Program-made: the position numbers and the translations under genes
Assembly: GCA_002842045.1 (NCBI GenBank)
Contig: PHBX01000010.1
Span: 6,267 to 70,266, forward strand
Length of the DNA: 64,000 nucleotides
Origin: Chloroflexi bacterium HGW-Chloroflexi-3
GTDB taxonomy: Bacteria > Chloroflexota > Anaerolineae > Anaerolineales > Anaerolineaceae
Direction of reading: 5' to 3'
Shown here: piece after piece, positions 1 through 64,000 of the stretch
How positions within the stretch are numbered: the first letter of the stretch is position 1
Layout: each line of letters starts with the position of its first letter
Notes under the pieces: generated by a model
Told to the model about the DNA's origin: nothing
What the model saw: the letters and a program-made list of their open reading frames with translations, nothing else
Database searches by the model: none

Positions 1-1
1 C

Positions 2-883
2 ATCAAACAATCAACAGCGACAGATTTTGACACATTCTTCAATGAATTCAAAGCTGTCAAAGAATACCTGGCTTCTTCACGTCCCACCGCGGTCAACCTG
101 TTTTGGGCACTTAAAAAAATGGAAACCTGTCTTCTTAGCAATAAGGATAAATCTATTCCTGAGATCAAAACTGCCCTGCGTGAGCAGGCAGAAGAGATTA
201 AGGCTGAGGACATTCGTACCAATAAAGCGATAGGCGAATTCGGTCTCTCGCTGATACAACCCAACTCAGGTGTGTTGACACATTGTAACGCAGGTTCACT
301 GGCAACTGGTAAATACGGGACCGCAACGGCACCCATGTATCTCGGGCAAGAACGTGGCTATAATCTCAAAGTCTTCGCCGATGAGACCCGACCACTACTG
401 CAAGGTGCGCGATTGACAACCTTCGAACTAGCTGCTGCTGGAATCGATGTAACCCTAATCTGCGATAATATGGCTGCGACTGTAATGAAGAAAGGCTGGA
501 TTCAAGCTGTTTTTGTGGGTTGTGATCGCGTTGCTGCCAATGGCGACACCGCCAACAAGATTGGCACTGCTGGTGTGGCCATTCTGGCGCATGAATATGG
601 AATCCCTTTCTATGTGTGTGCTCCTTCTTCCACTATTGATATGGAAACTCCAACGGGTGAACAAATAGAAATTGAGTTACGGAAACCCGAAGAAATCTAC
701 AGAAAATGGTATTCCAAACCGATGGCACCTGAGCAAGGGGTCAAATTCTACAACCCTGCCTTTGATGTCACCGATGCGAAATATATCACCAGCATCATCA
801 CTGAATTTGGGATTGCTCGTCCACCATATATCCGAACGCTTCCACAAATTTTCGAGAAAAAGCACTCCTCCGAACAGAGATAA
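2..883 (+). CDS. mtnA: S-methyl-5-thioribose-1-phosphate isomerase (eIF-2B alpha/beta/delta-related), 5' end cut by window edge
   Basis: The frame is open from the window edge: ..[17 protein letters not shown] precedes the listed ATG at 119. Family motifs present: [35 protein letters not shown]. Stop at 881-883. Confidence 0.8.
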
Positions 884-904
884 GCTTTTTCATGTTTTCC
901 CCCA

Positions 905-940
905 AATAAACAGGCATAGATCCTTCCGTGCCTGTTTATT
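905..940 (+). terminator. hairpin downstream of mtnA (candidate intrinsic terminator)
   Basis: 12-bp inverted repeat AATAAACAGGCA (905-916) / TGCCTGTTTATT (929-940), starting 22 nt after the mtnA stop. The trailing T-tract is weak. Confidence 0.4.
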
Positions 941-1054
941 GTTAATAATAACAAGAGGGAATCGTTATAAAGTGGGATAGGTTAATTTTATTATTCAAGC
1001 ATAGTCATTTCAAATATCTTGATTTATATATAATTTTGTTCTCTATACTTGATT

Positions 1055-1990
1055 TTATTCCTCTAAAACAGACTGTGCAGTCTCCATATCAGTGACCAGG
1101 TGGTGCACCGTCCCGCTTTTCAATGCTCCATGAATGGCTACAATCTTTTCAGGTCCGGTAGCCACACCAATCACATTGGGTATTCTTTTTAAATCGTCAT
1201 AATCCAGAATGATCATGCGGTCTTTTATAGGATTTTCCACATAATTACCATCTCTGTCATAGAAGTGCAGCAAGATATCTCCGACTGCACCTTTGCGTTT
1301 CAATTCATTCATCATTTCTGGTGTAAAATGACCGGTGCGAACCAGAGTTGAATCGGGACCTATGTATCCCAATCCTACTATACATACATCTACATTCGAA
1401 ATCCCCTGGAAAGCTTCTTTAATACTGGGTTCTTCCATCATGGCATTACGGACAGATTCACTTTGAACAACTACAGGTACTGGTAAAGATATGATTTTTG
1501 CGTTTAACTTTTCGGCAATACGCCAACTGATACCATAAGGCGCATTTGGTGAGAGATAAGTCCCAGCCAATTCCTGGATAACAATATTCGAAGGAGCACT
1601 TTTTCCATCCAGGAATTCAATCATATTAGAAAGCGTTGAACTGAAGGCTACCCCCAAACGACAATTAGGTTTGAGATGCTTCATCATTTCAAATGCAGCA
1701 TATCGACAGACTTCCTTGATCGTTTCATTGGGATCAGACATTGTTTTTGCAATGGTAACTGAACTCAGATTGTATTTTTCTTTAATCCGATTTCCCAATC
1801 GATACTGTTTAGGTAATGGTCGAGTAATCGTAAATTGTACAACACCTTCTGCGCGTGCACGCTGTAATAATCGAGTAATGCTGACACGCGACATATGCAA
1901 TTGTTCTGCGATTTCTTCGTGAGTCATGCGCTCCACATAATAAAGCCAGGCAGCAATTACAATTAATTCATCCTGGGTGTTTTCTGCCAT
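1055..1990 (-). CDS. SorC/DeoR-family sugar-binding transcriptional regulator
   Basis: 311 aa. N-terminal HTH (MTHEEIAEQLHMSRVSITRLLQRA) followed by a sugar-phosphate-binding domain typical of SorC/LsrR/DeoR-type regulators. Confidence 0.75.
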   Translation of the reverse strand: MAENTQDELIVIAAWLYYVERMTHEEIAEQLHMSRVSITRLLQRARAEGVVQFTITRPLPKQYRLGNRIKEKYNLSSVTIAKTMSDPNETIKEVCRYAAFEMMKHLKPNCRLGVAFSSTLSNMIEFLDGKSAPSNIVIQELAGTYLSPNAPYGISWRIAEKLNAKIISLPVPVVVQSESVRNAMMEEPSIKEAFQGISNVDVCIVGLGYIGPDSTLVRTGHFTPEMMNELKRKGAVGDILLHFYDRDGNYVENPIKDRMIILDYDDLKRIPNVIGVATGPEKIVAIHGALKSGTVHHLVTDMETAQSVLEE

Positions 1991-2057
1991 CTAATGCTTC
2001 TCCTGAAAATGATATTTTTTACAAGTTAATTCGAGTAATATTGGAAATCTTTTGCTT

Positions 2058-3011
2058 CTACAACTTATTATTCTTTTGAACGATCCCTTGAATTGCATCC
2101 AGCATATCTGGCGGTAGGGTGTTGACATCACCTAATAATTCTGCAAATGTCAACGTTTTGGAAACGTGTTCCAATCGTTCAGTCTTAATCAATGCTTCAT
2201 CTAAATTCTTCCCAACCGCCAGGCTACCATGATTACGGATCAATAGAACATCGTGATACTTGATTAATTCCCTGACAGCTGCTGCGTTCTGGGGTGAAGA
2301 GGGTAATGAGAACTCGGTAATCGGGATTTCACCAAAAGCAATTGCTGCTTCCGGGATCACATCCATCCGTACCTTACCCATCGAGATGGCCAGTGCATTC
2401 GCGAAGATAAGATGTGTGTGTATTACGGCACGAACATCCGGACGCTGACGGTAAATCTCAATGTGCATCGGTTGTTCAGAGGTAGCTTTCAGATTTGGAT
2501 TTTCAGCAGCTTTAATGATTTGGCCATCTATATCGATCACCAGCAAATCCTCAGCTGAGATACGTCCTTTGGTCACGCCTGATGGGGTGATCAGTATATT
2601 CCCATTTTGAAGGCGAACCGATATATTTCCATCATTGGAAACCATCAAACCACTGTGATAAAGAATACGACCCGTCAGAATAATAGCATCGCGTAGCTGT
2701 TGTTCACTGCTGAAATCATTAAACTGCAGAATGTCACGACTTGTGTAAGCACTTTCGATGTTTTTAGAGATATCGGGTGGATTGTTTGGTTTGCTTAAAC
2801 TGGATTCTGATGTTTTAGGTTGATCCAGATAAGGACGTACAGGCGTAGAAGGAGGATGGTGAAGGTTGCCTTGCAAGATTTCAACCCCCAAACGTCTGGC
2901 TTTTTCATATGCGAGGTCTGTGAGCAGCATATTCTCCTCGATTATTAATGAGGTTTTTCCCTGGGCTGCAATGTTCTCGATATCTTCGTCAGTCAATATG
3001 ATTTTCGCCAT
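2058..3011 (-). CDS. class II aldolase/adducin-family protein with N-terminal extension
   Basis: The C-terminal ~210 aa show the class II aldolase pattern (SNDGNISVR, EQPMHIEIY, VIHTHL). They are preceded by a ~50-aa N-terminal module and a Pro/Ser-rich linker. An MtnB-like role is possible given nearby mtnA, but cannot be resolved by eye. Confidence 0.7.
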   Translation of the reverse strand: MAKIILTDEDIENIAAQGKTSLIIEENMLLTDLAYEKARRLGVEILQGNLHHPPSTPVRPYLDQPKTSESSLSKPNNPPDISKNIESAYTSRDILQFNDFSSEQQLRDAIILTGRILYHSGLMVSNDGNISVRLQNGNILITPSGVTKGRISAEDLLVIDIDGQIIKAAENPNLKATSEQPMHIEIYRQRPDVRAVIHTHLIFANALAISMGKVRMDVIPEAAIAFGEIPITEFSLPSSPQNAAAVRELIKYHDVLLIRNHGSLAVGKNLDEALIKTERLEHVSKTLTFAELLGDVNTLPPDMLDAIQGIVQKNNKL

Positions 3012-3167
3012 GATAACAACCTGTTCGGAATGGAGTGATGATACAATCGTTCAACAATGAACAAAAGATAATAATATTTTACACCTTTTCCGGGTGAAAA
3101 TCAATCTATTCAATAAATTGATTTTACCTTAACTCTACAAAAAACTTTGTAAACATCTGATTAATAA

Positions 3168-3198
3168 TCAAAACCCCATTCTCATTTTGAGGATGGGG
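3168..3198 (-). terminator. intrinsic terminator downstream of htrA
   Basis: On the minus strand: CCCCATCCTCA AAA TGAGAATGGGG, an 11-bp stem with one G-U pair, followed by TTTTG. It lies about 40 nt past the htrA stop. Confidence 0.55.
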
Positions 3199-3239
3199 AA
3201 TTGAAAACCCAATTGTTCTAGAAGGAGGAAAGATAAAAG

Positions 3240-4877
3240 CTAGGGGCGTTCCCCTAAGGTAACCTCAATTTTCAAAGATTTACCACCACGGATGATACTC
3301 AAAGTGACAGTATCACCAGGATTGTAATTACTTAGTTCAAGACGTAATGCCTGAATACCATCCACACGGGTATTATTAATGGCTGTGATCACATCGCCAC
3401 CGATCATGATTTCCTGGCCGTCCAGCTCAAATGTTTTGTCACTTCCACGAATGCCAGCTTCATCCGCCGGGCTATCCGCCTGCACTTCGACTACCAGCAC
3501 ACCTTGTTGATCCTCGTCGAGATCCATTTCTTGAGCAACCTCAGGGATCAAACTACCTCCGGTGATGCCCAGGTAAGCCTGCCCACTTGAAAAAGCACTG
3601 GAAGGGGTCTGAACAGTTGTCTTACCCGGGCGAACACCTAGTGTTACGTCCACTGTCTGGGATTTCCCATCGCGCAGAATGGTCAGTTCGACCACCTGGC
3701 CTGGCTCAGTGGCGCGTGCCAGATACGAGACCAATTCCTCAAAATTCGGGGTAGGCTCGTTGTCAATCGCAGTGATGATGTCGCCACCGATAAGCACCTG
3801 CGATCCCAAATATTCAAATTGTTTATCACTACCGCGTAATCCTGCTTCGTCTGCCGGGCTATTCGGTGAGATGGAAGCGATAATTACACCACGCTGGTCA
3901 CGATCCAGATCCATGGCTTCAGCGATATCTGCCTGCAAGGTGCTTCCGGAAAGACCTAACCACGAATGTTGATAAGAACCTGTTTCGATTAAATCAGGGA
4001 CAACGCGCAAAACGATGGAAGATGGCACTACAAACCCGATACCTGCATTTGATCCGCTCGAAGACTGTATGGCTGTCGTGACGCCAATAACCTGGCCTAT
4101 ATCATTCAGGAGCACACCGCCGGAATTTCCGGGGTTGATAGCTGCATCCGTTTGAATGATATCAGGTATGGTGTAATTCCCGTTCATGGAGCCATTATCG
4201 ACTGATAATGAACGTCCAACTGCACTGACGATCCCAATTGTCATTGTTCCGGAAAGTCCATATGGATTTCCAATCGCGATTGCGAGATCACCAACCTTTA
4301 CATCCTCAGAGGAAATTACGCTTAACGGTTTTAATTCATATTCAGGCGCATCGATCTTCAACACTGCCAGATCGGAATCTGCATCTGCACCGACCAATTC
4401 GGCAGGATATTCTCGCCCGTCATAGAATTGGACAACAATCCTGGTGGCATTTTCCACTACGTGATTGTTGGTAACAATGTGACCTTCTTTATCCCAGACA
4501 AAACCCGATCCAAGGCCGGATTGTTGCGGTATGCCTTCCTGATCTTCAAATCCAGGTAAGCTAAAGGGCAAATCAGATATTCCACTGATAGTTGAAATGA
4601 CCTGGATGTTGACTACGGAAGGATTTACCAAATCATAAATCTGACTGAGAGAACCTTCGGAAGTTGCATCCTGGACAGGGTCATCCACCCTGACAGAATC
4701 CAGCTTTTCCTGCTGAGCAACCGGTTCCTCAGCAGGTTGAGAGCTGGTGTCTTTGCTATTATCAAATATTGACAAATCTGCCAGTTGCCGCAAAGGCGCA
4801 CAAGCAGTAATTGTCAAGGTGAGAATTATTATTAAAACTGGGAATAACAATCTCTTCTTTAATCTGCTTTTTTGCAT
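3240..4877 (-). CDS. htrA: HtrA/DegP-family serine protease with two PDZ domains
   Basis: 545 aa. N-terminal signal/TM segment, then a trypsin-like domain (TNNHVV, DLAVLK, GNSGGVL). Two C-terminal PDZ-like repeats follow (GGDIITAIDN.. and GGDVITAINN..). Confidence 0.85.
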   Translation of the reverse strand: MQKSRLKKRLLFPVLIIILTLTITACAPLRQLADLSIFDNSKDTSSQPAEEPVAQQEKLDSVRVDDPVQDATSEGSLSQIYDLVNPSVVNIQVISTISGISDLPFSLPGFEDQEGIPQQSGLGSGFVWDKEGHIVTNNHVVENATRIVVQFYDGREYPAELVGADADSDLAVLKIDAPEYELKPLSVISSEDVKVGDLAIAIGNPYGLSGTMTIGIVSAVGRSLSVDNGSMNGNYTIPDIIQTDAAINPGNSGGVLLNDIGQVIGVTTAIQSSSGSNAGIGFVVPSSIVLRVVPDLIETGSYQHSWLGLSGSTLQADIAEAMDLDRDQRGVIIASISPNSPADEAGLRGSDKQFEYLGSQVLIGGDIITAIDNEPTPNFEELVSYLARATEPGQVVELTILRDGKSQTVDVTLGVRPGKTTVQTPSSAFSSGQAYLGITGGSLIPEVAQEMDLDEDQQGVLVVEVQADSPADEAGIRGSDKTFELDGQEIMIGGDVITAINNTRVDGIQALRLELSNYNPGDTVTLSIIRGGKSLKIEVTLGERP

Positions 4878-5393
4878 ATATGTTTCCTCCGATATTTGCT
4901 TTTTTACCTTTTCATATGATACCGATTTACTGCTCTTTTGTCCTTATGGGAAATTCAAAATAAGCTTAAGGAAAGCTTAAGGAAATACAGGTTTTGAAAC
5001 TATCCCTTTGACCAGTGGAAAATGGTAAGGAATACCAGGAAAAAGAGTTTAGATGTAGATTATGATGCTCATGGAGGTTTTCTAATGAGGTGACTTATTT
5101 TATTATTAACAATGTTTGTATTTTTAGTAAGTGGTTGTAATTCAAAACCACAACCTGCAACAAATGAATTTATTGAATTTTTAGCACAGGTTCAAACCAA
5201 TTTGGAGAAGTCAGTTGGTGCCAGGTGTGTATCAAGTAGATTGGTCTTCTACGAATTTTGGAGGAACAAAGGTATCCTTTGAGGTTGTTCAAAATCCTTC
5301 TGGAGTTGTCTCAATCGTGAATCAGACAATTGTAATTAATTCTGGGGGCAGATAAGAGTCTCCTACCAATTCATGGAAGGTCTCTTTAGCACC

Positions 5394-5761
5394 TCAGGAG
5401 GCGACGATAATATCAGCGGGGTAAAAATTACCCAGGTTTGTTTCTACCCCATTAATCTGATTATTCTCAATTTGTATATCAGTAACGAATTCGTTCAGGT
5501 GTAACTGACCCTGGTGGTTCTCAATCACTTTGACCAGAGCATCGACTATGGTGGTGGTACCGCCTTTGATGGAGTAGAGGAATAACTGGTCAGCTCCACG
5601 CGCGATCCGTTTGGGAATACGTGCATCAAAGGAAGCTTCAGAATTGAGAGCAAACACACCCAGTCCCTGGAATTGACTGGGTGGTGTAAAGAAATCTGCC
5701 AGAATGGATATAAAAACTGCTTCTCTGCAGGTATTGTATCAAAACCAAGCTTGAGTTTCAA
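5394..5761 (-). pseudogene. remnant of a phytoene-desaturase-family FAD oxidoreductase
   Basis: Two short overlapping ORFs in different frames (5394..5657, 5546..5761). They encode only an internal piece of a CrtI-like protein (..IKGGTTTIVDALVKVIENHQG...VTDIQIENNQINGVET..); the N- and C-terminal parts are absent. Confidence 0.45.
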
Positions 5762-5817
5762 TCAAAACCAGCTCTGAAATTAAATATTTTAAAATTTATG
5801 GATGATAGATAAAGTAA

Positions 5818-7245
5818 TTACAATTGAAGAGGAAGACGAGTGTCCAAAGGTAACCAGACAATAAAACAACTGCCTTTCCCTGGTTTACTGGTAAAGGTCA
5901 GAGAGCCTTGGTGAGCCTGTATCAGATCTCGAGCAATGGTAAGTCCCAATCCCATACCTTCCGGTAAGCGTTGGGAGGCTTTTCCCCGTTGATAAGGTTC
6001 AAATATGCGTTCAGCTTCCTCGGTGTCAATTCCGGGTCCATCATCCTGGAGAATAACTTGCCAGCCCTCATTTTTGGCTAAAACTTTCAATGAAATATGT
6101 CCACCAGATAGTGTGTAGCGAATGGCATTACTAAACAGATTCTCGAGCACCTGTGCGATGCGGTCAGGATCAAAGTTGGCTTCTAAAGGGGTGGATTCAT
6201 GGATATCAGTTTGCCAGGAAAGATGCTTATCTTCTGCCAGACGTATCCAGGGGGGGAGGAGGGATTCTATCCAGGGTTGCACCTTGACTGGACGAATCTC
6301 CAGATCCAGGCTTCCTAAAACCTGTTCGTGTAAATGTGCCAGTTCATTCAGTAAACCTTGCAAGCGAACCAACTCGTCATCCATTCCCTGAACCAGTTCC
6401 TGACGCAATTGTGGATCTTCACCCGCACCACTTAAAAGCGCTTGAGATGCTGATCGCAAAGCACCCAATGGCCGTCCAAGTTCATGCACCAGATTACCTA
6501 GTAAGCGTTTACGACTGGTCTCCATGGTTTGCAAGCGCTCAACCAGTGTATTAAAAGCGCGTTGCAATACTCTGGTTTCCTCCAACCCGCCTTCTGGGAG
6601 AAGTTGCGGATTACCACCACTCGCCAATCGATAGGCGGCATCGGTGGTTTGTCGAATAGGGCGTTCCAGATCACGCGCCAATAACCAGCTTAGTAGTAGC
6701 CCAATGATCAATCCACCTGCCAGCACAAAAACCATCACCTGGCGCAGAGTTTGGGACCGCTCGTAAATACTTGCCAGTGGATTGACCAATCGCACAAACC
6801 CAATCAGTCCGAGATCTCTGCTGGAATAGACCGGAACAATAATATCGGTGACCTTCCGTTCCTCCATGGTAATCTCGGCTTGTATGTCCTTAGCCGATAA
6901 CAACTCGGTGTCCGGCACGTTGAATACCTGGCCGATCAAAAACGAATCTTCCGGGTCAGAGGAGACAATCAACCTACCTTCGGGGTCGAGTAACATGACC
7001 TTAGCAGTTAGTCTCGGACTGACACGGGTCACGAAGGCCTGCGCTCGTACTGGATCTTCCCATATTTCCATATACGCACTGGCGGTATCAGCCACCAGAA
7101 CTGCCTGGCGGGTTAATTCGTTGGTTAAATTTCCAAGAAACACCTGAGTTTCCAGGAGATAGGTAATTAAGATCCCCATCACTGGAATGATCACCAATAA
7201 AGGTATGAGTGTGTTCAAAATCAGCCGGGATCGTAAGGTTTTCAT
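5818..7245 (-). CDS. sensor histidine kinase (TM-sensor-TM-HAMP-HisKA-HATPase)
   Basis: 475 aa. Two TM segments; H-box LVHELGRPL; N-box FSNAIRY; G-boxes DDGPGI and GMGLGL. Confidence 0.85.
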   Translation of the reverse strand: MKTLRSRLILNTLIPLLVIIPVMGILITYLLETQVFLGNLTNELTRQAVLVADTASAYMEIWEDPVRAQAFVTRVSPRLTAKVMLLDPEGRLIVSSDPEDSFLIGQVFNVPDTELLSAKDIQAEITMEERKVTDIIVPVYSSRDLGLIGFVRLVNPLASIYERSQTLRQVMVFVLAGGLIIGLLLSWLLARDLERPIRQTTDAAYRLASGGNPQLLPEGGLEETRVLQRAFNTLVERLQTMETSRKRLLGNLVHELGRPLGALRSASQALLSGAGEDPQLRQELVQGMDDELVRLQGLLNELAHLHEQVLGSLDLEIRPVKVQPWIESLLPPWIRLAEDKHLSWQTDIHESTPLEANFDPDRIAQVLENLFSNAIRYTLSGGHISLKVLAKNEGWQVILQDDGPGIDTEEAERIFEPYQRGKASQRLPEGMGLGLTIARDLIQAHQGSLTFTSKPGKGSCFIVWLPLDTRLPLQL

Positions 7246-7949
7246 ATAGATAGCTTTTCTGGCTGGTATTTGTAACCCACACCTCGTACGGTTAATATAC
7301 GTTTTGGGCGATTGGGGACATCTTCCAGTTTCTCACGTAGCCAACGAATATGGACGTACACGACTTGGGGTTGCCCGATAAATTCGGCACCCCATACACG
7401 GGTCAGGATCTCATCGGTGGAGAGTACCTGTGGGGTGGACCGGGCAAGTGTGAAAAGTAATTCGAATTCGCGTGGGGAAAGATCCAGTTCTCTTCCTTTA
7501 AAAATTGCAGTATGGGCAGCCGAATCAATGCGCAGATTGCCAATTTCAACAATGTCTGTGGAAAGATCTGAGCTATTTTCTCTGAATTGTGATCTTCTAA
7601 GAACAGCTTTGACATGTGCCAATAGTACACTGAAATCAAAGGGTTTGGTGACATAATCATCTGCTCCCAGTTCCAGACCAAGCACTTCATCCAATTCTCT
7701 TCGTCTGGCAGTCAGCATGATCACCGGAATATGCATCTGATTACGGAGTTTTTTCAATGCATCCAATCCGTCCATACCAGGTAAGTTGATATCCAGCAGG
7801 ATCAGATCTGGTTTCTGTTGATCTGCTGATGCGAGCCCATCTTCGGCGTTGGCCGCTGTACGGGTTTCATACCCGGCTTGCTGTAGATTAAACGCCAGGC
7901 TGCGCCGTAAAAGGGCATCATCGTCGATGAGCAGAATCTGTTTTGCCAT
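7242..7949 (-). CDS. OmpR/PhoB-family response regulator
   Basis: 235 aa. Receiver domain (DLILLDINLPGMDG, ..LTA..) plus a winged-helix C-terminus (TVRGVGYK). Its stop overlaps the kinase start by 4 nt. Confidence 0.9.
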   Translation of the reverse strand: MAKQILLIDDDALLRRSLAFNLQQAGYETRTAANAEDGLASADQQKPDLILLDINLPGMDGLDALKKLRNQMHIPVIMLTARRRELDEVLGLELGADDYVTKPFDFSVLLAHVKAVLRRSQFRENSSDLSTDIVEIGNLRIDSAAHTAIFKGRELDLSPREFELLFTLARSTPQVLSTDEILTRVWGAEFIGQPQVVYVHIRWLREKLEDVPNRPKRILTVRGVGYKYQPEKLSI

Positions 7950-8136
7950 GATCGATACTATACAATAGAATTGGTAAAAAGGGTAGGGGATTATTGTTGT
8001 TGAGCTCTTAAACTATTATGTTAATAATCTCATGAGTTCCTCATTTGAAAAGTTTAGAGTAAAAATAAAAGAAATAAATTATGAATTTCAGAGAATTCGA
8101 ATCAAAAATTAATAATTTGCCATATTAGTTGAGAGA

Positions 8137-8433
8137 GTGAAAAAGTTCTTAGAATTAGAAGGATTTCATGTGCAGATCAACAGTATTCCTAAAGATGCCT
8201 TTCATTGCTATTTGCGGTTTCCAGAATTGTTGTATAAGCAAGGTTTATCACCTCATCACCAGGAAAAAATACTGATACAAGTGGACACTGTGTCTCAAGG
8301 TTATGATTACCAACCTGAGATAAAAATCCTCAACAAATTTGATGTATTTACTGAAGTTAGAGTTACGCCATTAAATTTGTTACTTTCCCAAAAAATCTTC
8401 AGGGAATTTTGGAATCAGGTAGAATTAACCTAA
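8137..8433 (+). CDS. hypothetical protein, possibly a fragment of a nucleotidyltransferase-type (AbiEii-like) toxin
   Basis: 98-aa orphan ORF in an AT-rich patch. The resemblance to AbiEii/DUF1814 C-terminal regions is only my impression. Confidence 0.2.
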   Translation: MKKFLELEGFHVQINSIPKDAFHCYLRFPELLYKQGLSPHHQEKILIQVDTVSQGYDYQPEIKILNKFDVFTEVRVTPLNLLLSQKIFREFWNQVELT

Positions 8434-8669
8434 GGTGTCTACAATTCTTTGTACACTATAATCAGACACAGTAGACTCTGAATCATGTCCAAATGGATAT
8501 CCAATTTTTTTAAGACCACCCTTCACCCGGTGATGTATCCATGGTAAGGTGATGTCACCACCTTTTTTTGAAGGTTGGTATTTTAAAGTGGTCAATTCAA
8601 CCGGACTGCAACGTTTTGCTTTCATTTTAAATATTCAGATTTGCCACCTATGCCAATAGCCGGATTTTA

Positions 8670-8939
8670 GGACTGGAGGTGGATGATCAGCATGTCCGTT
8701 GGCAGATGCGCAACCGTACCCATCGGCTGGAGATCATAGCTACACAAGCGGAAGGTGGATTGCTGCATGCTCCGGCGCCGGAGTGAATGGGTCGACGTAT
8801 TGCAGAGACACTGAGTGCCACTATTCATGTACGCTTGATTAACCTGAAGTCTGGTGATTTGGAATTTGACGGTGTGGGGAACTATGCGGGTCTGGAAGCA
8901 GTGGGGGATCTGGAGAAGTTGATCAGGATGGCGGTGTAG
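8670..8939 (+). pseudogene. orphan coding-looking fragment interrupted by an in-frame TGA
   Basis: One plus-strand frame reads ..LGLEVDDQHVRWQMRNRTHRLEIIATQAEGGLLHAPAPE-TGA-MGRRIAETLSATIHVRLINLKSGDLEFDGVGNYAGLEAVGDLEKLIRMAV. The segment is visibly more G+C-rich than its flanks. No family recognised. Confidence 0.25.
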
Positions 8940-9086
8940 AATGGTAGGGTGCATTGTCGAAGATGCCCTTTTGGGGTGCACTTGGGGATCATCAGCTTTC
9001 TCAATTAACGATAATTAATCCCATTAACAACCCAGCAGGAGTGCATTGCACCTTGTATACAATAACAGGTATTGCATAGAAAAAAT

Positions 9087-9269
9087 TTAGATATAGGAAA
9101 TATGATTAGCAGCTTCGCCCAATATTAGGAGTGAGCGCTCTGTGGCATATCGTATCAATTTATTATTTTCAAAATCTGTAAATGTTACATTCGTTGTAAA
9201 TTCAATAATTTGTTTTGTTTCAGTGTACATATCCCAAATATAAGCTAGATTATTTTCTTGAGGTTTCAT
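9087..9269 (-). pseudogene. truncated HepT/DUF86-like toxin remnant
   Basis: 60 aa where about 115 are expected. ..IRYATERSLLILGEAANHIS resembles the N-terminal half of DUF86/HepT; the C-terminal RX4HXY region is missing. It overlaps the upstream nucleotidyltransferase gene. Confidence 0.45.
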
Positions 9270-9486
9270 ACACCACCTGGGCTGTTGCTAATATATGGCG
9301 TTTCCGGAAAGGGTTACGAAGCGCTTCTTTTTCAAGAATATCTACCTGGCGATTGAATATTTCTTGTAACTCAATTTGCATCTGAGCAAGATCAAAAAGA
9401 CTGATTTGATTTTCATCATCAAAGCTGACCAAAACATCGATATCACTATTGACATCAAAATCATCACGCAATACTGAGCCAAACAA
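9250..9486 (-). CDS. MntA-type nucleotidyltransferase antitoxin (N-terminally short)
   Basis: FGSVLRDDF..SDIDVLVSF is the GS-X-D-X-D minimal nucleotidyltransferase motif. The ORF begins right at that motif, so it is probably 5'-truncated. Confidence 0.6.
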   Translation of the reverse strand: MFGSVLRDDFDVNSDIDVLVSFDDENQISLFDLAQMQIELQEIFNRQVDILEKEALRNPFRKRHILATAQVVYETSRK

Positions 9487-10102
9487 CGCAAATTCTATGC
9501 AAAAACCTAATACCGTTCAATGGACTTCTTCCCGTGATGGAATACTTGGTACTGGTCATATCATTACTGTTTCGGACTTATCCATAGGTGTCCACAGGAT
9601 ACAGGCTGAATTATGTAATAGTCAAGGAGAATTTACAAATAATCACCTTTACCAGGATTCCATCCAAATTGAAATATATGAAAAAGCTGAACCACTTGCG
9701 ATTGAAGCGTGCATTATCCCAACGGATGGATATGACTGGTCATACGAAGATATAGAATCTCGAATTGGAACAGGTGGTAATGCGAAGGGCATGCCCAGTT
9801 GTGTTGCGAATTTTGTACTCAGAAACAATCTGAATGAAGATGTCCATTTATTTGATTATTATGCGTTTGATAATGATGCGATACATTCCGAAAACTGGAA
9901 AGGAAGACGAATTGACGCTTATGGTGAATGGAGTGATCAAGTCAGTCATACAGAATATGTTGATGGTTCAGTTACTTATGGTGAAATCAGGAAAATTTTG
10001 TTATTGAAAATTGACCCCGAATGTATCCAATACCAAGATACAAATAAAGAAGCTCTTTGGGAAGCAATGGCATTTCCGGTTGAAAAATTCCCTTGCCCAT
10101 AA
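9449..10102 (+). CDS. hypothetical protein (possibly a C-terminal fragment of a larger secreted protein)
   Basis: Open frame with no recognisable family. The internal ATG at 9497 is a more likely start. The 5' part overlaps the MntA-like gene on the opposite strand. Confidence 0.3.
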   Translation: MTSKSSRNTEPNNANSMQKPNTVQWTSSRDGILGTGHIITVSDLSIGVHRIQAELCNSQGEFTNNHLYQDSIQIEIYEKAEPLAIEACIIPTDGYDWSYEDIESRIGTGGNAKGMPSCVANFVLRNNLNEDVHLFDYYAFDNDAIHSENWKGRRIDAYGEWSDQVSHTEYVDGSVTYGEIRKILLLKIDPECIQYQDTNKEALWEAMAFPVEKFPCP

Positions 10103-10332
10103 ATTTACAATTTAGAATCCAAAATATTTAGTATTTTCAATTTCCATTCACTTATTTTTTGAATTTGAATTAGTGTTGATGAGTTGTAACTATGACGCAA
10201 ATTTCAGGTTTCGAATCTGATAAGAATGATTTTTATATCGAGGAATTGCTAAGCAGAAATTAAGCAACCAAATCATTTCTAGCGTGTTAATAAACTTGTG
10301 ACGAATTACCCTTCACTTTTAAAGGAAGCTTA

Positions 10333-11976
10333 ATGATTAAAATAATTCAAACAAACCATGACCTATCACCTAAGAATCCATTTGACCAGCTTCCCTGGCA
10401 TGGCAGCCAGGAGCAACTGACCAATCATCCTGCGAAAATATCCGCGCTTATTAATGAATTTGAAAAACCTCTTTGGGTTGTGAACACATCCGCTCAGGTA
10501 TTTCTAACAGATCAGGATGGATTTTCAGCAGCAGGATCTGAGAATCTTCTTCAGGCGGAACGGTGGGCATATGTACCTCCCACGCCGATTGAATCCTTCG
10601 GTGACCCAGCTTTCATGCAAACCTATGGCATCCGTTATCCTTATTATGCTGGTGCAATGGCGAATGGAATTTCCTCGGTTGAAATGGTAGTGGCATTGGG
10701 GAAGGCAGGATTGATGGGGTCATTTGGATCCGCTGGATTACCACCAACCAGAATTGAAGCTGCCATTCATGCCATTCAACAAGCGTTACCGGATGGACCC
10801 TTTGCAATCAACCTAATTAACAGTCCGAATGAGCCTAATTTAGAAAGAAATCTGGCAGAGATGTACATCGGGTCAGGCGTGAAGGTGATTGAAGCGTCTG
10901 CCTACATGGATCTGACCTATGCTTTGGTCCATTTTCGTGTAGCCGGACTCTCACAAGCAAGTGATGGCAGCGTATTAATTGGCAATAAAATCATTGCCAA
11001 GATATCTCGTAAGGAAGTCGCGCGGAAATTTATGCTGCCAGCACCGGAAGACCTGCTCAAGCAATTGCTTGCGGATGGAAAGATTACAGAGGAACAGGCT
11101 GTGCTGGCACGCCAGGTACCCATGGCGGATGATCTCACCGTTGAAGCAGACTCAGGTGGTCATACAGATAATCGTCCGCTGGTGGGTCTGATCCCAACCA
11201 TGCTGGCAATTCGGGATGAAGTGCAGGCGAAAATGAATTATCCGCAACCGATTCGCATAGGCGCTGGTGGTGGCATCAGTACTCCAGCAGCCGTATTGGC
11301 AGCCTTTATGATGGGGGCAGCGTATGTCGTTACTGGATCAATTAATCAAGCCTGTGTTGAATCAGGCGCATCATTGCACACACGGAACTTGCTCGCACAA
11401 GCTGACATGGCAGATGTGATCATGGCACCTGCTGCCGATATGTTTGAGATGGGTGTGCGAGTGCAGGTATTGAAACGTGGTACCATGTTCGCCATGCGGG
11501 CCTCACGTTTGTATGAGTTATATTCTCGCTATAATGCTGTAGAAGAAATACCGAGTGCGGATCGGGAAAAGATTGAAAAAACAATTTTCCGACGCAATCT
11601 GGATGAAGTCTGGGAAGAAACCCAGGCATTCTTTCGCGAGCGTGATCAAAAGAACCTCGACCTCGCCTTAAAAGATCCGCATCATAAGCTGGCGTTGATC
11701 TTCCGTTGGTATCTGGGACTATCCTCGCGCTGGTCGGTGGTAGGAGAGCCTGGCAGGGAGATGGATTATCAAATCTGGTGTGGTCCAGCGATGGGAACTT
11801 TTAATCAATGGGTTAAGGACAGCGTTCTGGAACCGGTGGAAAACCGCAAGGTGGTGGATGTCGCCATGCAGATTCTGAATGGGGCTGCGTATCTGGCACG
11901 TGTGCGGAGTTTATCCAATCAGGGCATCACGCTGGCAAGCGAACTGCAGACATACTATCCACAACGTTTATTGTAA
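10333..11976 (+). CDS. pfaD: PfaD-family enoyl reductase (2-nitropropane-dioxygenase-like, PUFA/polyketide synthase trans-ER)
   Basis: 547 aa with the typical PfaD layout. The N-terminal extension is followed by a TIM-barrel FMN domain (YPYYAGAMANGISS, EADSGGHTDNRP, GAGGGISTP). Confidence 0.85.
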   Translation: MIKIIQTNHDLSPKNPFDQLPWHGSQEQLTNHPAKISALINEFEKPLWVVNTSAQVFLTDQDGFSAAGSENLLQAERWAYVPPTPIESFGDPAFMQTYGIRYPYYAGAMANGISSVEMVVALGKAGLMGSFGSAGLPPTRIEAAIHAIQQALPDGPFAINLINSPNEPNLERNLAEMYIGSGVKVIEASAYMDLTYALVHFRVAGLSQASDGSVLIGNKIIAKISRKEVARKFMLPAPEDLLKQLLADGKITEEQAVLARQVPMADDLTVEADSGGHTDNRPLVGLIPTMLAIRDEVQAKMNYPQPIRIGAGGGISTPAAVLAAFMMGAAYVVTGSINQACVESGASLHTRNLLAQADMADVIMAPAADMFEMGVRVQVLKRGTMFAMRASRLYELYSRYNAVEEIPSADREKIEKTIFRRNLDEVWEETQAFFRERDQKNLDLALKDPHHKLALIFRWYLGLSSRWSVVGEPGREMDYQIWCGPAMGTFNQWVKDSVLEPVENRKVVDVAMQILNGAAYLARVRSLSNQGITLASELQTYYPQRLL

Positions 11977-11993
11977 GCATCAATGTCGGATCA

Positions 11994-12731
11994 TCACAGA
12001 ATTTGTTGGATTCCCCTTGAAGAAAAGTCAATTTCCTGATGATTGTGTTTGATTGCCAGAGTCACCAGGGAATGATTTAATTTACGCCAAAATAATTTTA
12101 GATTTTTACATTCTGCGGGACATTGCAGTATTTTTATTGGTTGCCAATCTTCATAGGTTTTCAATGGAGGAAGATTGAAAGCAATCTGGCGGGTGTCAAT
12201 GCGTAGACCAATTTGCAGTGCTTTAACAATGGCTTCTCGACCACTCCATAAGAGGGAAGCTGCCAGCGCCTGTTCTTTGATGGAGAGGGCCAATATTGAT
12301 TTGGCTTCCGGCTTGGTGAAATAATCCTCCACAAAACCACGAGATTTGGCTTCAATCTCTTCCAGATCGATCCCGATCGTAATATCAGGATCGAAACAGA
12401 AAGCTGCAACCACATTCTCTCCGCGGTGACTGATCGATAATGATCCCTCGAGACGCTGATCATTCCACATCACAAAGGGAGCACCGCTGACTTCATTATG
12501 GATCGAGAGTTCCTGAAATGGTAGGGTGTCAGAACCGGTTAACCGGTTGCTTAGAAGTTTCTTGGTAGTCCAACGCCCTGATATCCATTCCTGTTGACGT
12601 TTTGGAAAGCGAAATTGCCGGTATCGATTTATTTCCTGCGGGGATAACCAATCCAAATCCTCAGGAATAGAATCAAACTTTTTTATGCACCAAAATACAG
12701 GGTAATCCGATTTCATGGTAGAGTGGGGCAC
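11994..12731 (-). CDS. Sfp-type 4'-phosphopantetheinyl transferase (PfaE-like)
   Basis: 245 aa with Sfp-family motifs (SISHRGENVV, GIDLEEI, WSGREAIVKA). It sits directly downstream of the megasynthase on the same strand. Confidence 0.8.
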   Translation of the reverse strand: MPHSTMKSDYPVFWCIKKFDSIPEDLDWLSPQEINRYRQFRFPKRQQEWISGRWTTKKLLSNRLTGSDTLPFQELSIHNEVSGAPFVMWNDQRLEGSLSISHRGENVVAAFCFDPDITIGIDLEEIEAKSRGFVEDYFTKPEAKSILALSIKEQALAASLLWSGREAIVKALQIGLRIDTRQIAFNLPPLKTYEDWQPIKILQCPAECKNLKLFWRKLNHSLVTLAIKHNHQEIDFSSRGIQQIL

Positions 12732-12763
12732 AGACCATTAATCTGGTCTATGCCCCAAAATAA

Positions 12764-15700
12764 TTATTTCATCAAAGTCTCAATAGGTGTGAGCAATTCC
12801 TGCTCGACACTGTAAGGCATTGGTGAGGTACGATACTTTTCAATTTCCAGATAGACCTGACCTTTGCTATCAACCACACGGGCATCAAAATATTGTTGCC
12901 CATCGCTGGAGGTGACGGGTTGCACTTCGGCATAGATCGGCAATCCATTAACCTTGTTCTCGTACAACCGCAATGCACCAATTGATTTTGGCAGGCTGAG
13001 GGTTCCAGCGTTTCCGATGTCCCAAACACCAGCGGTTTGTAAACACAATTCGACCAAAATTGGAATGCTAATCATAGTATTTTCTTTCTGAGACAGAGGT
13101 GGAATCTGGCGATTCAGTTTGCCTAAAACCACATCTCCATTTCTTTGCACTCCTTCTAAAACCTGGAAAGCTGGACCGTGGAAATATAGTTTGTAGATGT
13201 CATTTGCCTGCAGTGTATAGGCACCATTCCAATGCGGTGCCTTTCCTTCGGTTTTCACCTGAGGTAGATTGGCAGGCACCAGATACACCTGACCTGAGAA
13301 ATGCAGGAGATGATCTGTGCGTTGGTGTGCGCGTGCAAGATCAGACTCAAGGGTTACGTAAGCCACCAGTCCTGCTTCTTCCCGAACCACCTGTGCTTTC
13401 CAGGTGATCCGACGAGCTTCATCACGGTAAAATTTGAAGGGGGTCATAAACTGGATATTCGATAGTCTTTCAACCCGAAATCCACTTTTAGAAGATCCGA
13501 TTCTGGAAGCAATATGTTGAGCAGCAATCGAAAATCCTTCGATGCCCATGACACCAGGTAAGAGGGGCACACCATTCAGGCTATGATCTTTAAGGAACGC
13601 TTCCTGGTTGGGATCCAATTCAGCTTCCAGCAATATGCCATCCTGAAGGCTGACACCACTGACGCGGCTGAGCATTACATGAATCGGTTGACCACTGGTG
13701 AGAGCAATGTTTGCTTTTTCAATGTCCAGACCGCCATTAGGTTCCTTTTGGGTTTCTAACAATCCCAGTGAACCAGCAAGAACCACTTCACCTCGTGATC
13801 CAGCTTCTAATTCCTGCCGGACACAACCAGCAGCCTGATCTGGATGGATCATTTCAATCCCGGCTCGTTTCATTAATTCCGGTATATGACCACGGCTTGC
13901 CATACCAACTTCAGCCCAGGCACCCCAATCGATGGTCACAACCTGAATTTCGGGACACTCATGACGGAAAGCGGATGTAAGCCGGCACAGCAGATCATTA
14001 GCTGCGCTGTAATCGGTTTGCCCGGCGTTTCCAAAACGTCCTGCAACAGAGCTGAAATTAACGATTGCTTTTGGCAATTGTTTTGCATTTTCGAGTGCTT
14101 TGAAGAGGTTGAAGAAACCAGTCGCTTTCACATTGATAATTTGCCTGAATTCCTCTGCGCTCTTTGAGTCAAGTTTGCGGCTTTTTTCCACACCGGCAGC
14201 GTGGACCAAAACATCCACCCGACCCTCTTTCTCGATAATTTGCTTTACGATTTCGTTCACAGTGTCTTGATCACTGACATCACAGGGAAGATAAGTTGCC
14301 TGTCCTCCGGATTTGTATATCGCATCCATGGTTTTTAATGTAGCTGCAGCGCGTTCCAGTCCGGCGATCTCCTGATTGATGATGGCTGGGGTAGCTTTTT
14401 GACCGGATTTGGATAACCGTTGCAAGATCGTAAACTTGAGCTGTTCGGGATCTTTGACCAATAATTCCAATTCAGGATGATCTTTTTCAGGCAATTGGGT
14501 GCGTGCCAGTAGATAGAAATGTCCCTGCGTGTGCTGAGCCAGATCTTCCACGATGGGAGCGGTGATACCACCAGTGCCACCACTTACGAGGAAAACTGCG
14601 CCTTGTGAGATTGGATTTGTTTGTGCTATGTCAATTTCTGAATCCTGTAATACCAATGTGAAACGTTGTTCCTCTTCCCAGCCCACTTCCATAACAGCCG
14701 GATCAAAGAGTGTTTCTTCTACCAACTTATTTGCCAGGCTGGCGGGTTTTTCCTTACTTGAAAAATCGACCACTTTTACAAAAACGTCATGACGTTCGCG
14801 CGCGATGGCTTTGGCGAAGCCAATAGCCGCCCCGGATAAAGGATTGTCGGCGCCATTGGCAGATAAACCATGCAGACCGTCCATGCGGGTTGCTACAACC
14901 AGAAATTTGATCTCAGGTAATTGTCTGATGGCTGCTACCAGATTGTAAAATTTGGATTCCAATGTGCTGTGCCATTCCTCAACATCCATTTTTGTTATCA
15001 GGGTTTCCTTGTTTAAGGTGGCCAAAAAGTACAATCCATCAATAGAGCCTGATTCTGCCCATCGTTTGATTTGGTTGATTAATTCTTCCTGGTTGGAGGA
15101 TTGAATTGACAAAACTTCGACCTGATTGCCTGTTAGTTTCTTTTCCAGGGCTGGTGCAAATTTACCACTGTCTTTGATAACAACCACCCTGGAACCCTGT
15201 TCCAATACCATTCCTGTAGGTGTGCATAATTCAATACGGGGACGTAAAACTGCAACCGGTACCCGCCGTCGGATGTTGGCGGTTTCTTTAGATTCGATCA
15301 AATTATCAGGCTGATCTGCGAGTTTCTCTTCCACGGGCTCAACAGATTTTTGCTGCGCCTGGGCATCCAATACAAACTGAACAACTTTTTGCAGAGTATT
15401 GTAGTCTGAAAGGCGTAAATCCTCACGCCGTGGGATGCCAAAATTCTCGCGAATACTGGCAAATAATTCAGCCTGCTTGACGGTATCAATACCCAGGTCC
15501 GCTTCCAGATCGAGCTCCATATCCAGCATTTCTACCGGGTAACCTGTTTTTTCACTGACTTTTTCGAGCACCACACGGGTTACTTCATCATTTTGAGGAG
15601 CGCTTGACGGGGCTTCTTCAGAAACCTGTATGGGTTGTGGCACTGGTTTAATTTCAGGTGTTTTTACCTCAGGGATGACTTTTACCTGCGGAGTTACTGG

Positions 15701-18700
15701 TGCAGGAGCATCACTCGCCCAGCCTTGAGGTCCCTGACCAAATTGCCAGTTGGAAACCATCGGTTTTATCTTGGGAGCACCTTCATGTTTGACACGCAAG
15801 TTATGCTGGACAACTTCCAATTCTGGTTGTTGATAACCGGACACAGAAGCCAGCCATTGTTGATATTGTCCCTGATTGACGCGTTCACCTACACCAGAAA
15901 CTTTTCTGATCAAAGTCATGGCGATTTGTGAACCAAAACCCGCCCCCAGGCGTAGTGAGAATTGCACCGGGTAATTACCACCTTTGGAAAGATTGAGATC
16001 CCCCAGTTCAGGATCAGGTTCAAAGTCATTGTCATAATGCGCGATGGGAGGAACCATTCCAAATTCCAGCGCTTTGACAGCCATCACATCCTCCACGCCC
16101 ACACCCATAGTATGACCTGTGAAGCCTTTCGTATTGGCGATGATGACTTTGTTAGCCTGATCTCCAAAGGTTTTCCGCAGCGCGTGAATTTCAGCAGCAG
16201 CACTTCCACCACGAGCCGGGGTGTAGGTCTCATGGGAGACGAATACGGTTCGGGCAGCGATTTCATGTCGGTTGATACCAAAGCGTTGTTCTGCCTGGGA
16301 AATCACGCGCTGCATGACTTCACTGACATGGGGAACATCCAGACGGGTGCCATGGAAGGCTGAATTGGCAATCTGGCTGGAGAGCAGCTCACAGATGCCA
16401 CGCATGCCACGTTCACGCACTGCGTCTTCGGCTTCCACCACCAGGGCGGCAGCACCCATCCCCATAATCATGCCATTACGGCGACGATCGAAGGGTAAAG
16501 CTGCCTGTCGTACATTTCCTTCGGTGGTTGCGGCTCCACTTGCCATCAAACCAGTACCGACCCAGTTGACCAGATTTCCACTGGTGACATCATCACCAGC
16601 AATAACGATCACTCTACGGCAGCGTCCGGCTCGAATCCAATCTTCAGCAATCGCGACCGCATGCGTGGTGGTGGCACAAGCTGCATTGACATACGTATTG
16701 GGTCCACGAGCACCGATGTGTTCGGCAAATTGGGAATGACCCATTGCCAGAACACGAAAGACAAAATGACGGTGGAAGTGGTAGTCGTTGGCTTGCAGTT
16801 GGGATTCCAATTGTTCCAATTTGTTTTGGAGTGTCTCGGACACCTTGCCATTGCTGCCATTCAACATCTGGATAATATCCAATAATTGTTGTTTTTGCGA
16901 CAGTAAATTCTGGAAATTGTAGTAATGATCGGCTTCTTCCGACATACGTTCCAGACCTGGGAAAGCTGATCCGAAGATGACTCCGGTTTCATCCTGCATG
17001 GCTTCTGGTAACATCCAGCGATTGGGTAGCAGGGTGCCTTTGCTGGTGGTACGATAATTCATTACCAAAGGAATCCCGGCATCCCGTAAGGCATCAATCC
17101 CGGCGGCGATCGCCAGTTGTGTACTGATATCGGTGGCATCCACACGATCTTCAGGTATGCCAAACTCATTGGTGGGATCAAAACCGCCACGCTGTCCGGC
17201 TAATTTAACGGTTGCATCCAGGTCGTCAATATCGACCATCATCGCGCCAGCTTCATGTTTAACCAGGCGGGTTACGCGTTTATCGAGCATATTCTCGCGT
17301 GTTTTTTGTGGAAAAGACTCAATTAACACTTCACCTTTGAGCATTCTTTGGACATTATCTTCAGCAAATACCAGACCATTCTTGCCAGGTAATCCCAGAC
17401 CAGCGCCACTGATGACGACTGACCCTGTGGGTGGAACACGACCGTCTATGATGGCTGGTTGAGGGACTGTAACATTTTCCGGTGGTTTGACAGATGGTAC
17501 CTGAACTCTCTCAGCAATGGCAGGTAAACCAGCGGCGAATAAAGCACACAGTGCTTCATTAAAGCTTGGTAATGCTCCTTTACGCGGGTGATTGGTTGCC
17601 AGCAGTGTTACTTCAGATTTGTCTTTGAAGATATCGCTGGTGAGGGCATTCAATACACGTTTCGGACCAACTTCCACAAAAATCCTGGCACCGTTTTCAT
17701 AAAGTTTTGTTGCGCCTTTGATGAATTGTACCGGGGAGGCTACCTGATCAGCCAGTAAATTCAGGATATCTTCGCGTTTGGATGGATACCAATCTCCGGT
17801 TACATTGGCAGCGACGGGGACTTTGGGTGCTTGCAGGTCCATACGATCGATGACCTTGCGTAGTGGCTGACTGGCTGGTGCTACAATTTTAGTGTGGAAA
17901 GCATGCGAAACCGGAATTTTGACGGCCTGGAAATTGGCTGCCATGAATGCCTGGATGGCAAGATCGACACCTTTGGTGGATCCGGCGATGACTGATTGCA
18001 ATGGACTGTTGATATTCGCCAGAACGACATATTCATCAATGCTGCCAAGAATTCGTTCCACTTCCTTGAGGGGAGCCGAGACAGCTGCCATGCAGCCATT
18101 ATCCTCCATGGCAACTTTCACCATTTCGCGACCACGAGCACTGACCACTTCTAGCGCTTCATCAAATCGTAAGACGCCAGCAGCTACCAATGCTGCATAT
18201 TCACCCAGACTGTGTCCGATGACCATATCAGGTTTAAATCCGTATTTTTCCAGGAGGCGTAAAAGAGCCACGTTGGCAGTCAACACAGCTGGTTGGGTGA
18301 TGGTGGTATCTTTAAGTTTCTGTTCTGCTTCTTTTAAACTAGCTTCATCACCTTCGGCGTATATGAAATGTGTGAGGGGTTTCCCGAGTAAAGGTTCCAT
18401 GACCCGGTCTGCTTCGACAAAGACTGCATCCACCACCGGTTCAATGGCGCGTAATTCACGCAGCATATTCACGTATTGAGAACCCTGCCCGGGAAAAAGG
18501 AAAGCTATCTTGCCTGGATCCCCGCTGCCACGATAGACTCCCTGAGCGGTCATGGCCTGCCACATGGAGGGATTATCCGAGTCAAAAGCTTTTAATGCCT
18601 TTTCTGCTCGTTTGATGAATTCTTCCTGATTACCGTAATCTATCACCAGACGTTCCGGCAAAGACAGCTGATTGGGTTCTGGTAATTGAGAAGGGGGCAA

Positions 18701-20983
18701 AGATCCCTGTTGTGCCTGGGATAATGAATTTTGAAGTTTTTCTTTTAATTCGGCTGTTGTGTTAGTAGATAGAAAATGCAAACCTCTAAAATGTTCTGCT
18801 GGTGCTGGTGAAGGTGGCACGGGTTCTGATGCGACCTCAATTGAGGGGGAGATTGCTGGTTGCCCACCAGCGTTTTCTTTGAAAAAGTTGATGACTTTTG
18901 CCAGTGTGTTGTAATCTGATAAGCGCAGATCTTCCCGGCGCGGGACGTTATAATGACCACGAATGGCGGCAAATAGTTCGGCCTGCTTGACCGTATCGAC
19001 ACCCAGATCGGCTTCCAGATCCAGTTCCAGATCGAGCATTTCCGCAGGATAACCAGTTTTCTCAGCCACCTGTTGAATCACAAATTGGGTGATCTCCATA
19101 TCGGATGCCTTTCCGGAGGCATTATTGGTTACTTGGGTTGGCGTAGTTTGCACGGACGCTGCTGGTTGGGGAGTTTTTTCACTCTGCATGGATGCATCCG
19201 AAGAGGTTGTATCTGCTCCTGATGCGTTATCCATCACAAACCCGATTACTTTTTCAAGGGTGTTGTAGTCGGATAATCTTAAATCATCACGCCGTGGAAT
19301 TCCGAAATGTTCGCGAATAGTGCGGAATAGTTCAGCTTGTTTGACGGTATCGACGCCTAAATCGGCTTCCAGATCTAATTCCACATCCAGCATTTCAGCA
19401 GGGTAACCAGTTTTCTCGCTGACAGCAGCCAGCACAAATTCTTTGACTGCTTGATTCTCTACGCGATGGGTTGAAGTGGCTATGACAGGTTCTGAGGTGA
19501 GAACCTGATCTACTTTATTAGAAATTGTTGCTGGGATACTAAAGGTGGGTTGGCGGTCTTCATGTAAACCTGGCACGTATTCCTCCATCACCACATGGAA
19601 ATTGGTACCTCCGAACCCAAATGAACTCACAGCTGCCCGGCGAATTTCACCGACGGGTTTTTCCCAGGGCTGTGCCTGAGTATTAACAAAGAAAGGCATA
19701 TGTTCAAAGTCGATGTTTGGGTTGGGTTTTTGAAAGTTAACCGAAGGGGGTAACATTTTATGATCCAAAGCAAAGGCTACTTTCGCCAGACCAGCAGCCC
19801 CGGCTGCGCTTTTAAGGTGACCAATATTGGATTTTACAGATCCTAAAGCGATAGTTCGTACAGGGATACCGAACTTCCCGAAGATTTCATTCAGGCTGTT
19901 GACCTCTACCACATCCCCAACACGGGTCGAGGTACCATGGCCTTCGATTAATCCAGCGCTGGCAGGCGTGACACCGGCATTTTTCCAGGCACGTTCGATG
20001 GCTCTTTGTTGTCCTAAGGGATTCGGTGCTGTAATGCCCTTGCCTTTGCCATCGGAACTGGAACCAATTCCGCGGATGACAGCATAGATCTTATCACCTT
20101 CACGTTCGGCATCGGTCAGGCGTTTGAGTATAAAGATGGCAGTGCCTTCACCCATCACGAAGCCATTGGCACCATCTGCATAAGGACGGGATCCATCCGC
20201 GCTGAGGGCGCCAATTTTAGAGAATTTGACATAGGATTCCGGACCCATATTGCGATCCACTCCACCTGTCAATACGGTATCAAACTGGTAATCATTCAGT
20301 CCTTGAATAGCTGCCTGGATTGCGGCTAGTGAAGATGCACAGGCAGCATCCGTGACGAAATTCGGTCCGCTGAAATTGAACACGTTGGCAATTCTGCCAG
20401 CAATAATGTTGGATAATTCACCGGACATGGTGTCTTCAGTGATATCCGGAATTAGTTGGCGAATATTATTCTGAAAACCATCAATCAACTGCTGTTGAAC
20501 TGCAGCAGGCAGGTTTCTAAAAGTATCGGATTGCTCCAATGCCTGAACATATTCAGGTAGGAGAATTCGCATGGTGGATCGATAATGACGTTCACCTGCG
20601 TTTGAATTCCCGATTATCACAGCCATTCTTTCCGGGTCTATCGTCCGCTCTGGATAACCATAATCACTTAGCGCTTGGTGGCTGGCTGCGATACCCCATT
20701 GTTGTGTACAATCCATTTGAGCTAAAACGGTAGGTGGAATGGGAATACGCATCTTCATGGGATTAAATTCAAAATTTGTTACCCAGGAGCCAATTTTGCT
20801 GTAGGTCTTGTCCGGTACCTTTGGGTCACTATGATAATAAAGATTGGTATCCCAACGATCTGTAGGAACATCTTTTATGGAATAATGCCCTTTGAGGATA
20901 TTTTCCCAAAAGAGCTTAGCGTTAGGAGCATCTGGCATGATCGCTCCGATCCCCACGATTGCTACTGGTTTTTGTTCTGACAT
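12764..20983 (-). CDS. type I PUFA-synthase-like polyketide/secondary-lipid megasynthase, KS-ACP-ACP-AT-KS-ACP-KR-DH
   Basis: 2739-aa ORF. Domain motifs were read directly from the translation and are listed in the sub-features below. No TE/R release domain and no FabA-type DH are seen. Confidence 0.9.
   Translation of the reverse strand: [2739 protein letters not shown]
12767..13681 (-). other. PKS-type (hot-dog) dehydratase domain, C-terminal
   Basis: [20 protein letters not shown] matches the HxxxGxxxxP motif (His codon 13583-13585). A second hot-dog half follows (..[13 protein letters not shown]..). Confidence 0.7.
13889..14602 (-). other. ketoreductase catalytic subdomain (SDR)
   Basis: [11 protein letters not shown] Rossmann motif, HAAGV, [19 protein letters not shown]. 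Confidence 0.8.
15362..15586 (-). other. carrier (ACP-like) domain 3, Thr at the Ser position
   Basis: [24 protein letters not shown]. Confidence 0.75.
15899..17425 (-). other. KS2 domain (Cys retained, so not a CLF)
   Basis: [11 protein letters not shown] (Cys codon 16676-16678), SHETYTP and TGHTMG supply the two His residues. A coiled-coil-like insertion sits in the N-terminal half. Confidence 0.7.
17609..18511 (-). other. acyltransferase (malonyl-CoA:ACP transacylase-like) domain
   Basis: [20 protein letters not shown] (18203-18217), SHAFHT. Confidence 0.85.
18872..19096 (-). other. carrier (ACP-like) domain 2, Thr at the Ser position
   Basis: [24 protein letters not shown] (Thr codon 18992-18994). 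Near-duplicate of domain 1. Confidence 0.75.
19226..19456 (-). other. carrier (ACP-like) domain 1, Thr at the Ser position
   Basis: [24 protein letters not shown]. The Thr codon is at 19346-19348, where the DSL-motif Ser is expected. Confidence 0.75.
19580..20971 (-). other. KS1 domain of megasynthase
   Basis: VAIVGIG.., active-site DAACASS (Cys codon 20339-20341), [23 protein letters not shown]. Confidence 0.85.
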
Positions 20984-21340
20984 TCGAATTTACCTCCAAT
21001 ATTGAGCGTGTATCACCTGCAATTTAAATAGATGCATTGAATAAACCCGCAAATAAATGGTATATTTTCAGGCTTGAAGGAGATTGGTTGTCCTGGTGTT
21101 GGCTTAATCCAACACAAATAAGCAATGTTAAGACAACACAACAGGTGATTGTCTACCTTGTAAAAACACCAATAAAAAAAAAGAGTTACGCAAATTAATA
21201 ATTAATATGACAATTAAAAATATTAACAAAAAATATTAAGCAATTGATCTGACTAAATTTTATTTGTATACTTTATAGTATCAATTAAGCATCCCATCTT
21301 CCCCTATATTACAAATCATCTTTATGGTGGGTCCTTTTTC

Positions 21341-21597
21341 ATCGCTTTCGCTCAAGAAAACCCGGATATTTTATTCACCATTATCGATGTTGATGTGGAT
21401 ACTGACCTACCGAATTTAGTTAACCAGGTTTATCAGATCGATGAAGCCGCATTTCTTGCCGGATATCTGGCAGCAAGAATGACAGAAACCGGGAAGGTCG
21501 CCACCTATGGTGGCTTGCCCCTAATGAAATTCAAGAAATTCGTGAGAAGATCAATGTTGGAGAAATTACATTAAGTCCAATTTATAAAATTAATTGA
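21341..21597 (+). pseudogene. remnant of a BMP-family (PnrA-like) ABC substrate-binding lipoprotein
   Basis: No start codon. The frame reads IAFAQENPDILFTIIDVDVDTDLPNLVNQVYQIDEAAFLAGYLAARMTETGKVATYGGLP. It then jumps to a C-terminal-like piece (PNEIQEIREKINVGEITLSP) in another frame, so there is an internal deletion plus 5' loss. Confidence 0.5.
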
Positions 21598-21735
21598 TAT
21601 TCCAGGATCATTCCAGGAAAAATAAAAAAAGCTTGATTTAAAAATTGTTTTAACCTTCAATTTCATTATAATTTGATCAAAGTTGGTCAAGTTAGTTTGA
21701 TTTTTTAATCATTTTTCTGGAAGGAATGATAAACC

Positions 21736-23463
21736 ATGAACCCACCGACCTGGATTGGACAGACGTTAAGTGGCCGATATAAAATTGAAGCGTTATTAGG
21801 GCAGGGTGGTATGTCTGCCGTGTACAAGGCTTATGATCCCAACCTGAAACGCGTGGTGGCAGTGAAGCTGGTGCATTCGCATCTGAGCTCAGACCAGGAA
21901 TTCGTTAAACGTTTCGAAGAAGAAGCATCAGTGGTGGCTTCCTTGCGGCATCCCAATATTGTCCAGGTTTATGATTTCAACACTGATCAGGGGATTAATT
22001 ACATGATAATGGAATTTGTCCCGGGCGAGACCTTACAGGAACGCCTCAAACGACTAAACGAAAGTAATCGACGGATGTCCCTGGAAGAAGCCTTAAAGAT
22101 AACGATTAATATCTGTGATGCCTTAAGTTACGCCCACAAACGCGGTATGGTACACCGCGATATCAAGCCTGCCAATATTATGCTGGATGTCAACAATCAA
22201 GCCATCCTGATGGATTTTGGTATCGTGAAGATCCTGGGTGGGTCCTCCCATACTGTTACCGGAGCCGTGATGGGGACGGCGCGATACATGCCACCTGAGG
22301 TTGTGCGTTCGGAACCTGCTGACCAGCGTTCGGATATCTATGCCCTGGGGATTACCCTGTATGAAATGTTGAGTGGTAAGCCGCCTTTCGAAGCAAATTC
22401 AGTCATGACCGTCATGATGATGCATCTCAATGATCCGGTTCCCGATATTAGACCATTAAGGACCGATCTGGATCCACAATTGGTACCGGTATTAATGAAA
22501 GTGTTGGCCAAAGATCGCAACCAGCGCTATTCTTCCACGGATGAATTTTCTGCAGCGTTAAAAAGAATCCAGCACGGATTGGAGAACAATATTGGAATAG
22601 CACATGAAAATCAACCCACAGTTTTTCCTGCTTCCAAACCTGTTCCCTCCCAACCGGTTACGACACCAGAAAACAGAGTTTCACAAATCGGTCAAGGCAA
22701 TCCACCCAGCCGACCAAATCCTGGTTCGGTTCCCATGGGATATCAAAATACAGTTTACGATTCTTCCATCCGAACATCAGTTTCAGGATCCAATCCAGCC
22801 CTTCCTGTCCATCCTGTGTCCAATTTGACTTCAGAACCACAAAAGCAGAAATCAAAGCGTTGGATGTGGATCGTCGGGATAGGTGGTGCTGCATTCCTTC
22901 TCCTTGTTGGTGTAATTGTCATAGGTGGCATTCTTCTGTCCCAGATGAGGGACAGGCGGACTGCTGATGTTAAAGAGACTGAAAGTGTAGCTCTTGTGAT
23001 GCAAACCGAAAGTGCAAATATTTTCTCTGACAATCTGGTGGAAACCACCAACACGATTGCGCCTACCCGGAATCTACCAACGGCGACATTTCAGCCCTCT
23101 GCCACGTTTGTTGCTACCAAGGTACCCACCACACCAACGCCAACATACCCACCACTGTATGTGAAGATCAATGAAATCACATTCACCTCATCCAATCAAT
23201 ACTCGGTGGCATATGAAACTTTTGGATATACCGAAGTCTTGCCAGGTCAACACATCCATTTCTTCTTTGATACGGTTAAGCCGGAAAACGCCGGTATGCC
23301 AGGAACAGGTCCCTGGATTTTATACGGTGGGCCACGACCTTTCACCGGGTATAGTGTCTATCAAAAACCAAGAGATGCCACACAGATGTGCGCATTGGTT
23401 GCCAATGCCAATCATTCGATCATTTTAGAGAGCGGAAATTGTGTGGACTTGCCGGTAAATTAG
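21736..23463 (+). CDS. Hanks-type Ser/Thr protein kinase with TM segment and extracellular C-terminal domain
   Basis: 575 aa with canonical motifs: GQGGMSAVYKA, VAVK, HRDIKPANIML, DFGI, YMPPE. A Pro/Ser-rich linker and a TM segment (WMWIVGIGGAAFLLLVGVIVIGGILL) precede a ~130-aa C-terminal domain. Confidence 0.9.
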   Translation: MNPPTWIGQTLSGRYKIEALLGQGGMSAVYKAYDPNLKRVVAVKLVHSHLSSDQEFVKRFEEEASVVASLRHPNIVQVYDFNTDQGINYMIMEFVPGETLQERLKRLNESNRRMSLEEALKITINICDALSYAHKRGMVHRDIKPANIMLDVNNQAILMDFGIVKILGGSSHTVTGAVMGTARYMPPEVVRSEPADQRSDIYALGITLYEMLSGKPPFEANSVMTVMMMHLNDPVPDIRPLRTDLDPQLVPVLMKVLAKDRNQRYSSTDEFSAALKRIQHGLENNIGIAHENQPTVFPASKPVPSQPVTTPENRVSQIGQGNPPSRPNPGSVPMGYQNTVYDSSIRTSVSGSNPALPVHPVSNLTSEPQKQKSKRWMWIVGIGGAAFLLLVGVIVIGGILLSQMRDRRTADVKETESVALVMQTESANIFSDNLVETTNTIAPTRNLPTATFQPSATFVATKVPTTPTPTYPPLYVKINEITFTSSNQYSVAYETFGYTEVLPGQHIHFFFDTVKPENAGMPGTGPWILYGGPRPFTGYSVYQKPRDATQMCALVANANHSIILESGNCVDLPVN

Positions 23464-23480
23464 TTTTCTGAATAATATTT

Positions 23481-23496
23481 CTGGTCAGCTGACCAG
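23481..23496 (+). terminator. perfect 16-bp palindrome after the kinase gene
   Basis: CTGGTCAGCTGACCAG, starting 18 nt after the stop. Only a weak T-rich tail follows. Confidence 0.25.
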
Positions 23497-23694
23497 TTAA
23501 TAAATTACACTGGTGGATATGATGGACGATTAATCCATATATTATCATAATGGTTACTGCCTATCAATCTAATTCAGTAAAGTGGTTAATAAATTTAACA
23601 GAAATCTGATTCGTTCTCACGTTATAATTTAAATCTGTAGCAATTAAATTCATTAAAGTTTTTTTCAAAAAACACCTGATTATGTAAGGAATCC

Positions 23695-24972
23695 ATGGAA
23701 AAATTCCCCCCTCCCAATTATGTGCAGATAGCTTCTAATCTACCAGGCTTTGAGATTTATGCTCCTAAAGAAGAGAAGGAAGATGTTGTTCCTCTTAAGG
23801 AATTCAAGTGCCCCCAATGTGGAGCTGTAACCGCCTATTCCATTCTCCAAGCTGGATTGTCGTGTGAGCATTGTGGATATCAAGAGCGGGTGCAGGTATC
23901 GGTAGTGGGGCGAGCTGCTGATTCATTCGAATTCAGTCTGGATAACCTGGCTGTAGCAGCCCATGGTTGGGGTGATGACCGCAACGATTTACGTTGTTTA
24001 AGCTGTGGGGCGGAAATTACAGTGCCTGCTGATAGTATGGCGACGACCTGTGCTTTTTGTGGCTCGAATAAGGTGGTACAGGGTTCCGCCAATAAGGATC
24101 AACTGCGCCCGAAATTCTTGGTCCCCTTCAAAATTGATCCTCAGAAATGTCAACAAATCGCCAGAGAGTGGCTGGGCAGCAGTTGGATGGTACCCAAGGA
24201 ATTGAAACATTTTGCTGCCATGGATTCGTTCACAGCCATATACCTGCCATATTGGACATTCCATGCCATTACAAACGCTTCCTGGAAGGCAGAAGTGGGG
24301 CACCGTGTCAGTGAAAGTTATTATGATGCCAGTTCGAAGTCCTGGAAAACGCGTACAAAAATTGTCTGGCGTTGGGAATCTGGTAATGCCGGGCTGGACA
24401 TTGATGATTTGTTGGTAGCTGGCACCGGGCGGGTGAGTGCTCGACATCTGGGAAATGTAGATAATTTTAATCTTTCCGATATAGTGGCTTACGCTCCGGT
24501 CTTTTTGGCTGGCTTGCAAGCCAAAGGGTACGACAGACCGTTGGAGCCAGCCTGGGAAATAGCCCGGGAAGTGATGCGGGAGAAGACAAAAGATGCGTGT
24601 ATGCGCCAGGCAAGCACTTCCATGGTACGGAATTTCAGCATGAAGCTCGATTTTTCGGATGAAAGCTGGCGCTATCTCTTATTGCCAGTTTATCTGGCAG
24701 CGTATCAGTTTAATGGCAAAACGTATCATGCCATTGTCAACGGACAAACGGGAGATATTTCCGGCCAGCGTCCGGTGGATTGGAAGAAGATCTGGCTGGT
24801 TGTGGCCATGATCCTTGCGCCGGGTGTTTTGGCAGGATTAGTAGGATTATTGAGCATGTCTTCTTCTTCCGATGGTCTCACCATTGGCATGATCGGATTT
24901 GTTCTTCTGGTAATTGGGTTGATCATCTCGATTGTGATCTTTGTTAAGGCAGATAAGGAGGGGAAAGCATGA
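23695..24972 (+). CDS. zinc-ribbon membrane protein of unknown function (paralog A)
   Basis: 425 aa. Two CxxC..CxxC ribbons (CPQCG..CEHCG; CLSCG..CAFCG), a ~250-aa central domain and C-terminal hydrophobic segments. Shares YLPYW/YLPMW and ..VNGQTGDISGQRP / ..[13 protein letters not shown] blocks with the next ORF. Confidence 0.6.
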   Translation: MEKFPPPNYVQIASNLPGFEIYAPKEEKEDVVPLKEFKCPQCGAVTAYSILQAGLSCEHCGYQERVQVSVVGRAADSFEFSLDNLAVAAHGWGDDRNDLRCLSCGAEITVPADSMATTCAFCGSNKVVQGSANKDQLRPKFLVPFKIDPQKCQQIAREWLGSSWMVPKELKHFAAMDSFTAIYLPYWTFHAITNASWKAEVGHRVSESYYDASSKSWKTRTKIVWRWESGNAGLDIDDLLVAGTGRVSARHLGNVDNFNLSDIVAYAPVFLAGLQAKGYDRPLEPAWEIAREVMREKTKDACMRQASTSMVRNFSMKLDFSDESWRYLLLPVYLAAYQFNGKTYHAIVNGQTGDISGQRPVDWKKIWLVVAMILAPGVLAGLVGLLSMSSSSDGLTIGMIGFVLLVIGLIISIVIFVKADKEGKA

Positions 24973-26093
24973 CAGAACCATTGGAACAATCGAATCCGTA
25001 TGCGCTAACACTCTCATCCCTCGGTTGGGGGCAGGGGGTAGTCTGTCTAGTTTGTCAAAATTGTGATTGGCAATTTCTGGTTGGTACAGCGAATAAACCG
25101 CAGGATTGCCCACATTGTCATACCAATCAATTGGAAAAATACCAGGATGAAGATTTCAGTAAGATGGAGGATTTCATCAAACCACCCGAATTGTATCTGC
25201 CCTTCAGTTTTCCACAGGAACAATTGAACGAAAAAATCCAAAATTTTGCTAAAAATATCCCATTTGCACCGGATGATCTTCGGCTGGACAATTTACAAAC
25301 CCGCTTACAAAAAATCTATCTACCCATGTGGCTGGTCGATAGCCATGTTTCAGCAACCTGGCAGTCTGAATGCGGATATTACTATCAGGTCAAAAGCCAT
25401 CAGGAGAAATACAGTGGTGGTCGTTGGCAGACGCAGGAAGTGATTGAGACCCGTACACGTTGGGAGCCAAGATTGGGACGGTTGGGTAGAAGTTATCAAA
25501 ATATTGCTGCGCCAGCATTGGAAGAACATCGGCGCTTGATGGGAGCGCTTGGAAATTACGAATATAAAAAAGCACAACCGGTAACACCCCAATCATTATT
25601 GCAGGATTCAGTACAACCACCGCTGGTCAATATTCCCAGTCGCGATAAGGATGATGCCTGGCCAGACACGTTACCCCGTTTTCAGGAACAGGCTATGGAG
25701 GAAAGTCGCCAGGCATGTGCCGCAAACCAGATTCGTGAATTTCGCTGGAAGCCGGAATTTTCCAATCAAAACTGGACATTGTTCCTGTTACCGATGTGGA
25801 GTAGTTATTATCTGGATGATGAGAACAAACCACAATCCATTCTGGTCAATGGTCAGAGTGGACAGATGAGTGGAACCCGACGGGCATCCATGAAAAAGGC
25901 CAAAAAAATCTCCCTGTCCATTTTTATTGCAGCTTTGATTGCTTTTGCTCTGACTGTGGTGGTTGGATTGATATCCCTTTCTGTTCAAGATTTAGCGGTG
26001 ATAGCAGGTATTGGTATTATGATTTCATTGATCATTGCCCTGGCAGCCATCTATCCAATTGTGACGGCGTGGAATGTGAATAGAGATCGGTGA
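24969..26093 (+). CDS. zinc-ribbon membrane protein of unknown function (paralog B)
   Basis: 374 aa. One ribbon (CLVCQNC..CPHCH), a homologous central domain and C-terminal TM segments. Its start overlaps the stop of paralog A by 4 nt (ATGA). Confidence 0.6.
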
Positions 26094-26110
26094 TAAAGAC
26101 AAAAATAAGA

Positions 26111-26914
26111 CTAATGGGTTTCCGTGCCATGCGGAACAACTGCCATAACAGGAAAACCACCATTGATAATGGCAATGGGACCGTGCATAAAATCATAAAA
26201 TCCGCTGATAAGTATGCTTCTGCACTGACATAGGTCAGTTCCTTTAATTTCAAAGCCCATTCATAGGCTGTTGAATAGTTATAACCGCGTCCCAAGACGA
26301 CACATTGCTACATATAACGGTAGCGTTTGGCTGCATCCGCTATGTAGTTATCCAGTTTCGATACCTGTTCGACCCAGTTGGGGACCTGGTCTATTTCCTG
26401 CCGGCTTTGCTTAACTTCATTCAATGCCGTGGATAAAAGGGCTAAAATCATCAATTCTGCTGTGTATGTTTTGGTTGCTGCGACTGCATGCTCAGGACCA
26501 GCCAGCAAACCCAACACAAAATCAGCGGCGTTCCCCAAAGGAGAATCAGGTTGATTGGTGATAGCAATGCTCAGGCAATTTTGTTCTCTGCCATTCTGCA
26601 AAACACTGACAATATCAGGAGATTGACCGGATTGTGAAATGCCAATTACCAAAGCATTATGCAGTTTTGGAGGTGTTTGATAGTTTGTGTACAGGGAGGG
26701 AACCGCTAAAGCCACGGGCAGGTGATTGGCGGTTGCCTAAAAGATAATTGGCGTAGCGACTGGCATTATCCGATGTTCCACGAGCTGCCAGAAGAACCAT
26801 CTGAATTTCCTTTTGCTTAATCACCTGAGCAACTTGCTTAATTTGATTATATTGATGGATAATAAGTTCTTCTAAACGCTGGGGTTGCTCGTAGATTTCG
26901 GAAAATAAACTCAT
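26111..26914 (-). pseudogene. decayed SIS-domain sugar-phosphate isomerase/aminotransferase-like gene (GlmS C-terminal / AgaS-like)
   Basis: Three ORF pieces (26657..26914, 26308..26715, 26032..26295) carry SIS motifs ([38 protein letters not shown]). Lesions: a frameshift near 26715; an in-frame TAG at 26305-26307; an 8-nt tandem duplication ATAAAATC/ATAAAATC at 26187-26202 that breaks ..ADFM|HGPIAI... The 3' end is missing. Confidence 0.65.
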
Positions 26915-28470
26915 CTTTGTCCTTTTCCAGCTTGCATCAGGGATATAGTCCCAAACAAGCGTTTATAACTCGGAGGATTAGCATCGGAAAAGAGCGCATA
27001 GCCAACGTTTTTGACATCTAATTGTTTCAGAAGAGAAGGTAAGCGCTGATGAAAACTGGTGAGATCCTTTTTCCTGTTATCCAACCAGGCTGTTTCTGCT
27101 ACGGCTAAAAGACGGGGAAAGATTTGCCAATCCAAACGTTCTCGATTGGGCACAAATTCGGTCCAAAGCGGGGTCTCAATACCCAGAATATTGTGGTGAA
27201 ATTCAGGCTCCAGTTGTTTGAAAACGGGTTCATATTGATAGACTTTATCCAAGGAACTATGCGCGTAGCCATGATCAAGATAATATGCACCAAAATTGGA
27301 TAAGATAGCCTTGCGACCTGAACGAATATGCTTCAGCAAAATTTTTTCACGTCCCACCCAATATTGAACTACTGCATTGGGATCCAGTCCATCAGCGAGC
27401 ATCTCATTCCAACCGATTAGCGTACGTCCATGAGTACTCAGAAAATGGCTGATGCGGTTGGTCAGAATGGTCTGCAGCTCGTTGATCCTGGCAACTCCAT
27501 TTTCTCTGGCGAGCTGCTTGCAATCCGGGCAACTCTTCCAGCGGGTTTTTGGGGCTTCATCCCCACCAGTGTGGATAAATTTCCCGGGGAATAGCTCCAG
27601 TATTTCTGTGAGCACATTCTGCAGAAAAGTGCTGGTTCCTGGTTTTCCCGGGCACATAATGTCAGCGTGGATACCCCAACGCGGGGAGACTTGATAGGGA
27701 CCACCTGTGCAACCTAATTCCGGATAAGCAGCCAGAGCAGCCTGAGAGTGCCCGGGCATCTCGATTTCTGGGACGATCTGGATGTGTCGTTCAGCTGCAT
27801 AGGACACGATCTCTTGAATCTCAGCCTGGGTGTAAAAACCGGAATGGGGGATAGCATTCAGTTGTTTACCTAAAAAGCCGCTGACCTGGCTGGCAGAGCG
27901 AGACGCGCCAACTTCAATCAGCCTTGGATACTTATTAATTTCAATACGCCAGCCCTGGTCTTCTGTAAGATGCCAGTGGAAGATGTTTAGTTTGAAATAT
28001 GCCATCCAGTCCAGTAAATCTTTGACTGTCTGCATGCCCTGAAAATGACGGGCTTCATCCAGCATAAATCCTCGCCAGGCAAACCGCGGTTGATCGGTGA
28101 TGTGCACACAGGGCAGGGAAAGTTCAAGTTTTCCTGGTTCGTAAGCAGCCAGGATCAATTGTAGTAATGTTTGCAGAGCATAAAATACTCCATGACTATC
28201 AGCAGCGATGATCTCAATCTGCTGTTCCGGGAGGATCTTCAATTGGTAGGCTTCCACAGCCAGGGCTGAATCAATATAAATATTAAGCTGAGAATCCTCA
28301 AAACTATCACCTAGGATTGGGCGAAAATCTACCGGCAAGGCATCAAGAAACGATAGAATTTCAGTCACATTCGAATCCACAGCGATGCCTATCTGGGCTG
28401 ACCATCGAAAATGACCAGGCAAAAGATCGACTTGTAATGGATATGGAATGAGCGGTAAAGGAGCATTCAT
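26911..28470 (-). CDS. GH20 beta-N-acetylhexosaminidase
   Basis: 519 aa. Family pattern RGFMLDEARHF, FHWHLTEDQGWR, EIEMPGH, HTGGDE. Confidence 0.85.
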   Translation of the reverse strand: MNAPLPLIPYPLQVDLLPGHFRWSAQIGIAVDSNVTEILSFLDALPVDFRPILGDSFEDSQLNIYIDSALAVEAYQLKILPEQQIEIIAADSHGVFYALQTLLQLILAAYEPGKLELSLPCVHITDQPRFAWRGFMLDEARHFQGMQTVKDLLDWMAYFKLNIFHWHLTEDQGWRIEINKYPRLIEVGASRSASQVSGFLGKQLNAIPHSGFYTQAEIQEIVSYAAERHIQIVPEIEMPGHSQAALAAYPELGCTGGPYQVSPRWGIHADIMCPGKPGTSTFLQNVLTEILELFPGKFIHTGGDEAPKTRWKSCPDCKQLARENGVARINELQTILTNRISHFLSTHGRTLIGWNEMLADGLDPNAVVQYWVGREKILLKHIRSGRKAILSNFGAYYLDHGYAHSSLDKVYQYEPVFKQLEPEFHHNILGIETPLWTEFVPNRERLDWQIFPRLLAVAETAWLDNRKKDLTSFHQRLPSLLKQLDVKNVGYALFSDANPPSYKRLFGTISLMQAGKGQR

Positions 28471-28814
28471 GTATTTTCGAAAAAAGCTGCTCCTCCAAAA
28501 TTTTTCACTATCAAACCAATCGGGATAAAGTACATATTGGCAACGCTGTGCTCCGTCCCGGCAGCCACGAAAGCAGTGATGGGAAAGAGGATTGCCAGGA
28601 TTTTATCGGTGGTGGTGCCGGCTGAAAAAGTCAACCAGACCGCCAGACATACCAATGCGTTACAGATTACACCCAGCCCGATGAATGCCTCTGCCAAAAT
28701 ACTCAGGAAAAAGAGAGTTAGAAAATCGAGATTTGCCTTGCGCAAACCGACATCTTCGGCTTTTTGTGCCATCTCCGTTGGCAGCAAAGAGTCAATGTGA
28801 ATATGGTTGATCAT
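28467..28814 (-). pseudogene. internally deleted formate/nitrite transporter (FNT) family remnant
   Basis: 115 aa where about 270 are expected. The N-terminal FNT start (..AQKAEDVGLRKANLDFLTLFFLSILAEAFIGLG) is joined directly to C-terminal FNT segments (ICNALVCLAVW.., AAGTEHSVANMYFIP). Confidence 0.55.
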
Positions 28815-29099
28815 AGATCACCTCAGAAAAAAGCAAATATTAAAAACAATCAGTATAGGAATATTGTAGCCCTAATTGGATGAAAAATTAATGAATTTAT
28901 GTAGTGTGAATCACAATTTAAATCATAATTTGTGACATCGATTTAGAAAAATCATCGAATTCACAATTTTAAGAATTTTGGTAACTTTTCGATTGGTAGA
29001 CGGAAGTACAAATCAATACTTTAAATTAAGGATGAAGAATGATGCGAAAAATATTATCCAAAGATAAACTTCAAACACTACTGGAGGACCAATTAGCCA

Positions 29100-29735
29100 G
29101 AGCAACTTGAATTTCAAATTACGCTGAAAGAAGCGATAGAAACAATCCCGGAATTTTTGATGGGATTTGATTACGCCCGGACCCATTCCGGGCTGGGTCG
29201 CTTACCTAAAATTTATGATTATTGTGAAAGAATTTCATTCCACTACCATCAACAAAAAAAGATGCTGCTCTGGTTGGGCGGAAACCAAAGGAAGAAGCAT
29301 ATTTTTTCCCGGGTGAGGTGGCTTTAGACTCTCATCCCGAAACATTTTTTGGAGTGCACCCATATATTGCCAGGCCTGAAAACAGGGAAATCCTTCTACC
29401 TCATCTGATTGATTGGAAGGATGATCGGATTTTAAAACACTCGCGGGGTTACCACACATTCCATGAAGATGGGTTTCACATCCCGGCAGGAATCCCGCAT
29501 GCACCTGGGACTGCTTTGACCGTTGAGTGAGGATTCGGATGTTTTTGCTGTCCTCCAGGCTATGTTAGGGGGAAAATTGGTCTCGAAAGAGTTGATATTT
29601 AAAGATATTCGCAAAGAAGATTGTGAAACATTTGGCGAGAGAATTGTGTTGAATCAGATTGTTTGTTTGCCACCAGAAAGCAACCCAACCAATCAAGGTT
29701 CAAAATACTGGAAAAAAACCATTGGTATTATTTAA
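29100..29735 (+). pseudogene. frameshifted cupin-type sugar isomerase-like remnant (mannose-6-phosphate-isomerase-like)
   Basis: Coding-looking pieces lie in at least three frames (..ISFHYHQQKK.., ..EAYFFPGEV..FGVHPYIARPEN..HTFHEDGFHIPAGIPHAPGTALT.., ..EDSDVFAVLQAM..). The family assignment is tentative. Confidence 0.3.
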
Positions 29736-29918
29736 ATTTTTTGGGACAGACATCAATCAGGATAATCCAATGATAGAACCGTATCAGGTCTAATTGACTG
29801 TCACATAAACCTGTTATCAGCTGTAAAAAACTTCACAAAGTCTAAATCGCATTTTAATAACTTCTTAACAAGTTCAAGATAATATCTAAACAATATTATT
29901 CATAATTAAGGAGTACAA

Positions 29919-30275
29919 ATGGGTAAAGAACTTTCAAAGCAGACCAGACAAAACTGGCAAATCAATGCTTTTTTATTTTTAAGTGCGATTTTAGCATCTC
30001 TTTCAGGAATATATTTTTTGTACTTTCCTGAGGGCTTTATGGGTGGTCGAAATCCACTCTATAATGTGACGGTTATTTTCAACCGAACGACCTGGGATGT
30101 GATTCACACCTGGAGTGGTGTGGGGATGATTGCTATCGCAACACTCCACATCATCATTCACTGGAAATGGGTCACCAAAGTAACCAGACGGTATTTTTCA
30201 AACGAGAAGCGGGTTGTGAATCCTGTAATTTCCAGAGAACAACCTGTTATTGTTCAAACTGAAACACAACAATAA
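29919..30275 (+). CDS. DUF4405-like small membrane protein
   Basis: 118 aa with three hydrophobic segments and HTWSGVGMIAIATLHIIIHWKW, typical of DUF4405. Confidence 0.5.
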   Translation: MGKELSKQTRQNWQINAFLFLSAILASLSGIYFLYFPEGFMGGRNPLYNVTVIFNRTTWDVIHTWSGVGMIAIATLHIIIHWKWVTKVTRRYFSNEKRVVNPVISREQPVIVQTETQQ

Positions 30276-30300
30276 TAAAAATTACGGAAGGAATTCGATA

Positions 30301-30870
30301 ATGATTAAGCAAATTATTTTAGGGGTTTTGTTTGTAGGACTGAGTGGATTTTTAATCTTCGGCGCAGTCAACCGAACATTGGCAAAAACCAATGGTGTAA
30401 GAACAGAAGTAATTGGGGGTGGTAGATATCAAAGTGAAGAAATTGGCCTCGCAAAAGTTTCAGAGGATGAAAATCCATACGGGAGAAATCAGTCATTAAA
30501 TCGCTCATTGAATCGGTCGGAGACAGATCCACAGTATGGGAATGGTGGGGGATCGCAGGTTGGTGATCGGACAGGTGTTCCGGATCCACAGGCAACTGCT
30601 GGAGAATGGGCAGAATATGAGGGCAATGTCATCAGCATAGATTCCTCTATGATTTTGGTGGAGACGGATGATGGGAGCGAGATTGTGATTGAAGGACGGG
30701 CACTCGTTTTCATGCAAGATTCCGGGTTTGTCACCCATGTTGGCAATACTTTGTTCATCACTGGTTTTTATGAAGATGATGAATACAAGGTTACGACCAT
30801 TATTGACCATACCACCGGTAAGACGATAGTGGTGCGAGACGAGGGAGGACGTCCAGTCAGTAATTTGTAA
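30301..30870 (+). CDS. hypothetical membrane-anchored/secreted protein
   Basis: The likely start is ATG 30301 (MIKQIILGVLFVGLSGFLIFGAV), preceded by GGAAGG. No family recognised. Confidence 0.4.
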   Translation: MIKQIILGVLFVGLSGFLIFGAVNRTLAKTNGVRTEVIGGGRYQSEEIGLAKVSEDENPYGRNQSLNRSLNRSETDPQYGNGGGSQVGDRTGVPDPQATAGEWAEYEGNVISIDSSMILVETDDGSEIVIEGRALVFMQDSGFVTHVGNTLFITGFYEDDEYKVTTIIDHTTGKTIVVRDEGGRPVSNL

Positions 30871-32010
30871 TTAACTTTTGGATGGAATAATAAAATTCAT
30901 GTAATTTTTCTGATTAATTGTGATGAACTCAGCATTTGAATATGTTTCTTTCCAATGTTTTGGGGCAAAAGTTTCTTTATTATGTGACCATTTAAATTCG
31001 TAACCATAGAGCATTCCATCTCGTTCTTCCACCAGATCAATTTCTTGTTGATCATATGTTCGCCAAAAATAGGGATTTGCTGGCATACGACTATAAGATC
31101 GAAGTTTTAATCTTTCAATCATTAGGAAGTTTTCCCATAATTGACCGACATCGTTTCTTTGGTCCAAATTATTGAATTGTGCTATAAGAGCGTTTCTTAT
31201 ACCTGTATCCAGAAAATAATATTTCGACTTGCTGGTTACTTCCTTTCTCAGGTTACGGCTAAAACCATTTAATCTGTAGATGACAAATGCTTTTTCAAGA
31301 AGGTCTAAGTATCTTTGTACTGTTTTTACATCGATACTAAGCTGTGTAGCCAATTCATTCAATGAAACCTCACAACCCAGTTGAAATGCAAGCAGTTTCA
31401 GAAGATCTAATAATATCCGTGAGCTTTTGACTCTTTCAAAAACCAATAAATCTTTCAATAAATAAGAATTAGCAATTTCATTGATGATATCAATTCTCTC
31501 AATATGTGATGAGGTTTGTAAGACTTCAGGATAACCGCCAAAAATGAGATAATTCGGTAGATTTTGCACCAGTTCATAACGGTTATAGGTTTGTGCCAAT
31601 TCCATATGAGACAATGGATAGAGTACCAAAGTCTGTTTTCTACCAGTAAGAGGTTCACCAACCTGACCAGCCAATTCAAACGATGACGATCCAGTTGCGA
31701 TAACTTTTATCCCAGGAACTTGATCAACTATAATTTTTAAACCCATTCCAATATTCGGAATATTTTGAGCTTCATCAATAGCAATCAGTTCATACCCTTC
31801 GACATAGTCCAATATTTTGGAAAAATCCTGGGAACTTAATATTTGTTGTGTCAGTATATTGTCCCCTGAATCTAATTTATATTTTAGGGTGGTCTCCGAC
31901 AAAGTTTTTTGAAGTAAAGTTGTTTTACCAACACGTCTTGGTCCATAGATGAGTAAAACCCGGTTTGGTCTTAAGTATTTTTCAACAGGTTCAAATATTC
32001 GCGTAATCAT
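30871..32010 (-). CDS. AAA-family ATPase with DUF4143 domain
   Basis: Walker A YGPRRVGKTT and Walker B LIAIDEAQ, with a DUF4143-like C-terminus. The internal ATG at 32010 (MITRIFEP..) is the probable start rather than 32124. Confidence 0.8.
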   Translation of the reverse strand: MITRIFEPVEKYLRPNRVLLIYGPRRVGKTTLLQKTLSETTLKYKLDSGDNILTQQILSSQDFSKILDYVEGYELIAIDEAQNIPNIGMGLKIIVDQVPGIKVIATGSSSFELAGQVGEPLTGRKQTLVLYPLSHMELAQTYNRYELVQNLPNYLIFGGYPEVLQTSSHIERIDIINEIANSYLLKDLLVFERVKSSRILLDLLKLLAFQLGCEVSLNELATQLSIDVKTVQRYLDLLEKAFVIYRLNGFSRNLRKEVTSKSKYYFLDTGIRNALIAQFNNLDQRNDVGQLWENFLMIERLKLRSYSRMPANPYFWRTYDQQEIDLVEERDGMLYGYEFKWSHNKETFAPKHWKETYSNAEFITINQKNYMNFIIPSKS

Positions 32011-32253
32011 AATAAAATTATAGCATGATTCCATAAAATTACAATAATTTATGGAGTATAATTCCATAAATTTGACTTTTTGATTATTGAGGAAGTTCAT
32101 TGAAGATGAATTCAGATATTTCAACCCGGAACAGATACCGGGTGCGTAAGCTGAAGAAATTTTGAGGAAAAATTTGGCGAGTCATCCTTATTGAAGGAAG
32201 TCACTAAATCAGGTATGATTGGACAATTCTAAATTTTCCATTAGGACGTGTTT

Positions 32254-33363
32254 ATGCAGGTTCAACGAATCGTGATTAAATTAGGTACCTCCACCCTTAC
32301 CCAGGGGAAAACAGAAATCTCCATGGAGCATATGATTGAACTGGTGCGGGTAATCGCCAGGTTGCATCAGGAGGGGCATCAGGTGATTCTGGTCAGCTCA
32401 GGTGCGATGGCCGTTGGGAGATCGATCATGGGGCATCCGATTTTACCAAGACATATCCCAGCCAAACAGATGCTGGCAGCTGTGGGTCAATCGCGTTTGA
32501 TGGAGATTTATTCACAGCTTTTTGGCTATTACCACATCCCGGTGGGGCAGGTGTTATTAACACGAGAGGATTTATCCAACCGCCGGCGATATTTGAATGC
32601 CCGAAATACGCTTGAAGCCATGATCCAATATCGCGTGGTACCGGTGATCAATGAAAATGACACCATCAGCACAGAGGAAATCCGCCTGGGGGATAATGAC
32701 AACCTTTCAGCATTGGTATCAAATGTGGTCGAAGCCGATTTACTGGTGTTGTTTACCGATCAGGATGGTCTTTTCACCGCCGATCCACGTATAGATCCGA
32801 CAGCACGTGTGGTCAGGGAAATCTCAACCAACGATATTCCCGAGGAAATCTGGCGGGTGGCAGGCGGTACTGCCGGTGGATTAGGCACTGGCGGAATGTT
32901 CACCAAGATTCAAGCTGCTGACCTGGCTCGCAGATCAGGTTGTGCTGTGGTGATCTCAAATGGGAAACACCCCGAACGAATCTGGGACATTGTCGCCGGA
33001 AAAGCGGTAGGAACCAGTTTTACACCATTGATCACCAAAATGGAATCACGCAAGCGCTACATGCTGGCGGAAGCGCGCCATAATGGTGGCTGGCTGCAGT
33101 TGGATAAAGGGGCAGTGGTAGCTTTGCGGGATGGCGGCAGTCTGCTGCCGGTTGGAATTACGAAATCCGGTGGAAATTTTACGCGCGGAGATATCGTAAA
33201 ATTGAAAGATGATAAGGGTAAAGAGTTTGCCCTTGGAATGATTAATTACAACCATGAAGATTTATTAAAAATCATTGGTTTACAATCTCAGGAAATTGAG
33301 CAGGTGCTTGGGTATAACTATGGTATGGAAGTGGTACATCACAACAACCTGTTATTTCTTTGA
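32254..33363 (+). CDS. proB: glutamate 5-kinase with PUA domain
   Basis: IVIKLGTS.., VSSGA, INENDT, DNDNLSA, plus a C-terminal PUA-like domain. The listed ORF opens at GTG 32248; ATG 32254 is more likely. Confidence 0.9.
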   Translation: MQVQRIVIKLGTSTLTQGKTEISMEHMIELVRVIARLHQEGHQVILVSSGAMAVGRSIMGHPILPRHIPAKQMLAAVGQSRLMEIYSQLFGYYHIPVGQVLLTREDLSNRRRYLNARNTLEAMIQYRVVPVINENDTISTEEIRLGDNDNLSALVSNVVEADLLVLFTDQDGLFTADPRIDPTARVVREISTNDIPEEIWRVAGGTAGGLGTGGMFTKIQAADLARRSGCAVVISNGKHPERIWDIVAGKAVGTSFTPLITKMESRKRYMLAEARHNGGWLQLDKGAVVALRDGGSLLPVGITKSGGNFTRGDIVKLKDDKGKEFALGMINYNHEDLLKIIGLQSQEIEQVLGYNYGMEVVHHNNLLFL

Positions 33364-33379
33364 TCGATAAGGTGGCAAA

Positions 33380-34642
33380 ATGATTGACTTGCAGAAAATT
33401 GGACAAACAGCCCGTAATTCAGCACGAAAATTATCTCAAATATCAACACTACAAAAGAATGAATTTCTGGCTCTAATGGCAGAGCATTTAAGATACTATT
33501 CAGAAACCATTCTGGCAGCCAACCAGGCGGATATTAAACAGGCGAAATCAGCTGGCTTGAATATAGCGATGATAGACCGATTAATGTTGACCCAGGTACG
33601 TTTGGATGGTATATCAAAGGATTTAGAAGATTTGATTGCAATGCCCGATCCGGTGGGGGCCATCATCGAACAAAAAACGCTGCCCAATTCTCTCAAAGCT
33701 CGGCGTGTGCGGGTTCCTTTGGGTGTGATGGCGGTGATTTACGAAGCCCGCCCAAATGTAACCGTGGATATCAGCGCCTTGGGGATAAAGTCTGGTAATG
33801 CTGTAATTTTACGGGGTGGCAAGGAAACGCTGAATAGCAACAAAGCACTGGTGCAGGTGATCCAGGATTGCCTGGAAGTTGCACACATTCCGGTTGAAGC
33901 AGTGCAATTTATTGATGACCCTGATCGAGAGTTGGTCAATCAACTGGTGCGCATGGATCAATATGTGGATTTATTGATACCGCGGGGTGGCAATGCCCTG
34001 CAGGATTTCTGCAAAGCCAATGCCACCATGCCAGTGATGACAGGAGGGATTGGCATCTGCCACCTGTTTGTGGATGAATCAGCTGATCTGGATAAAGCGG
34101 TAGAAGTTATTCACAATGCCAAGGTGCAACGGCCATCGGTGTGCAATGCCTTGGATACACTTCTTGTGCATACTTCGGTGGCACGTGAATTCCTGCCAAA
34201 AGTTGCTGAGAGATTGATTCAGGAAAAAGTTCAATTAAAATGTGATCAAAATGTTTTGAAATATTTAGAAATGGATTTAGAAAAAGGAATTCTCTCTGCT
34301 GAAGATGGAGATTTTGATCAGGAATGGCTCAGTCTGGTTTTGGGTATTCGGGTTGTGGACTCAATTGATGCAGCCATTCATCACATCCATGAACACAGCA
34401 CCCAACATTCGGATGGTATTTTGACTGAAAATCGAGAACATGCCCAACGTTTTGTAAATGAGATTGATTCTGCTGCGGTGTATGTAAATGCCAGCACCCG
34501 ATTTACAGATGGCGCTCAATTGGGCTTGGGTGGTGAGGTGGCGGTTTCCACGCAAAAGCTGCATGCCCGTGGTCCGATTGGTCTGGAAGGCCTGACGACG
34601 TATAAGTGGGTGCTGGAAGGGGAATACACGGTCAGGCCATAG
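33380..34642 (+). CDS. proA: gamma-glutamyl phosphate reductase
   Basis: 420 aa. IYEARPNVT, ILRGGKE, PSVCNA (catalytic Cys), HSDGI. It follows proB by 16 nt. Confidence 0.9.
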   Translation: MIDLQKIGQTARNSARKLSQISTLQKNEFLALMAEHLRYYSETILAANQADIKQAKSAGLNIAMIDRLMLTQVRLDGISKDLEDLIAMPDPVGAIIEQKTLPNSLKARRVRVPLGVMAVIYEARPNVTVDISALGIKSGNAVILRGGKETLNSNKALVQVIQDCLEVAHIPVEAVQFIDDPDRELVNQLVRMDQYVDLLIPRGGNALQDFCKANATMPVMTGGIGICHLFVDESADLDKAVEVIHNAKVQRPSVCNALDTLLVHTSVAREFLPKVAERLIQEKVQLKCDQNVLKYLEMDLEKGILSAEDGDFDQEWLSLVLGIRVVDSIDAAIHHIHEHSTQHSDGILTENREHAQRFVNEIDSAAVYVNASTRFTDGAQLGLGGEVAVSTQKLHARGPIGLEGLTTYKWVLEGEYTVRP

Positions 34643-34713
34643 GCTGAAGGCTCAAGGCGCAAGTCAAAAATTCCTTTCAACTTCAGCCTTTAGCCTATGG
34701 CCTTTAGCCTATT
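34635..34713. repeat. inverted arrays of heptanucleotide repeats at a convergent gene junction
   Basis: Left arm GGCCATAGGCTGAAGGC (34635-34651) continues as AGGCTGA/AGGCTCA/AGGCGCA. Right arm GCCTTTAGCCTATGGCC (34686-34702) matches it 16/17 as an inverted repeat. A 14-nt unit GCCTTTAGCCTATG/T is tandemly duplicated at 34686-34713. The left arm overlaps the proA stop. Confidence 0.6.
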
Positions 34714-34716
34714 TAT

Positions 34717-34974
34717 TCATCTTTCCAGGGCTTGCATAAATGTGTTGGCCACCAGTGGTGTGGATTGCTGCCGGTGAGGGCTGGATCCCATTCCGCTGGC
34801 GGCAACGAAAGCATCAATCAATGCATTCATGCCTATTTTGCCTTGCTGCTTGGCTTGAAAATATGCCATACCAGCTGTGACCAGGTCGCCTACATCTAAT
34901 GTCTGTTGATTTTTGCTTAAAGCTTTCATGACCTGAGTAAAAACTTTTACGAGGTCTACTGATTGTTCTCTCAT
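34717..34974 (-). CDS. hypothetical small protein
   Basis: 85-aa ORF. No family recognised. Confidence 0.3.
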   Translation of the reverse strand: MREQSVDLVKVFTQVMKALSKNQQTLDVGDLVTAGMAYFQAKQQGKIGMNALIDAFVAASGMGSSPHRQQSTPLVANTFMQALER

Positions 34975-34988
34975 CGATGTTACCTTGT

Positions 34989-35330
34989 TTACTTATTTTT
35001 CAATTCATCCGGCAAAGGAGGAATTTCAATTTCTGTTCCGGTTTTGATGTGATTGGGATGATCTCCTATGATGTGTTTGTTGTGCTCATAGATCAAACGC
35101 CAGTATGCTTCTTTCATGGAACCACAATGCTTGTATGCCAGTTCAGCATACGTGTCCTGGTTGGTCCAGACATGCTTGATTATTGCTGCTTTGGCTGCAG
35201 CTTCATCGGCTAGCTTCTCTTCCAATTCGGCTTTTCTTGCAGCAGCTTTTTCATCACGATCTGTCAAGGCATCAATTGCTTTATCCAGTAAACTTTTCAG
35301 CTGGAGATAGTTCCAATGAGAATGGGACAT
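34989..35330 (-). CDS. coiled-coil protein with C-terminal LysM-like domain
   Basis: The likely start is M33 of the listed ORF (MSHSHW.., 35330). An Ala/Lys/Glu-rich helix is followed by HVWTNQDTYAELAYKHCGS...IIGDHPNHIKTGTEIEIP, which fits the LysM pattern. Confidence 0.45.
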   Translation of the reverse strand: MSHSHWNYLQLKSLLDKAIDALTDRDEKAAARKAELEEKLADEAAAKAAIIKHVWTNQDTYAELAYKHCGSMKEAYWRLIYEHNKHIIGDHPNHIKTGTEIEIPPLPDELKNK

Positions 35331-36019
35331 TATATGAATACCAGAATTGCTTTGGACCATCCTGGGGGCAGCTCTTGCCAGATTTGAGGGTGGTTCCAGG
35401 TAATCATGATTATTACAGCAATCCAATGGAAAATTACTGGATTTATTTTGATGGCGTGGCGGGAGAACCGGGTAAAGGCTGGTATTCTTTTGAACACGGT
35501 GACTGGCATATCGTGATGCTGAACTCCAATTGCGGGTACGTAGGTTGTGGTACTTCTTCCGAACAGATAGCCTGGTTAAAACAGGATCTGGCGCTTAGTA
35601 AAAACCAATGTTCCCTGGCAATCTGGCATCATCCACGTTTTAATTCCGGTATCGCCGGAAATGCGGATTGGTTGTACACTTTCTGGGATGTGCTGTATGA
35701 GCAGGGTGTGGATGTGGTGGTGAATGGACATGACCATCATTACGAGCGCATGGCAAAAATTAATCCGCAAGGTGAACTGGATGGTTTGTTTGGGATCCGC
35801 TCGTTTATTGTTGGTACAGGAGTGGCCGGCTTTTACAATATTGATCAGATTCAACCCTTCAGTGAAGTACGCATTCTCAATCAATTCGGAATTATTCAAT
35901 TCGAGTTGGGGGCTCAAAGCTTCACTTGGAAATTTATAAACCTGGACGGTCAGATTTTGGATCAGGGGGCAGATAGTTGCTCACCAAATCTACAAACGTT
36001 TGATTTTATCCAATATTAA
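35303..36019 (+). pseudogene. 5'-truncated calcineurin-like metallophosphoesterase
   Basis: Similarity starts at ..GDSSNENGT..VVPGNHDY.. and continues through WHHP.. and VVNGHDHHYER. The first metal-binding DxH motif and any signal peptide are missing. The upstream part of the ORF is antisense to the LysM gene. Confidence 0.5.
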
Positions 36020-36039
36020 GATCAATCCAGCACTCAGGA

Positions 36040-36921
36040 TTAGTCCAATTTTTCCATGATAGAAAGCTCCTTCATGGCTTCCAGTTCGAGAATTTTCTTT
36101 TCGATCAATTTTTCCAGATTTTTCTGGTAGTTCATCATCTCATACCCTTGTAGTACCGCAGCCACCTGGGTTACACCTATCAGCACAATTAAAATACTGA
36201 AAATGATGGCAATCCAGATGCTCCAGGTAAAAATCTTCTGTTGTGCATTGACCAGAGAAGCCTGAATATCGGTCAGATCAGTCAGGTAATCATTGATTAC
36301 GCCCTGGGCATTGGATAAATCCGTCTGAAAATTAGCAATACTACTGGCAATCTCATCAATTCCGTCTTTGATCGAAAGAATATTGGAGTTACTGTCTGAA
36401 AGATTGGTGGAGATATCCTCCATGGATTGGGGCATATCCTTGAGGGTGCTGCTGATTTCTTTTAGCGCTTCATTGAGTGGTTTCGGAGGTTCGTAAACAA
36501 TTCCCAGAAGTGGGATGCGGGATAACCCGTAGAGAAGGTTATCGATGATCAGGGCCGAACTTTGGGCAGCCACAACCGAGAGTTTGGTGTTTTCCAGCGT
36601 ATCTTTAAGATCGCCTTTAAATAAGGTGGAGAATGAACCGATCAGATTGCTGGTATCTTGCATGGTTTGCGCCATAATGAGGGTTGAGTTCTCCAGTGAG
36701 CTCATGCTCTTGCGCATATTAGTCAGGCTGGAATCGATTACATTCAATCCAGAAATACTGGTGTTGACCACTTTTTCGGAGAAAATCAAGCCATCATAAA
36801 CCCTGTTGGCGACTGGAAGCCTGAAACGCCAGACCTGAACCAAGGCAAACACCGAAAACAGTAACCCAATCACTGCGAAGATGATTAAACTCAAACCGAA
36901 AACTTTTCTGGGAAAATTCAT
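36040..36921 (-). CDS. hypothetical membrane protein (TM - long helical ectodomain - TM - coiled coil)
   Basis: 293 aa with hydrophobic segments at both ends of a Ser/Asn/Leu-rich helical region. No family recognised. Confidence 0.45.
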   Translation of the reverse strand: MNFPRKVFGLSLIIFAVIGLLFSVFALVQVWRFRLPVANRVYDGLIFSEKVVNTSISGLNVIDSSLTNMRKSMSSLENSTLIMAQTMQDTSNLIGSFSTLFKGDLKDTLENTKLSVVAAQSSALIIDNLLYGLSRIPLLGIVYEPPKPLNEALKEISSTLKDMPQSMEDISTNLSDSNSNILSIKDGIDEIASSIANFQTDLSNAQGVINDYLTDLTDIQASLVNAQQKIFTWSIWIAIIFSILIVLIGVTQVAAVLQGYEMMNYQKNLEKLIEKKILELEAMKELSIMEKLD

Positions 36922-37070
36922 CCTCCACCTCTCTCCATCAACAAAGTCAATAACAAGAATGTTGTCGTTTTTCTTTAATAATTCTACTTGATCCGCTGAA
37001 GAAAATCATCAAATCTCTGATTCGAAATCGAACTTTGGATATAATCAAGGCAAAGACACGTGAGGAGTGA

Positions 37071-37913
37071 ATGTTGAAGGCAGTCAACTTGATCGATTAT
37101 GAGACATTGTGGCGAGATATGGTGATATTAGGGGAACAACGCCGCGCAAGGAAGACCAAAACAAGCAGTGCAGATCAATGGCATGGAAAAGCAACTGAAT
37201 TTGCCCAGAGGGTGAATGATCGCTGGCTACATAAAGATTCCAGTCGCGATTTTGTAAAGAAAACCCTGCTGGATAATCCACGGTCCTCTGTGTTGGATAT
37301 TGGCGCAGGGAGTGGCGCCTGGGTTAGTTTCATTGCTCCGCATGCAAGCTGGATAACCGCCATTGATCCATCAGATAGTATGCTGCGTCAATTGGAGAAT
37401 AGGGTTAATACAGAAAAATTGCAGAATGTGAAGATTATTAAAGGGTGCTGGCCAGATGTGCAAGTAGAGCCCCATGATATCAGCTTCTGTTCGCATGCCA
37501 TGTATGGAGTTGAAAATTTTGTTGATTTTATCAAGGCCATGCACGAGAGCACCTTGAAACGCATCATCCTCCTGATTCGTGCACCAAAAGACGATGGATT
37601 GATGGCGCAGGCAGCCAAATTGGTCTGGGGTCATCCCTTTGATTCGCCTAATTATCAGATTGCCATCAATATCCTCTGGAAAATGGGCATCTTTCCAAAC
37701 GTGATTATGGAAGACGATCATCTCTGGAAACCCTGGTCCCATCCTTCGCTGGAGGACGCTTTATCTGAGATGAAGAATCGCCTGGGATTATTTGACAGTC
37801 TAGAATGGGATGAAAAATTGCGGGGTTTGTTAGCATCCAATCTGCAGTTTCAATCAGGTGAATACATCTGGCCATCAGCCATCCGCACAGCATTATTATA
37901 TTGGGATATGTAA
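37071..37913 (+). CDS. class I SAM-dependent methyltransferase
   Basis: Motif I VLDIGAGSGAW followed by ..AIDPS..; 280 aa. Confidence 0.7.
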   Translation: MLKAVNLIDYETLWRDMVILGEQRRARKTKTSSADQWHGKATEFAQRVNDRWLHKDSSRDFVKKTLLDNPRSSVLDIGAGSGAWVSFIAPHASWITAIDPSDSMLRQLENRVNTEKLQNVKIIKGCWPDVQVEPHDISFCSHAMYGVENFVDFIKAMHESTLKRIILLIRAPKDDGLMAQAAKLVWGHPFDSPNYQIAINILWKMGIFPNVIMEDDHLWKPWSHPSLEDALSEMKNRLGLFDSLEWDEKLRGLLASNLQFQSGEYIWPSAIRTALLYWDM

Positions 37914-38037
37914 AAAATTAGTTTTGTTTATATTCGCGTAGCCATTTTAACCTTTAAAATTTCCTCAATCATTAAAATTAATAATTGAATATTTCGAAGA
38001 TTGATCGTATTTCTACCTTATAATTAAATCAATAAGA

Positions 38038-39021
38038 ATGAAAGCGATGATGAACAAATTTCTAAAGAATTGGAAGCGGGTTCTATTTTTCGGGTTGGGG
38101 GCGGTGATTGGACTCGAGTTCAGCAATGCTTTTCATCCCAGCCTGCGCAGTAGACTAATGTATGCATTGGTACGTCTATTGCATAAACCCATCATGCCGG
38201 AGGAACTCGAAAAACAACGCAGTTATCTGGATCGCTTGCAGGAGTTGGTTCCACCACCATTAAAAATAGATCCCAATCTGGTTGATGCGAACGGGATTCC
38301 CTGTGAATGGGTTCTACCGGAAAAAGATATCCCAACCCAGGTCGTATTCTATTTACATGGGGGCGGTTATACAACCAAAATGCCGGTTCTCCATCGCAAC
38401 TTTCTCTTTCAGTTAGCGCAGGAGAGTAAAGCCCAATTTTTTATGGTAGATTACCGCCTGGCACCGGAACATCCTTTTCCAGCTGCGTTGGAAGATGCGC
38501 TGGTTGCTTATGACTGGCTATTGCATCAGGGCTGGGATCCGGAAAAGATTATGTTTGCTGGTGACTCTGCCGGTGGGGGATTGACACTGGCTACATTGCT
38601 GGCTTTAAGGGATATGGGCAGACCCTTACCGGTCGGAGCGATTTTTATTTCTCCATGGACGGATTTGACAGGCAGCGGCGAGTCGATCACGCTTCTGAAG
38701 GATCTGGATGTCATGTTAACCTGGGAAAACTTACAGGAAAGTGCACTGGATTATGCGGGGCATGAACCTTTAACCCACCCATGGATCTCCCCTTTGTTTG
38801 CGGATTTTAAGGGATTACCAGATAGCCTAATTCTGGTGGGGGGGCGAGAAATCCTAATGGATGATTCCACCAGACTGGCAACCCGCATGACGGAAGATGG
38901 CGTGGACGTGGATTTGGTCATTGAGTCGTATATGGGGCATGTGTATCCAGCCACTGGGCCGGCGATTCCCGAAGCACAGCGAGCGATTGAGAAGATAGGG
39001 GATTTTATTAAGAAGTGTTGA
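38038..39021 (+). CDS. alpha/beta hydrolase, hormone-sensitive-lipase-like esterase
   Basis: Oxyanion motif YLHGGGY, nucleophile elbow GDSAGG, C-terminal ..GHVY..; N-terminal TM/signal segment. Confidence 0.8.
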   Translation: MKAMMNKFLKNWKRVLFFGLGAVIGLEFSNAFHPSLRSRLMYALVRLLHKPIMPEELEKQRSYLDRLQELVPPPLKIDPNLVDANGIPCEWVLPEKDIPTQVVFYLHGGGYTTKMPVLHRNFLFQLAQESKAQFFMVDYRLAPEHPFPAALEDALVAYDWLLHQGWDPEKIMFAGDSAGGGLTLATLLALRDMGRPLPVGAIFISPWTDLTGSGESITLLKDLDVMLTWENLQESALDYAGHEPLTHPWISPLFADFKGLPDSLILVGGREILMDDSTRLATRMTEDGVDVDLVIESYMGHVYPATGPAIPEAQRAIEKIGDFIKKC

Positions 39022-39136
39022 TTAGCTGGTAGCCGGTTGCTGATAGCGTGTAGGATTAAATTAAAATTACAACAGTTGAGGAGAATTAAAATTTTAAGCT
39101 ACCAGCTACTAGCTACGAGCTACCTGCTACAGCAAC
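39022..39136. repeat. inverted arrays of heptanucleotide repeats at a convergent gene junction
   Basis: Right arm: AGCTACC AGCTACT AGCTACG AGCTACC TGCTACA (39097-39131). Left arm: TTAGCTGGTAGCCGGTTGCTGATAGCGTGTAGG (39022-39054), the complementary GCTAnCA-type array. TAGCTGGTAGC pairs perfectly with GCTACCAGCTA. The spacer is AT-rich, and the arms touch or overlap both stop codons. Confidence 0.6.
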
Positions 39137-40017
39137 TCCACCGCTCTGGCATTTGATTCCACCTGTTCCACATTCCTGCAACCCGGAATAACGCTGGTCA
39201 CCGCTGGGTGACGTAAACACCATGCCAATGCCCATTGCGCCATATCCACACCTTCCGGTACTTCTGTGGCTTTGATATTTTCCACTTCCAACAGTTGTTG
39301 ACGAATGGAATCCGGGTCACGCAGTGAGCGAACATCATCGGGGTTGGTGAATTGGGTATCTGGCTGATACTTTCCACTCAGGAATCCCGAAGCCAGGGGA
39401 ACTCGAGTTAGCACACCGATATCTTCCTTTTCACAGGTTGGGAAGATATCCTTTTCCGGTTCGCGACTGAGGCGGTTGTATATCACTTGCAACGCGGAAA
39501 TCCCATACCCACTCATTTTCTGAATCTGGAGTGGGGGATTAGCAGTCGTGATGGAAAGTCCCAGCGCATGAATTTTGCCAGCTTCCACCTGCCGGGCGAG
39601 CATTTCCCACAGATCCGGGTTATCAAAGACCTCATCAGATCCAGAATGAAACTGATACAGGTCAATGTAATCAGTTTTCAAGGCGCGCAAAGAGTCCTCC
39701 AGCTGCATCTGCACGCTTGCAGGATCGAAATGGGTGGTGCGTTCAAAATTGGCATGAAATATATGTCCAAATTTGGTGGCTACGATCCAGTCTGCGCGGT
39801 GACCTTTGATCGCATTCCCGACCAATTCTTCTGAAGTGTGATCACCATAACACTCGGCAGTGTCAATCAGATTGATGCCTAATTCCCCAGCACGCCTGAT
39901 CATTTGATCAACTTCGCTTTGTTCGTAAACTTTTCCCCATTCTCCACCCAATTGCCAGGTGCCAACACCGACAACAGAGACATTTAATTCAGTTTTTCCC
40001 AATCTTCGATATAACAT
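39127..40017 (-). CDS. aldo/keto reductase
   Basis: 296 aa. LGKTELNVSVVGVGTWQLGG, IDTAECYG, DLYQFH; AKR family pattern. Confidence 0.85.
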   Translation of the reverse strand: MLYRRLGKTELNVSVVGVGTWQLGGEWGKVYEQSEVDQMIRRAGELGINLIDTAECYGDHTSEELVGNAIKGHRADWIVATKFGHIFHANFERTTHFDPASVQMQLEDSLRALKTDYIDLYQFHSGSDEVFDNPDLWEMLARQVEAGKIHALGLSITTANPPLQIQKMSGYGISALQVIYNRLSREPEKDIFPTCEKEDIGVLTRVPLASGFLSGKYQPDTQFTNPDDVRSLRDPDSIRQQLLEVENIKATEVPEGVDMAQWALAWCLRHPAVTSVIPGCRNVEQVESNARAVELL

Positions 40018-40076
40018 AGCAAAATCCTTTCTATGTAGAGTGCTTTAATTGTACCCATTTTTGACAGGATTTTCCG

Positions 40077-41666
40077 CTACCATGGTAGGTCGTTCAGGGT
40101 TAACCAATCAGTCTCTGGATACAGTCGGGCAATTTGCGTTGTGTAGCGGGGATGAGTGCGCATGATTTTGCGGGGATCTCCCTGGCTGATAATCTGTCCA
40201 TCTTCCAGGATCAGAATGCGGCTTGCAAAGGCAGCAGCGAATTCAACTTCATGTGTGACCAATAAGATGGTTTTGCCATTCTGGTTCCATTCCAGTAAGA
40301 GTTCCAACAAAGCATTTTTGGTTTGCTGGTCCAATCCACGTGTCGGTTCATCAAGAATGATGATTTCAGGATGGGTCACCACCACCGCGCCCAGTGCAAC
40401 GCGCTGTTTCTCGCCCGTGCTCAGATCGCGTGGATATGCACTTGCCTTGGTTTGGATATTCAGCTGGGTGAGTAAATGCTCTAAACTCTTTGTCTGGACG
40501 GGGATTTGATGATTACGCAGGGTAGTTTCCAGCTCCTGTTGAACCGTCTCAGAAAATAGCAAGGCATTCGGATCCTGTGGCAAATACCCTATGTTATAGC
40601 TCAACTCGGCTGTGTGCTCGAATTCAATCTTTTTTCCTTTAAAAAGGATCTCACCCTGGTTGGGAGCAATCAAACCCAGCAGTGTTCGCAGCAAGGTGGA
40701 TTTACCGGCACCATTGGGACCCATTAACACCAATCGCTCCTGTGCGTGCAAACTGAAATCAATGTCCTTCAGAACCACACATTTCCCTAAATTCACATGC
40801 ACATGTTGCACTTCGATCAGCGCTTGTGAGGTAATTTCAAAGGAGGTTTTTTCCCGTGATTCAAATTTCTCATCTTGATTAAATTTTCGAGCCTGTTCTA
40901 CATCCAATGGAACGGGAAACCACCCTCGTTTTTCCGCCAGTTGAACAATGGGTGGTTTGAGTGCGCATTTCTGAATGACCGCCTGAGGTAATCCGACTTC
41001 GCGTAATTGTCCATCCGGGGAAAGGATTACAACCATATCAGCATAGGCCAGAACACGGTCAAGGCGCTGTTCAGACATGACGATTGTTAGCCCCAAATCC
41101 TGCTGTAATTGTTTCAGCAGGATCAGTACTTCTTCTGCAGCCAATGGGTCAAGCTGCGAGGTAGGCTCATCCAGCACCAGAATTTTTGGCTCCAGCACCA
41201 GGGCTGCGGCAATAGCAATCCGCTGGATTTCACCACCTGAGAGAGAGTCGACTTTACGTGTTTTTAGATTCTCGAGATTCAACTTCCGCAGAATTTGCTT
41301 TACACGTGTCTGCATTTCTGACCGGGGAATGGCAGCCTGTTCCATGGAGAAAGCAATCTCATCCTCCACAATGTCGACAACAAACTGGTTCTCAACCTCC
41401 TGAAAAACAAAACCTACCTGACGGCTCATCATCTGTGGTCCGGATTTAACCGGATCCAACCCGGCGACGGAAATTTGCCCTCCAAGTGTACCACCCGTGA
41501 AATGAGGTACCAGTCCGTTTATCAGTCGCAGCAATGTGGACTTACCAGAACCTGACTCGCCAATGACCAGACAGAATTTTCCGGCGGGAATCAGCAACTC
41601 GTTTATTTGTATGGCATCCTTTTCAGCTCCGGGATAGCGATAGGTCAGTTGATCAATCCTGATCAT
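40077..41666 (-). CDS. ECF transporter ATPase, fused EcfA-EcfA' (two ABC domains)
   Basis: 529 aa with two Walker A motifs (GESGSGKST, GPNGAGKST), two signature motifs (LSGGEIQR, LSTGEKQR) and two Walker B motifs (ILVLDEPT, IIILDEPT). Confidence 0.85.
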   Translation of the reverse strand: MIRIDQLTYRYPGAEKDAIQINELLIPAGKFCLVIGESGSGKSTLLRLINGLVPHFTGGTLGGQISVAGLDPVKSGPQMMSRQVGFVFQEVENQFVVDIVEDEIAFSMEQAAIPRSEMQTRVKQILRKLNLENLKTRKVDSLSGGEIQRIAIAAALVLEPKILVLDEPTSQLDPLAAEEVLILLKQLQQDLGLTIVMSEQRLDRVLAYADMVVILSPDGQLREVGLPQAVIQKCALKPPIVQLAEKRGWFPVPLDVEQARKFNQDEKFESREKTSFEITSQALIEVQHVHVNLGKCVVLKDIDFSLHAQERLVLMGPNGAGKSTLLRTLLGLIAPNQGEILFKGKKIEFEHTAELSYNIGYLPQDPNALLFSETVQQELETTLRNHQIPVQTKSLEHLLTQLNIQTKASAYPRDLSTGEKQRVALGAVVVTHPEIIILDEPTRGLDQQTKNALLELLLEWNQNGKTILLVTHEVEFAAAFASRILILEDGQIISQGDPRKIMRTHPRYTTQIARLYPETDWLTLNDLPW

Positions 41667-42678
41667 GTTTAACCTCCCCCAAGAGAAAGATGGGTGTTAA
41701 CAAAGTTAAGGTAAGCAGACCGTGTAAAATGGAAAATCCCGGCAACTGAACCAAGGGGTAAGGTTCATATGCGAGGACCAGATGTCCCGGTATTTTGATT
41801 ACGAAAGCCAAAATAAGCAAAAGAGCAAAGAGGCAAATCCAGGTTGAAATCTGTGACCATGCTTCTTGCACATAGGTGCTTTTATTGACTCTTTTTCCGC
41901 TGATAAAGAATAAAACAAGTAACAAAAGCAACCCTGCCAGAATCATCCAACCACCCGATAAGGGAAGTTGGGTAGATAATTCCAATATCCAGCCCAGTAA
42001 GATGAATATTAAACCCAATGGAAGCAAAGTTTTTTCAAACCAGGGGATTTTGCGATCCGATTGAGCAGTAAACCCTCTGGCGGTCATCGCTTCAGCAATC
42101 TGCATGGCTCTTTCCAATCCACCAATCAAGAGTGGAATGATTAAGGGTAGCCAATCACGCAACTTTTTGAGCTGTTGACCACGGATTGCCTGGGCTTCGC
42201 GAATTGCCTGAAACTGTTTTTGCGAGGCAGGAATGAAAGTCAGGGCGATGGTGGTGACAACAGCCACTGGATGAAACGCTTGCGGAATTAATCGTACCAG
42301 AGCATGAACCGAGACCACCTGGTTGAGGATCATGAATAATGTGAACATTCCGATCAAAATCAACCCGTTTGTTAATCCATAGATCAATGCTTCCAACGTG
42401 TAGTTACCCCCCAGCAACGGGATATTGGTGGGCAGGTTGAAGAGAATTGTCTGACCAAAGCGGGATATGAACATATTTAAAACCGTTGAGAGTACCAGCA
42501 CTGACAGTCCAAACCGCAATGTTGTTCCCATGAATTTTTTGGAAGGAGGTGTAATCCAGACCTGGAAGAGGATCAGGATCAGATCAACCAGGAGGATGAT
42601 CAGTGGATTTCTGGTTGTCGTCAGCACGACCAATCCGGAGATCAACCATGCCAGCCAGGCGTAGGTGTGAACATTCAT
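41653..42678 (-). CDS. ECF transporter transmembrane T component (EcfT/CbiQ family)
   Basis: Polytopic protein with the two Ala-Arg-Gly coupling motifs (AQAIRGQ, MTARGF). The likely start is MNVHTY.. at 42678, which avoids overlap with the upstream gene. Confidence 0.75.
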   Translation of the reverse strand: MNVHTYAWLAWLISGLVVLTTTRNPLIILLVDLILILFQVWITPPSKKFMGTTLRFGLSVLVLSTVLNMFISRFGQTILFNLPTNIPLLGGNYTLEALIYGLTNGLILIGMFTLFMILNQVVSVHALVRLIPQAFHPVAVVTTIALTFIPASQKQFQAIREAQAIRGQQLKKLRDWLPLIIPLLIGGLERAMQIAEAMTARGFTAQSDRKIPWFEKTLLPLGLIFILLGWILELSTQLPLSGGWMILAGLLLLLVLFFISGKRVNKSTYVQEAWSQISTWICLFALLLILAFVIKIPGHLVLAYEPYPLVQLPGFSILHGLLTLTLLTPIFLLGEVKHDQD

Positions 42679-42682
42679 CCCG

Positions 42683-43492
42683 TTAGTTTTCCTCACCCAG
42701 ATGGACAAAATAAAAGCGCTTTTGAAATCGCCGTAACACTTTAATGGTAGCTTTCCCAAAAAACAGGATCAATAAAAGGTTGCCAATGGCGCGGGTAGTA
42801 TCCCAGACCAGAGAAGTAGCCAGATAAAACACACCGTAATTTCGCATAGACACTAAAAAATTAGATCCTGGAGCAAATTGCTGATTACTGGGTCCTGAGA
42901 GAAAAGGCCAGAACCACAAATTCGTTATAGCGCCATACAAATATCCCCACAGAAAACCAAAAATCAGCAGTGTGATCCACTCTCCTGGTTTCTTCTCCTG
43001 GTGGGTGAGTAAAACTATTCGTCTGGCAAGAGCAGCGGATAGCCCAACCCATCCGGCCGTCAACATCTGATTCGGTAGCCAGGGACCGACACCACCAGTG
43101 ATCAATGCAGAGACCAGCATGGTGAGTGATCCCATCAGGAAACCCATCCTGCCACCGAAAACATAGCCTGTGATCAAAATTAAAAAGAAGACCGGGCTAA
43201 AACCTCCCAATACCGGTAAGGTCAGGTCGATGAAACGCAGGGTGGAATTAATAGCAATCAGGATTCCCAGTAGGGCAATTAATTTTGTATTGAGACGATA
43301 TTGTTGAATTTCATAAATCAATACAACGGAACACAAGGCCAATATCATTGCCATCATGATGGGTAATTCATTCTGACGGTTTGAGCTCAATATTCCCTGA
43401 TCTGCAGTCTCCAAAAGTGGGTATATATAAGCGAAAATACCCAATCCGGTGGTTAAGAAGTAAATTAACCCGGTCAGCAGTTTTTCTTTCAA
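42683..43492 (-). CDS. polytopic membrane protein, putative ECF S (substrate-capture) component
   Basis: 269 aa with ~6-7 hydrophobic helices. It sits between the binding protein and EcfT in one operon. Cobalamin specificity is inferred only from the upstream riboswitch. Confidence 0.5.
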   Translation of the reverse strand: MKEKLLTGLIYFLTTGLGIFAYIYPLLETADQGILSSNRQNELPIMMAMILALCSVVLIYEIQQYRLNTKLIALLGILIAINSTLRFIDLTLPVLGGFSPVFFLILITGYVFGGRMGFLMGSLTMLVSALITGGVGPWLPNQMLTAGWVGLSAALARRIVLLTHQEKKPGEWITLLIFGFLWGYLYGAITNLWFWPFLSGPSNQQFAPGSNFLVSMRNYGVFYLATSLVWDTTRAIGNLLLILFFGKATIKVLRRFQKRFYFVHLGEEN

Positions 43493-45069
43493 ACTGTGCG
43501 TTTTTCCCGCAGCACTAAAACCATAATAACAATCAGCGCCAACACAATGACCCCAAAAACAAGGTACTGGGTGAGATTATTTTTTACAGCTGGTTCAACA
43601 TCGATGGAGTCTGAGGTTGACTCTTCTGAATTTCCCGCGTTTTCAACCATAGGGAGGAGAACAGCGCTGGTGGGTTGTTGTTCTTCTTTAACCACTGCTG
43701 GCAAAAATAGCAACGGGTTAACCGCGCAGATTTCATCGAAGCTTACCAGTGCAGGGGGCTGATCACCCCAACTCCAACCATCCACAGAACCTGCAATTAC
43801 CTGATGGGTATTGGATCCAACCTGGGAATAAGCCCATTCACCACCCTGCGGATCCATGTGCCAGTAGGACCAGTAATTGGGCATTCCACAGAAACAATTA
43901 TCGCTCTTACAGCCCTGTCCTTCAATGCCACAAATCGCATTTCCTTTAGCAGGATCAAAACTGGTATCCAGTTGCAACCCAGAAGTTTCCAATAATTCAA
44001 ATCCACTGATGGCTTTAGCAGTAAATTCCACACAACGCAGGACGGTGCTGCCATCTGGCAAGGTGACTGCCAGACCAGCTTTGTTGACAGCTAAATCCAC
44101 AGAGGTGAGTGGCTCAATCAATGGTCCCTGCGAGAAACCCAGCAGTGCTTCAACAGTGGAATATACGTTGATAAAATTTTCTCCAATACCTCCATCGGGT
44201 TGCACAGCAGATAGAAGTGCTCTGCGAGGAGAGACCCCATTTACTTCCCAATCTTTCAGATCTTCTCCTGCACTCACCAGGGCCAGCGTGATCCAGCCGG
44301 TGGTATCCACATTGATCATGGAAGAATCCCACAACGGTCGCCAGGCAGCATTCTCTAACTGAGTATCTTTGAAGTATTGTAGCGCTGCTTGAATGGCGGC
44401 ATGATCCTGATCCACCTGACCACTGGCAAGCAAAGCTACCACCACCAGGGCAGTTGTGTCCGGATCAGAACCAAATCCATTATCCCAGGTGCCATCATCC
44501 AATTGTTTTGCTAACAAATAACCCACTGCAGCTGTGGGAATCGGATCGCCATTCGCAGCCAGGCCAAGGATTGCCAATGCCTGGCTGAGATCAGTTACTA
44601 CGCCGGAATTCCAATCTTTTACAGCCTGAGTACTGAAACTACCATCTTCCTGTATTGTATCCAGGATGAATGATGGTAAATCCTCAGGAGCAGATTGGGA
44701 GAAAGATAATGCAACTAATATCAGACCAGCATTGCCAGGGAAGAGTAACTGATTATCATCAAATATGTACCCCTGATAGGTTTCCAGTAGGTAATCAATC
44801 GGGGTGAGTCCTTCAGAGCTGATGAATTGCTGCGGATCAACACCAATGGCATGAAAAGCGAGTAAAGCCCGTGCAGTGGTACCAGGATCGGAAACGTCGC
44901 TCAATCCAGGAAAGCCACCATCGGCTTGAAGTTTACCTTCCAAATAATCTATGGTGTTAGAAAAATCGATGTCAGTCTCAGTTTGCGCTTGCACGAAACC
45001 AGCAGGAACAAGAGCGGTCATAAAGACCAATAACAATAAAAGCGTTAGAAATTTGGTGAAATGTTGCAT
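43489..45069 (-). CDS. surface-anchored transcobalamin-like protein (alpha-toroid repeats + DUF4430-like beta domain)
   Basis: Signal peptide, then repeated QxDGGF/DGSF/DGTW/DGGI prenyltransferase-like toroid motifs. The C-terminal domain (..NYWSYWHMDPQGGEWAYSQVGSNTHQVIAGSVDGWSWGD) fits DUF4430, the transcobalamin beta domain. A C-terminal TM anchor follows. Confidence 0.55.
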   Translation of the reverse strand: MQHFTKFLTLLLLLVFMTALVPAGFVQAQTETDIDFSNTIDYLEGKLQADGGFPGLSDVSDPGTTARALLAFHAIGVDPQQFISSEGLTPIDYLLETYQGYIFDDNQLLFPGNAGLILVALSFSQSAPEDLPSFILDTIQEDGSFSTQAVKDWNSGVVTDLSQALAILGLAANGDPIPTAAVGYLLAKQLDDGTWDNGFGSDPDTTALVVVALLASGQVDQDHAAIQAALQYFKDTQLENAAWRPLWDSSMINVDTTGWITLALVSAGEDLKDWEVNGVSPRRALLSAVQPDGGIGENFINVYSTVEALLGFSQGPLIEPLTSVDLAVNKAGLAVTLPDGSTVLRCVEFTAKAISGFELLETSGLQLDTSFDPAKGNAICGIEGQGCKSDNCFCGMPNYWSYWHMDPQGGEWAYSQVGSNTHQVIAGSVDGWSWGDQPPALVSFDEICAVNPLLFLPAVVKEEQQPTSAVLLPMVENAGNSEESTSDSIDVEPAVKNNLTQYLVFGVIVLALIVIMVLVLREKRTV

Positions 45070-45144
45070 ATGGATTTTCTCCTCGGAAAATGATTTGAAT
45101 GCAAAAACGGAACCAGCCTATCGTTCTTCACGGAAAGGCTGGTT

Positions 45145-45345
45145 GCATTAAAAAACCCGCCAAATGGCGGGAAGTAAACCCTTTTATAAGAGTCAACTTC
45201 CCTTTCCGCGAAGGAATGATCGAACCGAATTAAGGCAGGTATTCGGGCTTGTTCCTGTGAACTTACCGTTGCGGGACAGCGCTGGACTTTCACCAGCTTC
45301 CCCATTTGAGCACCGCGCATCCGGGCGTGAGGTGCACCTTAACCG
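45145..45345 (-). promoter_or_regulatory. cobalamin (B12) riboswitch
   Basis: The minus strand reads ..AAGGTGCACC..AAATGGGGAAGCTGGTGAAAGTCCAGCGCTGTCCCGCAACGGTAAG..AAGCCCGAATACCTGCC.. This is the conserved cobalamin aptamer core plus B12 box. A terminator hairpin and GAGGAG RBS follow, upstream of ATG 45069. Confidence 0.8.
45150..45171 (-). terminator. riboswitch expression-platform terminator
   Basis: Minus strand: CCCGCC ATTT GGCGGG followed by TTTTTT. The 5' arm overlaps an alternative GGGAAGT..ACTTCCC helix. Confidence 0.6.
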
Positions 45346-45492
45346 TTATTGAATTAGGTTGATTGTATCCCAGGCGCAAAAAAGTGTCAATTGATTCCGT
45401 GTCACGATTAGAGCAGCCCCATCATTGGGAGATGCGTCATTCGATACCGACGAAAGAGTCAAAATTCTGGTTACATGTAGCTATAATAAGGG

Positions 45493-46434
45493 GTGTATAA
45501 CAGAGGTAGCATGCACTCAAAATTTCAAAAATCAATTGTTTTACCCGATCTGACAGATAAACACCAGCTAACCAGGATTGGTATGCTAAATTCAGCACGG
45601 GGAAAAATCACCTCTTTCGATCATACAGAGAAAAGCTCTTTATTGGCAGAAATTCATACGAGTGGCTTAAATTGTGTCTGGATCAACCTGGATGCCGATG
45701 ATCGTGACCAAGGTCGTTTCTGGTTAAAATTCGTGGCAGGTTTACGGAAATTCCACCCTGATATTGGCAAGGAACTTATTGGCAGTTTGCTGGATCACCA
45801 TTCGCAGCCATTAAAGCCTGTGCTTTTAACACTTACACACGAACTTGATCAGCAAGAAATACTGGTTGTTCTAGAAAATGTCCAATTCTTAAGTGGCCAG
45901 ACCTGGTGGAAATTCGTTCAAGAATGGCTAAACCAGAGTCTTACGATGAAATGGATTGGTCTGCAGGCTGATCACCAGGACAATTCGATCTCTGAGTTAA
46001 ATGGACTTGAAGGGGTGAACGCTGATCAGTATGCAAACCTGTCCACACGATTGATCGGTGATCAAGAATGGTTGGAGTATTTACACATTCTTTTATCTAA
46101 AAAAGAATTCGAACTTGCTGGTGAATTATTGGAAGAAAAAGGGGAAACCTGGCTGGAGAAAGGTTTTGATCCTTTGGAGCTTTTGTTCTGGCTCAGGGAA
46201 ATCCCCAGTGTTCTATTGAATGCCCGACCTGTATTGTGCTGGTTAGGAGCAAAAGCCTGTCATTCATTGGAATTACCACTTTTAGTTAATTATTATTCCA
46301 ACGCTGCTGAACATTCGCTCAGCTCATTATCGCGCTTCAGCAGAAATCAAGATGAATGGTTTACAATTGAAATCAATGAGGGCGGGATGACCGTTGGAGA
46401 ATTGCTCGAAAAAATAAATCAACTGAAACAATAA
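45493..46434 (+). CDS. MalT/LuxR-type STAND regulator remnant (no P-loop, no HTH)
   Basis: The NLDADDRDQGRFWLKFVAGLRKFHPDIGKELIGSLL...ILVVLENVQFL block resembles the post-NTPase region of MalT-like regulators. The Walker A region and C-terminal LuxR HTH are absent. Confidence 0.35.
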   Translation: MYNRGSMHSKFQKSIVLPDLTDKHQLTRIGMLNSARGKITSFDHTEKSSLLAEIHTSGLNCVWINLDADDRDQGRFWLKFVAGLRKFHPDIGKELIGSLLDHHSQPLKPVLLTLTHELDQQEILVVLENVQFLSGQTWWKFVQEWLNQSLTMKWIGLQADHQDNSISELNGLEGVNADQYANLSTRLIGDQEWLEYLHILLSKKEFELAGELLEEKGETWLEKGFDPLELLFWLREIPSVLLNARPVLCWLGAKACHSLELPLLVNYYSNAAEHSLSSLSRFSRNQDEWFTIEINEGGMTVGELLEKINQLKQ

Positions 46435-46450
46435 TATCTAAGGACTAAAT

Positions 46451-47169
46451 ATGTTCAACACATTGGAAGAACTGGGGAAGGAGTATTATATTCGCCCGGC
46501 CAGAATGGATGATGCACAGGTAGTGGCGGATTTATTCAATCGTTGCTCGCAGGAAATTATCCAGAAGAATGAGTTTGAAGCCGGAGAATTAAAAGCTGGT
46601 TGGGAGTCCGGGTCGCTTGAGATGGAAAAAGATACCATCATGGTGTGGAATCGGGAATCGCTGATCGCTTATGCGGATGTATGGGGCGTGCTACCTCCCT
46701 TTGTGCGGGTAAACACCTGGGTAAGGAAAAAGCTTTTGAAGACCACTGGGGACATATCGGAACGACTGACGAAGAAGGATTAAAAGAATTTGAGAGTGAA
46801 CATTTACTGGATCCCAATTATGATCCGGATTTATGGTTCGCTGCTGAAGCTGATGGGGAAATGGTTGGTATGATCTTTGGCAGTAAATCAACCCCGTTTG
46901 GCTCAGATTATGGCTGGGTATCGATTCTGGGAGTGAAACGTGAATGGCGGCATAAAAGAATTGGCAAAGCTTTAATGTTGCATTTTTTCCAGAAGATCAA
47001 AGAAAAAGGTAGCACAAAAGTTGGTTTGAGTGTCGATTCGGATAGTCTTACCGGGGCTACACAATTGTATGAGTCGATCGGTATACGTGTGATTGAGCAG
47101 TATGTGCGCATGGAGAAAATTCTACGTGAGGGAATCGACCTGCGGGTTCGTGATTTGGACCAGCCTTGA
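46451..47169 (+). pseudogene. frameshifted/internally deleted tandem-GNAT acetyltransferase
   Basis: Two overlapping ORFs in different frames (46451..46783, 46645..47169). The second carries the acetyl-CoA motif (REWRHKRIGKAL); the first GNAT half lacks it. Confidence 0.5.
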
Positions 47170-47203
47170 AGCAATTTCCGTGAATCATTGATAGAATTAA
47201 GCT

Positions 47204-47845
47204 ATGCAACGTTATCGAATTCCCGCAGATCGGACCAGAACAGAAATCTTGGTGGTTAATTCACGTTTCATTGCCACAGCTGCACCGGTTTTCAGTGTGG
47301 AGGAAGCCAGAGAATTCATTCATGCAGTGAAACAGGAGTTTTCGGATGCGAGCCATAATGTGCCGGCTTTTCTGGTGGGATTTGGTCAATCAGTGACCGC
47401 CCATTGTAGCGATGATGGTGAACCATCCGGAACAGCCGGTCGACCAGCCCTGGCGGTTCTACAAGGCAGTGGTTTGGGGGATATCGCTGTGGTGGTAACA
47501 CGCTATTTTGGTGGAACAAAACTGGGAACCGGGGGTTTGGTACGTGCCTACACAGATGCTGTTAAGGCAGTTTTGGAAATTTTACCGCTGGCTGAAAAAG
47601 TACCCACGCACACAGTTATGCTGGTGATTCCATACTCACTGTATGAGCAGGTGAAATTAATGATCCTGGAATTTAAAGGGAGAGTTCTGGATGAGGATTT
47701 TGGAGGGGACATAACGATCAGCATTCAATTTCAGGTGGAATATTTAGAGTCGTTCAATGCCAGAATGATCGAATTATCCAGGGGGAAAATCAAGGCGGAA
47801 ATTGTAGAAACCAATCCCGAAACAATCATGCTAATTGTCCAGTAA
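47204..47845 (+). CDS. YigZ/IMPACT-family protein (UPF0029)
   Basis: 213 aa. KSRFIA-like NSRFIATA, DDGEPSGTAG, RYFGGTKLGTGGL. Confidence 0.8.
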   Translation: MQRYRIPADRTRTEILVVNSRFIATAAPVFSVEEAREFIHAVKQEFSDASHNVPAFLVGFGQSVTAHCSDDGEPSGTAGRPALAVLQGSGLGDIAVVVTRYFGGTKLGTGGLVRAYTDAVKAVLEILPLAEKVPTHTVMLVIPYSLYEQVKLMILEFKGRVLDEDFGGDITISIQFQVEYLESFNARMIELSRGKIKAEIVETNPETIMLIVQ

Positions 47846-47933
47846 ATTATTTTTTTCCTAACAAATTTGATTATTGAAAATTGGGGAATTAAGTCATAAT
47901 ATAGATATAACTTTATACATTTGATATTAATAA

Positions 47934-47961
47934 TTGAATTCGTCTGCTTTTTTGCTATACT
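47934..47961 (+). promoter_or_regulatory. candidate sigma-70-type promoter of the T7SS-like operon
   Basis: TTGAAT (47934-47939), a 16-nt spacer, then TATACT (47956-47961), about 55 nt upstream of the first gene. The AT-rich context raises the chance of a spurious match. Confidence 0.3.
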
Positions 47962-47985
47962 ATTAAATATTATTGACCGAATTAT

Positions 47986-48000
47986 TCAATTATTAATTGA
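47986..48000. promoter_or_regulatory. 7-1-7 palindrome between candidate promoter and RBS
   Basis: TCAATTA-T-TAATTGA immediately upstream of AGGAGG (48005-48010). It could be an operator, or a chance match in AT-rich DNA. Confidence 0.2.
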
Positions 48001-48015
48001 TAATAGGAGGGACGA

Positions 48016-50349
48016 TTGAATGCAATGCTGAAAAAAGCTTTGCCGTACCTGCTTATTGGTGTTTTGTTTTTTTCCATCATCATTGAGGCATTTGCCCAAT
48101 CACAACCAGATGTGCGAATTAATACCGTTTCCACCATAGAATTGCCAGATTCTGTCAATTTAAAGGTTTATTTTAATTTATTTGACAAACAAACTGGTCA
48201 GGCAATTACCGATATCACCCCGGAAACTGCTCAAATCACATTGTTGAATACCGGTTTGACAACCGGAGGGGTGATCAAGCAACCGGATATTCCCATTTAT
48301 ATCACCATGGTACTGGATGCAAGCGGGAGTATGTCCGGTGCGCAGGCGCAACTCAAAGATGCAGCCAAACTGGCATTAACCAACGTACCCAATGATGCCT
48401 TTTTCTCGGTGGTTCAATTTGATGAAGAAATCGTACTTTTGCAGGATTTCACCGAGAATCAATCTGCCATCAGCTTCGCTATTGATCAGTTGAAGGTGAC
48501 GGGAAGAGGAACCTGCCTTTATGATGCTGCTTATACCGCAGTGGAAGCCATGGAGAAAGCGCCAGTTGGCAGGCGTGCGGTGATTCTCTTTACCGATGGG
48601 AAAGATGAAACCAAAGAAGGAAAAGTGTGCAGCCAGCATACTTACCGGGAACTGGTTGATAAAGCCATGAAAGCCCAGGTTCCGATCCACACGATTGGAT
48701 TATCTGTTTCAGCAGGAAACATCAACGCGGTTGAGTTGGAAAATATGGCTGCCAGCACCGGTGGATTTTCGGCTATCGGAAACGAAAGCCAGCTGAAGAA
48801 TTCCTTTGAGCAAATTATGCTCGGGTTGAAAGCCCAATGGATGGTGGAATCCAGTGTCTATCCCAGGCAGGGTGATAATAACGCTGTTTTAACCATGAAT
48901 TTGAAAGATGCAGGAGAAACTAGCACAGCATTTATCGTCACATCCAGTAAAGAATACCCGGGTCCCCCTAGCCCAGTGTCGGCTAAGCTGGATGGGTTTG
49001 CTTTACGTCCCGAAACAATGACTTATGATGTACAGATCTCGCTTACCTCGCCGGAGATGGTTAATTATTTGCGCGTAGCCATTTGGGAAAAAGAAGGTGG
49101 ATCCAAAATAACCGAATTTATCTTTGAAAACCTGGCAAGTTTCAACACACTCAATATCCCAACCAATGCATTGACCGCCGGTCGTGATTACGAAATGAGG
49201 ATCGTCGCTACCGATAAAGAAAATAATTTCCCCTTTGCGATCGTGAAGGACGATCAGGGGAAAGCATTCACCGAATTAATTCACGAATTCAAATTTGATC
49301 CATCCGGTGTTTTGCCAAAGTTGAGTATTCAATCGGTGATTCAGGACAACAACGATCTGGTGATTCAAATAGCCACCACCAACCCGCTCCTGGTGAAAGG
49401 ATATGATGGGTGGCTAATTGATGAAGAAACCAACACGGTTGTTCCCAATTCAACCTTCAGCAGTGATGTGCTTCCGAATGGCAGTGGTTCGATCACCATT
49501 CCGATGGTGGAAGCAAAAGTTCCATCAGGAAAATACACCATTCTGGTGAGGGCTCTGGGGGAAGGAACCAGTGTATTTGCGTCCCAGCAATACAATGGGG
49601 TGGTGTACCAGACCAAGAAAGTATCGATATTTGAGCGGGTTTTTTCAGCCTTAAGAGCATCACCAATTTTCTTCTACATCATTCTTGGAATTATTCTGGT
49701 CGTAATAGCCTTCCTGATGATCTATAACTGGAGAGAGAAATCTCTCTCTGGAACGCCGGTCATGCAGGGTCGATTAGGTGGCCAAATGAAAGCCAAACGA
49801 GGGATAAAAGAACCTTCCCCGTTTGCGGATCACGAACCCATTCCTGGAGCTTCGGTGGCACGACCAGTCCAACCTTCTCCAGTAAAAATACCTGGACCGC
49901 AAGCTTATGATTTACCCGTGATGCCTACACCGGTAGCAAAACCAACACCGGCAAGTGTACCACCCGATCAGCTGGATCAAACAATCGTCGGGGCACCCCC
50001 TATGGGAGATGCGACGCTGGTTTCACCCGCCATCAAATTGCCCTCGTTATCTGTGGTAAACGCACCACCAGGCGTATTATCACCTGGGCAAAAAATCAGT
50101 GTGCAGCAATTACCGTTTACGATCGGACGAGTAGGTGCCATGTTGACCGTTAGCGAGGCCAGTGTTTCCCGCTTGCATGCTCAAATTTCAATGGATCCTC
50201 AAACCAAGCGATTCATGATTACGGATATGAATAGCAGTAATGGAACCCGGGTAAATGGAACTCCATTGACCCCTGGCCAATCGTCGTTCTTAAATCATGG
50301 CAGTCGTATTCAAATTGGACCCAATGTAGAAATCGTTTTTGAAAATTAA
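48016..50349 (+). CDS. bitopic vWA - Ig-like region - TM - Pro-rich linker - FHA protein
   Basis: 777 aa. Start is TTG 48016 or ATG 48025, after AGGAGG. Signal/TM N-terminus and a vWA domain with MIDAS DASGSMSG (about 48316-48337). A beta-rich middle and a TM segment (IFFYIILGIILVVIAFLMIY) follow. The C-terminal FHA reads FTIGRV..VSRLHAQI..SSNGTRVNG. Confidence 0.8.
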   Translation: MNAMLKKALPYLLIGVLFFSIIIEAFAQSQPDVRINTVSTIELPDSVNLKVYFNLFDKQTGQAITDITPETAQITLLNTGLTTGGVIKQPDIPIYITMVLDASGSMSGAQAQLKDAAKLALTNVPNDAFFSVVQFDEEIVLLQDFTENQSAISFAIDQLKVTGRGTCLYDAAYTAVEAMEKAPVGRRAVILFTDGKDETKEGKVCSQHTYRELVDKAMKAQVPIHTIGLSVSAGNINAVELENMAASTGGFSAIGNESQLKNSFEQIMLGLKAQWMVESSVYPRQGDNNAVLTMNLKDAGETSTAFIVTSSKEYPGPPSPVSAKLDGFALRPETMTYDVQISLTSPEMVNYLRVAIWEKEGGSKITEFIFENLASFNTLNIPTNALTAGRDYEMRIVATDKENNFPFAIVKDDQGKAFTELIHEFKFDPSGVLPKLSIQSVIQDNNDLVIQIATTNPLLVKGYDGWLIDEETNTVVPNSTFSSDVLPNGSGSITIPMVEAKVPSGKYTILVRALGEGTSVFASQQYNGVVYQTKKVSIFERVFSALRASPIFFYIILGIILVVIAFLMIYNWREKSLSGTPVMQGRLGGQMKAKRGIKEPSPFADHEPIPGASVARPVQPSPVKIPGPQAYDLPVMPTPVAKPTPASVPPDQLDQTIVGAPPMGDATLVSPAIKLPSLSVVNAPPGVLSPGQKISVQQLPFTIGRVGAMLTVSEASVSRLHAQISMDPQTKRFMITDMNSSNGTRVNGTPLTPGQSSFLNHGSRIQIGPNVEIVFEN

Positions 50350-50367
50350 TAGATTGGAAAGTGAAAT

Positions 50368-51375
50368 ATGGCTGATAAAACAATACTTGATATCCAGGCA
50401 ATTGATGCCCTCCGTAAAAAATTTCAGAATGAAGGGGAAGAACTTGCGGAATTAACCGTTAGAACCCGACAAAAAGTGCACAATCTGCAAAAGGATTGGA
50501 TTGGGCTGGGATCGGATGCATTCTTCGATGAAATGGAAATGGTGCTTTTGCCTGCCATGAAGCGTTTGTTCGAAGCCATGATGCGCTCCTCAGATGTTCT
50601 GGGAGATATTAAGAAAATCTACCGAAATGCTGAAGATCAAAGTGCCAATTTCTTTAAAGGTGATTTTGAAAATGTCAATTTAGGCACGACTGATTTTGGT
50701 GCCGGGCAATTTGGCGGAGCAGGTGGTTCTGGTGTGAATTTAGGTCAGACCGATTTCGGGGCAGGACAATTTGGTGCTACAGGTGGCGGCGGAGGAGCTG
50801 GTTTAGGCGAAACAGACTTCGGTGCCAGCCAATTTGGTGGGTCTGGGGGTACGCAGGGAGGAACCGGATTGGGTGAGACTGATTTCGGAGCAGGTCAGTT
50901 TGGTGGCCAACAAGGTGCTACCCCCGGTGGCGATTCAGGATCTGGACAAGCCCCACAGCCACAGCAAGCAACCCAACCACTTGAGACAAAAATGGATTCC
51001 TCAGCAGGCGCAGGTAGTGGCGGAGGAGGCACTGGGGGTGGTGATAGTTCCGGGATGCAAGGGGACCTGAACAATATGGGAACCGGACTGGGTGGTTCGC
51101 AGTCCTCCTCGGGATTTAGCGGTGGAGGTGGCACTTCCGGAGGTGGGTCCGGAACACCTATGTCTGATCATGTTTATCAAAGTGTTGGTTCATCATCTCC
51201 TGGTGGAGGTGTTTCATCTGGACCATCCGGTGCACCAGCTCCCAGCAGCAGCCCACCACCGCCTTCTGAGGGTGGTGAGGGCATCTCGACGGCTGGAACA
51301 GCTGGCGTAGTTGGTGGCGTTGGTGCTGCGGCGGCGGCAGCCAAAAAAGTTGTCAAAGACAAAGATAACAAATAG
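50368..51375 (+). CDS. WXG100-like protein with long Gly-rich repeat tail
   Basis: The first ~100 aa are paralogous to the next gene (W-I-G in ..KDWIGLGSDAFFDEM..). A YRNAE (YxxxE) motif lies at 50620-50634. Four LG-x-TDFGAGQFGG repeats, a Gly/Ser-rich tract and a hydrophobic Ala/Gly/Val C-terminus follow. Confidence 0.65.
   Translation: MADKTILDIQAIDALRKKFQNEGEELAELTVRTRQKVHNLQKDWIGLGSDAFFDEMEMVLLPAMKRLFEAMMRSSDVLGDIKKIYRNAEDQSANFFKGDFENVNLGTTDFGAGQFGGAGGSGVNLGQTDFGAGQFGATGGGGGAGLGETDFGASQFGGSGGTQGGTGLGETDFGAGQFGGQQGATPGGDSGSGQAPQPQQATQPLETKMDSSAGAGSGGGGTGGGDSSGMQGDLNNMGTGLGGSQSSSGFSGGGGTSGGGSGTPMSDHVYQSVGSSSPGGGVSSGPSGAPAPSSSPPPPSEGGEGISTAGTAGVVGGVGAAAAAAKKVVKDKDNK
50677..50907 (+). repeat. 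four imperfect in-frame tandem repeats (about 57-66 nt) encoding NLG(T/Q/E)TDFGAGQFGG + Gly spacer
   Basis: Read directly from the sequence: NLGTTDFGAGQFGG / NLGQTDFGAGQFGA / LGETDFGASQFGG / LGETDFGAGQFGG. Confidence 0.8.
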
Positions 51376-51524
51376 CAATCATCGCAGATTTTTCAATAAA
51401 CCCAAACAGGAGGTAACCAGAAAAAGAGTTTTCTCAATCCCAATCCAAAAAATTATGTTGTTTATAAATCTGAACTAAGTGAAATACAACAAACAATTAA
51501 TTGTCAATTTAGAAAGGATTAAAA

Positions 51525-51827
51525 ATGGCCGATAGAACTGAACTTAATGGCGAACAATTGGCACAAATGATGAAGAAATTTCAAAGTGAAGCGGATGAAT
51601 TAAACCAACTGCTTGGCCAAACCCGGAATAAAATTGGTACTTTAAGAAGTAGTGGCTGGGTAGGACGTGGATCAGACCAATTCTACAATGAGATGGAATC
51701 GCTGGTGTTGCCTGCTGTACAACGGTTAGTTGCTGCGCTTAATGCTGCATCCAACCAGGTGAATGCGATCATGAAGATTTATGATGATGCGCAGAATCAA
51801 GCGCAATCTTTGTATAAATTAGAGTAG
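51525..51827 (+). CDS. WXG100-family (ESAT-6-like) protein
   Basis: 100 aa, predicted helix-turn-helix with central W-V-G (..SSGWVGRGSDQFYNEM..). RBS AAAGGA lies upstream. Confidence 0.7.
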   Translation: MADRTELNGEQLAQMMKKFQSEADELNQLLGQTRNKIGTLRSSGWVGRGSDQFYNEMESLVLPAVQRLVAALNAASNQVNAIMKIYDDAQNQAQSLYKLE

Positions 51828-51858
51828 AACAAAAAACCATCCATAAAGGAGATAAACA

Positions 51859-52155
51859 ATGGCTGACAAGATTAAACTAAATTATCCACAGATGGAAGAA
51901 ATGGCGCAACACATGAAGGCTGTTTCACAACGATTGCTGCAGACCACTCGCCTGGCACGCTCGATTGCACAGGAAATGCAAGGAGGTGCTCTGGTTGGTG
52001 ATGCGGGCGAAGCCTTCGTGAATGCTTTGAACAGCGCATTTGTTCCCGGTGTGACTAAATTGAGCCAGAAATTTGATGAAGTATCAAAAGATATCACACA
52101 AGCAATTAACGACATGAAATCTGCCGATAGTCGCTCTCGCTCAGAATTCAGATAG
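51859..52155 (+). CDS. WXG100-like small helical protein (degenerate motif L-V-G)
   Basis: 98 aa with the same length and layout. The central ..GGALVGDAGEAFVNAL.. lacks the Trp. RBS AAGGAG. Confidence 0.5.
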   Translation: MADKIKLNYPQMEEMAQHMKAVSQRLLQTTRLARSIAQEMQGGALVGDAGEAFVNALNSAFVPGVTKLSQKFDEVSKDITQAINDMKSADSRSRSEFR

Positions 52156-52171
52156 GATTTGGAGGATTATT

Positions 52172-52504
52172 ATGAACTTTATTCTAAAATTGGTATATTC
52201 AGCAGTAAATGGCGTTATGGGTCAAATTAAAAAACTGTTGAATCAAATCACTTCCGAAATCACTTCCCCATTACGGGGGATGGTCCAACAAGTCGTTGGT
52301 GGCGTTTGGAAGGGAGATGGAGCAACACGCTTTGTGCAAGAAATGCAAACATTGGTTATTCCAGCGTTGTTATCCCTGGTTGGGGTCAATACCAGTTTTG
52401 TTAACGCGCTTCAAAAATCAACTGAGATATTTCGAAATGCCGACAAACAGGCCACTTCCAAAGCTAATGAATTACTGGACATTTTTGGCGGTATATTCAA
52501 ATAA
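52172..52504 (+). CDS. WXG100-like small helical protein
   Basis: 110 aa with central W-K-G (..GGVWKGDGATRFVQEM..). RBS GGAGGA. Confidence 0.55.
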   Translation: MNFILKLVYSAVNGVMGQIKKLLNQITSEITSPLRGMVQQVVGGVWKGDGATRFVQEMQTLVIPALLSLVGVNTSFVNALQKSTEIFRNADKQATSKANELLDIFGGIFK

Positions 52505-52532
52505 CCTGCAATAAAAGAAAAGGAGATGCAAA

Positions 52533-52832
52533 ATGGCTCAAGAAGTATATATGGACGTTCCAGCAGTCCAAAAAATCGCTAGTAATTTTGGCAAATTTGG
52601 CCAGACATTGAAGCGTATTGCCAAAGGTTTGGAAACTGCCATTATGGTATTGAAGGCTACCGCATTTGTAGGCATGATCGGTAACCTGGCAGTGGCTTCT
52701 TACCTCGAAAGGATCAAACCCCGGGTTGAAAAATTAGCCGAAGACATGATTGAACTTCAACATGATGTCAATGCAGCCGTCAAACATTATCAAACCGGTG
52801 ATTTGAGTGGTTCAGCTCGCTTCCGCAGTTGA
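52533..52832 (+). CDS. small helical protein, possible divergent WXG100-type partner
   Basis: 99 aa. No WXG; a hydrophobic central turn (..ATAFVGMIGNLA..). RBS AAGGAG. Assigned by size and position only. Confidence 0.4.
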   Translation: MAQEVYMDVPAVQKIASNFGKFGQTLKRIAKGLETAIMVLKATAFVGMIGNLAVASYLERIKPRVEKLAEDMIELQHDVNAAVKHYQTGDLSGSARFRS

Positions 52833-52861
52833 TCATTTTATTCATGAATAAATAGAGACAG

Positions 52862-52898
52862 TTAGCAAGTATGTGATTTGATATCACATACTTGCTAA
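52862..52898 (+). terminator. strong hairpin between substrate genes and machinery genes (terminator/attenuator candidate)
   Basis: Perfect 16-bp inverted repeat TTAGCAAGTATGTGAT / ATCACATACTTGCTAA with a 5-nt loop, followed by AAAAATTATTATTGTTTT. Confidence 0.5.
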
Positions 52899-52933
52899 AA
52901 ATTATTATTGTTTTCCAGAGGAAGTAAGGCATT

Positions 52934-54001
52934 ATGAATCGAATTTGTCTCAAGTGTAATGTCATCTCTCAGGATTTCAATCTCTGGTGCCAGGAGAAAT
53001 ATTGCCCGGCGGAAAATGCGACCGAAATTTTCAATAATGGAGAATGGTTTGGTATCTTTGAAATCGTTCAGCCATTATTGATCCTTCGTTCTGCGATTGT
53101 ATACCAGGCACGCCGGGAAGAAGAGATTGTTTTTCTAAAAATTGCCAATACAGGTTGCGAGGACAAATTAAGGCAGGAAGCCATCGCCTTTTACCAGCTC
53201 GCAAAAGCCGGTCAACATCCGTTGTTACCTATATTATTACCAGCCCATCCTCAAAGCACCATCGCCCAACACCCCTATGGTTGGACAGTGATTCAGGGAA
53301 AAGTAAAATATTATTCAGTATTTAAATTCGTTGAAGGGGAAGTTCTCAGGAATTATTTATATAAAAATCCACAACCCTGGTTTCAACATGTAGGTTGGAT
53401 CGGACTCAGTGTCAGTGACGTGGTTTATTATTTACATCGCGCTGGAAAGATTCACCTCTGTTTGAACCCGGATGTTGTTTACTTACGTTTTGATAAGCAG
53501 GGAATTCCAAGGCCCATGTTACTGGACCTGGGGGTAGGGGATTTAAGCAACAATATCTCACAAATCTGGAACGACCAGTACAATCTACCCGCTTATACGC
53601 CGCCAGAAATTCTGAAAAACGATAATCAGGTCTCGCATGCTGCTGATGTGTATGGGATCGGTTTACTGATGTACGAAATGTTAACTGGCCATCCTGCTTA
53701 TGAATATCACTTAAAAAAAGATGATACGGTTGCCAATATGGTAAAAAGTGGCGTATTTAAACCCACAGGTAGAATTGATCTTAAAGAAATTCCTGCAATC
53801 GTGGAGAAAGCCATCAATGTTCACCCTCAAGCACGTTTTACGGATGTTTTATCCCTGGTTAATACGTTAAAACCATATTTTCCCCCCATTCCTGCGGAGA
53901 AAAAATCGAGAGGTATCAATTGGAAATTGGTTTTCATCGTCCTGGCGGCTTTATTGGCCATTTCATTAATTTTAAGTTTTGCAGTTTCACTGATGCAATG
54001 A
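52934..54001 (+). CDS. zinc-ribbon + degenerate protein-kinase-like domain + C-terminal TM (predicted pseudokinase; EssB/YukC-like by inference)
   Basis: 355 aa. N-terminal CLKC..C..C. Kinase-like blocks: VFLKIA, EAIAFYQL, YYLHRAGKIH, DLG, YTPPE, DVYGIGLLMYEMLTG. There is no Gly-rich loop. The catalytic loop reads HLCLNPD (53453-53473) instead of HRDxKPxN. TM segment: LVFIVLAALLAISLILSFAV. Confidence 0.6.
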   Translation: MNRICLKCNVISQDFNLWCQEKYCPAENATEIFNNGEWFGIFEIVQPLLILRSAIVYQARREEEIVFLKIANTGCEDKLRQEAIAFYQLAKAGQHPLLPILLPAHPQSTIAQHPYGWTVIQGKVKYYSVFKFVEGEVLRNYLYKNPQPWFQHVGWIGLSVSDVVYYLHRAGKIHLCLNPDVVYLRFDKQGIPRPMLLDLGVGDLSNNISQIWNDQYNLPAYTPPEILKNDNQVSHAADVYGIGLLMYEMLTGHPAYEYHLKKDDTVANMVKSGVFKPTGRIDLKEIPAIVEKAINVHPQARFTDVLSLVNTLKPYFPPIPAEKKSRGINWKLVFIVLAALLAISLILSFAVSLMQ

Positions 54002-54019
54002 TGATCGGGGAGGTATAAA

Positions 54020-64000: not shown

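What the first reader, a model, noticed from the sequence alone, without database searches (positions are those of the whole stretch)
10333..20983. PUFA-synthase-like cluster condensed into one megasynthase with atypical domain order (KS-ACP-ACP-AT-KS-ACP-KR-DH) plus PfaD and PPTase
Seen in sequence: a 2739-aa ORF with two Cys-containing KS domains, one AT, three carrier domains in two locations, one KR and one C-terminal PKS-type DH. An Sfp-type PPTase lies immediately downstream and a convergent PfaD-type enoyl reductase follows.

Established knowledge: canonical pfa systems split these functions over several proteins. PfaA is KS-AT-ACPn-KR-DH, PfaB is an AT, and PfaC is KS-CLF-2xFabA-DH. 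PfaD and PfaE complete the set.

Differences here:
- the ACP pair sits between KS1 and AT
- the second KS keeps its active-site Cys, so there is no CLF
- no FabA-type isomerising dehydratase is visible
- no thioesterase or reductase release domain is visible

Inference: the product is more likely a saturated, hydroxy or keto long-chain secondary lipid than a cis-polyunsaturated acid. The off-loading mechanism is not encoded in the obvious way.
Basis: partly seen in the sequence, partly recalled or inferred. Interest (0 to 1): 0.7.

Follow-up and report, generated by a model that had tools for sequence, protein, structure and literature searches.

The report
Fatty-acid megasynthase with threonine carrier sites
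This is a self-contained fatty-acid-type megasynthase from an Anaerolineae bacterium, belonging to a large catalogued but biochemically unstudied family, and every carrier domain in it has threonine where all studied carrier proteins have the serine that holds the phosphopantetheine arm.

Summary
The locus holds a 2739-aa ORF (12764-20983, minus strand) with the order KS1-ACP-ACP-AT-KS2-ACP-KR-DH. An Sfp-type PPTase lies immediately downstream and a convergent PfaD enoyl reductase follows. No FabA-type dehydratase, thioesterase or reductase release domain is present, and KS2 is not a chain-length factor.

The "atypical order" is not a one-off:
- Hundreds of homologues, mostly Anaerolineae but also Elusimicrobiota, Polyangiaceae and Asgard archaea, keep a fixed catalytic order KS1-AT-KS2-KR-DH.
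- Two to five ACPs sit in any of three linker slots. The commonest plan is KS1-AT-KS2-ACP3-4-KR-DH followed by a PPTase.
- That plan matches the uncharacterised "type R secondary lipid synthase" of Shulse and Allen (2011).

All three ACPs read DLG(V/I)DTV, with Thr at the phosphopantetheine position. In 388 family proteins, 1247 of 1281 ACPs have Thr and 26 have Ser.

Fused ER variants and recurrent acetyl-CoA carboxylase neighbours point to bulk synthesis of saturated fatty acyl chains. This may be the housekeeping FAS, but that is untested. The product, the release step and modification of Thr are all inferred.

The parts
12764..20983 (-). Megasynthase ORF, 2739 aa: KS1-ACP-ACP-AT-KS2-ACP-KR-DH
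   Evidence: ORF list. Pfam and NCBIfam scans. Scores 1024.6 bits on TIGR02813 PfaA, just above the 1010.1 cutoff. About 120 full-length homologues at 50-91% identity.
19553..20971 (-). KS1 (aa 5-477), PKS/PfaA-type ketosynthase with C215, H349 and H389
   Evidence: best PDB matches are PKS ketosynthases (7zma, E 7e-149), and it also matches 6riw ORF10. The catalytic residues are conserved in 213-217 of 217 family KS1 domains.
18794..19564 (-). ACP1-ACP2 cassette with Pro/Ser/Thr-rich linkers (aa ~474-730), inserted between the end of KS1 and the KS-AT linker
   Evidence: Pairwise alignment with Longilinea P0041, which has KS1 joined directly to AT, shows one clean insertion of about 255 aa.
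19238..19438 (-). ACP1 (aa 516-582). Thr546 (codon 19346-19348, ACC) occupies the phosphopantetheine position.
   Evidence: PP-binding domain. Thr aligns with the Ser of PigH ACP, AcpP and SDAP. AF2 model has pLDDT 83 and helix II starts at this Thr. Fold matches ACPs at TM 0.70-0.83 normalised to the query.
18884..19084 (-). ACP2 (aa 634-700). Thr664 (codon 18992-18994, ACG).
17573..18502 (-). AT (aa 828-1137), malonyl-type: GQGSQ, GHSLGE (S925), R950, HAFH
   Evidence: Acyl_transf_1, E 7e-46. TIGR00128 FabD, 215 bits. Motifs conserved across the family.
15749..17416 (-). KS2 (aa ~1190-1745), a divergent FabF-like ketosynthase with an intact triad (C1436, H1584, H1624) plus K1619. Its signature motif is SHETYTP. 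A helical hairpin is inserted at aa ~1344-1399 (16787-16954).
   Evidence: Sequence search against PDB gives FabF, E 4e-24, with the triad aligned. AF2 model has pLDDT 85 and pTM 0.89. Foldseek top hits are FabF, TM 0.80-0.84. The triad is conserved in 266-267 of 267 family KS2 domains.
15371..15574 (-). ACP3 (aa 1804-1871). Thr1834 (codon 15482-15484, ACC).
13910..14599 (-). KR catalytic subdomain (aa 2129-2358), preceded by a structural subdomain from about aa 1960. Key residues: GGTGG, K2286, S2312, Y2325, N2329.
   Evidence: KR domain, E 1.4e-38. Residues conserved in 215-219 of 219.
12818..13678 (-). PKS-type double-hot-dog DH (aa 2436-2722): H2467xxxGxxxxP, YFHGPAF, E2645xxxQ
   Evidence: PKS_DH_N plus PS-DH. 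Aligns to the C-terminal DH region of the PfaA model. H2467 and Q2649 are conserved in 206 of 206.
11994..12731 (-). Sfp/AASDHPPT-type 4'-phosphopantetheinyl transferase, 32 nt downstream of the megasynthase. Motifs: GIDLE, WSGREAIVKA, LSISH.
   Evidence: ACPS, E 3e-16. Closest solved structure is human AASDHPPT 2cg5, E 4e-9. Adjacent to the megasynthase in every relative examined whose downstream flank is on the contig, or fused to it.
10333..11976 (+). PfaD-family FMN enoyl reductase acting in trans (PfaD_N, NMO TIM barrel, helical insert)
   Evidence: TIGR02814, 652 bits. PDB 6lkc and 4yx6, E about 1e-190. Conserved next to the PPTase in eight Anaerolineae loci. Fused N-terminally in P0218.

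Best explanation
**What it is.** The three genes encode a self-contained, iteratively acting fatty-acid-type synthase of the "type R secondary lipid synthase" family.

**Proposed cycle:**
1. The cognate PPTase converts the three ACP domains to their holo form. It must do so on Thr546, Thr664 and Thr1834, because no Ser is available at or near the canonical site.
2. The malonyl-type AT loads malonyl units from malonyl-CoA onto the ACPs.
3. Two catalytically competent ketosynthases perform the decarboxylative condensations. KS1 is PKS/PfaA-like and KS2 is FabF-like. They probably divide the work by chain length or by priming versus elongation.
4. KR reduces the beta-keto group.
5. The PKS-type DH makes the trans-2-enoyl intermediate.
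6. PfaD reduces it in trans.

With no FabA-type isomerase, the product should be a saturated (fully reduced) straight acyl chain.

**Release.** No release domain is encoded in the locus. Candidates are AT-mediated transfer to CoA, a lipid acyltransferase, or a thioesterase encoded elsewhere.

**Shown versus inferred.** Shown: domain identities, intact catalytic residues, Thr at the carrier site, family-wide conservation, gene linkage and gene fusions. Inferred: modification of Thr, iterative full reduction, the saturated product, and the release route.
For: **Complete catalytic set.**
- All domains carry intact, family-invariant active sites.
- PfaD is a close homologue of solved PfaD enzymes.
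- PfaD is linked to the synthase in all eight Anaerolineae loci examined.
- PfaD is fused N-terminally to the synthase in P0218, giving ER-KS1-AT-KS2-ACP6-KR-DH. This gene fusion ties the two functionally.

**No PUFA or release machinery.**
- No FabA, TE or reductase release domain is detected.

**Linkage to malonyl-CoA supply.**
- A carboxyltransferase follows the PPTase in Elusimicrobiota locus L009.
- A biotinyl-domain gene, a carboxyltransferase and a KASIII-like gene lie upstream in Heimdallarchaeota locus L010.
- Biotin ligase, a 1941-aa single-chain acetyl-CoA carboxylase and BioY lie downstream in L014.
- Acetyl-CoA synthetase and BioY lie beside the Anaerolinea thermolimosa gene.
- The same carboxylase link was reported for Koribacter (PMC3098273).

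**Thr is a functional carrier site.**
- Thr aligns with the Ser of solved ACPs.
- It sits at the N-terminus of helix II in the model.
- It occurs in 1247 of 1281 family ACPs, with Ser in 26.
- Its codons vary synonymously among relatives: ACC, ACG, ACT and ACA.
- Ser-type proteins have Thr-type nearest neighbours.
- A conserved Ser-Thr-Ser tandem occurs within single Heimdallarchaeum proteins.
- The only other Ser in the domain (S571) is not conserved.
Against: - No biochemical data exist for any family member in the literature I could search.
- From my own knowledge, E. coli AcpS does not modify an ACP S36T mutant. Thr modification would therefore need a suitably adapted PPTase. The catalytic motifs of the window's PPTase look ordinary.
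- The Elusimicrobiota locus has no PfaD within 10 kb, so full reduction may not hold across the whole family.
- The role of the second KS is unexplained.
- No release activity is encoded nearby.
Confidence: 0.6

Rival explanations
1. The locus is a specialised secondary-lipid synthase derived from pfa. It makes a long-chain hydroxy, keto or very-long-chain lipid for a special structure such as an envelope or sheath lipid, not bulk membrane fatty acids.
For: - KS1, the ACPs, KR and DH score best against the PfaA model.
- The family was filed among "secondary lipid synthases".
- Two KS domains could serve chain-length extension beyond C18, as in PUFA synthases.
- The Elusimicrobiota locus lacks an adjacent ER.
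Against: - No tailoring genes lie nearby: no glycosyltransferase, type III PKS, thioester reductase or aminotransferase.
- The family is near-ubiquitous in Anaerolineae, including the cultured genera Anaerolinea, Longilinea and Bellilinea.
- It is repeatedly linked to acetyl-CoA carboxylase, biotin ligase and BioY. That pattern fits bulk fatty-acid supply better.
Confidence: 0.25
2. The locus is a cis-polyunsaturated fatty acid (EPA/DHA-type) synthase in compact form.
For: - The megasynthase is just above threshold on the TIGR02813 PfaA model (1024.6 against 1010.1 bits).
- PfaD and a PPTase are present.
Against: - There is no PfaC-type KS-CLF.
- There are no FabA-type DH/isomerase domains. 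The only hit is 13.9 bits against a cutoff of 23.
- There is no PfaB.
- The PPTase carries the P1b' (hShxH) motif rather than the PUFA-type FNxSH.
Confidence: 0.03
3. The Thr-bearing carrier domains are not phosphopantetheinylated. They would be structural or degenerate, and the synthase would depend on a separate discrete ACP or be inactive.
For: - No case of phosphopantetheine on Thr is known to me.
- None was found in the literature searched. Five specific phrases for it gave zero occurrences.
Against: - The motif DLG(I/V)DTVKQAE is almost invariant in 1247 ACPs from several phyla and from archaea.
- The Thr codon shows synonymous variation.
- Every catalytic domain is under equally strong conservation.
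- A dedicated PPTase is always adjacent or fused.
- Ser and Thr alternate within one tandem array in Heimdallarchaeum proteins.
- No discrete ACP gene lies in any of the loci examined.
Confidence: 0.05

Closest known systems
Type R secondary lipid synthase (Shulse and Allen 2011, PLoS One 6:e20146; Koribacter, Solibacter, Elusimicrobium minutum, Roseiflexus)
   Same: - One pfaA-like gene, described as KS-MAT-CLF-ACP(3-6)-KR and followed by a PPTase gene.
- That paper's notation also omits the C-terminal DH of PfaA itself.
- The commonest plan in the window's family is KS1-AT-KS2-ACP3-4-KR-DH plus a PPTase.
- Elusimicrobium posterum P0323 is collinear with the window protein: KS1 54%, AT 46% and KS2 48% identical.
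- The PPTase carries the P1b' motif reported for types M-T.
- A link to acetyl-CoA carboxylase recurs, as reported for Koribacter.
- The product is unknown in both.
   Different: - In the window, two ACPs sit between KS1 and AT.
- A PfaD ER gene is part of the Anaerolineae cluster. It was not listed for type R and is absent within 10 kb in L009.
- The "CLF" of the published description is in fact a KS with an invariant Cys-His-His triad.
- The paper does not mention the Thr carrier site.
- Membership was not tested against the paper's own reference sequences.
Bacterial PUFA synthase PfaABCDE (Shewanella, Moritella, Photobacterium)
   Same: - KS-AT...ACPn-KR-DH(PKS-type) on one polypeptide, as in PfaA.
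- A trans-acting PfaD ER, E about 1e-190 to solved PfaD.
- A dedicated Sfp-type PPTase.
- Tandem ACPs.
   Different: - No PfaB.
- No PfaC (KS-CLF plus two FabA-type DH domains).
- A FabF-like second KS is embedded after the AT.
- ACP positions are variable.
- ACPs carry Thr. By my recollection PfaA ACPs read LGIDSIK.
- The PPTase is of the non-PUFA motif class.
Type II FAS ketosynthase FabF (KAS II)
   Same: - KS2 has the complete FabF fold (Foldseek TM 0.80-0.84).
- Its Cys-His-His-Lys aligns with FabF.
   Different: - Only 20-24% identical over the Foldseek alignments.
- It is embedded in a megasynthase.
- It has a helical hairpin insertion of about 55 residues.
- Its motif is SHETYTP rather than HGTGT.
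- It gives a weak KASIII-like Pfam signal around the active Cys.
Canonical acyl carrier proteins (AcpP, PKS and FAS ACP domains)
   Same: - Four-helix ACP fold.
- DLGxD motif at the start of helix II.
- PP-binding Pfam hits above the gathering score.
   Different: - The attachment residue is Thr in 97% of family ACPs, not the otherwise universal Ser.

Membership tests
Type R secondary lipid synthase (Shulse and Allen 2011) | A single pfaA-like gene with KS, MAT, a second KS-like domain (called CLF), tandem ACPs and KR | tested here: met
   All these domains are present. The family's commonest order, KS1-AT-KS2-ACP3-4-KR-DH, equals the published plan. The window's own ACP placement differs.
Type R secondary lipid synthase (Shulse and Allen 2011) | PPTase gene immediately downstream, carrying the P1a x(G/D)xP and P1b' hShxH motifs | tested here: met
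   The PPTase lies 32 nt downstream. SGAP and LSISH are present in its sequence.
Type R secondary lipid synthase (Shulse and Allen 2011) | KS phylogeny groups the protein with the type R reference sequences (Koribacter, Solibacter, E. minutum, Roseiflexus) | tested here: inconclusive
   The reference sequences could not be fetched. As a proxy, proteins from the genus Elusimicrobium (P0323) and other Elusimicrobiota are collinear homologues at 46-54% identity in KS1, AT and KS2. No tree was built.
Pfa PUFA synthase (pfaABCDE) | PfaC-type KS-CLF plus two FabA-type dehydratase/isomerase domains | tested here: not met
   There is no CLF: KS2 has an intact triad. There is no FabA domain above threshold. 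No such gene lies in the flanks.
Pfa PUFA synthase (pfaABCDE) | PfaD-type FMN enoyl reductase | tested here: met
   TIGR02814, 652 bits against a cutoff of 449. PDB PfaD, E about 1e-190.
Pfa PUFA synthase (pfaABCDE) | PfaB acyltransferase, and a PfaE PPTase with the P0 and P1b (FNxSH) motifs | tested here: not met
   There is no separate AT gene. The PPTase has LSISH (P1b'), not FNxSH.
Acyl carrier protein (phosphopantetheine-dependent) | Four-helix bundle with the attachment residue at the N-terminus of helix II | tested here: met
   AF2 model has pLDDT 83 and helix II starts at the Thr. Foldseek matches ACPs at rmsd 1.5-1.8 A.
Acyl carrier protein (phosphopantetheine-dependent) | Conserved Ser in the D-S-L/I/V motif as the phosphopantetheine acceptor | tested here: not met
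   All three window ACPs have Thr, as do 1247 of 1281 family ACPs.
Acyl carrier protein (phosphopantetheine-dependent) | The domain is actually phosphopantetheinylated | not testable with these tools
   This requires mass spectrometry of ACP co-expressed with the PPTase.
Chain-length factor (KS-beta) | Loss of the active-site Cys, typically to Gln | tested here: not met
   C1436 is present and is conserved in 266 of 267 family KS2 domains.

The most novel reading that the evidence does not exclude
An entire, very large family of FAS-like megasynthases uses O-phosphopantetheinyl-threonine instead of -serine as its carrier chemistry, installed by co-inherited PPTases. The family has at least 624 clusters at 50% identity and spans Anaerolineae, Elusimicrobiota, myxobacteria and Heimdall/Asgard archaea. 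In this reading the synthases are the primary, ACP-autonomous source of saturated fatty acids in lineages with reduced or absent type II FAS, which may include Asgard archaea.
Probability: 0.3. Interest if true: 0.85.

Novelty: new variant of a known kind. Interest (0 to 1): 0.68.

Why it matters
**Carrier chemistry.** Textbook carrier-protein chemistry rests on an invariant serine. A family with about 97% threonine at that position, across bacterial phyla and archaea, would add a new post-translational linkage if the Thr is modified. It would also imply PPTases with altered acceptor specificity. Such PPTases could serve as orthogonal tagging tools and as a way to insulate a synthase from housekeeping enzymes.

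**Biology.** The family is abundant in environmental genomes and has no known product. It may be the main fatty-acid source of Anaerolineae, which are dominant in anaerobic digesters and sediments. Relatives occur in Heimdallarchaeota, which bears on how archaea close to eukaryotes could make fatty acids.

**Engineering.** ACP domains can sit in three different linkers without changing the catalytic order. This is a natural experiment in megasynthase design.

Tried and rejected
**Literature.**
Topics were Anaerolineae with PfaD or fatty-acid synthesis, secondary lipids in Chloroflexi, Thr phosphopantetheinylation under several phrasings, PKS in Heimdallarchaeota, and PKS in Elusimicrobium.
- Only the type R catalogue entry and passing mentions were found.
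- The Elusimicrobium minutum genome paper (PMC2681670) is not held.
- The JACS Au 2026 survey holds none of the five terms searched (threonine, type R, Chloroflex-, Anaerolinea-, Elusimicrob-). The mSystems 2023 survey mentions Chloroflexi only twice and never Anaerolinea in the text searched.

**Related loci.**
Type R reference genomes could therefore not be fetched.
- L008 is frameshifted, so its gene could not be read whole.

**Technical failures.**
- A MAFFT run on all domains timed out. It was replaced by single-sequence HMM alignments.
- One Pfam call exceeded the residue limit.

**Ideas considered and rejected.**
- Hidden domains in the linkers: nothing appears at E<=1.
- A hidden FabA domain: the only hit is below threshold and lies inside the DH.
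- Ser571 in the RLSDYNTL motif as an alternative attachment site: it is not conserved (S368, A154, R101).
- KS2 as a CLF or as a PfaC-like KS: FabF is closer by both sequence and fold.
- The promoter and terminator scan gave counts no higher than shuffled sequence.

- I could not test whether Anaerolineae genomes lack type II FAS genes. No tool reads whole genomes.
Full report
**1. What is there**

- a 2739-aa megasynthase, 12764..20983 on the minus strand;
- a 245-aa PPTase 32 nt downstream, 11994..12731 on the minus strand;
- a convergent 547-aa PfaD, 10333..11976 on the plus strand.

Pfam on the whole protein and on eight overlapping segments gives:

| Domain | Residues |
|---|---|
| KS1 | 5-477 |
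| ACP1 | 516-582 |
| ACP2 | 634-700 |
| AT | 828-1137 |
| KS2 | ~1190-1745 |
| ACP3 | 1804-1871 |
| KR | 2129-2358 |
| DH (PKS-type double hot-dog) | 2436-2722 |

Nothing else appears even at E<=1. The only FabA hit is 13.9 bits against a cutoff of 23, and it lies inside the DH. There is no thioesterase or reductase release domain. PfaD is a close homologue of solved PfaD enzymes (E about 1e-190; TIGR02814 652 bits). The PPTase is of the Sfp/AASDHPPT type and keeps its catalytic GIDLE and W-x-x-R-E-x-x-x-K motifs.

**2. Are the domains competent?**

All the expected catalytic residues are present:
- KS1: DAAC(215)ASS, H349GTST, NIGH389.
- AT: GQGSQ, GHS(925)LGE, R950 and HAFH, the malonyl-type signature.
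- KR: GGTGG, K2286, S2312, Y2325xxxN.
- DH: H2467xxxGxxxxP, YFHGPAF, E2645xxxQ.

KS2 is not a chain-length factor. Its C1436, H1584, K1619 and H1624 align with the FabF triad and lysine. An AlphaFold model (pLDDT 85, pTM 0.89) superposes on FabF enzymes at TM 0.80-0.84. It carries an extra helical hairpin at aa ~1344-1399. By contrast, KS1 is PKS/PfaA-like; its best PDB hits are PKS ketosynthases, E down to 7e-149.

I aligned each domain across 418 family proteins with single-sequence HMMs. Every one of these residues is essentially invariant. For example, KS2 Cys is present in 266 of 267 domains, both His in 267 of 267, and DH His in 206 of 206.

**3. It is a family, and the "atypical order" is one permutation**

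The protein has about 120 listed full-length homologues at 50-91% identity. All carry the same Pfam set. The named ones are all Chloroflexi/Anaerolineae: Anaerolinea thermolimosa, Longilinea arvoryzae and Bellilinea caldifistulae. The closest genome record is "Chloroflexi bacterium HGW-Chloroflexi-2" at 91%.

I mapped the window's domains onto 121 members:
- The catalytic order is fixed: KS1-AT-KS2-KR-DH.
- Between two and five ACPs occupy any of three linkers: KS1|AT, AT|KS2 and KS2|KR.
- The commonest plans are KS1-AT-KS2-ACP3-KR-DH (31 members) and the same with four ACPs (23 members).
- The window's plan occurs in 13 members.

Against Longilinea P0041, the window's ACP pair is a single clean insertion of about 255 aa. 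It lies between the end of KS1 and the start of the KS-AT linker.

An exhaustive HMMER search with KS2 against 1.84 billion cluster representatives found 624 representatives at E<=1e-30. Those with names are Elusimicrobiota, Polyangiaceae, and Heimdallarchaeota or other Asgard MAGs.

**4. Relation to what is known**

Shulse and Allen (2011) defined a "type R" secondary lipid synthase. It is one pfaA homologue, KS-MAT-CLF-ACP(3-6)-KR, followed by a PPTase gene. They found it in Koribacter, Solibacter, Elusimicrobium minutum and Roseiflexus, with product unknown. In Koribacter it is linked to an acetyl-CoA carboxylase gene. Their notation omits the C-terminal DH even for PfaA itself.

The family's commonest plan equals this description. 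Further support:
- Elusimicrobium posterum P0323 is collinear with the window protein, with KS1 54%, AT 46% and KS2 48% identical.
- The window PPTase has the x(G/D)xP and hShxH motifs reported for types M-T.

I therefore file the locus as a type R-like synthase, with three differences:
- The ACPs are relocated.
- PfaD belongs to the cluster. It is present in all eight Anaerolineae loci examined but absent within 10 kb in Elusimicrobiota locus L009.
- The published "CLF" is really an active KS.

I could not fetch the paper's own reference sequences, so the phylogenetic criterion is only met by proxy. The locus is not a Pfa PUFA synthase. It has no PfaB, no PfaC, no FabA-type DH, and a PPTase of the other motif class.

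**5. The unexpected feature: threonine carriers**

All three ACPs read DLG(V/I)DTVKQAELF. The evidence that Thr occupies the attachment position:
- In HMMER alignments the Thr pairs with the phosphopantetheine Ser of PigH ACP, mitochondrial SDAP and AcpP.
- An AlphaFold model of ACP1 (pLDDT 83) starts helix II exactly at this Thr.
- The model matches solved ACPs at rmsd 1.5-1.8 A.

The Thr is a family property, not a local mutation:
- 403 of 403 motifs in the first 120 homologues have Thr.
- 445 of 445 motifs in the Elusimicrobia set have Thr.
- In an HMM census of 388 proteins and 1281 ACPs, 1247 have Thr, 26 have Ser and 8 are degenerate.
- The Thr codon varies synonymously among relatives: ACC 16, ACG 9, ACT 3, ACA 2. 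The residue is therefore maintained by selection.
- The only other Ser in the domain (S571) is not conserved.

Ser and Thr appear interchangeable:
- For three of the Ser-type proteins (P0191, P0216, P0233), the nearest KS2 neighbours, at 64-69% identity, are Thr-type.
- Ca. Heimdallarchaeum proteins keep a Ser-Thr-Ser tandem within one polypeptide.

A dedicated PPTase is adjacent in every locus whose downstream flank is on the contig, and it is fused in P0162. In Heimdallarchaeota locus L010 the contig ends about 500 nt after the gene. In L014 a biotin ligase follows the synthase and no PPTase is seen within 10 kb.

The simplest reading is that Thr is the phosphopantetheine acceptor in this family. 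I found no description of such a linkage. Five specific phrases for it gave zero occurrences in the searchable library, and the type R paper never mentions Ser or Thr. To my knowledge, curated lists of protein modifications include only the serine form. This is an inference, not a demonstration.

**6. What it most likely does**

The enzyme set is exactly what an iterative, fully reducing fatty-acid cycle needs: two KS domains, a malonyl-AT, ACPs, KR, a PKS-type DH, and an ER in trans. It lacks the FabA-type isomerase that PUFA synthases use to place cis double bonds.

Two kinds of comparative evidence support fatty-acid synthesis:
- **Gene fusion.** In P0218 (4019 aa) a PfaD-type ER is fused to the N-terminus of the synthase.
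- **Gene neighbourhood.** Family members repeatedly sit next to the malonyl-CoA supply.
  - A carboxyltransferase follows the PPTase in L009.
  - A biotinyl-domain gene, a carboxyltransferase and a KASIII-like gene lie in Heimdallarchaeota locus L010.
  - Biotin ligase, a 1941-aa single-chain ACC and BioY follow the synthase in L014.
  - Acetyl-CoA synthetase and BioY lie in A. thermolimosa locus L012.

No tailoring genes typical of specialised lipids were seen. By my recollection, cultured Anaerolineae have mainly saturated straight and branched C14-C18 fatty acids. That would fit this synthase being their main FAS. I could not check whether their genomes lack type II FAS, so this remains a hypothesis, at about 35-40%.

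How the two KS domains share the work and how the chain is released are unknown. No release activity is encoded in the window.

**7. Verdict**

However, the architecture is not unique. It is a permutation within a large, previously catalogued but uncharacterised family.

What makes the locus interesting:
- the family-wide threonine at the carrier site;
- the active FabF-like second KS, mislabelled as a CLF;
- the mobile ACP cassettes;
- the links to ER fusions, acetyl-CoA carboxylase and Asgard archaea.

All functional statements await biochemistry.

Noticed in passing
window 45217-45356 (-), with ORFs 43489-45069, 42683-43492, 41653-42759 and 40077-41666 (all -): A cobalamin riboswitch (Rfam RF00174, 64.6 bits) lies upstream of a secreted prenyltransferase/SQHop-repeat-like protein. 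By eye, the genes that follow look like an ECF-type transporter (S component, EcfT, duplicated EcfA ATPase). This is probably a B12-regulated uptake operon.
   Followed up: partly
window 48016-59620 (+): A type VII/WXG100-like secretion cluster. It holds a VWA-FHA protein (48016-50349), a Gly-rich protein with no Pfam hit (50368-51375) and a degenerate Ser/Thr kinase (52934-54001). It also holds an EssC-like FtsK/SpoIIIE ATPase of 1526 aa (54020-58600) and a YukD plus double-FHA protein (58604-59620).
   Followed up: partly
window 59731-62452 (-): A KatG-type catalase-peroxidase (59731-61929) sits next to a Fur-family regulator (61985-62452). This is probably a PerR-KatG oxidative-stress pair in an otherwise anaerobic lineage.
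   Followed up: no
window 21736-26093 (+); L002 and L004: A Ser/Thr protein kinase (21736-23463) and two weakly paralogous ORFs with no significant Pfam family (23695-24972 and 24969-26093) lie divergently upstream of the megasynthase. The two ORFs are about 23% identical to each other. This arrangement is conserved in L002 and L004, where the kinase is duplicated. A Ser/Thr kinase also lies near the Elusimicrobiota synthase in L009.
   Followed up: partly
L010, L011; proteins P0156, P0162, P0191, P0221, P0276-P0289: Full-length homologues of the megasynthase occur in Heimdallarchaeota and other Asgard archaeal MAGs, including the closed Ca. Heimdallarchaeum genomes. Some have Ser-type or mixed Ser-Thr-Ser ACPs. 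One has a fused PPTase. One lies beside carboxyltransferase, biotinyl-domain and KASIII-like genes. These could be an ACP-autonomous fatty-acid source in archaea.
   Followed up: partly
L014 (protein P0218, 4019 aa): In this variant a PfaD-type ER is fused to the N-terminus and about 500 unassigned residues lie between KS1 and AT. Downstream are biotin-protein ligase, a 1941-aa single-polypeptide acetyl-CoA carboxylase (BC-BCCP-CT), BioY and a DAG-kinase-like gene. Together these look like a compact fatty-acid synthesis island.
   Followed up: partly
family-wide (P0053, P0087, P0150, P0160, P0168, P0181): In a few members, one ACP of the tandem array has lost the D-T motif altogether (for example YFGIDKT, DLGISL, DLGVKDA and DLGLDGT), while its neighbours keep it. 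These look like decayed carrier domains kept as spacers.
   Followed up: no
L008 10001-16416: The homologous gene in this Microflora Danica MAG is broken into several overlapping ORFs. This is most likely frameshift errors in the assembly rather than a pseudogene.
   Followed up: no

Follow-up and report, generated by a model that had tools for sequence, protein, structure and literature searches.

Knowledge of the type VII secretion systems (T7SSs) rests on Actinomycetota and Bacillota. The Chloroflexota have received a passing mention as carriers of some WXG100 proteins (PMC10765036), and the phylum was not covered by the 2024 census of T7SS variants (PMC11217815). In the T7SSc-T7SSj variants of Bacillota and Actinomycetota, genes for vWA, FHA, kinase-like and phosphatase proteins recur in the EssC/WXG100 loci, including TscE (vWA), TscD/TsdD (membrane kinase), TscF (PPM phosphatase), TseJ/TsfJ (FHA) and the kinase-like TshM with its C-terminal TM helix, and the phospho-regulation of these systems is so far a proposal (PMC11217815). 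The Esr pathway of Actinomycetales comprises the EsrA sensor, MoxR-vWA, the EsrE kinase, the EsrF phosphatase and EsrG as the FHA output, and in it an event at the cell surface causes Thr in a disordered region of a C-terminal-FHA protein to be phosphorylated, which controls Esx/T7SS (PMC13622651). Outside the T7SS, the PpkA/PppA/Fha1 pathway of the T6SS brings together an extracytoplasmic vWA domain, a Hanks kinase fold, FHA and PP2C in a secretion locus, with a single TM helix between the vWA domain and the phospho-signalling part of PpkA (PMC3224232, PMC3953482). In Sulfolobus, ArnA (FHA) and ArnB (vWA plus a beta-sandwich) form a phosphorylation-dependent partnership (PMC6509490, PMC12852372).

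The window analysed here, a stretch of 64,000 nucleotides from contig PHBX01000010.1 of Chloroflexi bacterium HGW-Chloroflexi-3, holds a T7SS-like operon of nine genes in which a vWA and an FHA domain are joined in one chain by a single TM helix (Table 1). This vWA-TM-FHA protein, which had not been described before, is a constant member of a type VII-like export cluster of Anaerolineae (Chloroflexota). It marks a T7SS variant in a third phylum, in which one chain is predicted to carry both an extracellular metal-dependent head and a phosphothreonine reader. In the T7SSc-j subtypes described so far, vWA and FHA do not occur in one membrane-spanning protein and none of the systems is from Chloroflexota; TscE is predicted to be cytoplasmic and has no signal peptide or TM helix, whereas the vWA-TM-FHA protein has both (PMC11217815). 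PpkA has its vWA domain fused to the kinase in an N-in arrangement (kinase-TM-periplasmic vWA), while here the vWA domain is fused to FHA in a chain predicted to be N-out, the kinase of the locus is a predicted pseudokinase, and the machine is T7SS-like and chloroflexotal. Esr divides its functions among many proteins, pairs its vWA domain with a MoxR ATPase and senses through a diversified beta-propeller, whereas here the head is conserved and shares one polypeptide with the FHA domain. ArnA and ArnB, in turn, are two soluble cytoplasmic regulators of archaellum expression, in contrast to a single chain with its domains across the membrane. A preceding sequence-only reading of the window had known of no such component in characterised T7SSs, which holds for the fused vWA-TM-FHA protein but not for its separate parts, which have been described (PMC11217815, PMC13622651).

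Table 1. Coordinates of the vWA-TM-FHA gene, its encoded segments and the neighbouring operon genes in the window
Feature	Position	Strand	Remarks
Upstream intergenic region	47846..48015	+	170 nt, AT-rich; AGGAGG ribosome-binding site; two sigma-70-like sites (47874-47902, 47934-47961)
vWA-TM-FHA gene	48016..50349	+	777 aa, open throughout; start TTG 48016, alternative ATG 48025
Signal peptide, aa 1-27	48016..48096	+	KK n-region, hydrophobic core, cleavage-type site between AFA and Q
N-terminal beta strands, aa 28-93	48097..48294	+	from model; TIGR03436 match spans aa 53-277
vWA domain, aa 94-272	48295..48831	+	complete MIDAS; Cys pair C167/C205
Post-vWA beta strands, aa 273-312	48832..48951	+	second half of sandwich
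Two Ig/FN3-like beta-sandwich domains, aa 313-430 and 431-535	48952..49620	+	stalk
TM helix, aa 548-570	49657..49725	+	from hydropathy and model; amphipathic helix aa 538-548 just before
Juxtamembrane motif KSLSGTPVMQGRLGG, aa 575-589	49738..49782	+	near-invariant; directly after TM helix
Disordered Pro-rich linker, aa 590-675	49783..50040	+	invariant EP (aa 607-608); DQTIV (T656), DATLV (T667)
FHA domain, aa 676-777	50041..50346	+	phosphothreonine-binding residues intact
WXG100-like protein, Gly-rich tail with TDFGAGQFGG repeats	50368..51375	+	next gene, 18 nt downstream
Four WXG100-type genes	51525..52832	+	about 100 aa each
Zinc-ribbon protein, predicted pseudokinase, C-terminal membrane anchor	52934..54001	+	HLCLNPD where HRDLKPxN is expected
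EssC/EccC-type ATPase	54020..58600	+	three FtsK domains; no N-terminal FHA domains
Fusion of YukD-like ubiquitin fold and two FHA domains	58604..59620	+	

Domain architecture and membrane topology

The gene is present in a single copy in its own genome. The AGGAGG is located 4 nt before the TTG start, and the in-frame ATG is as plausible a start as the TTG; the sigma-70-like matches upstream are not above chance as compared with shuffled sequence. In 19-residue windows, the Kyte-Doolittle hydropathy of the protein rises above 1.6 in two segments only, aa 3-30, which corresponds to the signal peptide and has a cleavage-type end between AFA and QS, and aa 542-575, which contains the core of the TM helix. 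The signal peptide has a mean pairwise identity of 23%, while the first mature residue, Q28, is a Gln in 59 of 66 homologues. Four Lys/Arg residues flank the TM helix before it and three after it, a difference too small to settle the orientation by itself. With a single signal segment at the N-terminus and a single TM helix, the chain would place its vWA and FHA domains on opposite rather than the same sides of the membrane, and judged from hydropathy, flanking charge, the cleavage-site pattern, the conserved Cys pair, the domain types and the AlphaFold2 model the protein is a predicted type I (bitopic) membrane protein with the vWA domain outside and the FHA domain in the cytoplasm. An extracytoplasmic head agrees both with the Ig-like stalk and with the invariant pair of cysteines of the vWA domain.

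The vWA domain is recognised by the superfamily profiles (PF00092/PF13519/PF13768), with Pfam matches above the cut-off to VWA_2 (aa 98-196, E 8.5e-15, 55.7 bits against a cut-off of 27), VWA (aa 96-264, E 9.7e-13, 49.1 bits against 23.8) and VWA_3 (39.4 bits against 27), as well as to the VWA-containing domain subfamily TIGR03436 (acidobact_VWFA; 87.5 bits against an NCBIfam cut-off of 81.25, profile positions 32-288 of 324). The MIDAS string DASGSMSG occupies aa 101-108, and the MIDAS residues Asp101, Ser103, Ser105, Thr166 and Asp194 are each found in 65-66 of the 66 homologues, whose identity goes down to 28%. So is the Cys167/Cys205 pair, a disulphide-type pair adjoining two of the MIDAS loops. 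In the AlphaFold2 model the domain has strands alternating with helices in a Rossmann-like alpha/beta fold, and Foldseek matches it to 4fx5, BatB, CMG2/ANTXR2 and Mfa5 with target-normalised TM-scores of up to 0.8; the best match of this half to a solved structure is the ArnB vWA domain (8s05_A/B, E 2.5e-11). At 68% mean pairwise identity the vWA domain is the most conserved domain of the protein, and the head is predicted from its residues to be MIDAS-competent and to bind in a metal-dependent manner. In the model, the strands preceding and following the vWA domain (aa 28-93 and 273-312) appear to form a beta-sandwich that flanks it. The region from aa 265 to 548 is all-beta (pLDDT 87), and its Foldseek matches are fibronectin-III, Ig-like and adhesin-extender repeats.

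The C-terminal half is matched by Pfam FHA (PF00498) at aa 702-768 (E 1.2e-14, 55 bits against a cut-off of 20.7, profile positions 2-67 of 67), and by Foldseek to the FHA domains of ArnA and DgcB with target-normalised TM-scores of 0.73-0.88, the best solved-structure matches being the ArnA FHA domain in 5a8i and 8s05_C (E ~6e-11). The sequence-only reading had proposed precisely this succession of a signal/TM N-terminus, a vWA domain with an intact MIDAS, a beta-rich region of ~250 aa, a TM helix, a Pro-rich linker and a canonical C-terminal FHA domain, and all of these elements were recovered. The protein was rejected as a T7SS substrate, since it has no WXG or LXG domain and carries a TM helix as well as a signal peptide of the Sec type. 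A homologue of EssB or EsaA was likewise rejected for want of a family match, and no Pfam or NCBIfam match was obtained to the known T7SS component families (EsaA, EssA, EssB, EccB/D/E, MycP, EspG, TscE and others).

Genomic context of the gene family

The vWA-TM-FHA family was found in Chloroflexota only, where it forms 542 clusters at 50% identity and has matches in 183 species genomes. Every carrier found is a metagenome-assembled genome of an uncultured organism, so that tests of the protein must be heterologous or biochemical. In 55 of the 57 informative loci, which extend at least 8 kb downstream of the gene, a T7SS marker (EssC, WXG100 or pseudokinase) adjoins it, and EssC is present in 52; among loci of at least 40% identity a marker is found in 42 of 42. 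A random placement of the homologues with respect to T7SS genes is contradicted by these counts, and because of the synteny a common surface adhesin with a chance location beside these genes was likewise rejected.

The order of the conserved block is vWA-TM-FHA, WXG100 genes, pseudokinase, EssC and YukD-FHA-FHA, with the vWA-TM-FHA gene constantly first. Genes upstream of it are common to the 11 closest loci only and the flanks outside the block are not conserved, hence the conserved block starts at this gene, as had been proposed when it was read as the first gene of the operon. The spacing read at that time was also correct, as the stop codon ends at 50349 and the ATG of the first WXG100-like gene is at 50368, and the resulting gap of 18 nt suggests co-expression.

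The T7SS-linked family is evolutionary kin of vWA-TM-FHA proteins in Hanks-kinase/PP2C modules. Paralogues with no T7SS genes nearby are found in 2 of the 57 informative loci (L064 and L065) and in three shorter loci, and those of L064, L065, L067, L071 and L075 are paired with PP2C and/or active-type kinases. Such distant paralogues would be expected if the protein were a separate signalling protein, for example a regulator of the envelope or of filaments linked to the T7SS genes by no more than a common promoter, and vWA, kinase, FHA and PP2C combinations are indeed known from contexts unrelated to T7SS, as in the operon DRA0331-0334 of Deinococcus (bioRxiv 10.64898/2026.01.23.701218) and in ArnA/ArnB (PMC6509490). 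Nevertheless, the linkage to T7SS genes is kept through changes of gene order and orientation, down to ~29% identity (L052, L055, L059, L066, L070, L077), while the genes flanking the block are not conserved and the short gap to the first WXG100 gene speaks for co-expression, which makes a separate protein very improbable.

Within the T7SS-linked loci, a membrane PP2C gene begins a few nt after the vWA-TM-FHA gene in the sister loci L068, L072, L074 and L080, and the kinases of L066, L068, L072 and L074 carry the HRD[ILV]KPxN, D[FY]G and VA[IV]K motifs of an intact Hanks kinase. In L068 the PP2C gene occupies 12750-14924 and the intact kinase gene 14921-17617. In the window, by comparison, the HRD of the operon kinase is replaced by HLC, and the catalytic Asp, Lys and Asn are missing in 57 of 57 T7SS-linked orthologues examined, from which the kinase is predicted to be a pseudokinase. 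The variant thus occurs naturally in two forms: some loci have an intact kinase and a phosphatase, others a dead kinase only. The contrast between them offers a comparative test of whether T7SS assembly is under the control of Thr phosphorylation.

Predicted phosphothreonine recognition and the cytoplasmic tail

The FHA domain is a predicted phosphothreonine reader, as the contact residues G-R, S-x-x-H and N are kept. Gly704, Arg705, Ser718, Arg719, His721, Ser740 and Asn742 are invariant in a 27-sequence alignment, and each of these apart from Ser740, which was left out of the recount in the wider set, is present in at least 62 of 66 sequences. Possible targets for such a reader are found in the tail itself. 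The juxtamembrane motif has the highest mean pairwise identity of the whole protein (81%), and its Thr580 in G-T-P-V-M, with a hydrophobic residue at +3, is a candidate phospho-acceptor; the pattern G-T-x-[VFA]-[LM] is present at this place in 49 of 62 tails, against 0.8 expected by composition. The motif could, instead of a phospho-site, be a plain docking motif. The linker that follows has a mean pairwise identity of 31%; residues 576-690 contain 21% Pro, and residues 573-673 are disordered in the AlphaFold2 model (pLDDT <50). The Thr motifs around Thr656 and Thr667 are conserved nonetheless, and D/H-x-T-phi-phi is found in 38 of 62 tails against 0.9 expected by composition.

By Pfam there is no kinase domain in the vWA-TM-FHA chain, the kinase fold being encoded by the separate operon gene, and no phosphatase gene is present within the T7SS locus of the window. 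With the operon kinase dead and the locus devoid of a phosphatase, phosphorylation here would need trans-acting enzymes, and the genome has two PP2C genes and nine kinase genes that match Pkinase strongly over nearly its full length. Of these kinases, the one encoded at 21766-23106 of the window is the best match to the kinases found in the loci of the sister lineages. The dependence on phosphothreonine put forward in the sequence-only reading is therefore partly upheld: comparison supports it through the FHA residues, the Thr motifs of the tail and the PP2C and kinase genes of the sister loci, whereas the operon kinase without its catalytic Asp speaks against it.

Taken together, the protein is probably a dedicated, lineage-specific component of the Anaerolineae T7SS-like machine, be it a membrane subunit or a regulator, in which a MIDAS head would be coupled to phosphothreonine-dependent docking onto the EssC machine. 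Threonines of the tail (Thr580 in G-T-x-phi-[L/M] and those of the D-x-T-phi-phi motifs) would be phosphorylated by a Hanks kinase, encoded in the locus in the sister lineages and here possibly one of the nine encoded elsewhere in the genome. The phospho-sites would then be read by the FHA domains of the YukD-FHA-FHA adaptor or, in trans, by that of the protein itself, upon which the protein may oligomerise or dock onto the pseudokinase/EssC complex and so license assembly or firing. On the outer side, the head would bind a conserved acidic ligand via its metal site, with an envelope component and a secreted WXG-type product as candidates, and may either anchor and extend the machine through the wall in an EsaA-like manner or report ligand occupancy inward. 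Such logic would parallel the PpkA-PppA-Fha1 Thr phosphorylation pathway, with the three domain types distributed differently among the proteins, and the vWA/kinase/FHA logic of the T6SS would recur in an unrelated export machine.

The role of the extracellular head

A rather unlikely alternative is a structural subunit without signalling, in which the ectodomain would serve, like EsaA or EccB, as a stalk or anchor through the wall and the FHA domain would dock independently of phosphate onto the pseudokinase, EssC or the YukD-FHA-FHA protein. The constant first position of the gene in the operon, an ectodomain that is strongly conserved and not diversified, and a locus with a catalytically dead kinase and no phosphatase would all suit such a subunit. 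So would the similarity to SctD (YscD/PrgH), the inner-membrane ring protein of the T3SS. SctD and GltG of the Myxococcus gliding machine are bitopic core scaffolds of envelope machines, with an FHA-type domain in the cytoplasm and several domains beyond the membrane; these differ in that their FHA domain is N-terminal, in reversed orientation, and a vWA domain is lacking, and the FHA domain of SctD works without phosphate. The resemblance in sequence is weak, as the vWA-TM-FHA protein scores 25.9 bits on the SctD/YscD cytoplasmic domain (PF16697), below the gathering cut-off of 33.2, and is also below the family cut-off of NCBIfam GltG. EsaA/YueB of the T7SSb is likewise a membrane component, whose large extracellular domain is considered to span the wall (as cited in PMC11217815), but EsaA is polytopic and helical, carries neither vWA nor FHA, and has no sequence or domain similarity to the vWA-TM-FHA protein. 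In the T7SSb, moreover, the FHA domains of EssC bind the EssB pseudokinase without phosphate (PMC11217815). Those domains have, however, lost the pThr-binding residues (PMC11217815), whereas here G-R, S-R-x-H and N are retained, Thr-centred motifs persist within an otherwise freely drifting tail, and PP2C and an intact kinase adjoin the gene in sister loci.

An outside-in receptor, which the sequence-only reading had suggested beside scaffolding, overlaps with the preferred reading of a phosphothreonine-dependent component and differs from it only in whether the head carries information. Here binding of a MIDAS ligand, whether an adjacent cell, a piece of envelope or a metal, would cause an oligomeric change across the TM helix and a phospho-Thr/FHA switch in the tail, so that the machine fires on the cue only, akin to integrin I-domain signalling or PpkA dimerisation. 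All MIDAS residues are present and invariant, next to two of the MIDAS loops lies a Cys pair of disulphide type that is likewise invariant, and the single TM helix is followed directly by the most conserved motif of the protein; precedents are the extracellular vWA domain of PpkA (PMC3224232) and the control of Esx by the Esr pathway (PMC13622651). Sensors of threats are, however, usually diversified, the EsrA propeller being the most variable part of Esr (PMC13622651), whereas the vWA head is the most conserved domain here and better fits a constant self partner. A receptor of this kind seems quite unlikely. It is similarly improbable that the protein is an integrin-like receptor gating secretion, in which occupancy of the MIDAS would reorganise the TM helix and the G-T-P-V-M motif, and the ensuing phospho-Thr/FHA state would recruit YukD-FHA-FHA and EssC. 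The head might be occupied by a surface ligand of an adjacent filament or by the system's own secreted Gly-rich WXG protein, which has an Asp in each TDFGAGQFGG repeat. If this were true, the T7SS of Chloroflexota would be contact- or product-gated, and one polypeptide would do the jobs of both PpkA and Fha1.

The EssC of the window scores 733 bits on TIGR03928 and is also above the EccCb cut-off. The string PSGTRDIPSPP at its N-terminus was considered as a phospho-motif and rejected, being ascribed to what we take to be a general N-terminal motif of EccC/EssC. The converse co-occurrence was followed in a sample of 201 genomes of the class, in which the data are sparse: besides the window's own, five genomes have a close EssC (at least 44% identity), and of these G157, G186 and G074 have a clear vWA-TM-FHA protein, G042 has a vWA fragment only, at a contig end, and G158 has FHA matches only. 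In the same sample the vWA-TM-FHA protein is absent from nine genomes with more distant EssC-like genes, and the pattern as a whole suggests that it travels with one EssC lineage.

Domain organisation and membrane topology

The ORF of the vWA-TM-FHA protein stays open for 777 codons, with an AGGAGG 4 nt ahead of the TTG start at 48016 and an equally good alternative, the in-frame ATG at 48025. The stop codon ends at 50349, and the following gene starts at 50368, in agreement with the 18-nt spacing noted in the sequence-only reading, and the genome carries the gene as a single copy. The vWA and FHA domains proposed in that reading both score above the curated Pfam cut-offs (VWA_2, aa 98-196, E 8.5e-15; VWA, aa 96-264; FHA, aa 702-768, E 1.2e-14), so that the protein belongs to both families, as well as to TIGR03436 of NCBIfam, which covers aa 53-277 with a score slightly over its cut-off. 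It falls outside every named T7SS component family, SctD and PpkA by the same kind of membership test.

AlphaFold2 gave a mean pLDDT of 76.5 for the whole protein (27-sequence alignment) and of 87 for the middle region alone (38 sequences). Foldseek matched this region, described earlier as beta-rich, to fibronectin-III, Ig-like and adhesin-extender repeats at E about 1e-5 to 1e-6, and as modelled it is a generic stalk rather than a specific family. The full model matched proteins in which a vWA domain is attached to a beta-sandwich (4fx5, the pilus tip protein Mfa5, ArnB in 8s05 and ITIH1) and the free vWA domains of BatB and CMG2/ANTXR2. Among solved structures, the vWA part matches by sequence ArnB (8s05_A), and the FHA part comes closest to ArnA (5a8i, 8s05_C) and mycobacterial FhaA. 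In some homologues of 861-887 aa (P0047, P0050 and L040), an extra insert of ~100 aa (alignment A1 columns 578-677) repeats the last Ig-like domain directly before the TM helix, so the stalk varies in length.

Features of the vWA-TM-FHA protein, its operon and related loci
Feature	Coordinates	Remarks
vWA-TM-FHA ORF	48016..50349 (+)	
Signal helix	N-terminus	AlphaFold2
Beta strands	aa 31-88	AlphaFold2
vWA fold, alpha/beta	aa 94-272	AlphaFold2
Further strands	aa 275-310	AlphaFold2
Two more beta-sandwich domains	about aa 323-427, 436-531	AlphaFold2
Short amphipathic helix, then TM helix	after aa 531	AlphaFold2
Disordered stretch	aa 573-673	AlphaFold2, pLDDT <50
FHA sandwich	aa 677-776	AlphaFold2
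First WXG100-like gene	50368-51375	
Kinase-like gene of the operon	52934-54001	
Hanks kinase gene	21766-23106	576 aa, about 25 kb upstream of operon
Long EssC frames, other Anaerolineae genomes	G042:C7:30787-39264, G157:C81:1620-10013, G158:C81:4827-13343, G186:C11:2253-10670	
PP2C and intact kinase in sister T7SS-like loci	L068:12750-17617, L072:12738-18186, L074:12604-17946	Membrane Hanks kinase 490-1057 aa
Paralogous modules	L064:9875-17037, L065:10007-17228, L075:7240-14799, L073:10001-16485, L077:6530-13284	Membrane protein ~270-300 aa or zinc-ribbon kinase; PP2C ~540-570 aa; module with two tandem vWA-TM-FHA genes stands alone in L064, L065, L075
FHA, PP2C and two Hanks kinase genes, elsewhere in own genome, beyond the window	G000:C6:47287-54193	Clustered

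Throughout the protein, only aa 3-30 and aa 542-575 are hydrophobic enough for the membrane. The first segment, the signal/TM N-terminus of the sequence-only reading, is shaped like a Sec signal peptide, with a KK n-region, a hydrophobic core and a predicted cut between AFA and QS; Q28, the first residue past the cut, is Q in 59/66 homologues. With one signal segment and one TM helix, the vWA and FHA domains must be separated by the membrane rather than share a side of it, and the head is placed outside because an external FHA domain would lack a phosphorylated partner and because the N-terminal positive charges favour N-in signal insertion. The sequence thus strongly suggests, short of proof, an extracellular vWA head with the FHA domain across the membrane. 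The only two cysteines of the window's protein, C167 (adjoining the MIDAS Thr166) and C205, are kept as a pair in 66/66 homologues, which would fit a disulphide and hence an external head; the Ig-like build of the stalk and the signal region, conserved in character and not in sequence (23% identity), agree with this as well.

Among 27 homologues of 47-79% identity, the mean pairwise identity is 81% in the juxtamembrane motif, 68% in the vWA domain, 53-57% in the Ig-like domains, 48% in the FHA domain and 31% in the linker. The intact MIDAS and canonical FHA domain reported earlier hold across the family, since the five MIDAS residues and the FHA ligand contacts (G704, R705, S718, R719, H721, N742) are each kept in at least 62/66 sequences, down to 28% identity.

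Linkage to the T7SS genes and relation to known systems

A pattern scan over GTDB, at one genome per species, gave matches in 183 species, and the best 80 loci are all labelled Chloroflexota except one. The exception, L037 (JAGXRB010000116.1), is a 7.5-kb contig with an Anaerolineae-type locus in a MAG called 'Bacteroidetes bacterium', and is probably mis-binned. A 1.84-billion-protein representative library holds 542 clusters at E 1e-30 or better, the best 150 of which are mostly 700-1000 aa with ectodomain and FHA matched separately.

The best 80 loci were searched with the window's downstream proteins, and 57 of them have at least 8 kb downstream. Among these, EssC is found at 52, the pseudokinase at 53, two or more WXG100 genes at 51 and any of these markers at 55, and placement of the gene at random with respect to T7SS is not borne out. 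All 42 loci of at least 40% identity are T7SS-linked, with the nine-gene order mostly the same, and the linkage is also kept in rearranged loci where EssC and the YukD-FHA gene lie upstream (L052, L070) or the T7SS genes are divergent (L055, L059, L077). Only the 11 closest loci share the upstream neighbours of the window's copy (UPF0029, GNAT), hence the conserved block starts at the vWA-TM-FHA gene. That the gene is an unrelated neighbour of the T7SS genes is accordingly very improbable.

The window's EssC scores 733 bits on TIGR03928 and also exceeds the EccCb cut-off, and by these profile matches is a true T7SS ATPase. Its closest orthologues, in two other families, lie in frames open for some 2930-2970 aa, about twice its 1526 aa; its ATPase region matches each of them two or three times, and they look like EssC with duplicated ATPase modules. 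In the product of the first WXG100-like gene, the LG-x-TDFGAGQFGG repeat occurs four times, along with an extended Gly/Ser tract and a C-terminal end that is hydrophobic and Lys-rich. As each repeat contains an Asp, the repeats are a candidate, if speculative, ligand of the MIDAS head.

Functionally, the closest parallel is the threonine phosphorylation pathway of T6SS, in which the vWA domain of the kinase PpkA is extracellular and the phospho-signal is read by Fha1 (PMC3224232, PMC3953482). The T7SS subtypes c-j of Garrett, Higginson and Palmer, all in Bacillota or Actinomycetota, have kinases, PPM phosphatases, separate FHA proteins and the cytoplasmic vWA protein TscE (PMC11217815), and a 2026 preprint on Actinomycetales describes control of Esx from a surface sensor through a kinase to a pThr-FHA protein (PMC13622651). 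Chloroflexota figure in the T7SS literature solely as carriers of some WXG100 sequences (PMC10765036). A literature search that left most subscription journals outside its scope, so that absence is not certain, found neither a vWA-TM-FHA protein nor the Chloroflexota locus described. The protein is a genuine and strongly conserved component, not described before, that combines familiar parts in a new arrangement and in a new host system.

Tail threonines, kinases and the proposed role

Immediately past the TM helix, the window's protein carries KSLSGTPVMQGRLGG. Its core, G-T-x-[V/F/A]-[L/M], occurs within 30 residues of the helix in 49/62 tails (0.8 expected from tail composition), and a second motif, [D/H]-x-T-phi-phi, occurs in 38/62 linkers (0.9 expected), both counts being inflated by common ancestry. 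Relatives of 29-40% identity keep the core as TGTPFLQ, TGTDFLS or TGTGFLS, and the window's copies of the second motif are DQTIV (T656) and DATLV (T667). Despite the shared ancestry, the motifs stand out against an otherwise freely drifting region. Many FHA domains and Hanks kinases classically prefer a Thr followed at +3 by a hydrophobic residue, and we infer that the conserved tail threonines may be phospho-sites.

Architecture, conservation, synteny and family context are demonstrated here; as to mechanism, we consider it reasonably probable that the protein combines a scaffold with a phospho-switch. The tail threonines would be phosphorylated and read by FHA domains, either its own or the two of YukD-FHA-FHA, whose gene begins 3 nt past EssC; this reading would drive docking or oligomerisation at the pseudokinase/EssC complex, and the extracellular head would bind a conserved partner via its metal site. 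No domain is more conserved than the head, which makes a constant partner, for instance a polymer of the envelope, a secreted product or a further part of the machine, likelier than a variable threat. The same conservation tilts slightly towards the scaffold with phospho-switch over a pure sensor, and a true outside-in receptor seems rather improbable.

The kinase-like gene of the operon keeps the beta-3 Lys, alpha-C Glu, DLG and PPE and reads HLCLNPD at the site of HRDLKPxN, and the catalytic Asp position holds C, S, N or L in 57/57 T7SS-linked orthologues. The most fitting name for its product is predicted pseudokinase; the protein has a zinc ribbon at its N-terminus and a membrane anchor at its C-terminus. 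Several sister loci have more: a membrane PP2C phosphatase lies within a few nt past the vWA-TM-FHA gene in L068, L072, L074 and L080, and, besides the pseudokinase, WXG100 genes and EssC, L066, L068, L072 and L074 have a membrane kinase whose HRD[I/V/L]KPxN, D[F/Y]G and VA[I/V]K motifs are intact. In L073 and L077, two vWA-TM-FHA genes in tandem form a module with a PP2C gene and one for a small membrane protein, and the T7SS block adjoins it; modules of this kind, with PP2C and/or active kinases, occur in L064, L065, L067, L071 and L075 without T7SS genes, and the zinc-ribbon kinase of L075 aligns with the pseudokinase. In a quick maximum-likelihood tree, the kinase/PP2C-linked copies form one clade (SH-aLRT 100) that includes L073 and L077, and the window falls in a 41-member, entirely T7SS-linked clade (SH-aLRT 94). 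The simplest history is that a vWA-TM-FHA/kinase/phosphatase signalling set joined an EssC/WXG100 system, and that all the window's lineage kept of the set was a dead kinase and the receptor with its FHA domain.

The predicted inactivity of the operon's own kinase speaks for a phosphate-independent structural role, the FHA ligand residues, which show no relaxation in the window's lineage, speak against it, and such a role appears unlikely. For the phospho-switch, nine other Hanks kinases and two PP2C genes in the genome make phosphorylation in trans possible. Among the genome's kinases, the Hanks kinase encoded upstream of the operon comes closest to the locus-linked kinases of sister lineages (34-36% identity) and is a candidate for acting in trans. 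The FHA, PP2C and kinase gene cluster elsewhere in the genome is reminiscent of the actinobacterial cell-envelope cluster of the fhaA-pstP-pknAB type.

Follow-up and report, generated by a model that had tools for sequence, protein, structure and literature searches.

A tail-anchored, catalytically degenerate kinase-like protein accompanies the EssC-like ATPase in T7SS clusters of Anaerolineae

Introduction

One of the closest described counterparts of the protein reported here is EssB/YukC of the T7SSb, in which a cytoplasmic N-terminal kinase fold without catalytic residues is followed by one transmembrane (TM) helix and an extracellular C-terminal domain. Its gene lies just upstream of essC, as seen in the loci of Listeria and B. 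mycoides, both of which are ordinary T7SSb loci. [quoted passage not shown] The FHA domains of T7SSb EssC do not keep their pThr-binding residues (PMC11217815).

Kinase-like membrane proteins are also encoded in other T7SS subtypes. The T7SSc, T7SSd and T7SSe, described in Bacillota and Actinomycetota only (Garrett, Higginson & Palmer 2024, PMC11217815), contain TscD, TsdD and TseD, respectively, which are kinase-domain membrane proteins of EssB-like topology with an active site and helical extracellular regions; the T7SSc also has an FHA-less ATPase, a YukD-like protein, a cytoplasmic vWA protein, a PPM phosphatase and an EspG-like chaperone (PMC11217815). An analogy with the T6SS, which has a Thr-phosphorylation pathway, has been drawn for T7SS variants (PMC11217815). 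In the T7SSh, TshM resembles kinases weakly and has one C-terminal TM helix but no extracellular domain; its cluster combines an FHA-less ATPase with an EspG-like chaperone, adjoins Tad pilus genes and has no FHA partners (PMC11217815).

Beyond the Actinomycetota and Bacillota, the T7SS is essentially uncharacterised. The literature that was searched only notes WXG100/ESX genes in Chloroflexi, and the layout of a Chloroflexota T7SS is undescribed; the 2024 subtype catalogue leaves the phylum out, the word 'Chloroflex' being absent from it (PMC11217815). Here we describe a kinase-like membrane protein encoded in the T7SS cluster of Chloroflexi bacterium HGW-Chloroflexi-3, within a 64-kb stretch of DNA (64,000 nucleotides, the window). 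A first-pass annotation of the window had suggested that this protein may be the functional counterpart of EssB, caught in a form that still shows its kinase ancestry.

Results

The pseudokinase gene is an ORF of 355 codons for amino acids with an ATG start, preceded by an AGGAAG/AAGG ribosome-binding region (Table 1). The ribbon, VFLKIA Lys, alpha-C Glu, DLG, PPE and DVYGIG..YEMLTG blocks that had been read in this ORF at first pass were all located in its translation. The product matches the Pfam profile of Hanks-type kinases (Pkinase, PF00069) with 53.2 bits (E 3.8e-14), above the gathering score of 31.7. Its AF2 model (pLDDT 76, pTM 0.75, with low pLDDT in the ribbon region) is closest to PknB (1o6y; E 7e-14, TM 0.74) among the best 50 Foldseek matches in the PDB, all of which are active kinases (PknB, PknA, Aurora and CaMKII). 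The single C-terminal TM helix, annotated earlier as having almost no tail, was recovered as a Kyte-Doolittle peak of 2.96 at residues 333-351 and as helix 330-353 of the model, with KKSRGINWK just before it and four residues after it.

Table 1. Features of the pseudokinase gene and of the surrounding T7SS cluster (positions in the window)
Feature	Position	Strand	Evidence or conservation
Membrane protein: signal peptide, extracytoplasmic VWA, TM (~565-585), Pro-rich linker, cytoplasmic FHA	48016..50349	+	Pfam VWA + FHA; sequence
WXG100 N-terminal domain and Gly/Ser-rich repetitive C-terminus	50368..51375	+	TIGR03930, 45.5 bits
Four WXG100 genes in a row (51525-51827, 51859-52155, 52172-52504, 52533-52832)	51525..52832	+	Pfam WXG100 + TIGR03930
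16-bp perfect hairpin in the gap between last WXG100 gene and pseudokinase gene	52862..52898	+	Terminator-like scan
Pseudokinase gene: Zn ribbon, Hanks-type kinase-like domain, C-terminal TM anchor	52934..54001	+	ORF, Pfam, AF2, Foldseek
N-terminal four-Cys ribbon, C5-x2-C8-x10-C19-x4-C24	52946..53005	+	Sequence, alignment
K69, VAIK-type beta3 Lys (in VFLKIA)	53138..53140	+	K in 76/76 orthologues, 124/126 representatives (98%)
E82, alpha-C Glu partner of K69	53177..53179	+	E in 76/76 orthologues, 125/126 representatives (99%)
Degenerate catalytic loop H174-L-C-L-N-P-D180, instead of HRDxKxxN	53453..53473	+	Alignment to CaMKII/PknB: sits on HRNLKPEN
D198-L-G200, DFG-equivalent metal-binding motif	53525..53533	+	D in 76/76 orthologues, 120/126 representatives (95%); G in 76/76 and 119/126
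Single C-terminal TM helix, ~residues 331-352, then 4-residue tail	53924..53989	+	Kyte-Doolittle, AF2
EssC/EccC-type T7SS ATPase, 1526 aa: two N-terminal TM helices, three FtsK/SpoIIIE domains	54020..58600	+	Pfam, TIGR
YukD-like beta-grasp fused to two FHA domains, 338 aa	58604..59620	+	Pfam FHA x2, E 2.5e-27; AF2

Conservation was assessed with two alignments, one of 76 species orthologues and the other of 126 family representatives obtained by clustering at 50% identity. The ribbon Cys are invariant in 75 of the 76 orthologues and 86-92% conserved in the representatives, those without them being mostly N-terminally truncated sequences. One C-terminal helix is present in 119 of the 125 other full-length representatives, and no extracellular domain follows it, the tail measuring 0-23 aa family-wide. 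The family has a conserved architecture, in which a Zn ribbon precedes the kinase-like domain and at most 23 aa follow the C-terminal TM helix.

Within the kinase-like domain, K69, E82, D198 and G200 are each at least 94% conserved, so the VAIK Lys, alpha-C Glu and DFG Asp of Hanks-type kinases are all present in the family. The P224-E225 of the APE motif, D238 in D238-VYGIG..YEMLTG, and R301 are kept as well; together with the four Cys, these residues show 86-99% conservation among the 126 representatives. The HRDxKxxN motif with its Asp base is missing. In the catalytic-Asp column, no orthologue has Asp (C in 61, N in 12, S in 3; n = 76), and only 2 of the 126 representatives do (N in 42, A in 32, G in 16, S in 11, C in 9, T in 4). 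The catalytic-loop Lys is replaced by S, N or T in the family, and no Gly-rich GxGxxG loop was found in the pseudokinase, QPLLILRSAIVY occupying that stretch. The missing Gly-rich loop and the HLCLNPD catalytic loop had both been pointed out in the first-pass annotation and are confirmed, as is the contrast with the gene at 21736..23463, a canonical kinase (Pkinase 192 bits) that hhalign aligns to the pseudokinase family with 99% probability. The pseudokinase is a membrane-anchored, catalytically degenerate protein of kinase fold. A special role for Cys176 was considered and rejected: this residue is invariant in the close clade, but its column holds N, A, G, S, C or T family-wide.

The near-invariance of the VAIK Lys, alpha-C Glu, DxG and APE residues could also be read as the mark of an atypical active kinase or an ATP-driven switch, which would phosphorylate a T7SS component read by FHA domains and be a counterpart of TscD of the T7SSc or PpkA of the T6SS. 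Some HRD-Asn proteins, HER3 and JAK2 JH2 among them, bind ATP and show trace activity; the operon also encodes FHA partners whose pThr pockets are intact, and no other kinase was found in the cluster at 48016..59620. We consider such activity very unlikely, since the catalytic-base column is unconstrained and includes residues incapable of catalysis, the catalytic-loop Lys and the Gly-rich loop are lost, and canonical kinases coexist with the pseudokinase in the same clusters of relatives, which argues for a different role. The family also differs from the pseudokinases in a 2025 atlas of bacterial STKs, where all seven bacterial pseudokinase families have substitutions of the VAIK Lys in some or all members (bioRxiv 10.1101/2025.01.12.632604). 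ActPs-type families lose this Lys (same source), whereas the Chloroflexota family retains it together with DxG and has lost the HRD Asp, which represents a different pattern of degeneration.

The operon encodes, in order, the VWA-TM-FHA protein, the WXG100-Gly-rich protein, four WXG100 proteins, the pseudokinase, an FHA-less EssC and the YukD-FHA-FHA protein (Table 1). The EssC-like gene has a TTG start at 54020, preceded by GGAGG and 18 nt past the pseudokinase stop, and the YukD-FHA-FHA gene starts 3 nt past the EssC stop. The ATPase contains three FtsK_SpoIIIE domains and no FHA domain by Pfam; it scores 733 bits with the EssC model TIGR03928 (just under the cut-off of 778), 459 bits with EccCa and 347.8 bits with EccCb (above the cut-off of 346.55). 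An ATPase of this kind and five WXG100-domain genes identify the locus as a T7SS, and it also has a YukD/EsaB-like ubiquitin-fold component. The YukD match of the latter (25.6 bits) is just below the Pfam gathering score of 27, PF08817 is precomputed on its homologues, and its AF2 model consists of a beta-grasp domain (residues 4-81) and two FHA domains.

The WXG100-Gly-rich protein, whose gene carries a 60-nt tandem repeat (50673-50786), is a candidate substrate. The stretch of four WXG100 genes is kept in nearly all related loci. The VWA-TM-FHA gene has a tblastn match in ~66 of 80 loci, its full-length orthologue cluster covers 61 loci, and it occurs in distant clusters too. Related loci have hairpins at the position of the one upstream of the pseudokinase gene, with compensatory changes, and this element probably acts as a partial terminator or attenuator. 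Between 48016 and 59620, neither a phosphatase nor an EspG-like gene was found.

EssC is present in the fetched stretch of 73 of the 80 GTDB species loci (Anaerolineae), in 69 of them within 400 bp of the pseudokinase. Four of the seven EssC-less loci are contig ends; the other three (L065, L068 and L069) have adequate flanks and no EssC within reach, and their WXG100 genes still adjoin the pseudokinase. Starting from EssC, the pseudokinase was found directly upstream in 11 of 11 metagenome loci with upstream DNA. A clade of roughly 45% identity carries an inversion, yet the adjacency is kept, and six distant pseudokinase relatives (26-35% identity) all adjoin an EssC-like gene. The identities of pseudokinase and EssC are 68.6 and 70.9% in the main clade, compared with ~48% for the other cluster genes, and 46.4 and 45.8% in the divergent clade, compared with ~35%. 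That an ordinary signalling pseudokinase should adjoin T7SS genes by chance is scarcely credible, since the adjacency is seen over a range from 97 to 26% identity, has survived an inversion and emerges whichever of the two genes a search starts from, and the conservation of the pseudokinase tracks that of EssC. Family-wide, the pseudokinase is a near-obligate neighbour of an EssC-like ATPase in a T7SS cluster.

The boundary of the family is sharp: below its members, all at 299 bits or higher, come a 225-aa fragment (126 bits) and then ordinary kinases, which score no more than 110 bits. The closest relatives outside the family are ordinary active kinases, some of which share the N-terminal Zn ribbon. 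The named distant representatives belong to Chloroflexota/Anaerolineae (Aggregatilineaceae, Ardenticatenaceae and others), and one 'Bacteroidetes' and one 'Oceanobacillus' label among the representatives are probably binning errors.

The suggested correspondence with EssB holds in part. An N-terminal pseudokinase fold in the cytoplasm with one TM helix after it, a gene adjoining essC inside a T7SS cluster, and co-occurrence with EssC-like genes in relatives all agree with it, and the cluster shares EssC, a YukD-like protein, FHA domains and WXG100 genes with the T7SSb. The sequence relationship and the extracellular domain do not: the pseudokinase has no match to PF10140 (YukC) at E<=10, compared with 470 bits for Listeria EssB, and ends in a 4-aa tail. 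In hhalign comparisons of the pseudokinase alignments, the probability was 3% with EssB in one and 1% with two EssB sequences in the other, Listeria and B. mycoides being the sources of EssB. The only aligned stretch, which is non-significant, places the catalytic-loop remnant LHLNLxPD on FFLHPDNL of EssB. The structural match to EssB/YukC raised in the first-pass annotation did not appear, as the model is nearest to PknB/PknA and no EssB/YukC is found among its best 50 Foldseek PDB matches. A structure resembling EssB no more than it resembles ordinary kinases had been named as speaking against the proposal if combined with a lack of EssC-like genes in relatives; the former was observed, the latter was not. 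Membership of the EssB/YukC family is rejected on the negative Pfam YukC and hhalign (Listeria, B. mycoides EssB) results. Unlike EssB, the Chloroflexota protein still scores as Pkinase, keeps the Lys/Glu/DxG/APE residues and has an N-terminal Zn ribbon, and the FHA domains of its cluster reside on the YukD protein and the VWA membrane protein, not on EssC. It is not a member of the EssB/YukC family and is most likely an EssB analogue.

A separate question, which concerns origin and not mechanism, is whether the protein is a true orthologue or ancestral form of EssB/YukC that preserves a recognisable state. The equivalent gene position immediately upstream of essC, the shared topology, the non-significant hhalign stretch and the combination of a pseudokinase with FHA and YukD modules known from the T7SSb are in line with such descent; the same three modules occur here because YukD and FHA are fused in the gene after EssC. 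We nevertheless regard orthology as doubtful, given the hhalign probabilities of 1-3%, the lack of a Pfam YukC match, and the identity of the closest relatives outside the family, namely ordinary active kinases of which some have this Zn ribbon too. T7SS subtypes have moreover recruited TscD, TsdD, TseD and TshM without mutual sequence similarity (PMC11217815), which makes convergence plausible. An EssB 'caught' leaving the kinase state is one possibility only, because no EssB relationship is detectable and the nearest structures are PknB and PknA; the data agree equally well with a Hanks kinase having been recruited independently.

The FHA domains of the cluster appear competent to read pThr. 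In YukD-FHA-FHA orthologues carrying the respective domain, G117, R118, S143 and N165 of FHA1 are invariant (49/49), as are the pThr residues (GR/SRxH/N) of FHA2 (39/39). Their nearest Foldseek matches are pThr-binding FHA domains, including the complex of FhaA with the intracellular domain of Rv3910 (MviN; PDB 3oun). An additional HRDxKPxN kinase lies within 10 kb of the pseudokinase in 17 GTDB loci; canonical kinases accompany it in L083, L103, L104 and L105, with a PP2C phosphatase also in L083, L104 and L105.

These features recall MviN, although MviN is a pseudokinase fused to a polytopic transporter and acts in regulation of the cell-wall precursor flippase. Gee et al. are said to have found in 2012 that PknB phosphorylates the MviN pseudokinase domain and that FhaA is thereby recruited. 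By analogy, a canonical Hanks kinase could phosphorylate a Thr of the Chloroflexota pseudokinase, whose pThr would recruit the YukD-FHA and/or VWA-FHA proteins, making the pseudokinase a regulated assembly switch and not a passive scaffold. This refinement of the docking model discussed below would fit the invariant FHA residues, the resemblance to FhaA-Rv3910 and the kinases and PP2C phosphatases in many related clusters. We think it rather unlikely: not one Thr (or Ser/Thr) column is conserved to 50% or 70% among the 126 representatives, T222 and T278 are conserved in the close clade only, and the cluster at 48016..59620 has no kinase or phosphatase of its own. No conserved phospho-acceptor Thr was found in the EssC N-terminus either.

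Discussion

The model we favour, with moderate confidence, sees in the protein a Hanks-type pseudokinase, non-catalytic and tail-anchored, that acts as a core membrane subunit of the Anaerolineae T7SS, in the place of EssB/YukC, and links EssC to FHA partners. The C-terminal helix would hold the kinase-like domain and the Zn ribbon at the cytoplasmic face of the membrane, beside EssC. Without the catalytic Asp, the catalytic-loop Lys and the Gly-rich loop, phosphate transfer would be impossible; because the Lys-Glu pair and the DxG motif are kept, an active-like and perhaps nucleotide-bound conformation is probable. In this conformation, the pseudokinase may be the platform through which the YukD-FHA(-FHA) and VWA-TM-FHA proteins are docked and coupled to EssC. 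Since the FHA domains keep all pThr-binding residues, assembly would probably be gated by Thr phosphorylation, the canonical Ser/Thr kinase and PP2C phosphatase responsible being separate proteins supplied from inside the cluster in many relatives and from elsewhere in the genome in HGW-Chloroflexi-3. The traits not shared with EssB, namely the Lys/Glu/DxG of the ATP site, the FHA partners with intact pThr pockets, and the kinase and PP2C in relatives, point to phospho-signalling.

Some observations sit less easily with the docking model. The pseudokinase has no family-conserved Ser/Thr, so it is not an obvious pThr ligand for FHA domains, and its retained Lys/Glu/DxG could reflect residual or atypical enzymatic activity. 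The loci L065, L068 and L069 have no EssC nearby, and there is neither sequence or profile similarity to EssB nor an EssB-type extracellular domain.

Comparison with other systems, for TscD/TsdD/TseD and TshM by their published descriptions, sets the Chloroflexota cluster apart. The T7SSc resembles it in the FHA-less ATPase, vWA protein and YukD-like protein, and TscD, TsdD and TseD in being kinase-domain membrane proteins; the pseudokinase, however, lacks both their conserved active site and their extracellular regions (PMC11217815). The VWA domain of the Chloroflexota cluster comes after a signal peptide and is extracytoplasmic, in one protein with a TM helix and an FHA domain; no phosphatase or EspG-like chaperone was found in the cluster, and PP2C is present only in some relatives. 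The best EssC match in a plasmid collection, from Brevibacillus laterosporus, has VWA and YukD neighbours and no kinase within 27 kb. TshM shares the C-terminal anchor and is 'not confidently predicted' as a kinase (PMC11217815), whereas the Chloroflexota family passes the Pfam threshold; the chaperone and Tad pilus genes of the T7SSh are not among the scanned genes of the Chloroflexota cluster, which, unlike the T7SSh, has FHA partners. PknB and PknA, the best structural matches, likewise carry a single TM helix after the kinase domain, and differ in the catalytic Asp, the catalytic-loop Lys and Asn, the Gly-rich loop and the extracellular sensor domain, none of which is present here. The intact pThr pockets of the FHA proteins and the kinase and PP2C of relatives resemble the Thr-phosphorylation pathway of the T6SS, with its membrane kinase, PP2C phosphatase and Fha, although the T6SS is a different secretion machine; in Chloroflexota the conserved kinase-like protein is dead and additional to the active kinase.

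The conserved Chloroflexota core consists of an FHA-less EssC, a tail-anchored pseudokinase, a YukD-FHA fusion, a VWA-TM-FHA protein and multiple WXG100 proteins, often with a kinase and PP2C. The YukD-FHA fusion is in independent agreement with the contacts between YukD, FHA and pseudokinase in the B. subtilis cryo-EM structure (PMC12637312). As the pseudokinase can still be read as a Hanks kinase, it offers a way to ask about the origin of EssB-type pseudokinases. A more speculative scenario, which we judge quite unlikely, is that the Anaerolineae system represents the ancestral monoderm-type T7SS design, in which a Hanks relative, pThr-reading FHA domains, YukD and a kinase/PP2C pair control EssC assembly; firmicute EssB would then be a fully eroded descendant of this pseudokinase, and the phospho-blind FHA domains of firmicute EssC would descend from the YukD-FHA protein. 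If true, this pseudokinase family would be the missing link that explains why the T7SSb has a pseudokinase, and nucleotide or phospho-control of T7SS assembly would be predicted to be ancestral.

The pseudokinase gene and its cluster

The pseudokinase ORF was confirmed (product 355 aa), with a ribosome-binding region 5' of its ATG and 18 nt between its stop codon and the start of the EssC-like gene, which encodes the ATPase of a type VII secretion system (T7SS). It lies in a compact same-strand block at 48016-59620 (Table), flanked upstream by a YigZ gene and downstream by an oppositely oriented catalase-peroxidase gene. Neither YukC, EsaA, EssA, an Ecc-type component nor a phosphatase was detected in this block, and the window's T7SS cluster contains no canonical kinase and no PP2C.

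Table. Coordinates of the T7SS genes and pseudokinase motifs of the window, and of stretches in kinase-bearing clusters of loci from other genomes and metagenomes (L-numbers)
Feature	Position	Strand or sequence
VWA protein: signal peptide, extracytoplasmic VWA, TM helix ~565-585, Pro-rich linker, cytoplasmic FHA	48016-50349	+
WXG100 domain with Gly/Ser-rich repetitive tail	50368-51375	+
Four WXG100 genes	51525-52832	+
Pseudokinase	52934-54001	+
EssC/EccC ATPase: two N-terminal TM helices, three FtsK domains, no FHA domain	54020-58600	+
YukD-like beta-grasp fused to two FHA domains	58604-59620	+
Four-Cys ribbon	C5-x2-C8-x10-C19-x4-C24	pseudokinase
Beta3 lysine motif VFLKIA	K69	pseudokinase
Alpha-C helix glutamate	E82	pseudokinase
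Catalytic-loop equivalent HLCLNPD, in place of kinase HRDxKxxN	174-180	pseudokinase
DLG	198-200	pseudokinase
PPE	223-225	pseudokinase
DVYGIG..YEMLTG		pseudokinase
Single C-terminal hydrophobic helix, then four residues	~331-352	pseudokinase
Cluster with canonical Ser/Thr kinase and PP2C	1848-4232, 14123-16669	L083
Cluster with canonical Ser/Thr kinase	1379-4237	L103
Cluster with canonical Ser/Thr kinase and PP2C	1074-4151, 13279-15234, 15347-18166	L104
Cluster with canonical Ser/Thr kinase and PP2C	18094-19020, 19090-21126	L105

The last WXG100 gene is separated from the pseudokinase gene by a perfect 16-bp hairpin at 52862-52898 (TTAGCAAGTATGTGAT-loop-ATCACATACTTGCTAA), probably a partial terminator or attenuator that balances expression of the substrates against that of the machinery. 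Loci L001-L007 share this stem, differing by compensatory changes, and other GC-rich hairpins occupy the equivalent position in L012-L016. The product of 50368-51375 is a candidate secreted substrate that loosely recalls Gly-rich T7SS substrates; its low-complexity tail carries about four G(L/N)G(E/Q/T)TDFGA(G/S)QFGG repeats, and a 60-nt tandem repeat lies within the gene at 50673-50786. Elsewhere in the window, a canonical kinase of 575 aa (21736-23463) lies 25 kb from the cluster; two ORFs come next at 23695-26093, the first of 425 aa weakly matching a zinc ribbon, the second of 374 aa matching nothing in Pfam. A very long ORF (2739 aa) occupies 12764-20983 (-).

Loss of catalytic residues in a kinase fold

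Judged from its sequence, the protein is a true pseudokinase. The Pfam Pkinase model scores 53.2 bits against a gathering score of 31.7, and every motif listed in the first-pass annotation, from the Cys ribbon to the TM helix, was found in the translated ORF. The absence of a Gly-rich loop (no GxGxxG) and the loss of catalytic residues, also proposed there, were borne out: in the best PDB sequence matches HLCLNPD aligns onto HRNLKPEN of CaMKII, and the catalytic Asp column holds no Asp in 76 species orthologues (C 61, N 12, S 3). Among 126 representatives clustered at 50% identity, this column is occupied by N (42), A (32), G (16), S (11), C (9) or T (4), with D in only 2. Such variability argues that loss of the base is ancestral and unconstrained. 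The catalytic-loop Lys is replaced by S/N/T in the family and the Asn by D/E.

Other positions are kept in all 76 orthologues and nearly all representatives: K69 (124/126), E82 (125/126), D198 (120/126), G200 (119/126), and PE, D238 and R301 (about 90-95%). Each of the four ribbon Cys is present in 75/76 orthologues and in 104-116 of the 126 representatives (83-92%), and 119 of the 125 other full-length representatives have a single terminal TM helix followed by 0-23 residues. The nucleotide-site residues are thus under selection, and the protein may still bind nucleotide. An atypical active kinase would be compatible with the conserved Lys, Glu and DxG, but is very unlikely given the Ala or Gly in the catalytic-base position of many members, the missing Gly-rich loop and the coexistence of real kinases.

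An AlphaFold2 model built with 21 sequences (pLDDT 76, pTM 0.75) gave a two-lobed kinase fold with a terminal helix at 330-353; confidence was low for the Zn ribbon (1-28) and residues 255-281. The top Foldseek match in the PDB was Mycobacterium tuberculosis PknB (1o6y, E 7e-14, target-normalised TM 0.74), followed by PknA and then Aurora and CaMKII. Alignment to the window's canonical kinase by hhalign gave a probability of 99%. The nearest proteins outside the family include active Hanks kinases (~356 aa) that lack a TM helix and have a CxxC...C Zn ribbon at the N-terminus (P0336, P0339, P0356 and P0366 from the database searches). The combination of ribbon and Hanks kinase therefore pre-existed, and such proteins possibly represent the ancestral architecture.

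Relation to EssB/YukC

The first-pass annotation had proposed a counterpart of EssB/YukC whose kinase ancestry is still visible. The functional and positional resemblance stands, the gene adjoining that of EssC, whereas two defining features of EssB/YukC, a match to the sequence profile and an extracellular domain, are absent; the protein is therefore not to be filed as EssB. Pfam YukC gave no match at E<=10 (Listeria EssB, as positive comparison, scored 470 bits), and hhalign probabilities were 3% against Listeria EssB and 1% against a two-sequence EssB profile. The structure search did not reveal the suggested likeness either, with no EssB or YukC among the 50 Foldseek PDB matches listed. 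As to origin, true orthology or ancestry with respect to EssB is rather improbable, since the sequence signal is absent and several T7SS subtypes have kinase-like components without mutual similarity (PMC11217815).

Distribution and linkage to EssC

The family is sharply bounded. With a profile of distant members, family proteins scored at least 299 bits, the next scores being 126 bits for a 225-aa fragment and no more than 110 bits for ordinary kinases. A search of 5.8 billion proteins returned 322 relatives; the best 120 of these are all about 355 aa long and share 61-97% identity with the query. When a profile was run against 1.84 billion representatives (50% identity clusters), 182 matches were obtained at E<=1e-30, most of them full-length (330-430 aa). 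In GTDB contigs (one genome per species), two search patterns yielded 107 confirmed relative-encoding places, of which 80 were kept. Judged by their record titles, nearly all of these come from Anaerolineae-type Chloroflexota (Anaerolineales, Ardenticatenaceae, Thermoflexus, Aquidulcis, Leptovillus); the MAG HGW-Chloroflexi-2 is 97% identical to the window at the pseudokinase gene. The labels of L057 (JAGXRB010000116.1, Bacteroidetes MAG) and P0320 (Oceanobacillus sp.) are probably binning or annotation errors, because both lie within typical Chloroflexota-type clusters.

The predicted co-occurrence with EssC-like genes was confirmed. In 73 of 80 GTDB loci the stretch retrieved includes an EssC homologue, which in 69 cases is less than 400 bp away from the pseudokinase, at a median gap of 95 bp. 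Of the remaining seven loci, four are contig ends and three keep adjacent WXG100 genes. The pseudokinase lies directly upstream in 11/11 EssC-seeded metagenome loci with upstream DNA, and all six members at 26-35% identity (BLASTP; tblastn to the window protein) have an adjacent EssC-like gene. In the ~45%-identity clade it is on the opposite strand between the EssC and WXG100 genes, and in two of these loci (L063, L064) about 7 kb separate it from EssC, although it remains within the cluster; the linkage thus persists despite rearrangement. Conservation of the pseudokinase tracks that of EssC, with median identities to the window proteins of 68.6 versus 70.9% in the main clade and 46.4 versus 45.8% in the divergent clade. 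Values for the YukD-FHA and VWA-FHA proteins are about 48% and 35%, and for WXG100-domain genes about 30 to 50%. These co-occurrence data contradict an unrelated neighbour of the T7SS genes, a reading that is hardly credible.

FHA domains, kinases and phosphatases

The pThr-binding residues are kept in both FHA domains of the YukD fusion. In FHA1, G117, R118, S143 and N165 are present in 49/49 orthologues, R144 in 47/49 and H146 in 48/49; in FHA2, G266-R267, S279-R280-x-H282, S301 and N303-G304 are present in all 39 orthologues having this domain. The divergent-clade protein comprises YukD and FHA1 only (~205 aa), and L085 has a separate 90-aa ORF between the EssC and FHA genes. The FHA domain of the VWA protein carries the same motifs and a predicted intact pThr pocket. 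The closest structures to the FHA model are pThr-binding: DgcB with phosphopeptide, GarA/OdhI, EmbR, and FhaA in complex with the intracellular domain of MviN (Rv3910). In contrast, the FHA domains of T7SSb EssC lack the pThr site (PMC11217815).

An extra canonical HRDxKPxN kinase occurs within 10 kb in 17 GTDB loci. Among the six distant clusters, an FHA-domain gene follows EssC in five, where the contig reaches past EssC, and four have a canonical kinase alongside the pseudokinase, three of them with a PP2C phosphatase (L083, L104, L105); by gene content, these three would each encode a full kinase/phosphatase/FHA module. Some of the canonical kinases in the four clusters bear PD40/Tricorn or SH3 domains. 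Since it coexists with a canonical kinase, the pseudokinase is more than an inactivated form of the cluster's signalling kinase.

A possible docking role

In the cryo-EM structure of Bacillus subtilis T7SSb, the FHA domains and DUF domain of YukB (EssC) clamp YukD between them; YukD fixes the FHA domains, and the YukC (EssB) pseudokinase dimer then binds the FHA2 tip through its alpha-C helix, a recruitment that is impaired without YukD (PMC12637312). The Chloroflexota cluster has the same three modules rearranged: an FHA-less EssC, a YukD that is joined covalently to FHA domains and, beside EssC, a membrane protein of kinase fold. The fusion, of the Rosetta-stone type, points to joint action of YukD and FHA in this system as well, and by analogy the pseudokinase would be their natural third partner.

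On balance, we lean towards a non-catalytic, tail-anchored docking subunit that would connect EssC to the FHA partners, probably in a conformation stabilised by nucleotide, while a separate kinase/PP2C pair would gate assembly through Thr phosphorylation. Of this picture, the analysis establishes the kinase fold, its degeneracy, the domain architecture and the genomic coupling; the contacts, the binding of nucleotide and the phospho-gating are inferred. The VWA protein may supply the extracellular part missing from the pseudokinase; its extracytoplasmic VWA, TM and cytoplasmic FHA layout differs from TscE of T7SSc, a cytoplasmic vWA protein. The pseudokinase could also be a phospho-acceptor in the manner of MviN-FhaA, which is compatible with the docking subunit; this is unlikely, as a conserved Thr is missing: neither the pseudokinase nor the EssC N-terminus has a Ser/Thr that is kept throughout the family.

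By description, the nearest published systems are TscD/TsdD/TseD, the membrane kinases of T7SSc/d/e, and TshM, all described only in Bacillota and Actinomycetota (PMC11217815). TscD has a conserved active site, TscD and TsdD have extracellular regions, and TshM has weak kinase similarity and a C-terminal TM helix without an ectodomain (PMC11217815). The best EssC match in a plasmid collection (L081, Brevibacillus laterosporus NZ_CP011076.1, 1191080-1218601; 29% identity, FHA-less) has EspC-like, small VWA and YukD genes and two unknown genes as neighbours. No kinase was found within 27 kb of it, in a stretch where the 1.38-Mb record (16 features in all) is unannotated; the layout is T7SSc-like but has no TscD in reach. 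The seven bacterial pseudokinase families of a 2025 Ser/Thr kinase atlas all show substitutions of the VAIK Lys in some or all members (bioRxiv 10.1101/2025.01.12.632604), whereas this Lys is kept here; judged by the descriptions, the Chloroflexota family is not obviously one of the seven.

The non-paywalled full-text literature searched on T7SS/WXG100 or pseudokinases in Chloroflexi/Chloroflexota contained only passing mentions of ESX-like genes in the phylum. What is new is a Chloroflexota T7SS layout in which the subunit in the EssB position is a still-recognisable Hanks pseudokinase, a coherent result with good support from comparative genomics. It widens an established theme without breaking it, and is useful for the question of the origin of EssB.
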